A program made the translations under genes and the position numbers. Below the pieces are notes generated by a model. That model was not told the DNA's origin, searched no databases, and saw only the letters and a list, made by a program, of their open reading frames with translations. A stretch of DNA of 24,000 bases from Heliophilum fasciatum (lineage in GTDB: Bacteria > Bacillota > Desulfitobacteriia > Heliobacteriales > Heliobacteriaceae): the NCBI RefSeq assembly GCF_004341395.1, contig NZ_SLXT01000001.1, positions 111,748-135,747 on the forward strand. Reading direction: 5' to 3'. Below, piece after piece: positions 1 to 24,000 of this stretch. Positions within the stretch are counted from its first letter, which is position 1, and each line of letters starts with the position of its first letter.

Positions 1-248
1 TACTCAATCTCTCTTTTGATCTCCAGGCTGGCTACCTCATGACGGAGACAAGCGATTTCTTGATAATCCATCGTATCAAGAATGTGTCGGGCCACTTTCT
101 CTGCTTCGATAATTCGTTTAAAATCAGATCGGGCCTGAAAGAAATTCTTTAATTTATCACCAAGCTGCCAGACTCGATTGCGTAAATATTTTGCCGCTCC
201 GTAACCGTTTTGAAAATGGTCTAATAATCGCTGATTGATATTCTCCAT
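1..248 (-). CDS. hypothetical protein, N-terminal 82 codons (gene runs off the window start)
   Basis: Absent from the ORF track because it is truncated by the window edge. ATG at 248..246 has GAGGAGGG (261..254) 5 nt upstream. The frame is open to position 1 (MENINQRLLDHFQNGYGAAKYLRNRVWQLGDKLKNFF...). No family recognised. Confidence 0.5.
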   Translation of the reverse strand, partial: MENINQRLLDHFQNGYGAAKYLRNRVWQLGDKLKNFFQARSDFKRIIEAEKVARHILDTMDYQEIACLRHEVASLEIKREIE

Positions 249-433
249 GCAAACCCTCCTCATGAAAGCAACGGTACTGATTATTGTGGTTCCCCAACAA
301 GCGGCACTTTTTGTGTTCATTAATCTATGATGCCGTTGTCGGGTTGATACCGTGTACTTCATTTTTCTGGGTAGCAGTGCACAAAAGACAACGAAGATAA
401 GGTGAAAAACAGATAATAACGAGGAGGGTACGA

Positions 434-1867
434 ATGCGTATCAATCACAATATACCGGCAATGAATACCTATCTCTATCAGTCCAATAATACCGCCAAAG
501 CGACCAAAGTCATGGAAAAACTGTCTTCCGGCATGCGCATCAACGGCGCGTCCGATGATGCCGCCGGTTTAGCTGTGTCGGAAAAAATGCGCTCGCAAAT
601 CCGCGGCTTACGCCAAGCGGATCGGAACGCCTTAGACGGGATTTCCATGATCCAAACGGCCGAAGGCGGCCTTGCTCAGATCCAAGCATCATTGCAACGA
701 GTGCGTGAACTTTGCGTACAAGCGGCTAATGATACCTATAACCTGAGTGACCGGCAGGCTGTTCAAGAAGAAATCGATCAAATCATCAACGGGATTACTA
801 CGACCGTGAACACCACCGAATATAATAAGACCAAATTATTGCGCCCGCCGATCATCGAAGCCTCCACCGGCAACGGCAAAGCCGATATTGTCTTTGTCGT
901 CGATAATACAGGCAGCATGGCCGGAACCCAGACCAATGTGGCCAACAACCTCGGTGCATTCATCAACAGTGTTACCGGCAAAGGTGTTACTGAACTGCGC
1001 ATGGGCGTCCTGGAGTATACCGATTTTACGTATGACATCAAACAGTTTTCCAGCAGTCCCTGGACCGGCAACGCCACCGATATTCAAGATGCCTTACTTA
1101 AATTGGCTGCGACAAACTCGGGAGGCATTGAAAATGCCATGACCGCCCTGGAACTCGTCGCGAATCAATACAGCTTTCACGAAAATACCAACGGTGCCAT
1201 TACGAAGCATGTTGTGCTGGTCACCAATGAGAATGCCGATGATGAAGGTAAATTATCGGGTACATTAGCGCTCTTGCAATCCAAAGGAATTCGCGTTCAC
1301 GGAGTCTATGACAAAAATTTTTATGAAGGCACGGCCGACCTCGATACCCTCACCCAAGCTACCGGCGGAAAATCAGTCAATTTATCGAGCCCTTCCTGGG
1401 GGACGGAACTGATTGATGTGATCGGGGCATCGATCGGTTCCGACGCAACACCGATCGAATCTGATGAAATGCCCGTCATTACACTGCAAATCGGGGCGAA
1501 TCAAGGACAGACCTTTACGCTTCCCTTATTCGATTCAAGACCGGAAAAGCTGGGCCTCACCGGCCTTTCCGTAGCTACTCACCAATCCTGTCAAGAGGCC
1601 CTCGTCAAAACCGATGAAGCATTAAAAACCATCGCCTATCGACGGGCGCTCTACGGTGCTTATCAAAACCGCTTGGAGTTTGCCGGCAACATCACCGGCA
1701 GTTATCAGATCAACATTACCTCGGCTGAATCACGGATCCGCGATACCGATATGGCCCTAGCCATGGCCGATTACACCCGGACGAATATCATCGATCAGGC
1801 GGCAACGGCCATGTTGTCCCAGGCCAATCAATTGCCCCAGGGGATTTTACAACTGTTAAAGGCGTAA
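434..1867 (+). CDS. fliC: flagellin with a vWA-like domain replacing the central variable region
   Basis: GAGGAGGG lies 5 nt before the ATG. The N-terminus (MRINHN...GMRINGASDDAAGLAVSEKMRSQIRGL...QTAEGGL) and C-terminus (LQIGANQGQ...YGAYQNRLE...LSQANQLPQGILQLLKA) are canonical flagellin D0/D1. Residues ~148-335 start with DIVFVVDNTGSM (DxTxS MIDAS-like), followed by NSGGIENAMTAL and HVVLVTNENADD. Confidence 0.9.
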   Translation: MRINHNIPAMNTYLYQSNNTAKATKVMEKLSSGMRINGASDDAAGLAVSEKMRSQIRGLRQADRNALDGISMIQTAEGGLAQIQASLQRVRELCVQAANDTYNLSDRQAVQEEIDQIINGITTTVNTTEYNKTKLLRPPIIEASTGNGKADIVFVVDNTGSMAGTQTNVANNLGAFINSVTGKGVTELRMGVLEYTDFTYDIKQFSSSPWTGNATDIQDALLKLAATNSGGIENAMTALELVANQYSFHENTNGAITKHVVLVTNENADDEGKLSGTLALLQSKGIRVHGVYDKNFYEGTADLDTLTQATGGKSVNLSSPSWGTELIDVIGASIGSDATPIESDEMPVITLQIGANQGQTFTLPLFDSRPEKLGLTGLSVATHQSCQEALVKTDEALKTIAYRRALYGAYQNRLEFAGNITGSYQINITSAESRIRDTDMALAMADYTRTNIIDQAATAMLSQANQLPQGILQLLKA

Positions 1868-1879
1868 CCATAAAAAAAT

Positions 1880-1926
1880 ACCGCCAAAGGAAGTCACTCA
1901 CTGCAACTTCCCGGCGGTTTTTTCTT
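1880..1926. terminator. bidirectional rho-independent terminator
   Basis: ACCGCC-aaa-GGAAGT / ACTTCC-c-GGCGGT hairpin (1880..1918). It is followed by TTTTTTC on the plus strand and preceded by an A7 run, which gives a U-run on the minus strand. Confidence 0.85.
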
Positions 1927-2074
1927 TACCCATCAATACACGTCCTGCCGCACAAAATGCCAGAACGCCAGCGCCAACGCAACCGCGCCGCAGTTCAAAA
2001 TCAATACCTTTGATAATCTCTTTGGTGCCAATAACCTTACGCAGACCTTGAACCGCCAGTGTGATATCACTCAT
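1898..2074 (-). pseudogene. 58-codon remnant resembling the N-terminus of an ABC-transporter ATPase
   Basis: The ATG at 2074..2072 overlaps the SGNH stop (CATGAGTGA) and has GGAGG upstream. The product is MSDITLAVQGLRKVIGTKEIIKGIDFELRRG..., which reads like the strand that precedes a Walker A. The Walker A is degenerate (GRVLMGKEKT) and the frame stops inside the flagellin terminator loop. It is below the ORF-track size cutoff. Confidence 0.35.
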
Positions 2075-2909
2075 GGAAAGCCTCCGATTCCAGAATCAAG
2101 GGAACAAGCCGATCGGCCATCCGTTGATAGCCGGCGGCATTGGGATGAAAGGCATCCAGCGACAAGAATTGATCGGCCTTGAGTTGAAACAAATCATAAA
2201 TCGGCACAAATACGGTCTTGGGGAACTGCGCCGCCGTCTCCGCCGTCATGGCATTCCAATTCCGGACAACCGCTGAAGTGGCCATACCGTCCGCTTGCTG
2301 ACTGTAAGGATTGTAAATGCCCAGCAAACAGATCGTCGCTTCGCTGTTAAGCTTACGCAGATCCGCTAAGATGCCCGTCAGGTTACCGGTATATTCCTTG
2401 GTGAGCGCTTGGATCATGGCCGGATTCATACTGGCCTGCGTCTGCCCACTGCGATTAAGATCATTGCCGCCGATGGTCATCAAGATCACCTGGGCACTTT
2501 TAATCTGCCGCTGCACTTCGCTTTGCTTAATCTGTGCCGCCAGTTGCTCCGATCGTTGTCCGCTGATGCTGAGATTGTAGGCCGTCACTTTTTGTTTTGT
2601 TTTTTCCTGAAGGCGTTCCACGGTGTAGCCCATATAGCCTTTACCGTTCGGATCACCAACGCCCCGGGTCAAGGAGTCGCCAAGGCCCAGCACGATAATG
2701 CCATCGTTAGTCACCGGCATGGCAGAACTCTCTCCTGTACCCAAGGTAGGCTTGTCCGCACCAACCCGTGATGAGCCCGTCGATGAATCACTGACTTGCG
2801 GCTGCGGTGAAAAAACATTGCGGTACAAGGTCATGCCCAGGCCGCTGATCCACAATAACCCGGCAATCGCTGAAAGAATCACAAAAATCGTTACCCCTTT
2901 GGATCGCAT
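2067..2909 (-). CDS. membrane-anchored SGNH/GDSL family hydrolase
   Basis: GDSL block (VLGLGDSLTRG), GGND block (TIGGNDL) and DxxH block (DAFHPN) are all present. There is an N-terminal TM helix and a Ser/Thr/Pro-rich linker. I prefer the ATG at 2909 (AAGGAGGG 7 nt upstream) over the track's TTG at 2939. Confidence 0.85.
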   Translation of the reverse strand: MRSKGVTIFVILSAIAGLLWISGLGMTLYRNVFSPQPQVSDSSTGSSRVGADKPTLGTGESSAMPVTNDGIIVLGLGDSLTRGVGDPNGKGYMGYTVERLQEKTKQKVTAYNLSISGQRSEQLAAQIKQSEVQRQIKSAQVILMTIGGNDLNRSGQTQASMNPAMIQALTKEYTGNLTGILADLRKLNSEATICLLGIYNPYSQQADGMATSAVVRNWNAMTAETAAQFPKTVFVPIYDLFQLKADQFLSLDAFHPNAAGYQRMADRLVPLILESEAFHE

Positions 2910-3200
2910 CCAAATTCCCTCCTTAAGAAAGTGATTCAATTGATGAGAAAGTGATCATCGATGCAAAGAGCCCCTGGACTCCGGTCAGAGTTCCAAGGGC
3001 CGCAACACATCTAGAATCTTGAATGCTACTATTCATACTCTCATGGTATCAACGGGGCTTCATCCTTGTCAATGTTCACGTTGATACCAACTGAACCATC
3101 GATGCCATTGGTACACTTGTACAATCGAAGTGTTCCGAGCCATCGGATCAAAAAAGCCCCGGCAATCATACCGAGGCTTCCATCGATCGCTATAAGCATC

Positions 3201-3524
3201 CTACCGGAAAAGCTGCTTGAACTCACCCTTGAAGATTTTGAAGTTGAGCACCATGTGGGCAATCACCGGTAATACGATGCCGAAGCCCAGCAAAATATGC
3301 AGTCCCTTGAGCAGCTTACCGGACATGCCTAAGAACGTCCACCCTTGTACTGCGGCCGGACCGTGGGGTGCCACTAGTAAACCTAATCCCGTTACCGTGA
3401 CCACCATGCCGAAAAGAGCCAGCATCATGGAAATAATCGCTTTGGTTTTGCCATTGGATACCGCCTTAGCTTGTGTTGCCCGCTCGTTGAAACCTGCGGT
3501 CATTTGATTATTCATCGTACTCAT
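3201..3524 (-). CDS. small His-containing membrane protein, paralog A (tentatively DUF4405-like)
   Basis: Start MSTMNNQ with a GGGAGG RBS, matching the start of paralog B. It has a TM helix plus the motif LHILLGFGIVLPVIAHMVLNFK. By eye it is about 75% identical to the 4332..4664 product. Confidence 0.7.
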   Translation of the reverse strand: MSTMNNQMTAGFNERATQAKAVSNGKTKAIISMMLALFGMVVTVTGLGLLVAPHGPAAVQGWTFLGMSGKLLKGLHILLGFGIVLPVIAHMVLNFKIFKGEFKQLFR

Positions 3525-3567
3525 CGTGATAGCCTCCCGAATCATTTTGATTTCTTTCGATGGCTTT

Positions 3568-3600
3568 ACTTTACACCGGAAATCTGAAAATCCCCTGAAA
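3568..3600 (-). promoter_or_regulatory. candidate activator-dependent promoter of paralog A
   Basis: On the minus strand: CTTTCAG-GGGA-TTTTCAG, with an 11-nt repeat period. TAAAGT (3573..3568) lies 10 nt downstream. There is no TTGACA-like -35. The layout is the same in copy B. Confidence 0.45.
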
Positions 3601-3658
3601 GACTATGCATCTTTTGAATTTTTCTGCTTGCGTTGCATGATCGCTGGGTTAAAAGCTT

Positions 3659-3667
3659 TGCTATACT
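3659..3667 (+). promoter_or_regulatory. candidate extended -10 promoter for the GNAT gene
   Basis: TGCTATACT (TGn plus TATACT) lies 36 nt upstream of the TTG start. No good -35 is present. Confidence 0.35.
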
Positions 3668-3702
3668 GAGAAGGTACAAACCACACAAAAGGGTGTGTTT
3701 TT

Positions 3703-4194
3703 TTGATTACCATTGAAGCCGTCACTTCCACATCACAACTGGAACAAATCGGGGAACTCTTTCGTGAATACCAAATTTCTCTGGGCATTGACTTATGCTT
3801 TCAGGATTTTGAGCGCGAATTGGCCAACCTTCCCGGCAAGTATGCACCGCCGCAAGGGCGGCTTTATCTGGCGTTGTGCGACGGAATGCCCGCCGGCTCG
3901 ATCGCTTTACGTCCCCACCAAGATGATCAATGTGAGATGAAGCGCCTTTATGTGCGTCCGGCTTTTCGGGGCCGGCAGATCGCCCGGTTGCTGACCCGGC
4001 AAATCATTGCCGATGCTCAAGCGATCGGTTACCGGCAAATGGTTCTGGATACCTTGTCGACGATGACAGCAGCCTGTGCGCTTTATCAATCCTTAGGTTT
4101 TCAACCGATTCCACCGTACTGTTTTAATCCGCTCGCTCATGTTTGCTATCTGGGGCTAGACTTGACCCTGCAAGATAAGGAGTCTCGGCAATAA
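3703..4194 (+). CDS. GNAT family N-acetyltransferase
   Basis: Acetyl-CoA motif A is present: MKRLYVRPAFRGRQIARLLTRQII...GYRQMVLDT. The ~160 aa size fits the family. The start is TTG. Confidence 0.85.
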   Translation: MITIEAVTSTSQLEQIGELFREYQISLGIDLCFQDFERELANLPGKYAPPQGRLYLALCDGMPAGSIALRPHQDDQCEMKRLYVRPAFRGRQIARLLTRQIIADAQAIGYRQMVLDTLSTMTAACALYQSLGFQPIPPYCFNPLAHVCYLGLDLTLQDKESRQ

Positions 4195-4224
4195 GGCCAT
4201 ACAAAAGCGAAAGCAAAAAAAAGA

Positions 4225-4262
4225 AACCGACCAGCGACCCTGCTGACCGGTTCCTCTTTTTT
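4225..4262. terminator. bidirectional terminator between convergent genes
   Basis: AACCG-ac-CAGC / GCTG-ac-CGGTT hairpin, followed by CCTCTTTTTT. An A8 run precedes it. Confidence 0.6.
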
Positions 4263-4331
4263 ATTAATTACATACCGCTGTTTTTACTGCCAAACATGAA
4301 CTGCCTGCACAACCGGCAGCACGCTCATCCC

Positions 4332-4664
4332 TTACCGAAAAAGCTGTTTACACTCACCCATGAACATTTTGAAGTTGAGCACCATGTGCGCCATCACCGG
4401 CAACACCATCCCAAAGCCGAGCCAGATGTGTAAGTCTTTCATCACTCGGCCACTCATCCCCAGGAAAGTCCAGCCCTGAGCTGCTGCCGGTCCGTGCGGG
4501 GCCGCCATCAAACCCAAACCGGTTACGGTGACGATGATACCAAAAAGAGCCAGCATCATCGAAATAATCGCTTTGGTTTTCCCGGTCGATCCAGCTTTTG
4601 CACTTGTCGCTTTGGCTGCGAGACCGTTTAATTCTACCGTTATTTGATTGTTCATCGTACTCAT
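4332..4664 (-). CDS. small His-containing membrane protein, paralog B (tentatively DUF4405-like)
   Basis: Product MSTMNNQITVELNG...LHIWLGFGMVLPVMAHMVLNFK. A GGGAGG RBS precedes it. It is a paralog of 3201..3524. Confidence 0.75.
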   Translation of the reverse strand: MSTMNNQITVELNGLAAKATSAKAGSTGKTKAIISMMLALFGIIVTVTGLGLMAAPHGPAAAQGWTFLGMSGRVMKDLHIWLGFGMVLPVMAHMVLNFKMFMGECKQLFR

Positions 4665-4709
4665 GTTAATAGCCTCCCAGATATTTTTTTGATTTCTCCC
4701 TGTGCTTTT

Positions 4710-4742
4710 ACTATACAGTGAGAAACTGAAAATACTCTGAAA
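4710..4742 (-). promoter_or_regulatory. candidate activator-dependent promoter of paralog B
   Basis: On the minus strand: CTTTCAG-AGTA-TTTTCAG, then 10 nt, then TATAGT (4715..4710). Spacing is identical to copy A. Confidence 0.45.
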
Positions 4743-4757
4743 GGCTATCTTTTTTCG

Positions 4758-5285
4758 CTACATTATTGAATTTTGCTGGAGGTACTGCAAAAGTTCTTGC
4801 CCGTGCTGCTGTTCTTCCTTCTGAATATGGTTAAAAGCCTGCCGCACTTGGGGATTGTTGAATTGGAAAATCGCTGAGTCATAGGAAGAAGAAATATACT
4901 GTTCCGTCACCAGCATGTCCCTGCACAACTGCAGATCATCCTCGTTTGCCTGTGAAGATGAACCGGCTACGGACGATAGCAGACCCTGGGACGCCATATT
5001 TTGTTGCTGCATGTTTGGGGACTGCTGCATGCTTTGCTGTTGCTGACCTTGTTGCTGACCTAGCTGCTGACCCTGCTGCTGGTTCATCGCCGGTACTTGA
5101 CCGCTCAAGATCTGATTGACCGTATTTAAGTGCTGCTGTTCGTGCTGGGCATGCTTTTGAAACATCTGCTTTAACACTGGGTCCTGCGCCTGTTGGGCAT
5201 AACTCTTGTACTTATAAACACAAAGCTGTTCATGAGATTGCTGATCTTCCAGTAAGCCCCGCTCCCGTTGGGTAAGTTGCAGCAT
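4758..5285 (-). CDS. CotF-like spore coat protein with a Gln-rich linker
   Basis: The ATG at 5285 has GGGAGG 7 nt upstream. There are two Coat-F-like helical halves (LLEDQQSHEQLCVYKYKSYAQQAQDPVLKQMF...; LCRDMLVTEQYISSSYDSAIFQFNNPQVRQAF...EEQQHGQEL). They are joined by QQQGQQLGQQQGQQQQSMQQSPNMQQQN (nt 4998..5084). Confidence 0.7.
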   Translation of the reverse strand: MLQLTQRERGLLEDQQSHEQLCVYKYKSYAQQAQDPVLKQMFQKHAQHEQQHLNTVNQILSGQVPAMNQQQGQQLGQQQGQQQQSMQQSPNMQQQNMASQGLLSSVAGSSSQANEDDLQLCRDMLVTEQYISSSYDSAIFQFNNPQVRQAFNHIQKEEQQHGQELLQYLQQNSIM

Positions 5286-5313
5286 GAACCATACCTCCCA
5301 AAACGTTTTAAAG

Positions 5314-7332
5314 CTAGTTTGGGAACGGAGACGCTGCTTTATACCCCCCAGCGGAGCAGGAAGACAATCCATTGATTACGGGCAGACAAATGATCAACGT
5401 CGTACCTTGACCTACCTTCGATTCCACATGAATCGAACCGCCGAGCAGTTCCACTTCCCGCTGAACCGCTGACAAGCCCACCCCTCGTCCGGAAATGATG
5501 CTAATATTGTCTTTGGTAGAAAAGCGATCACGAAAGATCAGCGCAATCACTTCCTGATCGGATAAGCATGCTGCCTCTTTTTCGCTGATCACTCCCTTGT
5601 TCAGCGCTTTGGCGCGGATCAACGCCGGATCGATTCCGTGCCCGTCATCGTGAATCCGCATCGTCAAAAAGTTGTTCGGGGCCGAGCGGATCTCGATGGC
5701 CACCGTACCGCTTTCCGGCTTACCGGCAGCCAAACGCGTATGACTGTCTTCAATCCCATGATCGACAATGTTACGAAAAATATGGTTCAAGGATTTACAA
5801 AAATCTTTGTAAGCACCTTGCTCGATAAAAATATCATCACCGGTAATTACCAGTGGCTGCAAAATTTTATCAAGGCGTATGGCCAGATTCTGTACATATT
5901 CATCATAGGATGCGACAATTTGTTTTAAATTTTTGCAACGCAGCCGTTTGATCAATGGCAACAGTTGATCCTGTTGTTCCGCTGAAAAGGCTTCTTGTAC
6001 ACGTCGTTCAATGTCGAGAATCTGTTCCGCCGTCACACAAAAAGATTGGCTCTGCCAGAAGAAGTCTTCGCCAAGGATATCGGTAATCGTTTCCATATCA
6101 CGGGCCAAAAAGGACTGATAATCAATGGTGCTGATCAAGTGTTCGATATCGCGCTGGGATATTTGATCAAATGATTCACACATGGCGGCCAGCCGGTCTT
6201 CCAGTTCATGAAGATGAAGAGCCGTATTCCGCAAGTACATCTGCGAGAAATCCCCTTTAAAAGTATGGACCGTACGAAAAATCACCGAAAGCTTCTCGGT
6301 CACCGGACAAGGGCTGGCCAGAATTTCATACACACTTCGGGTGAAAAACTCCCGCAGCCCTTCCATGCTGTTGATCATCTCGCTTTGGTTGGAAAGTGCC
6401 TTCAGCACCAACTGCAAGTTGTTTTTCTCGGCCTCCATCTTTTGTTCCAGCTCTTTTTTTTCCGTTACGTTGGTCATGATGGTCATGATCATCTTTTTTT
6501 CCGCTTGGGTAATCAGTTTGTACTCACAATGTAAAAATACATTTTTAATTTTGATTTCCTCAGGCAGTAAAGAGAGATAGACCTTCCTTTCCAGTTCCTT
6601 CTGGGTATTGAAAATACTTTGCAAAACCACCGCCAGGATTTGCTTTTGATCATTGGCGATATAATCGTTCAATACATCGACAAAATTCAGCCCGCCGATT
6701 TCTTGACCGAAAAGGCTGACACATTCCTTGCTGTACTCGGGGGAAATGATTAAGTCTTCCCCAAACAACAAAAAGCCTTGGCCGGCATTATCTAACAAGC
6801 TCTTGATCGTTTCTTTTTGTTTATGTAACAAGCGAAGTTGTTTTTCTCGCCGGCGGGCTAACTCCATGGTAAAGTTGCGGATGCTGATCACGCCCAGGTA
6901 GCGGGTTTGATCGTTGATGATGATAAAGTCGTATAAATTCTCCTGCGGGCGATTCATGGCCAAGGTACCCATATGGGTCAAATCCATAAAGTGCTGCAGA
7001 ATCAGCGGCGTCTTCTCCATCATTAAGCTTACTGGACGATTCAGATATAGTTCCCGTCCAAAAGGGCGGCCAATCTTACGGTAAAAATAATTGCGCATGA
7101 TTAAACCGACAGCACGATCATCATGCAAGACAACGATACCTTCCAGTGACTCCTGTGCTTCAAAGATCTGCTGCACCACCGAACCTTCAACGGTAACACT
7201 CACGGTGGGAACTTGTTGGATCAACTGATGAACGGTTACATCATACTGCTCATCATGAGACGAACGATCATGCTTGGCCAGCAAATTCAGATGTCGATAA
7301 GGATTGCTGAGGCTTTCTTCCCGTAATGCCAT
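5314..7332 (-). CDS. CheA-like histidine kinase: CBS pair, PAS-like, HPt(P1), P3-like, P4 (HATPase); no P2 or P5
   Basis: HPt motif FRTVHTFKGDFS. CheA-type ATP-binding region HIFRNIVDHGIED...GKPESGTV...DDGHGID...SGRGVGLSAVQ...GGSI...GQGTT. The protein ends 21 aa after the G2/LP region, so there is no CheW-like domain. N-terminal CBS-like repeats are present (GIVVLHDDRAVGLI, FIIINDQTRYLGVISI). The start is either ATG 7332 (TAGGAG, 6-nt spacing) or ATG 7338. Confidence 0.85.
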   Translation of the reverse strand: MALREESLSNPYRHLNLLAKHDRSSHDEQYDVTVHQLIQQVPTVSVTVEGSVVQQIFEAQESLEGIVVLHDDRAVGLIMRNYFYRKIGRPFGRELYLNRPVSLMMEKTPLILQHFMDLTHMGTLAMNRPQENLYDFIIINDQTRYLGVISIRNFTMELARRREKQLRLLHKQKETIKSLLDNAGQGFLLFGEDLIISPEYSKECVSLFGQEIGGLNFVDVLNDYIANDQKQILAVVLQSIFNTQKELERKVYLSLLPEEIKIKNVFLHCEYKLITQAEKKMIMTIMTNVTEKKELEQKMEAEKNNLQLVLKALSNQSEMINSMEGLREFFTRSVYEILASPCPVTEKLSVIFRTVHTFKGDFSQMYLRNTALHLHELEDRLAAMCESFDQISQRDIEHLISTIDYQSFLARDMETITDILGEDFFWQSQSFCVTAEQILDIERRVQEAFSAEQQDQLLPLIKRLRCKNLKQIVASYDEYVQNLAIRLDKILQPLVITGDDIFIEQGAYKDFCKSLNHIFRNIVDHGIEDSHTRLAAGKPESGTVAIEIRSAPNNFLTMRIHDDGHGIDPALIRAKALNKGVISEKEAACLSDQEVIALIFRDRFSTKDNISIISGRGVGLSAVQREVELLGGSIHVESKVGQGTTLIICLPVINGLSSCSAGGYKAASPFPN

Positions 7333-7418
7333 GGTCATCTCCTACTGTCGCCCGGAATCCTCCGGCTTCTGCTTGTATGGGCTTTCTGCTGTTGATTCGA
7401 TCGACCTTTTGCTCTGAC

Positions 7419-7781
7419 TTACGCATTCAGTGCATCATCAATAGCGGTCCGAACTGCGTTTTCATCAAACGGTTTGGTTACATAACATTTGGCCCCGTGG
7501 TGGACAGCTTCCAGGATCTTGGCTGCATGCCCCAACGCGGAGATCATAACCACTTTGGCCTGGGTATCCCTTTGGAGGATGGCCTGTAATGCCTTAATCC
7601 CGTTCATTTTCGGCATGGTGATGTCCATCGTGACCAAGTCCGGTTTTAATTCGCTGAATTTTTGGCAAGCTTCTTCGCCGTCAACGGCTTCACCGACGAC
7701 AGTATGCCCGGAAGTATGGATAATTCTCCTCAATGCACTGCGTGACAAGTTCGAATCGTCACAGATCAGAATGCGAGCCAA
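7419..7781 (-). CDS. CheY-like single-domain response regulator
   Basis: The receiver residues are all present: ILICDDS, LVTMDITMP, VVMISA, TKPF. I prefer the TTG at 7781 (AAGGAGG 8 nt upstream, immediately after the upstream TAA), which gives 120 aa. The track's 151-aa version overlaps the upstream gene. Confidence 0.85.
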   Translation of the reverse strand: MARILICDDSNLSRSALRRIIHTSGHTVVGEAVDGEEACQKFSELKPDLVTMDITMPKMNGIKALQAILQRDTQAKVVMISALGHAAKILEAVHHGAKCYVTKPFDENAVRTAIDDALNA

Positions 7782-7794
7782 CCTTGATTCCTCC

Positions 7795-8721
7795 TTAAAC
7801 TGTTCCTTGTTCATCCTTGGACTGCTGTTCCAGCAGGTGTACCCCTTCAGCGATAAGGTAATCAAAATGTCCAAAGGTCATATGAACGGGAATGCGAAAA
7901 AAAGGTTTACTGTTACATAGCGATTGCCTTTTCAGGGCCACCGGCGGCAACAACTCCACCATGACGCCTCGCTGAGCAAGCGAAGCCTCAACCATGCCTC
8001 CGACAATGTTCAAGAGTTCACAAAGCGAATCGGCCATTTCGTTATCATCGACATTCATCGATTCCGCGAATAGCCTGGCTAATTTATTGAGTTTATCAAA
8101 GTTGCCGCCAACACCGACCAAGACGGTATAGTCACCTTGCATGACACTAAACATCAAATATTCAAAATCGTAATTCGTCAGCTTCTCCAAAGGCCCAAAT
8201 TGAAAGGATGCCTCAATAAACTTGATTACCTTGACAAAGGAAATCAGGCTGCTGCCGAAAATGGGGTCGGCAAATTCCATGGTGGTCTCGAAGGCCGTAA
8301 GTTCATCCATCATCATTTCTACACTCTCTTTTTGCAACGGTTCAACGGCAGCAGGATCACTTGTCGATTGTGATTTGTATTCGTCGATCAGCCTTTCAAT
8401 TTGCTCATAATCGAAAAATCCTTGGTTGACCAGCACTTGGCTAAAGGTAAGGTAGCTATGGATCGGTTGATCAAAAAGCTCTTCCATTTGGGCAATCGTT
8501 AGAAACCCTTCTTGAATGGCGATTTCACCGAAGCTTTTATCGCTTGCCCGTTGCAGTCGGTGAATGCGATCGACTTGTGCACCAGTCATGTAATCGCTGT
8601 CAATGGCCAGAAGACCAAGTTTGACCCGCACAAATTGTTGGGCCGCCAACACTTCATCTAATTGCTCCAACGTCAAGATATTCCTCTGGTGGATAAAATC
8701 GTAAAAATATTGGCGATACAT
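7795..8721 (-). CDS. CheX-like CheY-P phosphatase fused to an N-terminal four-fold helical repeat domain (MshEN/T2SSE_N-like)
   Basis: The C-terminal half has DSLCELLNIVGG...x21..P, close to the CheC/CheX/FliY signature D/S-x3-E-x2-N-x22-P, and it occurs once only. The N-terminal 125 aa hold four repeats of the type hGxhhhxxGhhTxxQhxxhhxxQ. The ATG is at 8721. Confidence 0.7.
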   Translation of the reverse strand: MYRQYFYDFIHQRNILTLEQLDEVLAAQQFVRVKLGLLAIDSDYMTGAQVDRIHRLQRASDKSFGEIAIQEGFLTIAQMEELFDQPIHSYLTFSQVLVNQGFFDYEQIERLIDEYKSQSTSDPAAVEPLQKESVEMMMDELTAFETTMEFADPIFGSSLISFVKVIKFIEASFQFGPLEKLTNYDFEYLMFSVMQGDYTVLVGVGGNFDKLNKLARLFAESMNVDDNEMADSLCELLNIVGGMVEASLAQRGVMVELLPPVALKRQSLCNSKPFFRIPVHMTFGHFDYLIAEGVHLLEQQSKDEQGTV

Positions 8722-8780
8722 GATTGCCTCACTCTCAAGATGCCATCGGAAAAGCCAACTTATATCCGGTTTTGTGTTAA

Positions 8781-8808
8781 CCCTGGAAAAATCATAGCAA
8801 ACCACCTT
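8781..8808 (-). promoter_or_regulatory. candidate sigma-A-type promoter for the CheX-CheY-kinase operon
   Basis: On the minus strand: TTGATG (8808..8803), 16 nt, TATGAT (8786..8781). It lies about 60 nt upstream of the ATG. Confidence 0.45.
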
Positions 8809-8843
8809 TATCCATCAATGGACTTTGTGTTAAATTCATGTAA

Positions 8844-8881
8844 ACTTATAAACCCTCCATCCCGCTACGCGATGGAGGGTT
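8844..8881 (-). terminator. terminator after crcB
   Basis: Perfect 11-bp stem AACCCTCCATC / GATGGAGGGTT with a 9-nt loop. It starts at the crcB stop codon and is followed by UUUAUAAGUUU, a moderate U tract. Confidence 0.6.
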
Positions 8882-9258
8882 TACCCCAGAAAATAACCTA
8901 GCCCACAAGCCAGCAATCCCATGACCGTTGTACCCAAGAGATAGGTAAAAAATTTATCCCATTTGCCCAACTCAATCAAACGTACCGCTTCATAGCCAAA
9001 GGTTGAAAAGGTCGTATAGGCACCTAAAAAGCCGATCTGCCATCCATAGCGTTCCACCAGGGCCGCCATCGAGCCATCATCGGTTACTGATTCCAGATGG
9101 GCCGCCGAAAGCCCAAGCAAAAAGGCCCCGGTAACATTGATGAACATGGTCATCCAGGGAATCTTCGCCCCCGGCCAGCGTTTGCCGCTCCACAGCGCCA
9201 GCCCGTAGCGCAGCCAGGCGCCACCAATACCGCCCAACCCAATCCACAACAATTCCAT
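8881..9258 (-). CDS. crcB: fluoride ion channel CrcB/Fluc, second subunit
   Basis: Product MELLWIGLGGIGGAWLRY...GFLGAYTTFSTF. The ATG at 9258 has an AGGAGG RBS that overlaps the upstream stop. Confidence 0.9.
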   Translation of the reverse strand: MELLWIGLGGIGGAWLRYGLALWSGKRWPGAKIPWMTMFINVTGAFLLGLSAAHLESVTDDGSMAALVERYGWQIGFLGAYTTFSTFGYEAVRLIELGKWDKFFTYLLGTTVMGLLACGLGYFLG

Positions 9259-9262
9259 CGGT

Positions 9263-9706
9263 TTATTCCTCCTGCGCCGGCTGACCTTCGGTTCGCGCAC
9301 CTTGCGATCGGTGGTGCCGTCGCTGGGCCCGCTCCAAGTTGCGCGCCCAGAACACACCCAGCGCCGACAAAACGGTGCCGCCAGCGATGCTGGCCATCAG
9401 GTAGATCCCTAAGGACCAAAAAGCCCGGCTGTTCAAGAGATAAACACATTCTAACGTAAAGGTTGAAAAAGTAGTAAAAGCCCCTAAAAAACCGGTGCCC
9501 AATCCCACCCGGATGGAGGGGCGTACAGAATAGTATTCAAGGGTAATTGTCAAAAAGAAAGCGAGCACCAAGCAGCCGCTCAAGTTAATAAGCAGCGTTC
9601 CCCAGGGAAAACCGCTCTGGGCCACCCAAGGAGCGCACCACTGCCCCATCTCATAGCGCAGGATCGCCCCAAGGAACCCTCCGATGCCGACGGCCAATAA
9701 CTGCAT
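9263..9706 (-). CDS. crcB: fluoride ion channel CrcB/Fluc, first subunit, with a charged C-terminal tail
   Basis: Product MQLLAVGIGGFLGAILRY...GFLGAFTTFSTF. A GAGGAG RBS precedes it. The extra tail is NLERAQRRHHRSQGARTEGQPAQEE. Confidence 0.9.
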   Translation of the reverse strand: MQLLAVGIGGFLGAILRYEMGQWCAPWVAQSGFPWGTLLINLSGCLVLAFFLTITLEYYSVRPSIRVGLGTGFLGAFTTFSTFTLECVYLLNSRAFWSLGIYLMASIAGGTVLSALGVFWARNLERAQRRHHRSQGARTEGQPAQEE

Positions 9707-9752
9707 AGTATTCTCCTCAACAACTTAATCACAGCAACATTGCTCATGCCTG

Positions 9753-9788
9753 GCCCACCATGTTGGCAAAAGTCGAATCATGGTGGGC
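9753..9788 (-). other. perfect 10-bp hairpin in the crcB leader
   Basis: GCCCACCATG, 16 nt, CATGGTGGGC. No U tract follows on the minus strand. It lies about 50 nt upstream of the crcB start. Confidence 0.5.
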
Positions 9789-9953
9789 TGTGCTTTTAGC
9801 GATATTTTATTAAGGATATTACTGCAAAAATCATCGACTGGCTATAGATCCCCTTGTTTTTTCTCTTCACAGGCATCATCACTGCGGCCAAATCCCTGTT
9901 CTGTTTTTCGCTCTTTCGCTCGCTCTTGCGATCACTTTTCAGCTTCCGTGCTT

Positions 9954-11192
9954 TCATCTCGCCGCCAGCGGACTGCTTTGGGCCAGATCGGTCAGCGTAA
10001 TCACATCGACATCAGCCCGCACCAAATGATCGATGACCGCTTGAAAGGTCTCGATTGTCACTTGATCATCCCGCGTCACCACCGGGACAAGATCATGAAA
10101 GGTGATCGTCAGCAATCCGCCATGATTGGCACAATCGTCAATGAGGGCCTGGATCTGAGCGGCCGTACGATTTTCACAAATCGTGCTATGCATCGTCCAC
10201 CGCCCGAGCGGCGGAAAGGTATCGATACAGTCAGCGCCTCCATAAGCCAGCGTGTGATAATCCCGCGCTTTTTGATAACTCATTGCCGAAACCTGATGAC
10301 CGGGAAAAACGAAAAATTGCGCCCCCTGAGCAAAACCGTGATGACGCAACCAGCGATAGGATGCACCGATTTCGTACTCAAGCAATGCAGGATTGCCGTC
10401 AAGATTCGGCAATGACGGATGGGACATCGTATGGGAACTGATATCCCACCCTTGCGATTGTAAGGCGCGAATCTGCTCCACCGTCATGTGCAATCGCCCT
10501 TCGATGATTTTTCCGATGTTCCCCACGATCACGCTGGCAAATCCCACAAGTCCCTTACGGGCCATATAGGGCAATGCCACAGCGTAGACGCTTTGAAAAC
10601 CGTCATCAAAACGGACGATGACCTTGCCTCGTTTTGTCCCATAACGTACTCCTCGGAGATCGTCCAAGGAAAGACCACGGGCATCACCGGTGGCCGTCAC
10701 TTCGCAACCTTGGATCGCCGCCCAGTCATTTACGGTCGCGCCACCGAAGGCCAGAAAGTCAGACTTACGCACAGCGACGGTCTGCCATTGACGGTCCACC
10801 CTGATCCTGGCCTTGATCTCGCCGCTGGAAAAGCCTTTACGCTTTCCTTCTCCCGCAAAAAACTTGATCACCAAGGACGTGAGCAATGAGGGCGCAGCAT
10901 GTGGATAGATATCAACGGCAAGAGCATCCGCTTGCGATACATCCCAAGACCCGTTGATGACAATGTGAATCCTATTTCCAGTAACCTGCAGCGCCCGAAC
11001 CCCTTGCGAAAAATTCGTCGGATCATACGCCGCCTGTCCCAACAAGACGGCAACCCTATTTTCCCCAACCTCAAACCCTGCCAACGGGAGCGGACGCCCC
11101 GCGAGACCGCGCATCGCCACGGCCGCTTTGATCTCCCGTTCAATCCGGTCGTTTTCTTCCTGCAGACGAACCAACTCATGAGCAAGTTGCAC
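9954..11192 (-). CDS. polysaccharide deacetylase (CE4/NodB domain) with an uncharacterised N-terminal region
   Basis: NodB motifs are present: RFDDGF and SSHTMSHP. The track start (ATG 11261) lies in the loop of the upstream terminator hairpin. I therefore prefer the GTG at 11192, preceded by GAGGCGGTGAT. The start remains uncertain. Confidence 0.75.
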   Translation of the reverse strand: MQLAHELVRLQEENDRIEREIKAAVAMRGLAGRPLPLAGFEVGENRVAVLLGQAAYDPTNFSQGVRALQVTGNRIHIVINGSWDVSQADALAVDIYPHAAPSLLTSLVIKFFAGEGKRKGFSSGEIKARIRVDRQWQTVAVRKSDFLAFGGATVNDWAAIQGCEVTATGDARGLSLDDLRGVRYGTKRGKVIVRFDDGFQSVYAVALPYMARKGLVGFASVIVGNIGKIIEGRLHMTVEQIRALQSQGWDISSHTMSHPSLPNLDGNPALLEYEIGASYRWLRHHGFAQGAQFFVFPGHQVSAMSYQKARDYHTLAYGGADCIDTFPPLGRWTMHSTICENRTAAQIQALIDDCANHGGLLTITFHDLVPVVTRDDQVTIETFQAVIDHLVRADVDVITLTDLAQSSPLAAR

Positions 11193-11235
11193 GGATATCA
11201 CCGCCTCGATTTTTTTAGTCCTGCCCCACTTTAAA

Positions 11236-11281
11236 AAGACCATCACCCGGCCAGGTTTCATCCTGTCGAGGTGATGGTCTT
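11236..11281. terminator. terminator after the CDF transporter gene (bidirectional in form)
   Basis: Perfect 12-bp stem AAGACCATCACC / GGTGATGGTCTT with a 22-nt loop. T-runs follow on both strands (minus: CTTTTTAAAG; plus: TTTTCTTTTCC). Confidence 0.65.
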
Positions 11282-11320
11282 TTCTTTTCCTCCCGGCTCA
11301 ATACTATCCATACTCCGTGG

Positions 11321-12310
11321 TCATTCGCCGTCACTCGTACCCTTCCAGTGGGGAATCTTGTCGTCTTCGACACCGTCAAGGATGATCTTGATGATATCGG
11401 AGTCAATGGCCATGATTTCCGCACGCAGCGCTTCTTTGGCGGCATCAACTTTACGAAAAGGAAGTGTCGACTTCCACTCCATTTCACAGGCAACGACCGT
11501 TTTGTCACCTTCGGCCAGCAAATAAAGATTGCGAATGTCTGCAACATTGGCATTGGAGATGATCACTTTAGCCACTTTGTCCCGCAAGCTCTCCGGGGCT
11601 GCTACCCCGATGAGCGCCAAGGCGTTTTCCCAACCGATCTTGAGCGCGATCAGCACCAGAACCGCCCCGATGATCATCGTCACCACCGGGTCAATCCAGG
11701 CGATGTGGCTAAAGTGTCCGATCACGACGGCCACCAGTGCTAGCAATGCCCCACCGACAGCGATAAAATCCTCCCAGAACACCAGCTTTGTCGGGGGACT
11801 GGCCAGGTGTAAATTCGCCAGGGCCACAAAGGGGAGTTGCACCAGACCAACATGACCGGAACCGCTTTCTTCGGCGACCTCTCGCATCGCCCCCAGCCAA
11901 ACCTTGCCGTCAACGCCAATCGACAACAGCAGCGCAGCGATGGCGATCAGGAAATTTCCCTCCGCTTCCGGATGCATCAGCAGTTCATAGCCATGGAGTA
12001 CCGTTTTGGTGCTCATGAACACAATAAAAGCGGCCGCCAACAGGCATAACAAGTTGACCAAGCGCCCAAAACCATGGGGATACTTATCCGTTGGCTCATG
12101 TTCGGCAAAGATGCTGCCAAACCAAACCAGCCCCTGGTTGGCGGCATCGGCCACTGTGTGGATCGCTTCCGCGAACATCGCCCCGGAACCACTCATGACC
12201 GCAGCCCCGTATTTTACCATCGATAGCATCACGTTACCCAAAAAAGCGGACTTCGCCGACTGGTTACCCCGTTGGTACCACGGAGCATCCCCATGAATTA
12301 GCACATCCAT
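11321..12310 (-). CDS. cation diffusion facilitator (CDF) family metal transporter
   Basis: HxxxD motif in TM2 (AEAIHTVADAAN), PHGFGR, a TM5 Asp/His region, and a C-terminal dimerisation-type domain. The start is ATG 12310 or GTG 12304, next to GGAGGA. The track's TTG at 12340 has no RBS. Confidence 0.8.
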   Translation of the reverse strand: MDVLIHGDAPWYQRGNQSAKSAFLGNVMLSMVKYGAAVMSGSGAMFAEAIHTVADAANQGLVWFGSIFAEHEPTDKYPHGFGRLVNLLCLLAAAFIVFMSTKTVLHGYELLMHPEAEGNFLIAIAALLLSIGVDGKVWLGAMREVAEESGSGHVGLVQLPFVALANLHLASPPTKLVFWEDFIAVGGALLALVAVVIGHFSHIAWIDPVVTMIIGAVLVLIALKIGWENALALIGVAAPESLRDKVAKVIISNANVADIRNLYLLAEGDKTVVACEMEWKSTLPFRKVDAAKEALRAEIMAIDSDIIKIILDGVEDDKIPHWKGTSDGE

Positions 12311-12394
12311 TCCTCCAAACCCAGCCGTAGGTATCCACAATGGGTAAGGGCCATTTCTAGTGTATGCAACCCACGGGATAGATAAACATCACTA

Positions 12395-12436
12395 ATCGCA
12401 GGCCGACACCCGATGACCAGCGCATCGGCCTGCGAT
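12395..12436 (-). terminator. strong hairpin between cobW and the CDF gene (possible terminator or processing site)
   Basis: Perfect 12-bp stem ATCGCAGGCCGA / TCGGCCTGCGAT with an inner CGATG/CATCG stem. The downstream U tract is poor (UAGUGAUGUUUAUCU). Confidence 0.4.
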
Positions 12437-12456
12437 AAACTGTTGTTTCTGAATTT

Positions 12457-13407
12457 TTAGCAGATAGTGCCAAAAAGTTCATTAAGCGCTTTTTTATTTA
12501 CATTGTACCCGATGAAGCACAGTCGACTTTTCTGATGAGTTCCTGCTTCCTTGATCCGATAGAAACCCCGAACATAATCAAACTGTAGCCACCCGTCTTG
12601 CCCAGCTCGGATTAATCCTTTGCCACGCAGGATAGTGCCAAAGATATCGTTATGCGGCAAGACATTCAGGTTTGCTTTTATTTCTGCTGCACTGAAGGAG
12701 CGTTCCGTCTCTGCGCCCCAGATGTCAATGATTTTTTGGCCCGCTGCCTCATGATCGTCACAATGGCTGTGATCATGAAACGCTTTCGGAACTGCCCCAT
12801 CCAACTCTGGACTGAGTTCGGCGATGGCCAAAATCTCATCGCCAGTCAATACCGCCCAATCAGCCGTAATCAAATTGGCGTAACGATTTATTTCCGATAC
12901 AGAAGCAACAACGCTATCGATTACCGGATCATCGACTTCTTGTGTTTTACTCAACAGGATTGTTTTTGCATGGGCAATCTGATCGTGATAAAACTCGCCA
13001 AAATCTTCGATATACGCTTGATGATGAACGACATCCACAACCGTAATCAAGGCATTTAGGGTGAGGTCATTTTTCCCGGCAGCCTTTTGGCAGGCTTTGA
13101 TGACATCGGTTAACCTCGCCAAGCCTGTTGGTTCGATGATGATCCGCTCCGGCTTATAAGCAGTGACAATCTCATCAATTCCTCGGATAAAGTCACCGAC
13201 CAAGCTGCAGCAGATGCAACCGGAGTTGATCTCCAGGACTTCGATCTTTTGTTCGCGAAGAACATGGCCATCGATGCCAATTTCGCCAAACTCGTTTTCG
13301 ATGATGACCACCTTTTCACCGGTAAGGCTTTCTTTTAGCAATTTGGAAAGCAATGTGGTTTTGCCTGCTCCTAAGAAACCGGAAATAATATCAACTTTTA
13401 TGCTCAT
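12457..13407 (-). CDS. CobW/COG0523 family G3E GTPase metallochaperone
   Basis: P-loop GFLGAGKTTLL, CxCC motif SGCICCS, EPTGLA, and a His-rich stretch HDHSHCDDHE. The ATG at 13407 has AAGGTGA 5 nt upstream. Confidence 0.9.
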   Translation of the reverse strand: MSIKVDIISGFLGAGKTTLLSKLLKESLTGEKVVIIENEFGEIGIDGHVLREQKIEVLEINSGCICCSLVGDFIRGIDEIVTAYKPERIIIEPTGLARLTDVIKACQKAAGKNDLTLNALITVVDVVHHQAYIEDFGEFYHDQIAHAKTILLSKTQEVDDPVIDSVVASVSEINRYANLITADWAVLTGDEILAIAELSPELDGAVPKAFHDHSHCDDHEAAGQKIIDIWGAETERSFSAAEIKANLNVLPHNDIFGTILRGKGLIRAGQDGWLQFDYVRGFYRIKEAGTHQKSRLCFIGYNVNKKALNELFGTIC

Positions 13408-13465
13408 TGCACTCACCTTTTTTCATCATTGTTATTCGTTACGGTGATCATCAGCCAAATCCCAG

Positions 13466-13537
13466 TCAGTAATCGTACAACTGTCCGGACAATAATTCTT
13501 CCTTCATGATCTCGCAAGCAATGATTTTTATCGTCAC
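13466..13537 (-). CDS. 23-codon sORF upstream of cobW (possible DUF1638 N-terminal remnant or leader peptide)
   Basis: GGAAGGAGG lies 6 nt before the GTG at 13537. The product is MTIKIIACEIMKEELLSGQLYDY*. As I recall them, DUF1638 proteins of methyltransferase clusters start with a similar IIACE..EL pattern. Confidence 0.3.
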   Translation of the reverse strand: MTIKIIACEIMKEELLSGQLYDY

Positions 13538-13573
13538 CAATATCCTCCTTCCATTCAAGCCATCAAATCAGAA

Positions 13574-13609
13574 TTTAAAACAAAAAGGCCTGGCATGATC
13601 GCCAAGCCT
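13574..13609 (-). terminator. intrinsic terminator/attenuator at the end of the cobW leader
   Basis: On the minus strand: AGGCTTGGC-GATCAT-GCCAGGCCT (one C.A mismatch), followed by TTTTTGTTTTAAA. It lies between a good promoter and the RBS of the sORF/cobW. Confidence 0.7.
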
Positions 13610-13724
13610 CCAGTTCTCTGGTCAGCTATGAACACATGATTAGCATTCAGTTCAGTGGTTGGTTGGTTTCGCTTCCGGACATCGCCATCCGCATATAATT
13701 GACTATTCAGGTATGAATATATGT

Positions 13725-13754
13725 ATTTTATCATCTCATCACAAGGGTGGTCAA
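13725..13754 (-). promoter_or_regulatory. promoter of the cobW-CDF leader
   Basis: On the minus strand: TTGACC (13754..13749), 18 nt, TAAAAT (13730..13725). Confidence 0.65.
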
Positions 13755-13772
13755 ATTCTTTGTCCAAAGAAT
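13755..13772. promoter_or_regulatory. 8-2-8 perfect palindrome between divergent -35 boxes (candidate operator)
   Basis: ATTCTTTG-TC-CAAAGAAT. It abuts the minus-strand -35 and lies 10 nt from the plus-strand -35. Confidence 0.5.
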
Positions 13773-13781
13773 AAATTTATC

Positions 13782-13810
13782 TTGACACGATTCTCATCGC
13801 CGACTAACAT
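13782..13810 (+). promoter_or_regulatory. promoter of the plus-strand leader/sRNA upstream of the methyltransferase-corrinoid operon
   Basis: TTGACA (13782..13787), 17 nt, TAACAT (13805..13810). Confidence 0.65.
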
Positions 13811-13863
13811 AATAAATACGAATCGGTTTACTAGTATTTAAATACGGAGCCAACCGGAAAACC

Positions 13864-13921
13864 GGAGGCTGAGCGACACCTATCCACTGCGCGATAGGGT
13901 TACTCAGCCTCCTTTTTTTTT
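13864..13921 (+). terminator. strong intrinsic terminator/attenuator about 100 nt downstream of the plus-strand promoter
   Basis: GGAGGCTGAG / CTCAGCCTCC is a perfect 10-bp stem. An inner CCTATC/GATAGG stem sits within it, and T9 follows. A competing hairpin AGCC-aa-CCGG-aaaa-CCGG-a-GGCT (13848..13870) overlaps the left arm. Confidence 0.8.
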
Positions 13922-14061
13922 CAAAAGGGGTGATTGAGCAGCGTGATTGCCTAACCCAATAAAGGCAGGTATCGCCAGGCACTCTGGAAACAATCCCATA
14001 ATCCTGATCAAAACTTACTGAAGCAAACCGCACTCTGTCGAAAAAAGAGTAAAAAAGGAAG

Positions 14062-15135
14062 TTGAACACTTTGGTAAGACGCGACGAACTGACCTCGTTA
14101 GAACGAATCGCCACCGCACTCCAGTATAAAAAACCCGATCGCGTACCTGTTGCCCCCTTGGTTTGTGGTGCCTCCCACCGGGTCTTAGGAACAAGCTATG
14201 ACAAATGGTCCATGGACGCCGACTTGGCAACCAGAAGCCTCCTGGCCGCCCATGAGATCATCGGATTTGATTCCTTCTTGACCCTGGTCGATTTATCGGT
14301 CGAGGCCTACGACTTTGGACAGGAAGTTGTTTTTCCCAAGAACAGCACCGCCTACACCGAAACAAGCAATCCATTGATCAAAACGGTCGAGGACTATTAC
14401 AAACTTACGCCCATCAATCCCCGGGAAACCACACGGATGAGCATGGTTATCGACATGTGCGCCGGACTGTCGAAGGCTCGCGGCAAAGACACCGCCGTCA
14501 TCGGCTTCGTCTATGGCCCTTTAGGTGTGCTTTCCCAACTGCGCGGTCATGAGCGGATGTTTGTCGACTGCATTCGCCACCCTGAGGCGATTCTTCATGC
14601 CGTAGAAGTGCTTACTGAAGTGCTGATTGAATATGCGAAAGCCCAGATCGAAGCAGGTGCCCATGCGATATGTATTGATACCCTCTACGCGTCAGGGAGC
14701 ATTATGAGTAAGCGCATGTGGGAAAAATTCGAAGGTCCCTTTGCCAAGCGCATTGCCGATGCGATTCGCGCAGCCGGGGTAACCGTATTGCTCCATAACT
14801 GCGGCAATAAAATCTATTTTGACGTCCAGGAAAAATGGTGCAATCCCACAGCCATCTCCCATGCCTACCCCTCCGATGACTGCGCTGACTGGGATGAACA
14901 TGCCCGGAAATGGGGGAAGAAAATCGTCACCATCGGCTACTCCGTTCCATCCGATACGGGGATCATGATGAGCCCGGAAGAAATCATGGAAGATTGCCGC
15001 AAGCAGATCGAAACGTTTAAAGATTGCGACGGCGGGTTTATCTTGGCCACCGGCTGCGAATTCCCCCCAAACGGTAATTTATTAAGCGCCATCGCTATGG
15101 TAAACGCCTCCAAAACATACGGCCGTTACAGCTAA
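14062..15135 (+). CDS. URO-D family (MtaA/CmuA-like) corrinoid methyltransferase
   Basis: N-terminal KPDRVPVAP. Zn-ligand pattern LLHNCGN ... ATGCEFPPN. The ~350 aa size fits the family. The start is TTG at 14062 or TTG at 14071; AAGGAAG ends at 14061. Confidence 0.85.
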   Translation: MNTLVRRDELTSLERIATALQYKKPDRVPVAPLVCGASHRVLGTSYDKWSMDADLATRSLLAAHEIIGFDSFLTLVDLSVEAYDFGQEVVFPKNSTAYTETSNPLIKTVEDYYKLTPINPRETTRMSMVIDMCAGLSKARGKDTAVIGFVYGPLGVLSQLRGHERMFVDCIRHPEAILHAVEVLTEVLIEYAKAQIEAGAHAICIDTLYASGSIMSKRMWEKFEGPFAKRIADAIRAAGVTVLLHNCGNKIYFDVQEKWCNPTAISHAYPSDDCADWDEHARKWGKKIVTIGYSVPSDTGIMMSPEEIMEDCRKQIETFKDCDGGFILATGCEFPPNGNLLSAIAMVNASKTYGRYS

Positions 15136-15296
15136 ACCGTTCAGGTGATTTCTCTACCCTGAAAATCCCCTCGCTGTTGCTTTCATCCTTTGGGGTGCTA
15201 CATAGCAGCATGTTGTCTATTTTACCCGAAGTGCTCAGCGTGCGATCAAGCTTACCGGATTAATTGCAAAGTAATAAAAAGGAAGTGACTGTCCTA

Positions 15297-15944
15297 ATGT
15301 CAGAACTGAAAGATAAATTATTCCAAGAGCTTTCCGATGCCGTTGTGGATATGGATGAGGATAAGACGGTAGCGACCAGCCATCGCGTGATCGAGGAAGG
15401 CATCGACGCATATGAAGCGATTGAAAACGGCCTCGCCCATGGCATGGATCGAGTCGGCGAGCTTTTTGACCAAGAAGAATACTTCATTCCCGAAGTGTTG
15501 ATGAGTTCCGACGCCATGTATGCCGGTGTGGAAGTGCTGAAACCCCATCTGAAGGCGACCGAGCAGGGAGAAAAAACCAAAGTCGTCATCGGTGTTGTTG
15601 AAGGCGATACCCATGATATTGGCAAAAACCTCGTCAAAATTATGCTCGAGACCTCTGGTTTTGAAGTCATCGACTTGGGTCGGGATATTCCACCGCAGCA
15701 GTTTGTCGACAAAGCTACTGAAGTAGGTGCCCAGATCATCGGACTGGCGACCTTGATGACAACCACCATGGATGGCATGCACGAAGTCATTCGCATCTTG
15801 GAACAAAAAAATATTCGCAGCCAGTTCAAGGTGATGATCGGTGGCGGACCGATCTCACAGGCCTTTGCCGATAAAATCGGTGCTGACAGTTACGCCGTCA
15901 ATGCAGCCGACGCCGTGAGAAAAGCACGAAAACTGGTCAGCTAA
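15297..15944 (+). CDS. cobalamin-binding corrinoid protein (MtaC/MtbC-like)
   Basis: DxHxxG motif (EGDTHDIGKN), S/TxL (GLATLMTTT) and GG (MIGGGP), plus the N-terminal helical cap domain. The ATG at 15297 has AAGGAAGTGA 8 nt upstream. Confidence 0.9.
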   Translation: MSELKDKLFQELSDAVVDMDEDKTVATSHRVIEEGIDAYEAIENGLAHGMDRVGELFDQEEYFIPEVLMSSDAMYAGVEVLKPHLKATEQGEKTKVVIGVVEGDTHDIGKNLVKIMLETSGFEVIDLGRDIPPQQFVDKATEVGAQIIGLATLMTTTMDGMHEVIRILEQKNIRSQFKVMIGGGPISQAFADKIGADSYAVNAADAVRKARKLVS

Positions 15945-15988
15945 GTTGGTAGAACGGCGGCTCATTTAGTCGGTATATTAAAAAGCCA

Positions 15989-16031
15989 ACGCCCTCGGAC
16001 ATCCAGTCAGGAGCCGAGGGCGTCTTTCTTT
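15989..16031. terminator. bidirectional terminator between convergent operons
   Basis: ACGCCCTCGG / CCGAGGGCGT is a perfect 10-bp stem with a 15-nt loop. CTTTCTTTG follows on the plus strand, and a TTTTTAATA-type run follows on the minus strand. Confidence 0.75.
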
Positions 16032-16066
16032 GCCCACAAGTACGTCTGGCCAATCGCCCTTTCCCC

Positions 16067-17650
16067 TCAACTACCGGACGAACGCATCTGATCAATCAAA
16101 TGATCCACCGTCCGCCAGGCCAGCGCCATCGCCGTCAGCGTCGGATTAGACGCTCCCGACGTTACAAACAGTGACGTATCGGCAATAAATAAATTGGGAT
16201 GATCATGCGTCCGCCCCCAAGCATCGGTCACTGACGTCGCCGGGTCCTTGCCCATCCGGCAGCCGCCCAGCATGTGCGACGTATCGGGCGCCACAAATTC
16301 CACTCGCCCGCCGGCCGCTTCCAAGATGCGTTTGGCCATCGCCACGCCGGCTTCAATCACTTTATGATCATTATCACCGTAGGAAAAGGTGATCAGCGGT
16401 ACCGGCAGTCCCGATGCATCGATCTCCCCGGTCAGCGTCACGCTGTTGTTCACCTGTGGAAGCACCTCGCCGACCATGGTGATCCGTGCGAAAAAGTTAT
16501 AATCCCGGGCGATTTCCCGCAGATTCGCTCCCCAGGCACCGCTGGCTTTTACCACCGGGCGCAAAAAACCGAGTGGCCGTGATCCATGGGAATGCAGCGT
16601 AAAGCCCCGCTTGCGCGAACCATCCTTGGGCGTTTCATAAAATTCCTGGGTCGTCGCCATGATCGGCGTACCTTTATAAGGCAACACTTCGACCGGGAAG
16701 CGCGCAATCACCTCATGGCCCGAATGGAGCATAAAACACTTACCGACCATGCCGCTGCGATTGGCCAGCCCCTGGGGATGCCCTGCATCCATCGACATCA
16801 GCAACAGCCGGGGCGTTTCGATCGCCGAAGCGCAAAGAACAACAATAGCCGCCCGCTGCCGGTATTCGGTCCCATCATATAAGAAGGTAACCCCTTCTAC
16901 ACGTTCATCATCATCCACGAGAATCGAATTGACCATACAACCTGGGCGCAATTCCACCCTGGCTTCCACCGCCTGGGAAATGTGATGAATCAAGGTGGAA
17001 AACTTCGAGTTCGGCAAGCATCCCTGCGCACAAAAACCGCGATTGATGCAAGGCGGTCGTCCTTCATAGGGCGCTGAAAGAATCGCCAGCGGTGCCACCG
17101 TACTCCGGATCCCCAAGCGCTCGCAGCCTTCCCGAAACAACTGGTGCGTCACAGCGATCGGTTCCCGCTCCGGGTACGGATAGGAACCTTTGAAGCCGCC
17201 CCAGGGATACTCCTTCGGCCCCGAAACAGGGATTTCTTTTTCCAACCGCTCATAATAAGGCACCAGATCATCATAGGCGATCGGCCAGTCTTCCCCAACC
17301 CCATCGGCGGTGCGGATGTGAAAATCGGAAGAAAAAAACCGTGGCGTCACGGCCGTAAAGTGAATCGTACCGCCACCCACACCGGTTCCGGCGATGTTAT
17401 GGCCCAGTTCCGGCGGATCGGCGCCGGCCGTCAGCCGCTTGGCCCGCCAGGCCGTCTTGCGCATATGCAGTTCATCGCTGACAAAGTCCCGCTCCACCTG
17501 CCAGTGCGGTCCTGCTTCTAGCAAAACCACCTTGCAGCCGGCTCGCCCCAGTTCCCGGGCGACCAGCCCACCCGTCGCGCCGGCACCGACGACCACCACA
17601 TCAACCGTTTCATCCAGCCAAGGCCACGGTGCTCCATGCGTTGCACTCAT
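16067..17650 (-). CDS. GMC family FAD-dependent oxidoreductase (gluconate 2-dehydrogenase flavoprotein-like)
   Basis: Rossmann fold VDVVVVGAGATGG...LLEAG. GMC C-terminal domain HMLGGCRMG...PNLFIADTSLFVTSGASNPTLT. Its start has an ATGA overlap with the upstream gene. Confidence 0.85.
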   Translation of the reverse strand: MSATHGAPWPWLDETVDVVVVGAGATGGLVARELGRAGCKVVLLEAGPHWQVERDFVSDELHMRKTAWRAKRLTAGADPPELGHNIAGTGVGGGTIHFTAVTPRFFSSDFHIRTADGVGEDWPIAYDDLVPYYERLEKEIPVSGPKEYPWGGFKGSYPYPEREPIAVTHQLFREGCERLGIRSTVAPLAILSAPYEGRPPCINRGFCAQGCLPNSKFSTLIHHISQAVEARVELRPGCMVNSILVDDDERVEGVTFLYDGTEYRQRAAIVVLCASAIETPRLLLMSMDAGHPQGLANRSGMVGKCFMLHSGHEVIARFPVEVLPYKGTPIMATTQEFYETPKDGSRKRGFTLHSHGSRPLGFLRPVVKASGAWGANLREIARDYNFFARITMVGEVLPQVNNSVTLTGEIDASGLPVPLITFSYGDNDHKVIEAGVAMAKRILEAAGGRVEFVAPDTSHMLGGCRMGKDPATSVTDAWGRTHDHPNLFIADTSLFVTSGASNPTLTAMALAWRTVDHLIDQMRSSGS

Positions 17651-18324
17651 TCCCCCGCCTCCCCTACCGCCACACCATGCACCGGATCATCGGGCATCGA
17701 TGAAGGCCCCAGCCCTGCACCGCGCCGTTTTTGCATTTGCTCTGTATTCAGTACCGGCTCCCAGGGATCTTTAAGCCCACTTTCCAACCGGTAATAACCG
17801 CGCGGGTAGGCCGGGCCGCCAAAACCGATTTCCGACCAGATATCGGGTTGCGAAAAGAAAAAATCAACAGCGCTCAACAAGGCATGCTGAAAAAAGTCCT
17901 TCGCCGGCACCGTAGCCCAGGTCACCGTGCCTTGCTGCACTTGCAGCAGCAAGTTATCCCGCTCCAGTGGCGTCAAGGCGACAAAACTCCGCCCGTACTC
18001 GGCCACGGCCGTGCGTTCCAATTCACCGAGCCCGTAACGCCAAAGCACTTCTTCATCGGGCAAATGGGTCGGGTGATACCCCTGCCCTCTTCGCTTAGCC
18101 AGATGCTCGTCCAATTGACCAGCCACCCGGAGCAACCGCCCTTCGTCGGCATCACCGACAAGCGCGCCGATCAATACCTGAATACAAGTGAATTCCGTAG
18201 ACGTAAAAAAGCGCGGCTCTGACGGCTTCACCAAGCGATCAGCCACGATCCGTCGTGTACGTTCATCCCAGTGCGCTTGCTCGGCCATCACATCATAACC
18301 GGGATACATGCTGTTCATGATCAT
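17647..18324 (-). CDS. gluconate 2-dehydrogenase subunit 3-like protein
   Basis: It is translationally coupled to the GMC gene. FFTSTEFTCIQVLIGALVGDAD resembles the family core. The start may be the ATG at 18318 (AAGGGGG, 6-nt spacing). Confidence 0.6.
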   Translation of the reverse strand: MIMNSMYPGYDVMAEQAHWDERTRRIVADRLVKPSEPRFFTSTEFTCIQVLIGALVGDADEGRLLRVAGQLDEHLAKRRGQGYHPTHLPDEEVLWRYGLGELERTAVAEYGRSFVALTPLERDNLLLQVQQGTVTWATVPAKDFFQHALLSAVDFFFSQPDIWSEIGFGGPAYPRGYYRLESGLKDPWEPVLNTEQMQKRRGAGLGPSSMPDDPVHGVAVGEAGE

Positions 18325-18329
18325 CCCCC

Positions 18330-18725
18330 TTACCAGTACATGGCCAACAGCCCCAGAACCGACAAGGCCGACAACATCATCGGCAAGATCAGCGGCGGCC
18401 CAATCATGATATTATGAAGGCCCCAGCCGCCCACGCGCTGGCCCACGCCGCGGCCATGAAAATAAATCCCCAGCAACGAACTGCCCAGTTCCAACCATAA
18501 CGCAAGGATAAACAACAAGCGCATTGTCACCGTTTCCTTAGCCACCAGCAAAAAACCCAACAGCGCCGCAATCGGCAACCCGATTACCGGTCCCCACATG
18601 GCCCAGTGCCGAAAATTTTGCCGGTAATGAAACAGCGTCACCTGCACCGCCAGCAGCGCAAAAGCCAGCGACGTAAAAAGCACCAGCGTTCGCTCCCAGG
18701 GCCAACCTACCCAGCGATCGATCAA
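18330..18725 (-). CDS. small four-TM membrane protein with conserved-looking His residues
   Basis: TTG start with a GGGGGAGGTGAT RBS. Four hydrophobic segments are visible. The gene ends 5 nt before the next gene. No family recognised. Confidence 0.6.
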   Translation of the reverse strand: MIDRWVGWPWERTLVLFTSLAFALLAVQVTLFHYRQNFRHWAMWGPVIGLPIAALLGFLLVAKETVTMRLLFILALWLELGSSLLGIYFHGRGVGQRVGGWGLHNIMIGPPLILPMMLSALSVLGLLAMYW

Positions 18726-18769
18726 GATATCACCTCCCCCAAAATTCCTTACCCTTCACGCAACGTTGC

Positions 18770-18818
18770 AATAAAAAAGACCTTCTCCTTGCTTATTGTG
18801 AGCAAGAAGAAGGTCTTT
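18770..18818 (-). terminator. terminator after the acyltransferase gene
   Basis: On the minus strand: AAAGACCTTCT-t-CTTGCT / AGCAAG-g-AGAAGGTCTTT, followed by TTTTTATT. Confidence 0.85.
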
Positions 18819-18829
18819 CTATCCTGATT

Positions 18830-20050
18830 TCATGATTTTATCGAAAGTGAATCAACCGGTTCACCAACTGCCACCGGCGGCATCATCCGGCGTCGCCCCC
18901 CGGTTCCCACCAGCCAATGACCTCCGGGCAAGCGCGAAAGCAGTAACGATCCCCCATAGGCTACGGCCGTACAAAAGCCAAAAGCCACGAACATCTTCAG
19001 CACCGGGTTCAGCACCGGCAAAAACCGAATCACCACCCGGGCCACATAATCAAGCGCCAGCGCATGCATTAAATACGCACCGTAGGAATGACGGCCCAAC
19101 GCTTTTAAAGCGCCAGACCAGCGCACCTGCGTCTGCCACGCCCGGGAAGCGGCATAGAGCAAGATCAGCATGCTCACCGAGTACAGCGCCATGGTGGGCT
19201 TCAGCGTTGTGGAAACATTGATATCCACCGCCGGAACACCGGGACCATTGGCACCAAAGGACAGACTGCCCACCAGCGGGTAAGTCACGATCAGGAACAA
19301 GACCAACCCGATCCCCAAGTTCCCAAAGGCATACCGCTCTGCCCAGGCCCGCCATTGATCAATGTACATCCCCACGATTCCGCCGAGGATAAAGTAGAAA
19401 AACCAGAAAAGCAAATTGCGATCACGATAATCGGCAAACAACTGCCAAGCCCGCCAACCGGCCCAGCGTTCACTCCATAAGGGAATCATATCAACGGACA
19501 ACCACATCAACAGCAGATAGCCCACAGCCAAACCCAGAATCCAGGCAAGCCCCTGCCTACTCGTTGTCAGCCGCGGCCCGATCGCCAGCCAGCCCTGGCG
19601 GAACAAGGGAAAAAACAAATAAAACTGAAAAATCATCACCACAAACCACAGGTGATAGCAGCCGGTCCCCGTCAGCAACGCTTTCAAAAAATACCGCAAT
19701 CGCTCAACCGCGCCAGCACCAATCGCCGGATCGCCGCTGATCCAGATCGCATCGGCCACATAGATCAAGGTCCAAAAAAAATAGGGCACCATGATCTCGC
19801 GAAAGCGCTTACCTAAAAACTGCCCATACTTCAATCGTTCCCCGTAGTTATAGAAAAGAACGATACCTGTAATAAACACAAACATCGGTACGGCAAACTT
19901 CACCAGATTAAAGACAATCGCCAAGGTGATCACATCACCAATATGTACATCAGGCCGGCGCAGGAAAATCCCGAGCGTGTGTTGCAGCACCACTCCCAAA
20001 AACGCCAACCCCCGCAGATCATCGATCTCCGGAATCGCCCCTTTGGCCAC
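18830..20050 (-). CDS. acyltransferase family 3 (OatA-like) integral membrane protein
   Basis: N-terminal LRGLAFLGVVLQH motif and about 10 TM helices. The GTG start has AAGGCGGTG 5 nt upstream. Confidence 0.8.
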   Translation of the reverse strand: MAKGAIPEIDDLRGLAFLGVVLQHTLGIFLRRPDVHIGDVITLAIVFNLVKFAVPMFVFITGIVLFYNYGERLKYGQFLGKRFREIMVPYFFWTLIYVADAIWISGDPAIGAGAVERLRYFLKALLTGTGCYHLWFVVMIFQFYLFFPLFRQGWLAIGPRLTTSRQGLAWILGLAVGYLLLMWLSVDMIPLWSERWAGWRAWQLFADYRDRNLLFWFFYFILGGIVGMYIDQWRAWAERYAFGNLGIGLVLFLIVTYPLVGSLSFGANGPGVPAVDINVSTTLKPTMALYSVSMLILLYAASRAWQTQVRWSGALKALGRHSYGAYLMHALALDYVARVVIRFLPVLNPVLKMFVAFGFCTAVAYGGSLLLSRLPGGHWLVGTGGRRRMMPPVAVGEPVDSLSIKS

Positions 20051-20285
20051 AGGTCCACCGCCTTTACACTAAAAAAAACCAGCGAGGCAGTTACGTACCG
20101 GGGCAAATGGTTAGATATGGCCATTCACGGCGCAAGCAACCATCTCCCCATCGCCAACCCTCACTGGCCTGCTTAGCGTACTATACCATGGACAAGCAGA
20201 AAAAAGTATCCCTTTGATCAAACCACCTTTTCTTAACCCTACCGTTCCATCTTCTCAAGAAATACAAGGTGACTCTTCATCGGCG

Positions 20286-20939
20286 TTATTTCAACGGCTC
20301 CAGCAGCCGTTTATAGTAAAATCCCGTATTATACAGCGCTGCTGCCGGGTTATGGCCGAGCACGCGATCCTTAACGATCAATGTGGTCACTGGCGCCTCT
20401 GAATACTTGATAAACATGGAGTCATGACCTACACAAAGGCCGATGATCACGTTGAGATCGGTTTTTTCACGGTTTAGCAGGCGTGCTTGCATCACCGGAT
20501 TGCATAGGGACTCATGGCATCCCTGGTTGACTTTCATCGACTCGGGAATACCGATCTCCGTCTTATCGATCGCGCCGACCTTGCAAAGGACGCTGTAATT
20601 CTCCAGGCCGTTGATCGCTAGAATGCGCGCGAACACCTTCGCTTCTTGACTTAAACCGATGCACGTAGCCAGTCCAATCTTTTTGGCTCCGATGCGCTTG
20701 GCAAAAGCGACAATCTCCTCGACACGGGTCAGCCTGCCGTAATAGGTACCTTCCACCTCTGCAGCCGCTTTGGTGAGCCGGGCAATCGCCGGATCTTCCT
20801 GGTAAAGCGTCTTTAGTTCTTCACGTTCCGTTGCTGTGATCGCCGTCGTCAGGCAAAAAGCAGGGAACGTTCCTTCGGCCGGACGGGCACAATTCAAGAC
20901 GCCGCAATCGGAACAGCTCAATGTTTTTTTCTCACTCAT
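20286..20939 (-). CDS. DUF1847-type Cys-rich metal-binding protein
   Basis: CSDCGVLNC...PAFC, CHESLCNP, IIGLCVGHD and KDRVLGHNP match my recollection of DUF1847. The ATG is at 20939. Confidence 0.6.
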   Translation of the reverse strand: MSEKKTLSCSDCGVLNCARPAEGTFPAFCLTTAITATEREELKTLYQEDPAIARLTKAAAEVEGTYYGRLTRVEEIVAFAKRIGAKKIGLATCIGLSQEAKVFARILAINGLENYSVLCKVGAIDKTEIGIPESMKVNQGCHESLCNPVMQARLLNREKTDLNVIIGLCVGHDSMFIKYSEAPVTTLIVKDRVLGHNPAAALYNTGFYYKRLLEPLK

Positions 20940-20962
20940 TGGTGTACCTGTCACTCCTGCAC

Positions 20963-22657
20963 TTAAAAATTCAAACTCTCCACAAAGACCCGATCAAAAC
21001 CGGGGTCATGGGCCAGTTCCACGACATCCACCGTATCGACCCAAGCCTGAGCCGTCGTCCGCAACGGTTCATGAACCAGCAATGCCTGCCCGCCGGTCAG
21101 TGCCGTATTGCCGACAAACTCGATCTTCCCGGCAAAGTCCGCCGGCAACAGACCGATATCGATCAAACTCCGTGCGCGCAAATGGTAGCCGAAGGAGCCG
21201 GCAATCAGCACCTGATCCACATCCGCCAGTGTCAGCCCCTCCCGTTTTAACATCATTTCAATACCGGCACGAACTGCCCCCTTGGCCAGTTGAACTTGGC
21301 GCACATCTTTTTGCGTCAGATAGACATCGCCGTCCACATAAAAGACGGTTTTGCCTTCACGCGGCTGTAGCCGTTCGGCCAACGCCGGCAGCAACTGGGT
21401 TCGCCCTGGATCGGCCCAGCGGCCGGTGGGCTGAAGTACTCCGTGGCGGACAAGTTCCCCTACCAGATCGATCAAGCCGCTGCCACAGATGCCGACGGCA
21501 GGCGCTTGCCCGATCGTCTCGACCGATAGGGTTCCATCGTCTTCAACCGTAAACCGTTCGACGGCACCGGCTGCAGCGCGCATGCCGCAAGCGATGTTCA
21601 TGCCCTCAAAAGCAGGACCGGCTGCCGTCGATGTGGCCAACAACCGGCCATCGCGGGCCAAGATCATCTCGCCGTTCGTACCGATGTCGACAAACAGCGT
21701 TGTCCCGACCCGGGACGCCAGTTCCGCCGCAACGACACCGGCGGTGATATCAGCTCCTACATAGGCCGAGATGATCGGCGGGAGATAGATCCGCCCCCAC
21801 GGCGCGATTGCCAACCCATGGGCTTGCGCTTCGATCACTCTGCCGCCGCGTTCCAAGGGATCATAGGGATAACGCCCCAGCGAGGTGGGATCCTGCCCGG
21901 TGGCCAGGTGCAGCATACAGGTGTTGCCCGAAAAGACAACTTCATAGATCTGCCGGCGATCAACGCCGCTTTGCCGGCAGACCTGGCCGATTAAATCATG
22001 CAGTTCCCCGATCAATCCCGCATAGAGCCGCTCCAAGCCTTGGGGCTCGCCGGCCAGCTTAATGCGCGAGAGCACATCCTGGGCATGCAAACTCTGTGGA
22101 TTCAGCGCTGATGATTTCGCCGTTTCCTGACCGGTATGTAAGGAAACCAGGGAAACGACCAGCGTCGTTGTCCCGATATCCACAACGACTCCCCACAAAT
22201 CGGCAACGGTATTACCCGTTTCACTCCCCAGGCATTCCTCTTCCCCGGTTTGCCTGTTGAGGGCCAATACGTCCGTTCGTTGCAACAGCGGATCATAGCG
22301 CTTACGGATGGCCGCATCAGCGATCACATCCAGTGCTTTTCCCTGACCGATGATCTGCATCGCTGCGGGCTGTCGTGCTGATGACGGCAAGAAAACTTCA
22401 ATATCGTCGAGCACTTCAGTCACGCAGGCCAAAACCGTGCCCTTCGCTTGATCGTCAACGGTGACATCATGGTGAGCCGCTTGCCGAATGCGATGGTGCC
22501 AAGCCGGGTCCACCTGTACACGGCACTTGCCGCAGGTACCGGCACAATTGCAAGGGGATTCGATCAATACACCAGCTTGCCGGGCCGCCGCCAAGATCGT
22601 TGTTCCCGCGGCAACGTCAATCGATGTCCCACCGGGCAGAAAGGTTACGCGAGCCAT
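20963..22657 (-). CDS. reductive activator of corrinoid enzymes (RACE/RACo-type; 2Fe-2S ferredoxin plus ASKHA ATPase)
   Basis: N-terminal CNCAGTCGKCRV...LAC ferredoxin motif. ASKHA phosphate motifs VVDIGTTT and FVDIGTNGE. The ATG at 22657 has GAGGAGGTG 7 nt upstream and overlaps the upstream gene by 13 nt. Confidence 0.85.
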   Translation of the reverse strand: MARVTFLPGGTSIDVAAGTTILAAARQAGVLIESPCNCAGTCGKCRVQVDPAWHHRIRQAAHHDVTVDDQAKGTVLACVTEVLDDIEVFLPSSARQPAAMQIIGQGKALDVIADAAIRKRYDPLLQRTDVLALNRQTGEEECLGSETGNTVADLWGVVVDIGTTTLVVSLVSLHTGQETAKSSALNPQSLHAQDVLSRIKLAGEPQGLERLYAGLIGELHDLIGQVCRQSGVDRRQIYEVVFSGNTCMLHLATGQDPTSLGRYPYDPLERGGRVIEAQAHGLAIAPWGRIYLPPIISAYVGADITAGVVAAELASRVGTTLFVDIGTNGEMILARDGRLLATSTAAGPAFEGMNIACGMRAAAGAVERFTVEDDGTLSVETIGQAPAVGICGSGLIDLVGELVRHGVLQPTGRWADPGRTQLLPALAERLQPREGKTVFYVDGDVYLTQKDVRQVQLAKGAVRAGIEMMLKREGLTLADVDQVLIAGSFGYHLRARSLIDIGLLPADFAGKIEFVGNTALTGGQALLVHEPLRTTAQAWVDTVDVVELAHDPGFDRVFVESLNF

Positions 22658-23685
22658 CCTCGGGCACCTCCTCGCACCGTCTCGGTCAACGCCTGGATCT
22701 TCGCGATCGACGTGGATGTACTCAAGCCGCAAGCCGGGGCAATGATATCGACCTGATCCCTGACCAGTTGTTCCGCCTGCCTTGCCACTTGATCAGCCGA
22801 ACCAAACTCCAGCAAATAGGTGCTCAAATTACCCATCGTCGTCAACGCCGGAAAATCTTCCTTGAGCCGCCTGAGACTGACCATCGCATCGGTGCTGATC
22901 GCATCCGAGCGAATCGCCGGGATCAAGTGGCGGACCGCTTTCATATCGCCGCAGATATGTACAATCACCGGTGCGCCGACGGCGTGAATGCCATCGATCA
23001 CCTGGTTCAAATAAGGCACCGCAAACTCTTCAAAACACTTGGGGCCTAAAATCTCCCCCGTTGCCGTCGGATCGCCGATGGAGATCACCGTCGCGCCGTT
23101 GTCGATCAACTCTTGGGCAAATTCCACAAGATGGCGGCTCACATAATCGAGTACGCGATGCACTTGTGCTTTGTTCTTGCGCAGTTCCTTAAAGAAGTTC
23201 ATCGGATCGATGATCGAAGCAGCCGTACTGATCGGTCCCGTCAAGTTACCGACAATGGGCACATCGGGACGGGCACGGTGCAAATGATAAGCGGCCTGGA
23301 TCACTGTGGCCGTGCGTCCCGTACCCATGCGGTACGCTCCATCGCGAAACTGAACCTGATCGGCCGAAGCAAACAATTCCCGGGCAATTTTCGGTTCACA
23401 AGCCAGCGTACCGTAATCAACATCAGCCCCCAACACTTCCGCTTCCACGGTCATGCAAAAGGGAATCCCCAGATTTTCAAACCCCGTATAGTCATGAATA
23501 TCCAGGGCGATTTGGGCCATTTTTTGCGCGTCATGATGTCCTTCGGGCAAGGTGTGACCGGTTTGATTCATCACGTCCACAATGGCTGCGTTCATCATCC
23601 CGCCAGGGCAAATCACGGGCGGGCGATCGGTCGTTTTTTTCTGTAATACCCGTTGTAATCGTTCTTGAGGACTGAGTGAACTCAT
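22645..23685 (-). CDS. URO-D family (MtaA/MtbA-like) corrinoid methyltransferase
   Basis: N-terminal TDRPPVICPGGMM. Zn-ligand pattern IVHICGD ... IIAPACGLS. Confidence 0.85.
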   Translation of the reverse strand: MSSLSPQERLQRVLQKKTTDRPPVICPGGMMNAAIVDVMNQTGHTLPEGHHDAQKMAQIALDIHDYTGFENLGIPFCMTVEAEVLGADVDYGTLACEPKIARELFASADQVQFRDGAYRMGTGRTATVIQAAYHLHRARPDVPIVGNLTGPISTAASIIDPMNFFKELRKNKAQVHRVLDYVSRHLVEFAQELIDNGATVISIGDPTATGEILGPKCFEEFAVPYLNQVIDGIHAVGAPVIVHICGDMKAVRHLIPAIRSDAISTDAMVSLRRLKEDFPALTTMGNLSTYLLEFGSADQVARQAEQLVRDQVDIIAPACGLSTSTSIAKIQALTETVRGGARGWLA

Positions 23686-23856
23686 TTAAGGCCACCGCTT
23701 TCTATTTTAGATTGGATTTGACTTGGATCACCGAGGGAGCGAACTGTCGCCATCATCGCCTCGATATTGGTCAGGGGCGTTTCCGTCGGCAAGCTGCAAC
23801 CCGATGCAACGATATAACCACGAGGACTATCGTAGTGACTTCGGAATTCAAGACAT

Positions 23857-23906
23857 CAAAAAAAGCGAAGCGATCTGCCTTACTCATGTAAAGCCGATCG
23901 CTTCGC
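23857..23906 (-). terminator. terminator of the upstream (off-window) minus-strand gene
   Basis: GCGAAGCGATC / GATCGCTTCGC is a perfect 11-bp stem, followed on the minus strand by T7. Confidence 0.85.
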
Positions 23907-23965
23907 CTTCAGTTTTTCTGATCAGCGAAATATTCTTTACTCATTGATGACTTTCAGCGTAGTAT

Positions 23966-24000
23966 TTACGCTTGCGCCAACGCTTGTTCGATGTCGGCAA
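23966..24000 (-). CDS. C-terminal 11 codons of an unidentified gene entering from beyond the window
   Basis: The frame is open from the window edge to a TAA at 23968..23966 (...ADIEQALAQA*), and a strong terminator follows. There is too little sequence to identify it. Confidence 0.3.
   Translation of the reverse strand, partial: ADIEQALAQA

What the first reader, a model, noticed from the sequence alone, without database searches (positions are those of the whole stretch)
875..1438. Flagellin carrying a vWA-like domain where the surface-exposed D2/D3 region should be
Seen in sequence:
- Residues 1-135 and ~345-477 are textbook flagellin D0/D1.
- The ~190 residues between them start with a hydrophobic strand plus DxTxS (DIVFVVDNTGSM).
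- NSGGIENAMTAL and HVVLVTNENADD follow, in the spacing expected for a von Willebrand A (Rossmann-like) fold.
- The MIDAS looks only partly intact: Ile/Glu sits where the Thr normally is, and Asn where the second Asp is.

Established knowledge: the variable region faces outward on the polymerised filament. It can hold whole functional domains, as in the flagellinolysin metallopeptidase flagellins.

Inference: each filament would display thousands of copies of a vWA domain. That suggests an adhesive or ligand/metal-binding flagellum. I do not know of a characterised vWA-flagellin.
Basis: partly seen in the sequence, partly recalled or inferred. Interest (0 to 1): 0.8.

Follow-up and report, generated by a model that had tools for sequence, protein, structure and literature searches.

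The report
Flagellin with a vWA outer domain
This gene from the bundle-forming phototroph Heliophilum fasciatum encodes a flagellin whose outward-facing middle part is a complete von Willebrand A (integrin I-domain-like) binding module; this architecture was listed in a 2017 survey but never studied, and it could explain how this organism's cells stick together and swim as a raft.

Summary
ORF 434-1867 (+) encodes a 477-aa protein, 100% identical to an NCBI 'flagellin [Heliophilum fasciatum]'.

- **Domains:** Pfam finds Flagellin_N (residues 3-136), VWA (151-299, E 8.7e-12, above the curated cut-off) and Flagellin_C (392-475).
- **Fold:** an AlphaFold model of the insert (pLDDT 82, pTM 0.82) matches integrin alpha2 I-domain, collagen VI, CMG2 and vWF A1 (Foldseek probability 1.0).
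- **Insertion site:** the 212-residue insert replaces an 8-residue loop at the D1 tip, where outer domains emerge.
- **MIDAS:** the site is modified. D157-x-T159-x-S161 is kept. Glu233 sits where the MIDAS Thr should be, and Asn265 where the Asp should be. These positions are strongly conserved across 37 vWA-flagellins.
- **Distribution:** about 30 of the top 150 hits (one representative per 50%-identity cluster) are vWA-flagellins, in Bacilli, Clostridia and Synergistota. A FlgK also carries the insert.
- **Prior art:** Eckhard et al. 2017 list 'vWFA' as the eighth most frequent domain in flagellin hypervariable regions (21 sequences), without characterising it.

My best reading is a secondary flagellin that displays a binding module along the filament. 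Incorporation into the filament and any ligand are untested. A link to the unexplained motile cell bundles of H. fasciatum is plausible but speculative.

The parts
434..1867 (+). Complete flagellin ORF (477 aa plus TAA stop), 100% identical to NCBI 'flagellin [Heliophilum fasciatum]'
423..428 (+). Shine-Dalgarno GGAGGG, 5 nt before the ATG
   Evidence: read directly from the sequence
434..841 (+). N-terminal D0/D1 helices (residues 1-136)
   Evidence: Pfam Flagellin_N 3-136, E 1.9e-39. Aligns to residues 1-138 of Kurthia flagellin 6t17. 63% identical to the N-terminus of the second H. fasciatum flagellin P0092.
842..874 (+). Linker 1 (residues 137-147, RPPIIEASTGN). The RPP motif recurs across the family.
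   Evidence: pLDDT below 50 at residues 142-147; alignment A1
875..1441 (+). vWA (I-domain-like) outer domain, residues 148-336. No cysteine; pI 4.5.
   Evidence: Pfam VWA. Model with alternating beta-alpha-beta elements, pLDDT 82, pTM 0.82. Foldseek hits to integrin alpha2 I-domain, collagen VI N5, CMG2 and vWF A1, probability 1.0, TM about 0.6-0.65. Composition.
902..916 (+). MIDAS motif 1: D157-N-T159-G-S161 (a DxTxS form of DxSxS)
   Evidence: D157 in 37/37, T or S at 159 in 37/37, and S161 in 37/37 vWA-flagellins
1127..1132 (+). I232-E233. E233 occupies the position of the MIDAS threonine.
   Evidence: HMMER alignment to integrin alpha2 (E on T221). Glu in 33/37 family members.
1223..1231 (+). 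T264-N265-E266. N265 occupies the position of the second MIDAS aspartate.
   Evidence: Alignment to integrin alpha2 D254. T264 in 35/37; position 265 is D in 20 and N in 17; E266 in 25/37.
1442..1477 (+). Linker 2 (residues 337-348)
   Evidence: pLDDT below 50 at residues 338-341
1478..1864 (+). C-terminal D1/D0 (residues 349-477), including the D1 beta-hairpin and the LQLLKA end
   Evidence: Pfam Flagellin_C 392-475. Aligns to 6t17 residues 147-275. Strands at 348-352 and 360-364, helix 383-476.
1880..1923 (+). Intrinsic terminator: ACCGCC...GGCGG stem followed by T6. The gene is monocistronic.
   Evidence: RNA fold -19.7 kcal/mol, z -5.5 against shuffles
1..248 (-). 5' end of a divergent gene for a 426-aa protein with no Pfam match. 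It is a neighbour, not shown to be related to the flagellin.

Best explanation
This is a genuine flagellin paralogue, not a chance resemblance.

**Shown**
- The conserved N- and C-terminal helices are those that form the D0/D1 filament core.
- At the tip of D1, where other flagellins carry D2/D3, this protein carries a complete vWA domain of about 190 residues on two short flexible linkers.
- The domain has no cysteine.

**Inferred mechanism**
- The protein is exported unfolded through the flagellar type III channel and polymerises under the FliD cap. It probably co-assembles with the plain 274-aa flagellin of the same genome.
- The vWA domain folds outside the cell. In vWA/I-domains the chain termini lie opposite the metal-ion-dependent adhesion site (MIDAS), so that face should point away from the filament.
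- The filament would then carry roughly 2,000 copies per micrometre of a conserved, modified MIDAS (Asp157, Thr159, Ser161, Glu233, Asn265/Glu266). This would act as a multivalent, probably cation-dependent binding surface: an adhesive flagellum.
- The partner is unknown. Candidates are other flagella or cell surfaces (raft formation) and environmental surfaces.
For: **Identity as a flagellin**
- Pfam Flagellin_N and Flagellin_C are both present.
- PDB flagellins match with E values from 1e-62 down, covering residues 1-136 and 349-475.
- The full-length model matches filament structures.

**vWA fold:**

**Insertion at the outer-domain site:**

**Selection on the MIDAS face**
- Across 37 vWA-flagellins that are only 28-57% identical overall, D157, T/S159 and S161 are invariant.
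- E233 is present in 33/37, T264 in 35/37, and position 265 is always D or N.

**A real, recurrent family**
- About 30 of the top 150 hits (one representative per 50%-identity cluster) have flagellin termini around the vWA match.
- Named carriers are Bacillus alveayuensis, Alteribacillus, Lysinibacillus macroides, Pontibacillus yanchengensis, Halanaerobiales, Mobilitalea and Fretibacterium.

**Link to the flagellar regulon in relatives**
- sigma-D-type promoters lie upstream of two homologues: TAAA-N15-GCCGATAT and TAAT-N16-GCCGATAT.
- One homologue lies between csrA and flaG-fliD-fliT-fliS.

**Export compatibility:** no Cys in the insert.

**Expression signals:** Shine-Dalgarno sequence and the gene's own terminator.

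**Precedents**
- Flagellinolysin, a domain-bearing flagellin, co-assembles with a plain flagellin and is the second most abundant flagellar protein (PMC5595980).
- vWA domains are the adhesive modules of the fimbrial subunit Mfa5 (a hit) and of integrins.
Against: - There is no evidence that the protein is expressed or present in filaments.
- The gene is an orphan, far from other flagellar genes, in H. fasciatum and in five other genomes.
- No sigma-D-like promoter is recognisable upstream in H. fasciatum.
- The MIDAS departs from the canonical form at two of five positions (Thr to Glu, Asp to Asn), so metal binding is not assured.
- The one homologue found inside a flagellar locus is frameshifted in its assembly.
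Confidence: 0.55

Rival explanations
1. Structural sheath. The vWA domains contact each other on the filament surface, possibly with the MIDAS of one subunit binding an acidic residue of a neighbour. This would form an outer layer that stiffens the filament or changes its waveform or hydrodynamics. There would be no external ligand.
For: - Outer domains of other flagellins are described as structural or lattice-forming, and their functions are mostly unknown (PMC11532411).
- The conserved acidic motifs E233, E266 and D269 could serve as internal ligands.
- The insert is about the size of a typical D2/D3 region (212 residues).
Against: - A full vWA with a conserved MIDAS-like face is a costly way to build a spacer.
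- Solved vWA relatives found here are ligand-binding modules: integrin I-domains, CMG2, collagen VI, PTMP1, Mfa5.
- The two roles do not exclude each other.
Confidence: 0.2
2. Not a bulk filament subunit. The protein is silent, or a minor or position-specific flagellin, or a flagellin-like protein secreted through the flagellar export apparatus that acts as a soluble vWA protein.
For: - The gene is an orphan with no recognisable sigma-D promoter in H. fasciatum.
- A second, plain 274-aa flagellin exists in the genome.
- The C-terminal D1/D0 is only 45% identical to that paralogue.
- NCBIfam flagellin models score below their curated cut-offs (251 bits against 352 for Hag).
- One relative is frameshifted.
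Against: - The D0/D1 segments are intact and 60-66% identical to ordinary Firmicute flagellins over the N-terminal region.
- The ORF, Shine-Dalgarno sequence and terminator are all intact.
- The family is conserved across phyla with the architecture preserved.
- Orphan location is common for secondary flagellins.
- The low NCBIfam scores are expected, because those whole-protein models are scored against a protein carrying a 212-residue insert.
Confidence: 0.2
3. The vWA-like region is a chance or low-complexity resemblance, or a different Rossmann-like fold such as an enzyme.
For: The canonical MIDAS Thr and second Asp are absent in this protein.
Against: - Pfam VWA matches in 8 of 8 family members, best E 1.3e-15.
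- The insert profile hits collagen VI and integrin I-domains.
- The top 50 Foldseek matches (all at E 2.4e-7 or better) are all vWA or I-domains.
- There is no HExxH motif and no peptidase or other enzyme family hit.
Confidence: 0.02

Closest known systems
vWFA-containing flagellins catalogued by Eckhard et al. 2017 (Nat Commun 8:521, PMC5595980, Table 1: 'vWFA', rank 8, 21 sequences)
   Same: The architecture is the same: flagellin N-terminus, a vWFA domain in the hypervariable region, flagellin C-terminus.
   Different: That paper only counts the domain. It gives no sequences in the main text and no analysis of MIDAS, structure, distribution or function. The H. fasciatum protein and its possible link to bundle motility are not mentioned there or in the genome paper (PMC9147875).
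Flagellinolysin (FlaMP/FliA(H)) of Clostridium haemolyticum
   Same: A whole functional domain is inserted at the D1 tip of a Firmicute flagellin and displayed in thousands of copies. It is encoded alongside a plain structural flagellin with which it co-assembles.
   Different: The insert there is a zinc metallopeptidase with an HExxH motif, and its activity on filaments has been shown. Here the insert is a vWA binding module, no HExxH is present, and nothing has been shown experimentally.
Integrin alpha I-domains (alpha2, alpha1, alphaM, alphaL)
   Same: These are the best structural and profile matches. They share the fold and the DxSxS-type first MIDAS motif. Both are domains inserted into a loop of a host domain.
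   Different: Sequence identity is only 13-18%. The MIDAS Thr is replaced by Glu233 and the second Asp by Asn265. The context is prokaryotic and polymeric.
vWA adhesins on other bacterial filaments: Mfa5 of Porphyromonas gingivalis fimbriae, and (from general knowledge) the sortase-pilus tip adhesins RrgA, GBS104 and SpaC, and PilY1
   Same: A vWA domain is presented on an extracellular filament as the adhesive module. Mfa5 was a direct profile hit (6tnj, E 0.0017).
   Different: Those proteins are accessory or tip subunits, present in one or a few copies per fibre (general knowledge). Here every subunit of the polymer would carry the domain.
CmoA of Paenibacillus sp. NAIST15-1 (PMC5072692)
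   Same: It is a vWFA-domain extracellular protein of a Firmicute, encoded in the flagellar operon. It is needed for moving cell clusters, and its authors proposed that it interacts with flagella linking cells.
   Different: CmoA is a separate Sec-secreted 1,064-aa protein with eight IPT/TIG domains. It is not a flagellin. No direct homology to the insert was shown here.

Membership tests
Bacterial flagellin (FliC/Hag) | N-terminal helical region (Pfam PF00669) | tested here: met
   Residues 3-136, E 1.9e-39, 135 bits against a cut-off of 26.6
Bacterial flagellin (FliC/Hag) | C-terminal helical region (Pfam PF00700) | tested here: met
   Residues 392-475, E 7.6e-20, 71.5 bits against a cut-off of 23
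Bacterial flagellin (FliC/Hag) | Variable region inserted at the D1 tip between the N- and C-terminal D1 segments | tested here: met
   Query residues 1-136 and 349-475 align to 6t17 residues 1-138 and 147-275
Bacterial flagellin (FliC/Hag) | Score above the curated NCBIfam flagellin cut-offs | tested here: not met
   The best model is Hag NF009446, 251 bits against a cut-off of 352. A shortfall is expected, because these whole-protein models are scored against a protein with a 212-residue foreign insert. FlgL (TIGR02550) scores much lower, 109 bits.
Bacterial flagellin (FliC/Hag) | Late flagellar (sigma-D/FliA) promoter or location in a flagellar locus | tested here: inconclusive
   None is recognisable in window 1-433. 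GCCGATAT -10 boxes lie upstream of two homologues, and one homologue sits inside a flagellar locus. In H. fasciatum the gene is an orphan.
Bacterial flagellin (FliC/Hag) | Polymerises into the filament | not testable with these tools
   Needs proteomics or cryo-EM of flagella
von Willebrand factor A domain (Pfam PF00092, clan vWA-like) | Profile match above the gathering threshold | tested here: met
   46-47 bits against 23.8; VWA_2 29.9-30.4 bits against 27
von Willebrand factor A domain (Pfam PF00092, clan vWA-like) | Alpha/beta Rossmann-like fold with a central sheet flanked by helices | tested here: met
   Model elements E12-21, H24-45, E49-59, E64-66, H78-91, H99-109, E120-127, H135-147, E150-156, H165-173, E178-180, H186-201. 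Foldseek probability 1.0 to many solved vWA domains.
von Willebrand factor A domain (Pfam PF00092, clan vWA-like) | MIDAS motif 1, DxSxS | tested here: met
   D157-N-T159-G-S161 (Thr in place of the first Ser). Invariant as D-x-[TS]-x-S in 37/37.
von Willebrand factor A domain (Pfam PF00092, clan vWA-like) | MIDAS threonine (T221 of integrin alpha2) | tested here: not met
   Glu233 aligns there. Glu is present in 33/37 vWA-flagellins.
von Willebrand factor A domain (Pfam PF00092, clan vWA-like) | Second MIDAS aspartate (D254 of integrin alpha2) | tested here: not met
   Asn265 in this protein. Asp is present in 20/37 family members, and Glu266 follows in 25/37.
von Willebrand factor A domain (Pfam PF00092, clan vWA-like) | Divalent cation bound at the MIDAS | not testable with these tools
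   Needs ITC, ICP-MS or a crystal structure of the recombinant domain
Flagellinolysin (NCBIfam NF033876, M9-like metallopeptidase flagellins) | HExxH zinc-binding motif and peptidase domain in the hypervariable region | tested here: not met
   No HExxH motif. NF033876 scores 35 bits against a cut-off of 205. No peptidase family appears in Pfam.
vWFA-flagellins (domain architecture listed in PMC5595980, Table 1) | Flagellin N- and C-terminal domains with a vWFA domain in the hypervariable region | tested here: met

The most novel reading that the evidence does not exclude
The vWA-flagellin is the missing 'glue' behind the defining phenotype of Heliophilum fasciatum, whose rafts of parallel cells swim as one unit.
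- Filaments carrying thousands of outward-facing MIDAS-like sites would bind, in a cation-dependent way, to acidic groups on neighbouring filaments or cell walls.
- This would produce the intercellular flagellar aggregates seen in the original description.
- The genome paper found no explanation for the phenotype and pointed to flagellar bundling (PMC9147875).
- More broadly, vWA inserts in flagellin and in FlgK (Oceanobacillus limi) would mark a class of flagella specialised for cell-cell or cell-surface tethering.
Probability: 0.15. Interest if true: 0.8.

Novelty: new member of a known kind. Interest (0 to 1): 0.5.

Why it matters
Flagellar filaments are usually treated as propellers, and the functions of their outer domains are mostly unknown. 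The only naturally occurring, functionally proven 'payload' flagellin known to me is flagellinolysin.

A flagellin that carries an integrin-like I-domain on every subunit would be a second clear case of a filament doubling as a functional surface, here a highly multivalent adhesin. The family is small but spread over several phyla, and its putative binding site is conserved, so it is open to one or two focused experiments.

In H. fasciatum it offers the first concrete molecular candidate for the motile cell bundles described in 1996, which the 2022 genome analysis left unexplained. It could also serve as a natural scaffold for surface display.

Tried and rejected
- **Insert-only homologue search.** The search for homologous proteins with the 211-aa insert returned nothing. 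With the insert profile it returned only short proteins. This looks like a length bias in how candidates are collected, so I used the exhaustive representative search instead.
- **Genome scan.** It gave no useful flagellin loci, and H. fasciatum itself was not returned.
- **Promoter.** No convincing sigma-D promoter was found in H. fasciatum. The sigma-70 scan found nothing on the + strand in the intergenic region 249-433.
- **RNA families.** Rfam found nothing in the window.
- **Second flagellin.** The genomic context of P0092 could not be retrieved.
- **CmoA link.** The insert's relatives of about 1,060 aa carry Ig-like Big_2 or CARDB domains, not TIG domains, so I dropped a direct link to CmoA.
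- **MoxR neighbour.** A MoxR-DUF58-transglutaminase operon lies next to the B. alveayuensis gene. I judge this coincidental, because from my memory of B. subtilis it is the conserved groEL...yeaC-yeaD-yebA-guaA synteny.
- **Recent acquisition.** The insert's GC and GC3 (0.507 and 0.564) match the flanking parts of the gene, so I rejected recent acquisition of the insert.
- **Literature.** Searches for 'von Willebrand' or 'VWA' with 'flagellin' missed the 2017 table because it spells the name 'Willibrand'. It was found by reading Table 1.
Full report
**What is in the sequence**

The finding's interval 875-1438 lies inside one ORF, 434-1867 on the + strand, encoding 477 aa. It corresponds in frame to residues 148-335. 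The gene has a GGAGGG ribosome-binding site 5 nt before the ATG. It also has its own strong terminator hairpin at 1880-1923 (-19.7 kcal/mol, z -5.5), so it is monocistronic. The protein is 100% identical to an NCBI entry named 'flagellin [Heliophilum fasciatum]'. The window therefore comes from this heliobacterium.

**Checking the observation**

- Pfam finds Flagellin_N (3-136, 1.9e-39), VWA PF00092 (151-299, 8.7e-12, 46 bits against a gathering score of 23.8), VWA_2 (29.9 against 27) and Flagellin_C (392-475, 7.6e-20).
- Solved flagellins match only residues 1-136 and 349-475. Against the Kurthia flagellin 6t17, which has no outer domain, the 212 residues 137-348 replace an 8-residue loop at the tip of D1. 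This is where outer domains emerge.

**Is the insert really a vWA domain?**

- All eight close family members match Pfam VWA, best E 1.3e-15.
- A profile of the inserts hits vWA domains of collagen VI, the mussel thread protein PTMP1, the I-domains of integrins alpha2, alpha1, alphaM and alphaL, and the fimbrial subunit Mfa5 in the PDB.
- An AlphaFold model of the insert alone has pLDDT 82.3 and pTM 0.82, with the alternating beta-alpha pattern of the fold.
- Foldseek places the model with the integrin alpha2 I-domain, the TFIIH p44 vWA, collagen VI N5, integrin beta I-like domains, CMG2 and vWF A1. Probability is 1.00 and TM is about 0.6-0.65.
- The full-length model has the expected helical core and low-confidence linkers at residues 142-147 and 338-341.

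**The MIDAS**

HMMER's alignment to the integrin alpha2 I-domain gives the following correspondences:

| Integrin alpha2 | This protein |
|---|---|
| DESNS | D157-N-T159-G-S161 |
| L220-T221 | I232-E233 |
| T-D254-G | T264-N265-E266 |

I then collected 37 vWA-flagellin inserts that are only about 28-57% identical overall. These positions are among the best conserved:

| Position | Residue count (of 37) |
|---|---|
| 157 | D 37 |
| 159 | T or S 37 |
| 161 | S 37 |
| 233 | E 33 |
| 264 | T 35 |
| 265 | D 20, N 17 |
| 266 | E 25 |

Two sequence subtypes appear. One reads 'GG[T/I]EN ... TN/DE.ADD', as in H. fasciatum. The other reads 'GGGD..ES.LEA ... TDAP.HD'. Conservation of this face argues that it is functional. 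Whether it still binds a metal cannot be decided here.

The insert has no cysteine and is acidic (pI 4.4). The lack of cysteine fits export in an unfolded state and folding outside the cell.

**How common is it?**

An exhaustive HMMER search with the insert, against 1.84 billion cluster representatives, gave 569 hits at E of 1e-3 or better and 15 at 1e-30 or better. Checking the top 150 with the flagellin termini showed about 30 representatives that are flagellins with the vWA in the middle. Most are 460-500 aa, but some are giants of 737, 751 and 1,031 aa.

Named carriers are Bacillus alveayuensis, Alteribacillus sp., Lysinibacillus macroides, Pontibacillus yanchengensis, a Halanaerobiales MAG, a Mobilitalea MAG and Fretibacterium. 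One hit is a FlgK hook-associated protein of Oceanobacillus limi with a vWA insert. The nearest non-flagellar relatives are very large surface-type proteins that combine vWA with Ig-like domains.

**Genomic context**

- In H. fasciatum the gene is an orphan. Its neighbours are metabolic genes, a GDSL lipase, DUF4405 proteins, and a CheX-like/response-regulator/kinase cluster about 3.5 kb downstream. No flagellar structural genes are nearby.
- The homologues in Alteribacillus, B. alveayuensis and three metagenomic or unnamed assemblies are orphans too.
- Two homologues have sigma-D-type promoters, one a perfect TAAA-N15-GCCGATAT.
- In one assembled contig a vWA-flagellin lies in the canonical late flagellar locus, between csrA plus a 504-aa flagellin and flaG-fliD-fliT-fliS. 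It is frameshifted in that assembly.
- I found no sigma-D-like promoter upstream in H. fasciatum.
- H. fasciatum also encodes a plain 274-aa flagellin. It is 63% identical to this protein in the N-terminal region and 45% in the C-terminal region.

**Most likely mechanism**

Shown:
- The protein is a flagellin.
- It carries a vWA-fold domain at the outer-domain position.
- Its MIDAS-like face is conserved.

Inferred:
- It is exported by the flagellar type III system and co-polymerises with the plain flagellin. Flagellinolysin does this in C. haemolyticum, where it is the second most abundant flagellar protein (PMC5595980).
- In I-domains the chain termini lie opposite the MIDAS (established knowledge of integrin I-domains), so the MIDAS-like face should point outward.
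- At about 20,000 subunits per 10 micrometres (PMC5595980), the filament would be a highly multivalent binding surface, probably cation-dependent.

Rivals:
- The domains might mainly contact each other and form a sheath.
- The protein might be silent, minor or secreted.

I give the adhesive-filament reading about 0.55.

**Comparison with the literature**

My first searches for flagellin with 'von Willebrand' or 'VWA' found nothing relevant. The 2024 survey of 682 outer-domain structural clusters does not mention vWA. However, Table 1 of the flagellinolysin paper lists 'vWFA (von Willibrand Factor A)' as the eighth most frequent conserved domain in flagellin hypervariable regions, with 21 sequences and no further comment. 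The architecture is thus catalogued but uncharacterised, and this protein is a new member of it.

**The H. fasciatum angle**

The genome paper is titled for the organism's bundle-forming habit. [quoted passage not shown] It suggests intercellular bundling of flagella and notes that flagellar aggregates were seen in the original description. It never mentions flagellin or vWA (PMC9147875).

A vWFA-domain extracellular protein encoded in the flagellar operon, CmoA, is required for moving cell clusters in Paenibacillus. Its authors proposed that it interacts with flagella (PMC5072692). I could not show homology between CmoA and this insert.

The vWA-flagellin is therefore a concrete, testable candidate for the inter-cell tether. 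I put this at about 0.15, because other carriers of vWA-flagellins are not known to form bundles and expression is unproven.

**Verdict**

It is not unprecedented as an architecture, but it is functionally unexplored and has an appealing, testable link to an unexplained phenotype. Interest 0.5.

Noticed in passing
P0145 (hit; Oceanobacillus limi FlgK, WP_090867567.1): A flagellar hook-associated protein FlgK (FlgK_D1 100-351, Flg_bbr_C 665-703) carries a vWA domain at 380-532. That domain is 33% identical to the flagellin insert. So vWA insertion has occurred in a second flagellar axial protein.
   Followed up: partly
P0179 (1031 aa), P0258 (751 aa), P0167 (737 aa, Fretibacterium): These are giant flagellins in which the vWA domain is only one part of a much larger outer region.
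   Followed up: partly
L074:7924-9352 (Logan SRR19357510): A vWA-flagellin gene lies in a canonical late flagellar locus: flgM-flgN-flgK-flgL-DUF6470-fliW-csrA-flagellin(504 aa)-[vWA-flagellin]-flaG-fliD-fliT-fliS. It is split by a frameshift near 'TGGNLLI*'. This is either a pseudogene or an assembly error.
   Followed up: partly
L003:11646-15990 (Bacillus alveayuensis): A MoxR AAA+ ATPase, DUF58 and transglutaminase operon lies directly downstream of the vWA-flagellin. MoxR ATPases often partner vWA proteins. Here it is probably the conserved groEL...yeaC-yeaD-yebA-guaA synteny, and so a coincidence.
   Followed up: no
window 3201-3545 (-) and 4332-4664 (-): Two paralogous small DUF4405 membrane proteins (114 and 110 aa, with very similar sequences) flank a GNAT acetyltransferase gene at 3703-4194 (+).
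   Followed up: no
window 4758-5372 (-): A CotF-like spore-coat-family protein with a long glutamine-rich low-complexity stretch (QQQGQQLGQQQGQQQQSMQQSPNMQQQ).
   Followed up: no
window 5314-8805 (-): A cluster of a 674-aa HATPase_c kinase with no other recognised domain, a single-domain response regulator, and a 336-aa protein with a weak CheX match. It may be a chemotaxis-like signalling module about 3.5 kb from the flagellin gene.
   Followed up: no
window 8881-9706 (-): A pair of crcB (fluoride channel) genes. No fluoride riboswitch or any other Rfam family reached the gathering score anywhere in the window.
   Followed up: partly
window 1-248 (-) / L001:8535-9815: The divergently transcribed neighbour encodes a 426-aa protein with no Pfam match at E of 0.01 or better. 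Its function is unknown.
   Followed up: partly
window 14062-15944 and 20286-23685: Two URO-D/MtaA-like methyltransferases, a corrinoid (B12-binding) protein, a RACo-type corrinoid activase and DUF1847. Together they look like a corrinoid-dependent methyltransferase system. It is unrelated to the finding.
   Followed up: no

Follow-up and report, generated by a model that had tools for sequence, protein, structure and literature searches.

The window, that is the whole stretch of 24,000 nucleotides from Heliophilum fasciatum that was analysed, carries on its minus strand three genes of the same orientation, which lie behind their own promoter-like site and run from 8721 down to 5314 (Table 1). 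As the initial annotation had described, these are tightly spaced genes for a CheX fusion, a 120-aa CheY and a CheA-type kinase, and each of them was recovered in its place.

Table 1. Features of the three-gene cassette and of the region upstream of it.
Feature	Position	Strand	Description
Terminator-like hairpin	8850..8882	-	directly 3' of the upstream crcB gene; 12-bp G+C-rich stem, -23.4 kcal/mol, then UUUAUAAGUUU
Promoter-like site	8791..8818	-	TTGATG, 16 nt, TG-extended TATGAT; ~70 nt 5' of the gene 1 start codon; consensus scan
Gene 1	7795..8721	-	308 aa, (MshEN-type repeat)x4-CheX; WP_131917743.1, annotated 'hypothetical protein'; ATG 8721, TAA 7797-7795
MshEN-type repeats	8377..8709	-	four 24-residue helical repeats (residues 5-28, 34-57, 63-86, 92-115); 5-residue spacers
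CheX phosphatase domain	7846..8265	-	residues 153-292; Pfam CheX, family profile, Foldseek
Catalytic motif	8008..8031	-	D231-SLC-E235-LL-N238 (D/S-x3-E-x2-N); codons verified
Gene 1 stop / CheY Shine-Dalgarno overlap	7790..7797	-	TAA overlaps AAGGAGG (7796-7790)
Gene 2, CheY	7419..7781	-	120 aa, single-domain response regulator; WP_131917742.1; TTG 7781, TAA 7421-7419
Gene 3, kinase	5314..7338	-	674 aa from ATG 7338; WP_165876226.1, annotated 'ATP-binding protein'; TAG 5316-5314
CBS pair	6883..7239	-	residues 34-152; Pfam CBS in orthologues and predicted model
PAS-like domain	6469..6780	-	residues 187-290; begins with invariant NAGQGFL; predicted topology and Foldseek
HPt four-helix bundle	6058..6387	-	residues 318-427; phospho-accepting His358 (codon 6267-6265) in HTFKGD
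P3-like helical hairpin, dimerisation domain	5938..6030	-	residues 437-467; Foldseek
P4 ATP-binding domain	5377..5937	-	residues 468-654; N, G1, F and G2 boxes intact

The promoter-like site is a consensus match only, and such sites are no more numerous in the region than expected from shuffling. The hairpin sets crcB apart from the cassette; it is missing from the terminator scan output because its T-run is interrupted. A GTG at 8805, given in the ORF list, was rejected as the start of gene 1, as its position is inside that promoter-like site; a protein of 308 aa is also what the public gene calls give. The stop codon of gene 1 does lie inside the CheY ribosome-binding site, as had been noted, with AAGGAGG placed 8 nt before the TTG and a gap of 13 nt between the two genes. 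For the kinase, ATG 7332 is the more likely start than ATG 7338, having GGAG 7 nt upstream and agreeing with the 672 aa called by NCBI, and the gap between CheY and kinase is 80-86 nt depending on the start codon chosen. A cotF-like gene lies 29 nt 3' of the kinase, and this gap holds no terminator.

In the phylogenetic profile that the initial annotation had suggested as a check, the order MshEN2-CheX, CheY, kinase is shared by 25 of the 32 orthologous loci, which come from Desulfobacterota and Bacillota, so that the three-gene arrangement is not due to chance, and six further loci show CheY, kinase and then a short CheX gene. This supports a self-contained operon that is conserved as a unit.

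MshEN is a known c-di-GMP receptor module, and the repeat domain predicted for the phosphatase turned out to consist of four MshEN-type repeats in a 29-residue register, the central pair of which keeps both critical glycines (G36, G65). In the predicted model they form eight helices with a pLDDT of ~90-98. The gene 1 protein scored 39.7 bits against the MshE-related model NCBIfam NF053729 (cut-off 38), the family profile matched the N-domain of Vibrio cholerae MshE (5HTL, 1.4e-5) with repeats 2 and 3 aligning to MshE residues 5-62, and the published 24-residue motif is matched exactly in 59 of 65 family members versus 1 of 1300 shuffles. Judging by these motifs, MshEN-CheX proteins should as a family bind c-di-GMP, which would couple the level of CheY-P to the messenger. 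The guess of a second-messenger input also fits the genes that most commonly flank the cassette elsewhere, which belong to the PilZ, GGDEF and EAL families; four loci have a small PilZ gene as its immediate upstream neighbour, and a fifth has a YcgR-like gene there. The Heliophilum protein itself has no exact c-di-GMP motif, and is alone in the 65-member family in departing from it at five signature positions (G7Y, G14N, G43D, R63S, Q86P), of which the Arg-to-Ser and Gln-to-Pro changes fall on polar contact positions. G11L in V. cholerae MshE, which is equivalent to one of the Heliophilum changes, abolishes c-di-GMP binding (PMC5013675). Binding of c-di-GMP by the Heliophilum copy is therefore uncertain, and perhaps weak or altered.

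For the CheX domain of gene 1, Pfam CheX reached 26.2 bits, just under the cut-off of 27, while the family profile matched Thermotoga maritima CheX (1XKO) at 8.8e-8 and the top Foldseek matches of the predicted fold were all solved CheX/CheC-like structures (TM 0.72-0.80 relative to target). This bears out the proposed CheX-type phosphatase fusion, as does the intact catalytic motif, in which D231, E235 and N238, together with G242, are invariant across the 65 family members. The E-x2-N motif is retained in all three contexts in which CheX occurs, namely the MshEN fusion, the kinase fusion and the short gene. Single-chain MshEN2-CheX-REC fusions also exist, with a domain order that equals the gene order of the cassette.

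Gene 2 is a CheY, as had been proposed, with a Response_reg match of 2.6e-28 and the key residues D8, D9, D53, S81, Y100 and K103 in place (the D53 and K103 codons were verified). Its best solved relatives are all CheYs (6ER7, 4e-33; 1TMY, 3e-31), and it is 48% identical to the CheYs of T. maritima and Pyrococcus horikoshii. The cassette CheYs group tightly among themselves, and their conserved alpha4-beta5 face could mirror CheX binding instead of FliM binding.

The kinase is organised as CBS pair, PAS-like domain, HPt, P3 and P4. Its P4 matched CheA P4 structures at 1e-36 (TM 0.84-0.90, 33-38% identity), and P3-P4 aligned by Foldseek over 250 of the 252 columns of 4XIV, the P3P4 structure of T. 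maritima CheA, while the phmmer alignment to CheA begins at residue 459; the assignment as a CheA-type kinase thus stands. Pfam Hpt matched 24 of 27 orthologues and, at E=0.0097, fell just under the curated cut-off for the Heliophilum kinase, and H358, K361 and G362 are invariant, with the His lying within an equally invariant HTFKGD. A CBS pair had been read from the sequence, and Pfam CBS found one in 16 of the 27 orthologues (best 9.5e-10) and none in the Heliophilum kinase itself, in which the predicted model shows beta-alpha-beta-beta-alpha twice over (pLDDT ~90). The PAS-like domain was recovered in part: Pfam PAS gave no match, and residues 187-290 are called PAS-like from their predicted topology and from ~510-column Foldseek alignments to PAS/LOV histidine kinases only. 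These two domains support inputs to the kinase that are cytoplasmic. P5 and P2 are both absent from the predicted model, as the initial annotation had it: the chain stops 20 residues past P4 in a disordered tail, and just two helices lie between HPt and P4.

CheW, MCP, CheR and CheB genes were claimed to be absent, and none was found in the window or 10 kb around it, using Pfam on the window ORFs and the gene calls of a 21-kb contig view, nor did a CheW probe of the six-frame translation find CheW at this locus. Lacking P5 and a nearby CheW, the kinase is therefore unable to dock onto receptor arrays in the canonical manner. Among 80 loci of the kinase family, CheW lies within 8 kb in just four and is adjacent in none. 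The term receptor-less holds for the window, but not for all relatives, as an MCP gene lies directly downstream of the cassette in four related loci. Elsewhere in its genome, H. fasciatum also encodes a complete CheABCDRWXY set together with at least five MCPs (PMC9147875).

The cassette would share with the canonical CheA-CheY-CheX core (T. maritima; Borrelia burgdorferi CheA2-CheY3-CheX) the HPt-to-Asp phosphotransfer by which a CheA-type P3-P4 kinase acts on a single-domain CheY, and CheY dephosphorylation by a CheX with an E-x2-N active site; the identities to the T. maritima proteins are those given above for P4 and CheY. It differs from that core in having no P2, P5, CheW, MCP, CheR or CheB partners, in an HPt that directly precedes P3 instead of being N-terminal, in the CBS pair and PAS-like sensor at the kinase N-terminus and in the MshEN repeats borne by CheX. 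The phosphatase fusion architecture is already known, since (MshEN_N)2-CheX, tandem MshEN-type repeats followed by CheX as in gene 1, was listed for 'Deltaproteobacteria, Firmicutes' with Geobacter lovleyi Glov_2742 as the example (Wang et al. 2016, Nat Commun 7:12481, Suppl. Table 4); that entry is a bare listing, giving neither experiment nor gene context nor partner kinase, and the Heliophilum copy departs from the c-di-GMP motif at its five signature positions. The N-terminal domain of V. cholerae MshE, a high-affinity c-di-GMP receptor, has two 24-residue motifs with the same 5-residue spacer and critical glycines, whereas gene 1 has four, joined to CheX and not to a secretion/pilus ATPase, with the two changes at polar contact positions. 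In PilZ control of CheY-P or the motor (V. cholerae PlzC inhibiting CheX, PNAS 2026; YcgR-type brakes), a c-di-GMP effector is likewise tied to the CheX phosphatase or the motor, and PilZ or YcgR-like genes adjoin the cassette in five relatives, but in the cassette it is CheX itself that bears the putative receptor, which is of the MshEN type and not PilZ; PlzC moreover acts on CheX independently of c-di-GMP (PNAS 2026). As in bifunctional HisKA-type histidine kinases, to which relatives with an HPt-P3-P4-CheX single chain come closest, a single sensor unit would govern both how the regulator is phosphorylated and how it is dephosphorylated, although the phosphatase chemistry and domain are unrelated (CheX, not a DHp motif) and the phospho-His is carried by an HPt bundle. 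In the literature, neither the kinase family nor the cassette was found to be described, and the cassette of the phototroph H. fasciatum seems to be an uncharacterised, receptor-independent way to set CheY phosphorylation that is conserved in many anaerobes. The proposal of a minimal kinase/phosphatase system holds in that the cassette is self-contained and conserved, but it is no one-off, as it belongs to a kinase family of at least 577 loci whose hallmark is that CheX takes the place of P5: it follows P4 on the same chain in 36 of 48 members outside the cassette clade, and is fused to or adjoins the kinase in 69 of the 80 loci.

The arrangement of the genes, the identity of their domains, the preserved catalytic residues, the recurrence of the cassette and the link between CheX and the kinase are established. 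From them I infer the biochemical steps, ligands and output of the cassette, and consider it probable, if far from certain, that it forms a complete phosphorylation cycle in the cytoplasm, centred on a single CheY and independent of arrays, with CheY-P most likely acting on the flagellar switch. The kinase would dimerise via its P3-like hairpin, its P4 would phosphorylate His358 of the adjoining HPt bundle, and its activity may be set by the N-terminal CBS pair, which probably senses an adenosine nucleotide or related metabolite, and by the PAS-like domain, with signals from both reaching HPt along the long connecting helices. The phosphoryl group would then move to CheY Asp53, from which the CheX domain of gene 1 would strip it using Glu235/Asn238. 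Unlike HisKA-type kinases, those of the CheA type cannot themselves act as phosphatases, and the family would therefore recruit CheX, in the P5 slot in most members and as a neighbouring gene in the CBS clade. The four repeats would govern CheX, with c-di-GMP as the presumed input at the family level and a partly eroded motif in Heliophilum. Control of the motor, in parallel to the canonical che system, is suggested by the 48% identity to motor-binding CheYs and by the PilZ, YcgR-like and MCP genes that neighbour the cassette in other genomes.

The same cycle may have a non-motor output, with CheY binding another partner for c-di-GMP turnover, surface attachment or bundle formation, or development, which I regard as unlikely, but as the most serious rival. 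The wider kinase family also pairs with REC-GGDEF, REC-DUF2225 and REC-plus-unknown-domain regulators and is therefore not motility-specific as such; flagellar genes never adjoin the cassette in other genomes, c-di-GMP genes are its most frequent neighbours, and its CheYs form their own tight group. Against this stand the similarity to bona fide motor-binding CheYs, the recurrence of YcgR-like, PilZ and MCP genes beside the cassette, and the fact that CheX is known elsewhere solely as a partner of chemotaxis CheYs (PMC12799141). Distinctly less probable is that the cassette serves as an accessory of canonical chemotaxis, in which the main CheY would be the chief substrate of MshEN-CheX as a phosphatase, the extra CheY would receive phosphate from the canonical CheA and serve as a sink for it, and the neighbouring kinase would contribute a metabolic bias. 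The complete che set of H. fasciatum and the four loci with a downstream MCP gene are in line with this, as are MshEN2-CheX and CheY pairs without a kinase in Lachnospiraceae and metagenomic contigs, which imply that other kinases can feed such a CheY; however, 31 of the 32 orthologous loci carry a dedicated kinase alongside, and the 36 relatives with CheX on the kinase chain itself suggest a closed kinase-phosphatase pair acting on a neighbouring regulator. That the CheX-like domain is no phosphatase but a CheY-docking scaffold replacing the missing P2 would suit the relatives that carry it on the kinase polypeptide and the marginal Pfam score of gene 1, and is nonetheless very improbable, as the catalytic Asp/Ser-x3-Glu-x2-Asn is invariant in the family and present in the fused and short forms, and the fold is that of active CheX enzymes.

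The three-gene unit proposed in the initial annotation turned out to be conserved. A scan for the kinase family, using one genome per species, returned at least 577 loci, of which the best 80 were retained for analysis; these comprised 32 full-length CBS-type orthologues of the gene 3 kinase and 48 other kinases. Within this set, the order and orientation of gene 1 (MshEN-type repeats and CheX), gene 2 (CheY) and gene 3 (CheA-like kinase) were identical in 25 of the 32 CBS-type loci. Carriers of the cassette include Desulfovibrionaceae, Desulfomicrobiaceae, Desulfobacter and Syntrophobacteraceae among the Desulfobacterota, and Dethiobacter, Acetobacterium, Formimonas, Peptococcaceae and Fusibacter among the Bacillota. 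In six of the 32 loci CheY is followed by the kinase and then, immediately downstream, by a short separate CheX gene, and in one a YcgR-like PilZ gene lies ahead of CheY.

Coordinates of the cassette genes, the domains of the kinase, and features in the window or in related loci (L numbers denote loci with relatives of the gene 3 kinase; their coordinates are locus-internal)
Feature	Position	Strand	Details
Gene 1	ATG 8721 to TAA 7797-7795	minus	308 aa; identical to WP_131917743.1 (hypothetical protein)
Gene 2	TTG 7781 to TAA 7421-7419	minus	120 aa; identical to WP_131917742.1 (response regulator)
Gene 3	ATG 7338 or 7332 to TAG 5316-5314	minus	674/672 aa; identical to WP_165876226.1 (ATP-binding protein)
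Gene 3, disordered	residues 1-32		model
Gene 3, CBS pair	residues 34-152		model; Pfam CBS matches in 16/27 orthologues
Gene 3, long helix	residues 153-184		model
Gene 3, PAS-like domain	residues 187-290		fold level only
Gene 3, HPt four-helix bundle	residues 318-427		model, orthologue alignment; His358 in invariant HTFKGD
Gene 3, P3-like hairpin	residues 437-467		model
Gene 3, P4	residues 468-654		model
Gene 3, disordered tail	residues 655-674		model
Promoter-like site	8818-8791	minus	TTGATG-16-TGnTATGAT
Two tandem crcB genes	8881..9706	minus	fluoride channel
CotF/ferritin-like gene	4758..5284	minus	175 aa
Flagellin gene	434..1867	plus	477 aa
DUF4405 gene	3201..3545	minus	small membrane protein
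GNAT acetyltransferase gene	3703..4194	plus
DUF4405 gene	4332..4664	minus	small membrane protein
Corrinoid-dependent methyltransferase set	14062..23685
MCP gene downstream of cassette, L089	6004..7299	same as cassette
MCP gene downstream of cassette, L005	10019..11980	same as cassette
MCP gene downstream of cassette, L008	10044..11450	same as cassette
MCP gene downstream of cassette, L019	10435..11538	same as cassette
Other-output regulator after fused-CheX kinase, L033	10046..11056
Other-output regulator after fused-CheX kinase, L046	9979..11475
Other-output regulators after fused-CheX kinase, L032, L036, L038, L045, L050, L060, L067, L081

Domain limits of the kinase were taken from its structure model (pLDDT 82.5). 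The P3-P4 region matched the CheA structures 4XIV (T. maritima P3P4), 1I58 and 1B3Q at ~1e-36 with phmmer, Foldseek aligned 250 of the 252 columns of 4XIV with a TM of 0.84-0.90 for P4, and the ATP-binding boxes N, G1, F and G2 are all intact. The H-x-x-K-G context of the HPt domain (H358, K361, G362) is invariant in 27 orthologues, 24 of which were matched by Pfam Hpt, with the Heliophilum kinase itself reaching only E=0.0097. As the initial annotation had stated, the P5 and P2 domains are missing: the chain stops 20 disordered residues past P4, with the same end in all 27 orthologues, and the model leaves no room for a P2 domain. Scores against the NCBIfam CheA equivalogs were 173.5 bits versus 950 (CheA_Halo) and 109.4 versus 793 (PRK10547). 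The protein thus has the HPt and P3/P4 domains of CheA but lacks P5, the curated scores and an association with CheW or MCPs, and it is therefore named CheA-like rather than CheA. Both of the cytoplasmic inputs assigned to the kinase in the initial annotation were recovered, the CBS pair by Pfam in orthologues and the PAS-like domain at the level of fold; Pfam PAS gave no match to the isolated region 178-300 in six orthologues.

The other 48 kinases among the best 80 carry varied sensors (HAMP, 7TMR-DISM, PAS and GAF). In 36 of them CheX is fused directly past P4, which is the P5 slot of CheA, and two more have a separate downstream CheX gene. Whether fused to the repeats, fused to a kinase or encoded on its own, CheX retains its catalytic motif in all three contexts. 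An N-terminal CheX fusion in these related kinases was considered and ruled out by the coordinates, which place CheX C-terminally, past P4. An HMM of the MshEN-linked CheX misses the kinase-fused CheX and the reverse HMM likewise, so the two constitute distinct CheX subfamilies. The MshEN2-CheX family amounts to ~454 clusters at E<=1e-30 and is also found as a two-gene pair with CheY and no kinase, and as a single MshEN2-CheX-REC chain; coupling of CheX to CheY and of CheX to the kinase is hence backed in each case by gene fusion. At the tabulated loci, the gene after a fused-CheX kinase encodes a response regulator of another output type, such as REC-GGDEF or REC-DUF2225, and the commonest of these partners is a REC domain with a C-terminal domain of ~130 aa that has no Pfam match.

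The C-terminal half of the gene 1 protein (residues 153-292) is a CheX domain, and a predicted CheY-P phosphatase, judging by fold and active-site motif. The AlphaFold model has a pLDDT of 85.5 overall and ~90 over this domain, and its top 13 Foldseek matches are all CheX/CheC-like structures (TM 0.66-0.80), with a TM of 0.72-0.80 to solved CheX structures. PF13690 (CheX) scored 26.2 bits on the protein itself against a gathering cut-off of 27 and is recorded for many of its relatives; a profile of 65 family members matched T. maritima CheX (1XKO) over its full length at 8.8e-8. Residues D231, E235 and N238 of the active site D/S-x3-E-x2-N are invariant among the 65 sequences, and a proline ~22 residues past the motif (P259/P260) is nearly so.

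Model and register resolve the N-terminal 115 residues into eight helices, arranged as four repeats of 24 residues, which begin at residues 5, 34, 63 and 92 in the exact 29-residue (24+5) register of the MshEN domain. NCBIfam NF053729 (MshE-related) scored 39.7 against a cut-off of 38, and in the family profile repeats 2 and 3 align with residues 5-62 of V. cholerae MshE (5HTL, 1.4e-5). The published relaxed MshEN motif was matched exactly (11/11 positions) by 59 of 65 family members and by 1 of 1300 shuffled controls, and the MshEN-CheX family at large is likely to bind c-di-GMP. Among the 65, only the Heliophilum protein has a best score of 9/11, which lies within the shuffle range, so that the motif was not recovered here. 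It deviates by G7Y, G14N, G43D, R63S and Q86P, each of them rare or unique; residue 7, for instance, is Gly in 63 of 65 and Tyr in Heliophilum.

The glycines are indispensable in V. cholerae MshE, where G11L and G40I abolish c-di-GMP binding, and changes to polar residues reduced binding less than five-fold (PMC5013675). In Heliophilum, the glycines of repeat 1 are lost (Y7 at the site equivalent to G11/G40) and repeat 4 has S94 there, whereas in the central repeat pair both critical glycines (G36, G65) are conserved, as are the hydrophobic positions. Loss of binding through G7Y was considered and dropped, since the alignment to 5HTL uses repeats 2 and 3, where both glycines are intact; the verdict was therefore weakened, and c-di-GMP binding by the Heliophilum copy, with its eroded motif, is uncertain. 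The second-messenger input suggested in the initial annotation holds up: MshEN-type repeats, the family motif and PilZ, GGDEF and EAL neighbours speak for it. The site of the Heliophilum copy is eroded. This erosion offers a natural comparison for repeat function with and without ligand binding. The annotated CheX fusion of the sister genus representative Heliomicrobium modesticaldum lacks repeat 1 and retains a central MshEN pair of canonical type (RLG...Q / RFG...Q), and its annotated kinase has 499 aa, covers 74% of the query and may be without the CBS pair; this shortening could stem from misannotated start codons or be a real truncation.

Gene 2 encodes a stand-alone receiver with the full active-site set (D8, D9, D53, S81, Y100, K103). 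Among solved structures, all eight of its best matches are CheYs or CheY-containing chimeras, and it shares 48% identity with the CheYs of T. maritima and P. horikoshii. The sole CheY equivalog model among the best 25 of 103 NCBIfam matches is archaeal, and gene 2 scores 114.7 on it against a cut-off of 200. The flagellar switch is the most likely output, because this CheY is near motor-binding CheYs in sequence and the cassettes have PilZ, YcgR-like and MCP neighbours. Against such an output, kinases related to gene 3 have REC-GGDEF and other regulators as partners, and the conserved surface of the gene 2 protein may reflect binding of CheX rather than FliM. Among 113 genes flanking 32 cassettes, the commonest families were PilZ (5), GGDEF (4), MCPsignal (4) and EAL (2), and a small PilZ gene lies directly upstream of the cassette in four Bacillota loci. 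The flagellin gene 3.4 kb away was also considered as a link to motility and was judged incidental, as no flagellin was found near any of the 80 related loci.

Pfam on the other ORFs confirmed that CheW, MCP, CheR and CheB are missing from the window, and they are likewise absent from the public gene calls in a 21-kb view of the contig that extends to 2.6 kb past it. An approximate CheW probe gave no match on the six-frame translation, a result that is only indicative; four clear matches among the family loci served as the positive control. By the same indicative probe, CheW occurs within 8 kb in 4 of the 80 family loci (best 80 of at least 577) and is never adjacent, and none of the CheW, CheR and CheB families was seen twice among the 113 flanking genes. 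At four related loci, one of them the nearest relative to the Heliophilum cassette, the next gene downstream is in the same orientation and encodes an MCP; at these four the kinase still lacks P5 and no CheW is adjacent. With a conserved trio, no P5 and no CheW or MCP in the window, the self-contained, receptor-independent design put forward in the initial annotation holds. According to its genome paper, H. fasciatum encodes the full CheABCDRWXY set, together with at least five MCPs, at other sites (PMC9147875), and the cassette therefore adds to the canonical system rather than replacing it.

The best-supported reading is a closed cycle, in which phosphate would pass from the kinase to CheY and be removed by the CheX phosphatase. 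Unlike HisKA kinases, those of the CheA type have no phosphatase activity of their own, and CheX, recruited in cis or in trans, would supply it. A cytoplasmic signal would control the kinase through the CBS/PAS module, and c-di-GMP the phosphatase through the MshEN repeats, and CheY would act on the flagellar switch, which is the weakest step of the proposal. The interpretation given in the initial annotation is supported in part, with motor control as a candidate output. I tentatively propose, at somewhat less than even confidence, that a large family of CheA-type kinases in which CheX replaces P5, either fused past P4 or as a neighbouring gene, forms self-contained kinase/phosphatase units, and that the CBS clade and its MshEN-CheX partner combine c-di-GMP with a metabolic signal and thereby determine, without a chemoreceptor array, how far a motor-binding CheY is phosphorylated.

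Chemotaxis-type signalling is usually thought to need receptor arrays, onto which CheA docks via P5 and CheW. The cassette and its relatives, at no fewer than 577 loci in species-representative genomes, would represent a widespread alternative, in which cytoplasmic sensors have been linked to the catalytic core of CheA and the phosphatase that it lacks is gained via CheX. If CheY acts on the motor, metabolic state and c-di-GMP could directly bias swimming in parallel to chemoreceptors in many anaerobes, including sulfate reducers, acetogens and heliobacteria, and the (MshEN)2-CheX proteins listed in a 2016 catalogue would gain a first functional context. That catalogue's (MshEN_N)2-CheX entry names Geobacter lovleyi Glov_2742 as its example and gives the range as 'Deltaproteobacteria, Firmicutes', without experiments or gene context (Wang et al., 2016, Supplementary Table 4). 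In the literature searched, which covered few subscription journals, I found no characterised MshEN-CheX protein and no description of P5-less CheA-type kinases with CheX, of CheX-kinase fusions or of the three-gene cassette. A functional parallel exists in V. cholerae, where the PilZ protein PlzC inhibits CheX (2026 study).

The compact layout described in the initial annotation was borne out, with the gene 1 TAA overlapping the AAGGAGG ribosome binding site of gene 2; 13 nt separate genes 1 and 2, and 80-86 nt genes 2 and 3. For gene 3, ATG 7332 is more likely to be the start than 7338, with a GGAG 7 nt upstream. GTG 8805 was ruled out as the start of gene 1, as it falls within a promoter-like site and the public gene calls and 64 homologues begin at the equivalent of ATG 8721 instead. 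This site matches the consensus, and a strong hairpin (-23.4 kcal/mol) stands at the end of the upstream crcB gene; together, these signals suggest that the cassette has its own transcript start and appears to be transcribed separately from crcB. No fluoride riboswitch was found by Rfam before the tandem crcB genes, even at E<=1, and Rfam detected no RNA family in the whole window. The CotF/ferritin-like gene, which has a Gln-rich middle and its own GGGAGG, begins 29 nt past the kinase stop; no terminator was found between the two, and the cassette transcript may extend into this gene, in H. fasciatum only.

Further features of the window were recorded. The two DUF4405 genes are paralogous and flank the GNAT acetyltransferase gene. 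The corrinoid-dependent set consists of two URO-D-like methyltransferases, a B12-binding protein and a RACo-type reductive activase, and is interleaved with a GMC oxidoreductase and Gluconate_2-dh3 pair and an acyltransferase. In the flagellin, a von Willebrand factor A domain (PF00092, 8.7e-12) makes up the central variable region at residues 150-298 and contains a MIDAS-like DNTGS. H. fasciatum is the heliobacterium whose cells form motile bundles, their flagella interwoven (PMC9147875), and an adhesive domain on the flagellar filament might be relevant to bundle formation.

Follow-up and report, generated by a model that had tools for sequence, protein, structure and literature searches.

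A conserved hairpin ahead of corrinoid methyltransferase operons in Heliophilum fasciatum is probably a new genetic switch that turns on in sulfur starvation

Two divergent operons of Heliophilum fasciatum, one encoding a methyltransferase and a corrinoid protein and the other CobW and a CDF transporter, are each preceded by a leader that ends in an intrinsic terminator. What signal do these leaders read, and by what kind of device? We analyzed the 24,000-nucleotide stretch of DNA that holds both operons (the window) together with homologous loci. The promoters, a perfect 8-2-8 palindrome between them, both terminators, and a motif common to the two leaders, all reported in an initial annotation, are present where it had placed them (Table 1). 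The two promoters are the best promoter-like sites within 13000-14500, and transcription would start near 13817 on the plus strand and near 13718 on the minus strand. The plus terminator, which is kept in H. chlorum and H. mobile, ends 140 nt before the methyltransferase gene (13921 to 14062), the spacing first described.

A two-helix hairpin overlaps the terminators of three leaders

The motif is an RNA element of ~27 nt with the consensus (R)GCU-GA-CCRG-loop-CYGG-A-GGC(Y). It consists of a helix P1 of 3-4 bp, a GA/A internal loop, a 4-bp helix P2, and a variable loop of 4-8 nt. The 3′ strand of P1 (GGCY) doubles as the first part of the terminator 5′ arm, where pairing takes place beside the U-tract, so the hairpin and the terminator cannot both form and the hairpin is an antiterminator. 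In the plus leader, the terminator 5′ arm includes P2′ as well as P1′. The hairpins of copies 1 and 2 fold alone with predicted energies of -11.5 and -9.4 kcal/mol, respectively (-9 to -12 kcal/mol in round terms, vs. -18 to -32 kcal/mol for their terminators). The AGCC...GGCU helix that had been suggested to compete with the plus terminator corresponds to the conserved helix P1. The competitor suggested for the minus terminator, a CCAACCAACC tract, lacks conservation in relatives; the actual competitor is AGCU (13627-13624), directly 5′ of the GA bulge.

We searched the 24-kb window with R2, a covariance model built from homologues. Copies 1 and 2 were recovered with E values of about 1e-7 to 1e-9, and the best non-motif match scored 9.3 bits compared with 32.5 and 38.1 bits for these copies. 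The similarity of the motif shared by the two leaders, at 13854-13870 (+) and 13621-13605 (-), is far beyond chance. A third copy, additional to the two leaders originally noted, occupies the space between the MT_B-RACo-DUF1847 operon and the end of an upstream gene that continues beyond the window. The 111-nt stretch at its terminator folds with -40.7 kcal/mol (z = -5.2).

Table 1. Positions of the regulatory elements and of the genes predicted to be controlled by them in the window
Feature	Position	Strand	Sequence or parts	Evidence or score
Plus promoter	13782..13810	+	TTGACA-17-TAACAT	10/12 consensus positions matched
Minus promoter	13725..13754	-	TTGACC-18-TAAAAT, TG extension before -10	10/12 consensus positions matched
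Perfect 8-2-8 palindrome, abuts minus -35 box	13755..13772	.	ATTCTTTG-TC-CAAAGAAT	Repeat search
Motif copy 1, plus leader	13848..13870	+		38.2 bits (R1 model), 32.5 bits (R2 model)
Copy 1, 5′ half and loop		+	P1 AGCC 13848-51; AA 13852-53; P2 CCGG 13854-57; loop AAAA 13858-61
Copy 1, 3′ half		+	P2′ CCGG 13862-65; A 13866; P1′ GGCU 13867-70
Plus-leader intrinsic terminator	13864..13921	+	GGAGGCUGAG...CUCAGCCUCC then U9	-32 kcal/mol, z = -7.8
Motif copy 2, minus leader	13605..13627	-		41.8 bits (R1), 38.1 bits (R2)
Copy 2, 5′ half and loop		-	P1 AGCU 13627-24; GA 13623-22; P2 CCAG 13621-18; loop AGAA 13617-14
Copy 2, 3′ half		-	P2′ CUGG 13613-10; A 13609; P1′ GGCU 13608-05
Minus-leader intrinsic terminator	13574..13611	-	GGAGGCUUGGCGAUCAUGCCAGGCCUUU then U-rich tail	Terminator scan (13611..13584 plus U-tail); -17.9 kcal/mol
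Motif copy 3	23904..23927, within 23935..23897	-	CGCU-GA-UCAG-AAAAA-CUGA-A-GGCG	43 bits (R1), 38.6 bits (R2)
Copy-3 intrinsic terminator	23858..23907	-	GGCGAAGCGAUCGGC...GCAGAUCGCUUCGC then U7	Sequence
URO-D-family Zn (His-Cys-Cys) methyltransferase, predicted gated by copy 1	14062-15135	+		Pfam
Corrinoid protein, predicted gated by copy 1	15264-15944	+		Pfam
DUF1638 N-terminal remnant (sORF), predicted gated by copy 2	13537-13466	-		Comparison with H. chlorum
CobW, predicted gated by copy 2	13416-12457	-		Pfam
CDF transporter, predicted gated by copy 2	12340-11321	-		Pfam
URO-D methyltransferase C-terminus remnant, predicted gated by copy 3	23860-23686	-
MT_B, predicted gated by copy 3	23685-22645	-		Pfam
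RACo, predicted gated by copy 3	22732-20963	-		Pfam
DUF1847, predicted gated by copy 3	20954-20286	-		Pfam

The hairpin matched no catalogued RNA family. Rfam 15 gave no match at gathering score in the whole window, and at E up to 10 the region 13400-14100 returned only snoRNA and sRNA noise far below gathering scores. Motif sites were likewise without a match in 13 genome loci, in 20 metagenome loci (E up to 5), and in 12 further loci. The families without a match include cobalamin, NiCo/czcD, SAM-I to SAM-VI, SAM/SAH, and SAH, as well as THF-I/II, HMP-PP/thiS, the PyrR site, and T-box at the motif. The initial view that no known riboswitch class is present here, with neither a cobalamin nor a NiCo riboswitch, is borne out by this search. 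Our literature search, which covered few subscription journals and leaves a prior description possible, found no riboswitch or attenuator tied to mlp, Mar, or DUF2292. The published work on mlp clusters and Mar systems deals with the proteins: the paper on mlp clusters (PMC10418091) nowhere mentions riboswitches, terminators, or leaders, and the 2026 reviews and preprints on Mar regulation that we consulted do not mention a riboswitch or attenuation.

We then asked whether the structure is under selection. Both divergent leaders are kept in H. chlorum and H. mobile, with the promoter region between them diverged, and the 11-kb Heliobacterium loci hold three motif copies each. Recurrence in orthologous regions, set beforehand as the test on which a shared device could fail, was thus found. 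Further copies occur in Sporomusa, in Clostridia metagenome-assembled genomes (MAGs), and in Geobacter/Desulfuromonadales MAGs, so that the lineages with the motif comprise Firmicutes (Heliobacterium, Sporomusa, Clostridia) and Desulfuromonadales/Geobacter; judged by these matches, it is present in at least two phyla. A pattern scan of metagenomes matched at least 120 contigs and gave at least 62 unique sites that have both a proper P2 and a terminator stem no shorter than 6 bp. In 57 of 62 sites among the matches listed, the three bases 5′ of GA, which the search pattern left unconstrained, were complementary to GGC, vs. 6% expected. Among 34 copies found independently of the pattern, 96% of cells were paired and both partners had changed in six of eight pairs; the observed values were not attained in any of 500 shuffles, and slid registers paired at only 22-53%. 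Compensatory changes occur in both P1 and P2 across homologues, and the G:C to A:U change noted earlier in the mini-hairpin is one among many of them. This covariation supports a selected structure.

Upstream of motif position -4, we found no conservation across homologous leaders, and a larger aptamer was therefore rejected. A K-turn reading of the GA/A loop was rejected by inspection on two grounds: the P2 register that it requires is incompatible with covariation (C-G to U-A) in the first pair of P2, and the three bases 5′ of GA are paired. Tandem arrangements of complete units occur at six loci (L007, L097, L125, L128, L084, and L211) and divergent pairs at four (L001, L093, L152, and L211). 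A few copies lack a terminator and lie beside a ribosome-binding site (L201 10629, L202 1743), which counts against the attenuation reading put forward below.

The covariation also bears on whether the leaders are regulatory at all. Ordinary terminators resembling one another by chance or through a repeat element, or attenuation by a leader peptide, would be alternative accounts, and the minus leader does contain a short ORF, MRMAMSGSETNQPLN, with three Met codons. Across about 80 instances, however, there is no consistent Met/Cys-rich ORF and no fixed spacing of one to the motif; trp-type attenuation was rejected, with neither a consistent uORF nor Met/Cys enrichment in about 80 upstream regions. 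Across phyla, the orientation of the motif relative to sulfur genes is constant even though the terminator sequences differ completely between copies, and the motif helices covary. We regard both accounts as scarcely credible.

The palindrome fared differently from the hairpin. It had been proposed as a DNA operator shared by the two promoters; it is real, but it occurs once in the window even with three mismatches allowed, is absent from H. chlorum and H. mobile (loci L001 and L002), and has no counterpart common to the three other divergent motif pairs compared. A conserved DNA operator was rejected on these grounds. The palindrome may be a lineage-specific transcription-factor site.

The motif is associated with sulfur genes

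Type 1 mlp clusters have been defined by Kountz and Balskus (PMC10418091), and the window contains the genes concerned: His-Cys-Cys URO-D methyltransferases, a corrinoid protein, and a RamA/RACo activator. Its Pfam matches are URO-D twice, B12-binding with B12-binding_2, RACo domains, and DUF1847. By sequence, the methyltransferase and corrinoid protein genes behind copy 1 (14062..15944) are the core of such a cluster; H245, C247, and C332 of the methyltransferase are invariant in 21 homologues, and the proteins closest to it (88%) are those of H. chlorum and H. mobile. Behind copy 2, the order sORF-cobW-CDF stands as first described, with the sORF now recognized as the N-terminal remnant of a DUF1638 gene that is full-length at this position in H. 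chlorum.

Across about 90 loci, the motif heads sulfur-scavenging and methionine/SAM genes. Downstream of it or nearby are mlp methyltransferases with the corrinoid protein, NifH/NifDK-like (Mar-like) genes, and genes for SsuA/B/C/D-like proteins, sulfite reductase-TusA, CysK/CBS-like and OAH-sulfhydrylase-like enzymes, and MetK. When we clustered 744 ORFs from 92 loci, each no more than 4 kb from the motif, YezD and CysK proved to be the two commonest families. In R. palustris, sulfur limitation induces Mar-type genes (bioRxiv 10.64898/2026.08.20.746119). In Clostridium frigoriphilum, the orthologous operon is headed by a T-box and neighboring genes by SAM-I riboswitches. From its gene content, the motif's regulon is one of sulfur scavenging and not of metals or B12.

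This regulon replaces the theme first proposed for the locus, the co-regulation of metal chaperone and export with corrinoid methyl transfer. A cobalt-, zinc-, or B12-responsive device joining metal handling (CobW, CDF) to corrinoid enzymes would suit the window taken by itself, where the minus leader precedes cobW and the CDF gene and the other two copies precede corrinoid-dependent enzymes. Most copies elsewhere, however, precede ssu transport, sulfite reductase, cysK-like, and metK genes, none of which serves corrinoid chemistry or metal export. CobW belongs regularly to the mlp operon, a CDF gene follows a copy in this window only (no ORF downstream of the motif in other loci matched it), and no cobalamin or NiCo riboswitch model matched. 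We consider a metal- or B12-responsive device very improbable.

The same gene content recalls the S-box regulon and raises the alternative of a new SAM (or methionine) OFF-riboswitch class, in which SAM binding would favor the terminator. metK lies immediately 3′ of the motif in 6-7 loci, and orthologous or neighboring Clostridium genes carry SAM-I riboswitches. Nevertheless, every conserved nucleotide lies inside the antiterminator hairpin, with nothing conserved upstream to serve as a separate aptamer or an anti-antiterminator, and the hairpin is so much weaker than the terminator that an unliganded ON state is implausible. Locus L209 carries a SAM-I riboswitch and two motif copies on different operons, which suggests a different signal, and no SAM-family model matched even at E below 5. 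An OFF switch for SAM is therefore very unlikely.

A putative ON switch for sulfur limitation and its candidate factors

The evidence favors a switch of the opposite sense. We think it likely that the three sites are transcription attenuators, each made of the conserved ~27-nt hairpin and the intrinsic terminator directly following it, that act as ON switches for sulfur limitation. The terminator is far stronger than the hairpin, so the default would be OFF: the weak hairpin would give way and transcription would stop in the leader. A factor would bind the hairpin at the conserved internal loop and stabilize it; the stabilized hairpin would keep the terminator from nucleating, and RNA polymerase would read into the operon. 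This predicted ON logic follows from folding energies and architecture. The signal would probably be sulfur limitation, since the controlled genes are needed when cysteine, methionine, or inorganic sulfur is short, and analogy points the same way. The initial proposal of one attenuation device common to both leaders, whether a riboswitch-like RNA or a site for an RNA-binding antiterminator, is supported.

As to the factor, we lean toward a small metabolite and hence a putative new, very compact riboswitch class built like the HMP-PP switch. The element has the general marks of a riboswitch: covarying structure, an expression platform, occurrence in several lineages, and coherent downstream genes. 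Its conserved nucleotides number about 10 and its loop is variable; it is at or below the smallest known aptamer size and resembles a protein site such as RAT equally well. Its helices vary almost solely by transitions, which could reflect sequence-specific recognition by a protein. A protein factor is nearly as likely as a metabolite, and gene adjacency makes the small protein YezD/DUF2292 a candidate.

In its specific form, the protein alternative holds that the hairpin is the binding site of YezD (50-65 aa; DUF2292 by Pfam, E 1e-15 to 1e-18), which would act like HutP, GlcT, or PyrR from a gene just 5′ of its own RNA target and terminator, with CysK and O-acetylserine setting whether YezD is free to bind RNA. 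In 21 of 111 motif instances, a DUF2292 gene on the same strand ends 7-350 nt (mostly 7-80 nt) before the motif; in only 2 of 111 does it lie downstream. All seven distinct loci picked by YezD homology alone carry the motif, with yezD typically last in the order Rrf2-cysK-yezD-[motif] or cysK-yezD-[motif]. Among the frequent families near the motif (4 kb, 92 loci), YezD is the sole candidate for RNA binding, and the RNA is as simple as the RAT element. Long forms of YezD end in G-x-G-I (GSGI, GAGI, GDGI, or GGGI). Such tails resemble those of CysE (GDGI) and CdiA (GYGI), and the CysE tail plugs the CysK active site.

Other observations speak against YezD. Neither the window nor the 11-kb Heliobacterium loci contain yezD, which may lie elsewhere in those genomes. 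At L094, L135, and L211 yezD is itself downstream of the motif, and at L205, L206, and L209 it is not adjacent, so the gene fits as well as a member of the regulon as it does as the regulator. Short forms lack the G-x-G-I tail. The AlphaFold model, one helix and one beta hairpin, is moderately confident (pLDDT 70); Foldseek found nothing in the PDB below E = 1 for it, an uninformative outcome, and a search of YezD against PDB sequences gave no match. The GGA in the motif and a similar beta-strand pattern had prompted a comparison with CsrA, which was rejected (hhalign probability 0.1). We hold regulation by YezD to be possible but doubtful.

Either kind of factor would make the hairpin the RNA arm of a hitherto unrecognized sulfur-status sensor, a single device that is a metabolite riboswitch or a YezD antiterminator, and on balance we think this somewhat probable. 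As a riboswitch, it would be among the smallest and would turn ON with a metabolite that accumulates under sulfur limitation, e.g., one of the O-acetylserine type. As the target of YezD/DUF2292, it would be bound by an RNA-binding antiterminator of a new type; the G-x-G-I tail of YezD would dock into CysK, leaving O-acetylserine and sulfide to decide read-through.

If the ON-switch reading is true, the motif represents a widespread, uncatalogued class of cis-regulatory RNA and gives a first regulatory handle on type 1 mlp corrinoid S/Se-methyltransferase clusters and Mar-type enzymes in anaerobes, two gene sets with an actively studied physiology. The Mar-type enzymes are nitrogenase-like and release methane, ethylene, and methanethiol from volatile organosulfur compounds. 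Anaerobes of at least two phyla would then coordinate mlp corrinoid S-methyltransferases, Mar-like enzymes, sulfonate uptake, sulfite reduction, and metK through one device. The motif-defined regulon argues for sulfur acquisition as the role of mlp clusters wherever they occur with the motif, which bears on the sulfur-versus-selenium question raised for these clusters by Kountz and Balskus (PMC10418091). The adjacency to yezD suggests a candidate function for DUF2292/YezD and possibly a new CysK sensor partner, and a ~27-nt minimal ON switch with its terminator is a potential genetic part.

Comparison with known attenuators

Protein-dependent antitermination is analogous in architecture. In the RAT/CAT systems (LicT, SacY, BglG, GlcT) and in HutP and PyrR regulation, a small imperfect hairpin with internal loops overlaps the terminator 5′ arm and is stabilized by a small protein; in glcT-ptsG, hutP, and pyrR, the RNA target follows immediately after the gene of its regulator. 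The motif is likewise an internal-loop hairpin over the terminator 5′ arm, often with yezD on its 5′ side. Its sequence, in contrast, has no known relation to the RAT consensus (a hairpin of ~29 nt), the PyrR-site model does not match it, and YezD has no detectable relation to CAT/PRD proteins, HutP, or PyrR. CAT/PRD, HutP, PyrR, and ANTAR proteins are not among the frequent families near the motif (744 ORFs, 92 loci), and the Pfam scans made found no CAT-PRD antiterminator or PTS sugar genes. ANTAR leaders have a tandem pair of hairpins, each with a hexaloop in which position 1 is A and position 4 is G, and the second hairpin overlaps the terminator; the motif is a single hairpin with a variable loop and nothing conserved upstream, and an ANTAR-regulated leader was rejected.

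Among riboswitches, the compact HMP-PP ON switch (thiS motif; Atilho et al. 2019, PMC6478431) is built on the same principle: in both, a short P1 formed by 5′ nucleotides competes with a strong terminator base beside the U-tract. The terminator is thermodynamically favored in both, so the choice has to be a kinetic one, made during transcription. In the HMP-PP switch, however, P2 of the aptamer is the terminator tip and a pseudoknot has been proposed, whereas P2 of the motif forms a hairpin of its own on the 5′ side of the terminator. The GA/A internal loop is the conserved core of the motif, and the loop of the accompanying terminator is not conserved; sequence and fold differ, and the gene context is sulfur scavenging instead of thiamin. 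Membership in the thiS family was rejected given the terminator loops and stems that differ between copies, the sulfur genes, and the lack of an Rfam match.

SAM-I (S-box) riboswitches and T-boxes take the same place in regulation: in Clostridium they head the orthologous mlp operon and neighboring methionine/cysteine genes, and like the motif they act by competition between terminator and antiterminator. They are, however, 100-220 nt long with complex folds, and SAM-I is an OFF switch, whereas the motif has ~27 nt and an ON architecture and neither model matches it. T-box membership was rejected: the Rfam T-box model matches locus L015 but no motif site, and the 5′ bulge of the motif is only GA, against UGGN in the T-box antiterminator. 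The genes controlled in the window and at many homologous loci are those of the type 1 mlp clusters (PMC10418091) and of the MarBHDK methylthio-alkane reductase systems, namely URO-D His-Cys-Cys Zn methyltransferases, the corrinoid protein, RamA/RACo, DUF1638, and NifH/DK-like proteins.

A compact hairpin that overlaps intrinsic terminators

Within 13574–13921, the two divergent leaders share, on opposite strands, the motif that the initial annotation had described, and each ends in the terminator proposed for it; that of the minus leader was recovered by a terminator scan (−17.9 kcal/mol on folding) and that of the plus leader by folding (−32 kcal/mol, z = −7.8, U9 end). The isolated hairpins fold at −11.5 (plus leader) and −9.4 kcal/mol (minus leader). 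Heliobacterium chlorum and H. mobile, whose URO-D methyltransferases are 88% identical to that of the window, keep the divergent layout and both motif-plus-terminator blocks. Searches that began with a relaxed pattern and continued with a covariance model located additional copies close to homologous gene clusters in Sporomusa, two Clostridia MAGs, and three Geobacter/Desulfuromonadales MAGs. With filters off, the covariance model matched exactly three copies in the whole window (38.6, 38.1, and 32.5 bits; next-best match, 9.3 bits). The third, absent from the initial annotation, sits between the end of a gene leaving the window and an MT_B-RACo-DUF1847 operon.

The consensus is (R)GCU-GA-CCRG-loop-CYGG-A-GGC(Y), with a loop of 4–8 nt that usually begins with A. 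P2 is the mini-hairpin recognized earlier, and P1 pairs GGCY with the 3–4 bases 5′ of the GA bulge. In the plus leader, P1 is the AGCC...GGCU helix that had been proposed to compete with the terminator. The tract assigned that role in the minus leader, CCAACCAACC, is not conserved in relatives; the conserved competitor there is an AGCU that pairs as AGCU...GGCU.

The set used to assess covariation comprised 34 copies that had been obtained without a fixed-P2 pattern (an earlier set held 15). Pairing was kept in 96% of cells, both-sided changes occurred in six of eight pairs, 0 of 500 shuffles attained these values, and slid registers paired at only 22–53%. The pattern of a metagenome scan specified P2, GGC, and a terminator ending in GCC-UUUU but placed no constraint on the three bases 5′ of GA. 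The scan returned at least 120 contigs, and at least 62 unique sites combined a proper hairpin with a terminator stem no shorter than 6 bp; among the matches listed, the three unconstrained bases were complementary to GGC at 57 of 62 (expected, 6%). P1 usually includes G-U pairs, and helix variation consists almost only of transitions. In 80 instances, nothing farther upstream than position −4 was conserved; the element is therefore only ∼27 nt long.

Both promoters claimed for the leaders were recovered by a consensus scan as the top two promoter-like sites within 13000–14500. The perfect palindrome between them is likewise present and occurs once in the window, with up to three mismatches tolerated, but its reading as a shared DNA operator fared less well. 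The promoter region between the motif blocks differs between the window and H. chlorum and H. mobile, where comparison found no conservation of the palindrome; in H. mobile, the minus −35 box overlaps a different, imperfect palindrome, and three further divergent motif pairs have no common inverted repeat. The palindrome may be a lineage-specific operator.

Features of the window and of compared loci (L, genomes or metagenome contigs; P, proteins)
Feature	Location	Strand	Basis or remark
Minus promoter TTGACC-18-TAAAAT, TG extension	13754..13725	−	Consensus scan, 10/12 positions
Plus promoter TTGACA-17-TAACAT	13782..13810	+	Consensus scan, 10/12 positions
Perfect palindrome ATTCTTTG-TC-CAAAGAAT	13755-13772	Between both promoters	Repeat search
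Conserved competitor of minus terminator, AGCU	13627-13624	−	
Third motif copy and terminator, CGCU-GA-UCAG-AAAAA-CUGA-A-GGCG, U7	23858-23935 (model match 23935..23897)	−	Covariance model
sORF VTIKIIACEIMKEELLSGQLYDY*, N-terminal DUF1638 remnant	13466-13537	−	Follows minus leader
Frame ...GYIVASGCSLPTETPLTNIEAMMATVRSLG, URO-D methyltransferase C-terminus-like	23686-23860	−	blastx E ∼0.001
Two adjacent overlapping ORFs, 158 + 147 aa	8881-9706	−	CrcB/FluC fluoride-channel pair by eye
Paralogous small membrane-protein ORFs, 114 + 110 aa	3201-3545; 4332-4664	−	MSTMNNQ... near N-terminus of both; flank acetyltransferase-like ORF
T-box and SAM-I leaders, psychrophilic Clostridium	L015 3977-4208, 635-735, 2188-2294; L014 3329-3437		
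SAM-I riboswitch, metagenome contig	L209 3039-3138		Before Cys_Met_Meta_PP-yezD operon
Two motif copies, same contig	L209 7693-7731, 8929-8966		One before PALP gene, one before B12-binding-URO-D fusion gene
Terminator-less motif copies	L201 10629-10666; L202 1743-1780		Shine-Dalgarno and start codon within ∼30 nt
YezD long forms, G-x-G-I end (GSGI, GGGI, GAGI, GDGI)	L111, L174, L176, L197, L199, L201, L205; P0131, P0133, P0173, P0176		Right after cysK

Genes associated with the motif

Genes for a URO-D-family methyltransferase and for a corrinoid protein flank the leaders on the plus side; on the minus side lie a short ORF and the genes for CobW and a CDF transporter. In type 1 mlp gene clusters (corrinoid S-methyltransferases), URO-D-family methyltransferases bearing a His-Cys-Cys zinc site occur together with a corrinoid protein and an activator, RamA/RACo; connections with MarHDK-like genes and with sulfur metabolism are frequent (Kountz and Balskus, PMC10418091). 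With the corresponding domains and invariant H245/C247/C332, the window's genes belong, as judged from sequence, to this type. At the position of the short ORF, H. chlorum has a full-length gene (MKTKIIVCDIMREEIL...) for DUF1638; genetic evidence connects DUF1638 with methionine synthesis that depends on B12 (PMC5764234). The frame that separates the third terminator from the MT_B start looks like another gene remnant, and together the DUF1638 and URO-D remnants suggest that the cluster was rearranged recently.

When all loci are taken together, mlp methyltransferases and corrinoid proteins are among the genes that the motif precedes or accompanies. The same holds for nitrogenase-like genes (NifH-, NifDK-, and NifB-like), SsuA/B/C-like transporters and an SsuD-like monooxygenase, a sulfite reductase fused to TusA, CysK/CBS-like and O-acetylhomoserine-sulfhydrylase-like enzymes, rhodanese, and MetK. 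Geobacter sp. OR-1 carries the array Rrf2-cysK-yezD-(motif)-nifH-like-methyltransferase-(motif)-metK-MFS-(motif). In Clostridium, CobW is a regular gene of the orthologous operon; in C. frigoriphilum and other psychrophilic members, a T-box heads this operon (CP-MT_A-CobW-DUF1638-MT_B-RACo), and SAM-I riboswitches head neighboring Cys/Met genes of the Cys_Met_Meta_PP family. Heliobacteria carry Mar-type genes (methylthio-alkane reductase) thought to supply sulfur (PMC9147875), and Mar homologs of R. palustris are induced by sulfur limitation (bioRxiv 10.64898/2026.08.20.746119). From this gene content and the T-box, SAM-I, and Mar comparisons, the predicted regulon is sulfur scavenging plus methionine/SAM. 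The co-regulation of metal handling with corrinoid methyl transfer first proposed is not supported: the theme is neither metal homeostasis nor cobalamin, and in the other loci no ORF following the motif matched the CDF gene.

Switch logic and candidate effectors

In almost every copy, GGCY also begins the 5′ arm of the terminator, pairing next to the U-tract, while the rest of the terminator is wholly different between copies. Formation of P1 therefore precludes that of the terminator, and vice versa. Termination should be the default state, to judge from predicted folding energies of hairpin versus terminator; a partner would stabilize the hairpin, the conserved GA/A internal loop being the obvious place, and so block the terminator and turn expression ON. 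We consider it likely that the motif is such an ON attenuator of a sulfur regulon. Leader-peptide attenuation was not supported. Complete units occur in tandem at six loci (L007, L084, L097, L125, L128, and L211) and in divergent pairs resembling the window's at four (L001, L093, L152, and L211). The few terminator-less copies may be translational variants.

The partner could be a protein, the small uncharacterized DUF2292 protein YezD, to which we give somewhat less weight than to a metabolite. The RNA is no more complex than a RAT element, and its helices' near restriction to transitions would suit protein recognition. The gene association with YezD (Pfam PF10055) is striking. In 21 of 111 motif instances its gene is upstream on the same strand and ends 7–350 nt, mostly 7–80 nt, before the motif, and in only 2 of 111 does it come immediately after the motif; no family neighbors the motif more often than YezD and CysK, which are equally frequent, and all seven distinct loci chosen by YezD homology alone contain the motif. 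Among the frequent neighboring families, no ANTAR, CAT/PRD, HutP, or PyrR-type genes were found. The gene before yezD is usually cysK or one for an Rrf2 (CymR-like) protein; short forms, beside Rrf2 or ABC transporter genes, lack the G-x-G-I tail of the long ones. The GDGI tail of CysE inserts into the CysK active site, from which O-acetylserine displaces it, and we take the YezD ends to resemble this tail. The gene association and the tail suggest, by analogy, an antiterminator gated by CysK and O-acetylserine. However, the window and the Heliobacterium loci contain no yezD, some loci have it downstream of the motif or nonadjacent, no relation to CsrA or any solved structure was found, and the predicted structure model is only moderately confident. 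YezD may be merely a core regulon member.

A small-molecule riboswitch sensing a metabolite is the reading toward which we tentatively lean: the element accompanies its genes in different phyla, occurs in tandem, and takes the place of S-box and T-box RNAs. SAM is an unlikely ligand, as the architecture is that of an ON switch, conserved positions lie only within the antiterminator, and one contig (L209) has a SAM-I riboswitch and two motif copies in different operons.

That no known riboswitch class is present, as initially stated, agrees with Rfam 15, which gave no match in the whole window at gathering score, including near the putative fluoride channels, where no fluoride riboswitch appeared; only noise in the motif region at E up to 10; and no family match to ∼100 copies in context. 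In the accessible literature, which leaves out most subscription journals, neither papers on mlp clusters and on Mar enzymes nor recent surveys of ncRNA mention such an element, and DUF2292 is essentially absent from searchable literature. We regard the motif as a probably new class among the terminator/antiterminator attenuators, themselves a known kind. In the HMP-PP riboswitch, a small P1 vies with the base of a dominant terminator, and expression goes ON once the ligand binds (PMC6478431); the ON logic proposed here is alike, and that riboswitch is a precedent for a compact, metabolite-sensing ON design.
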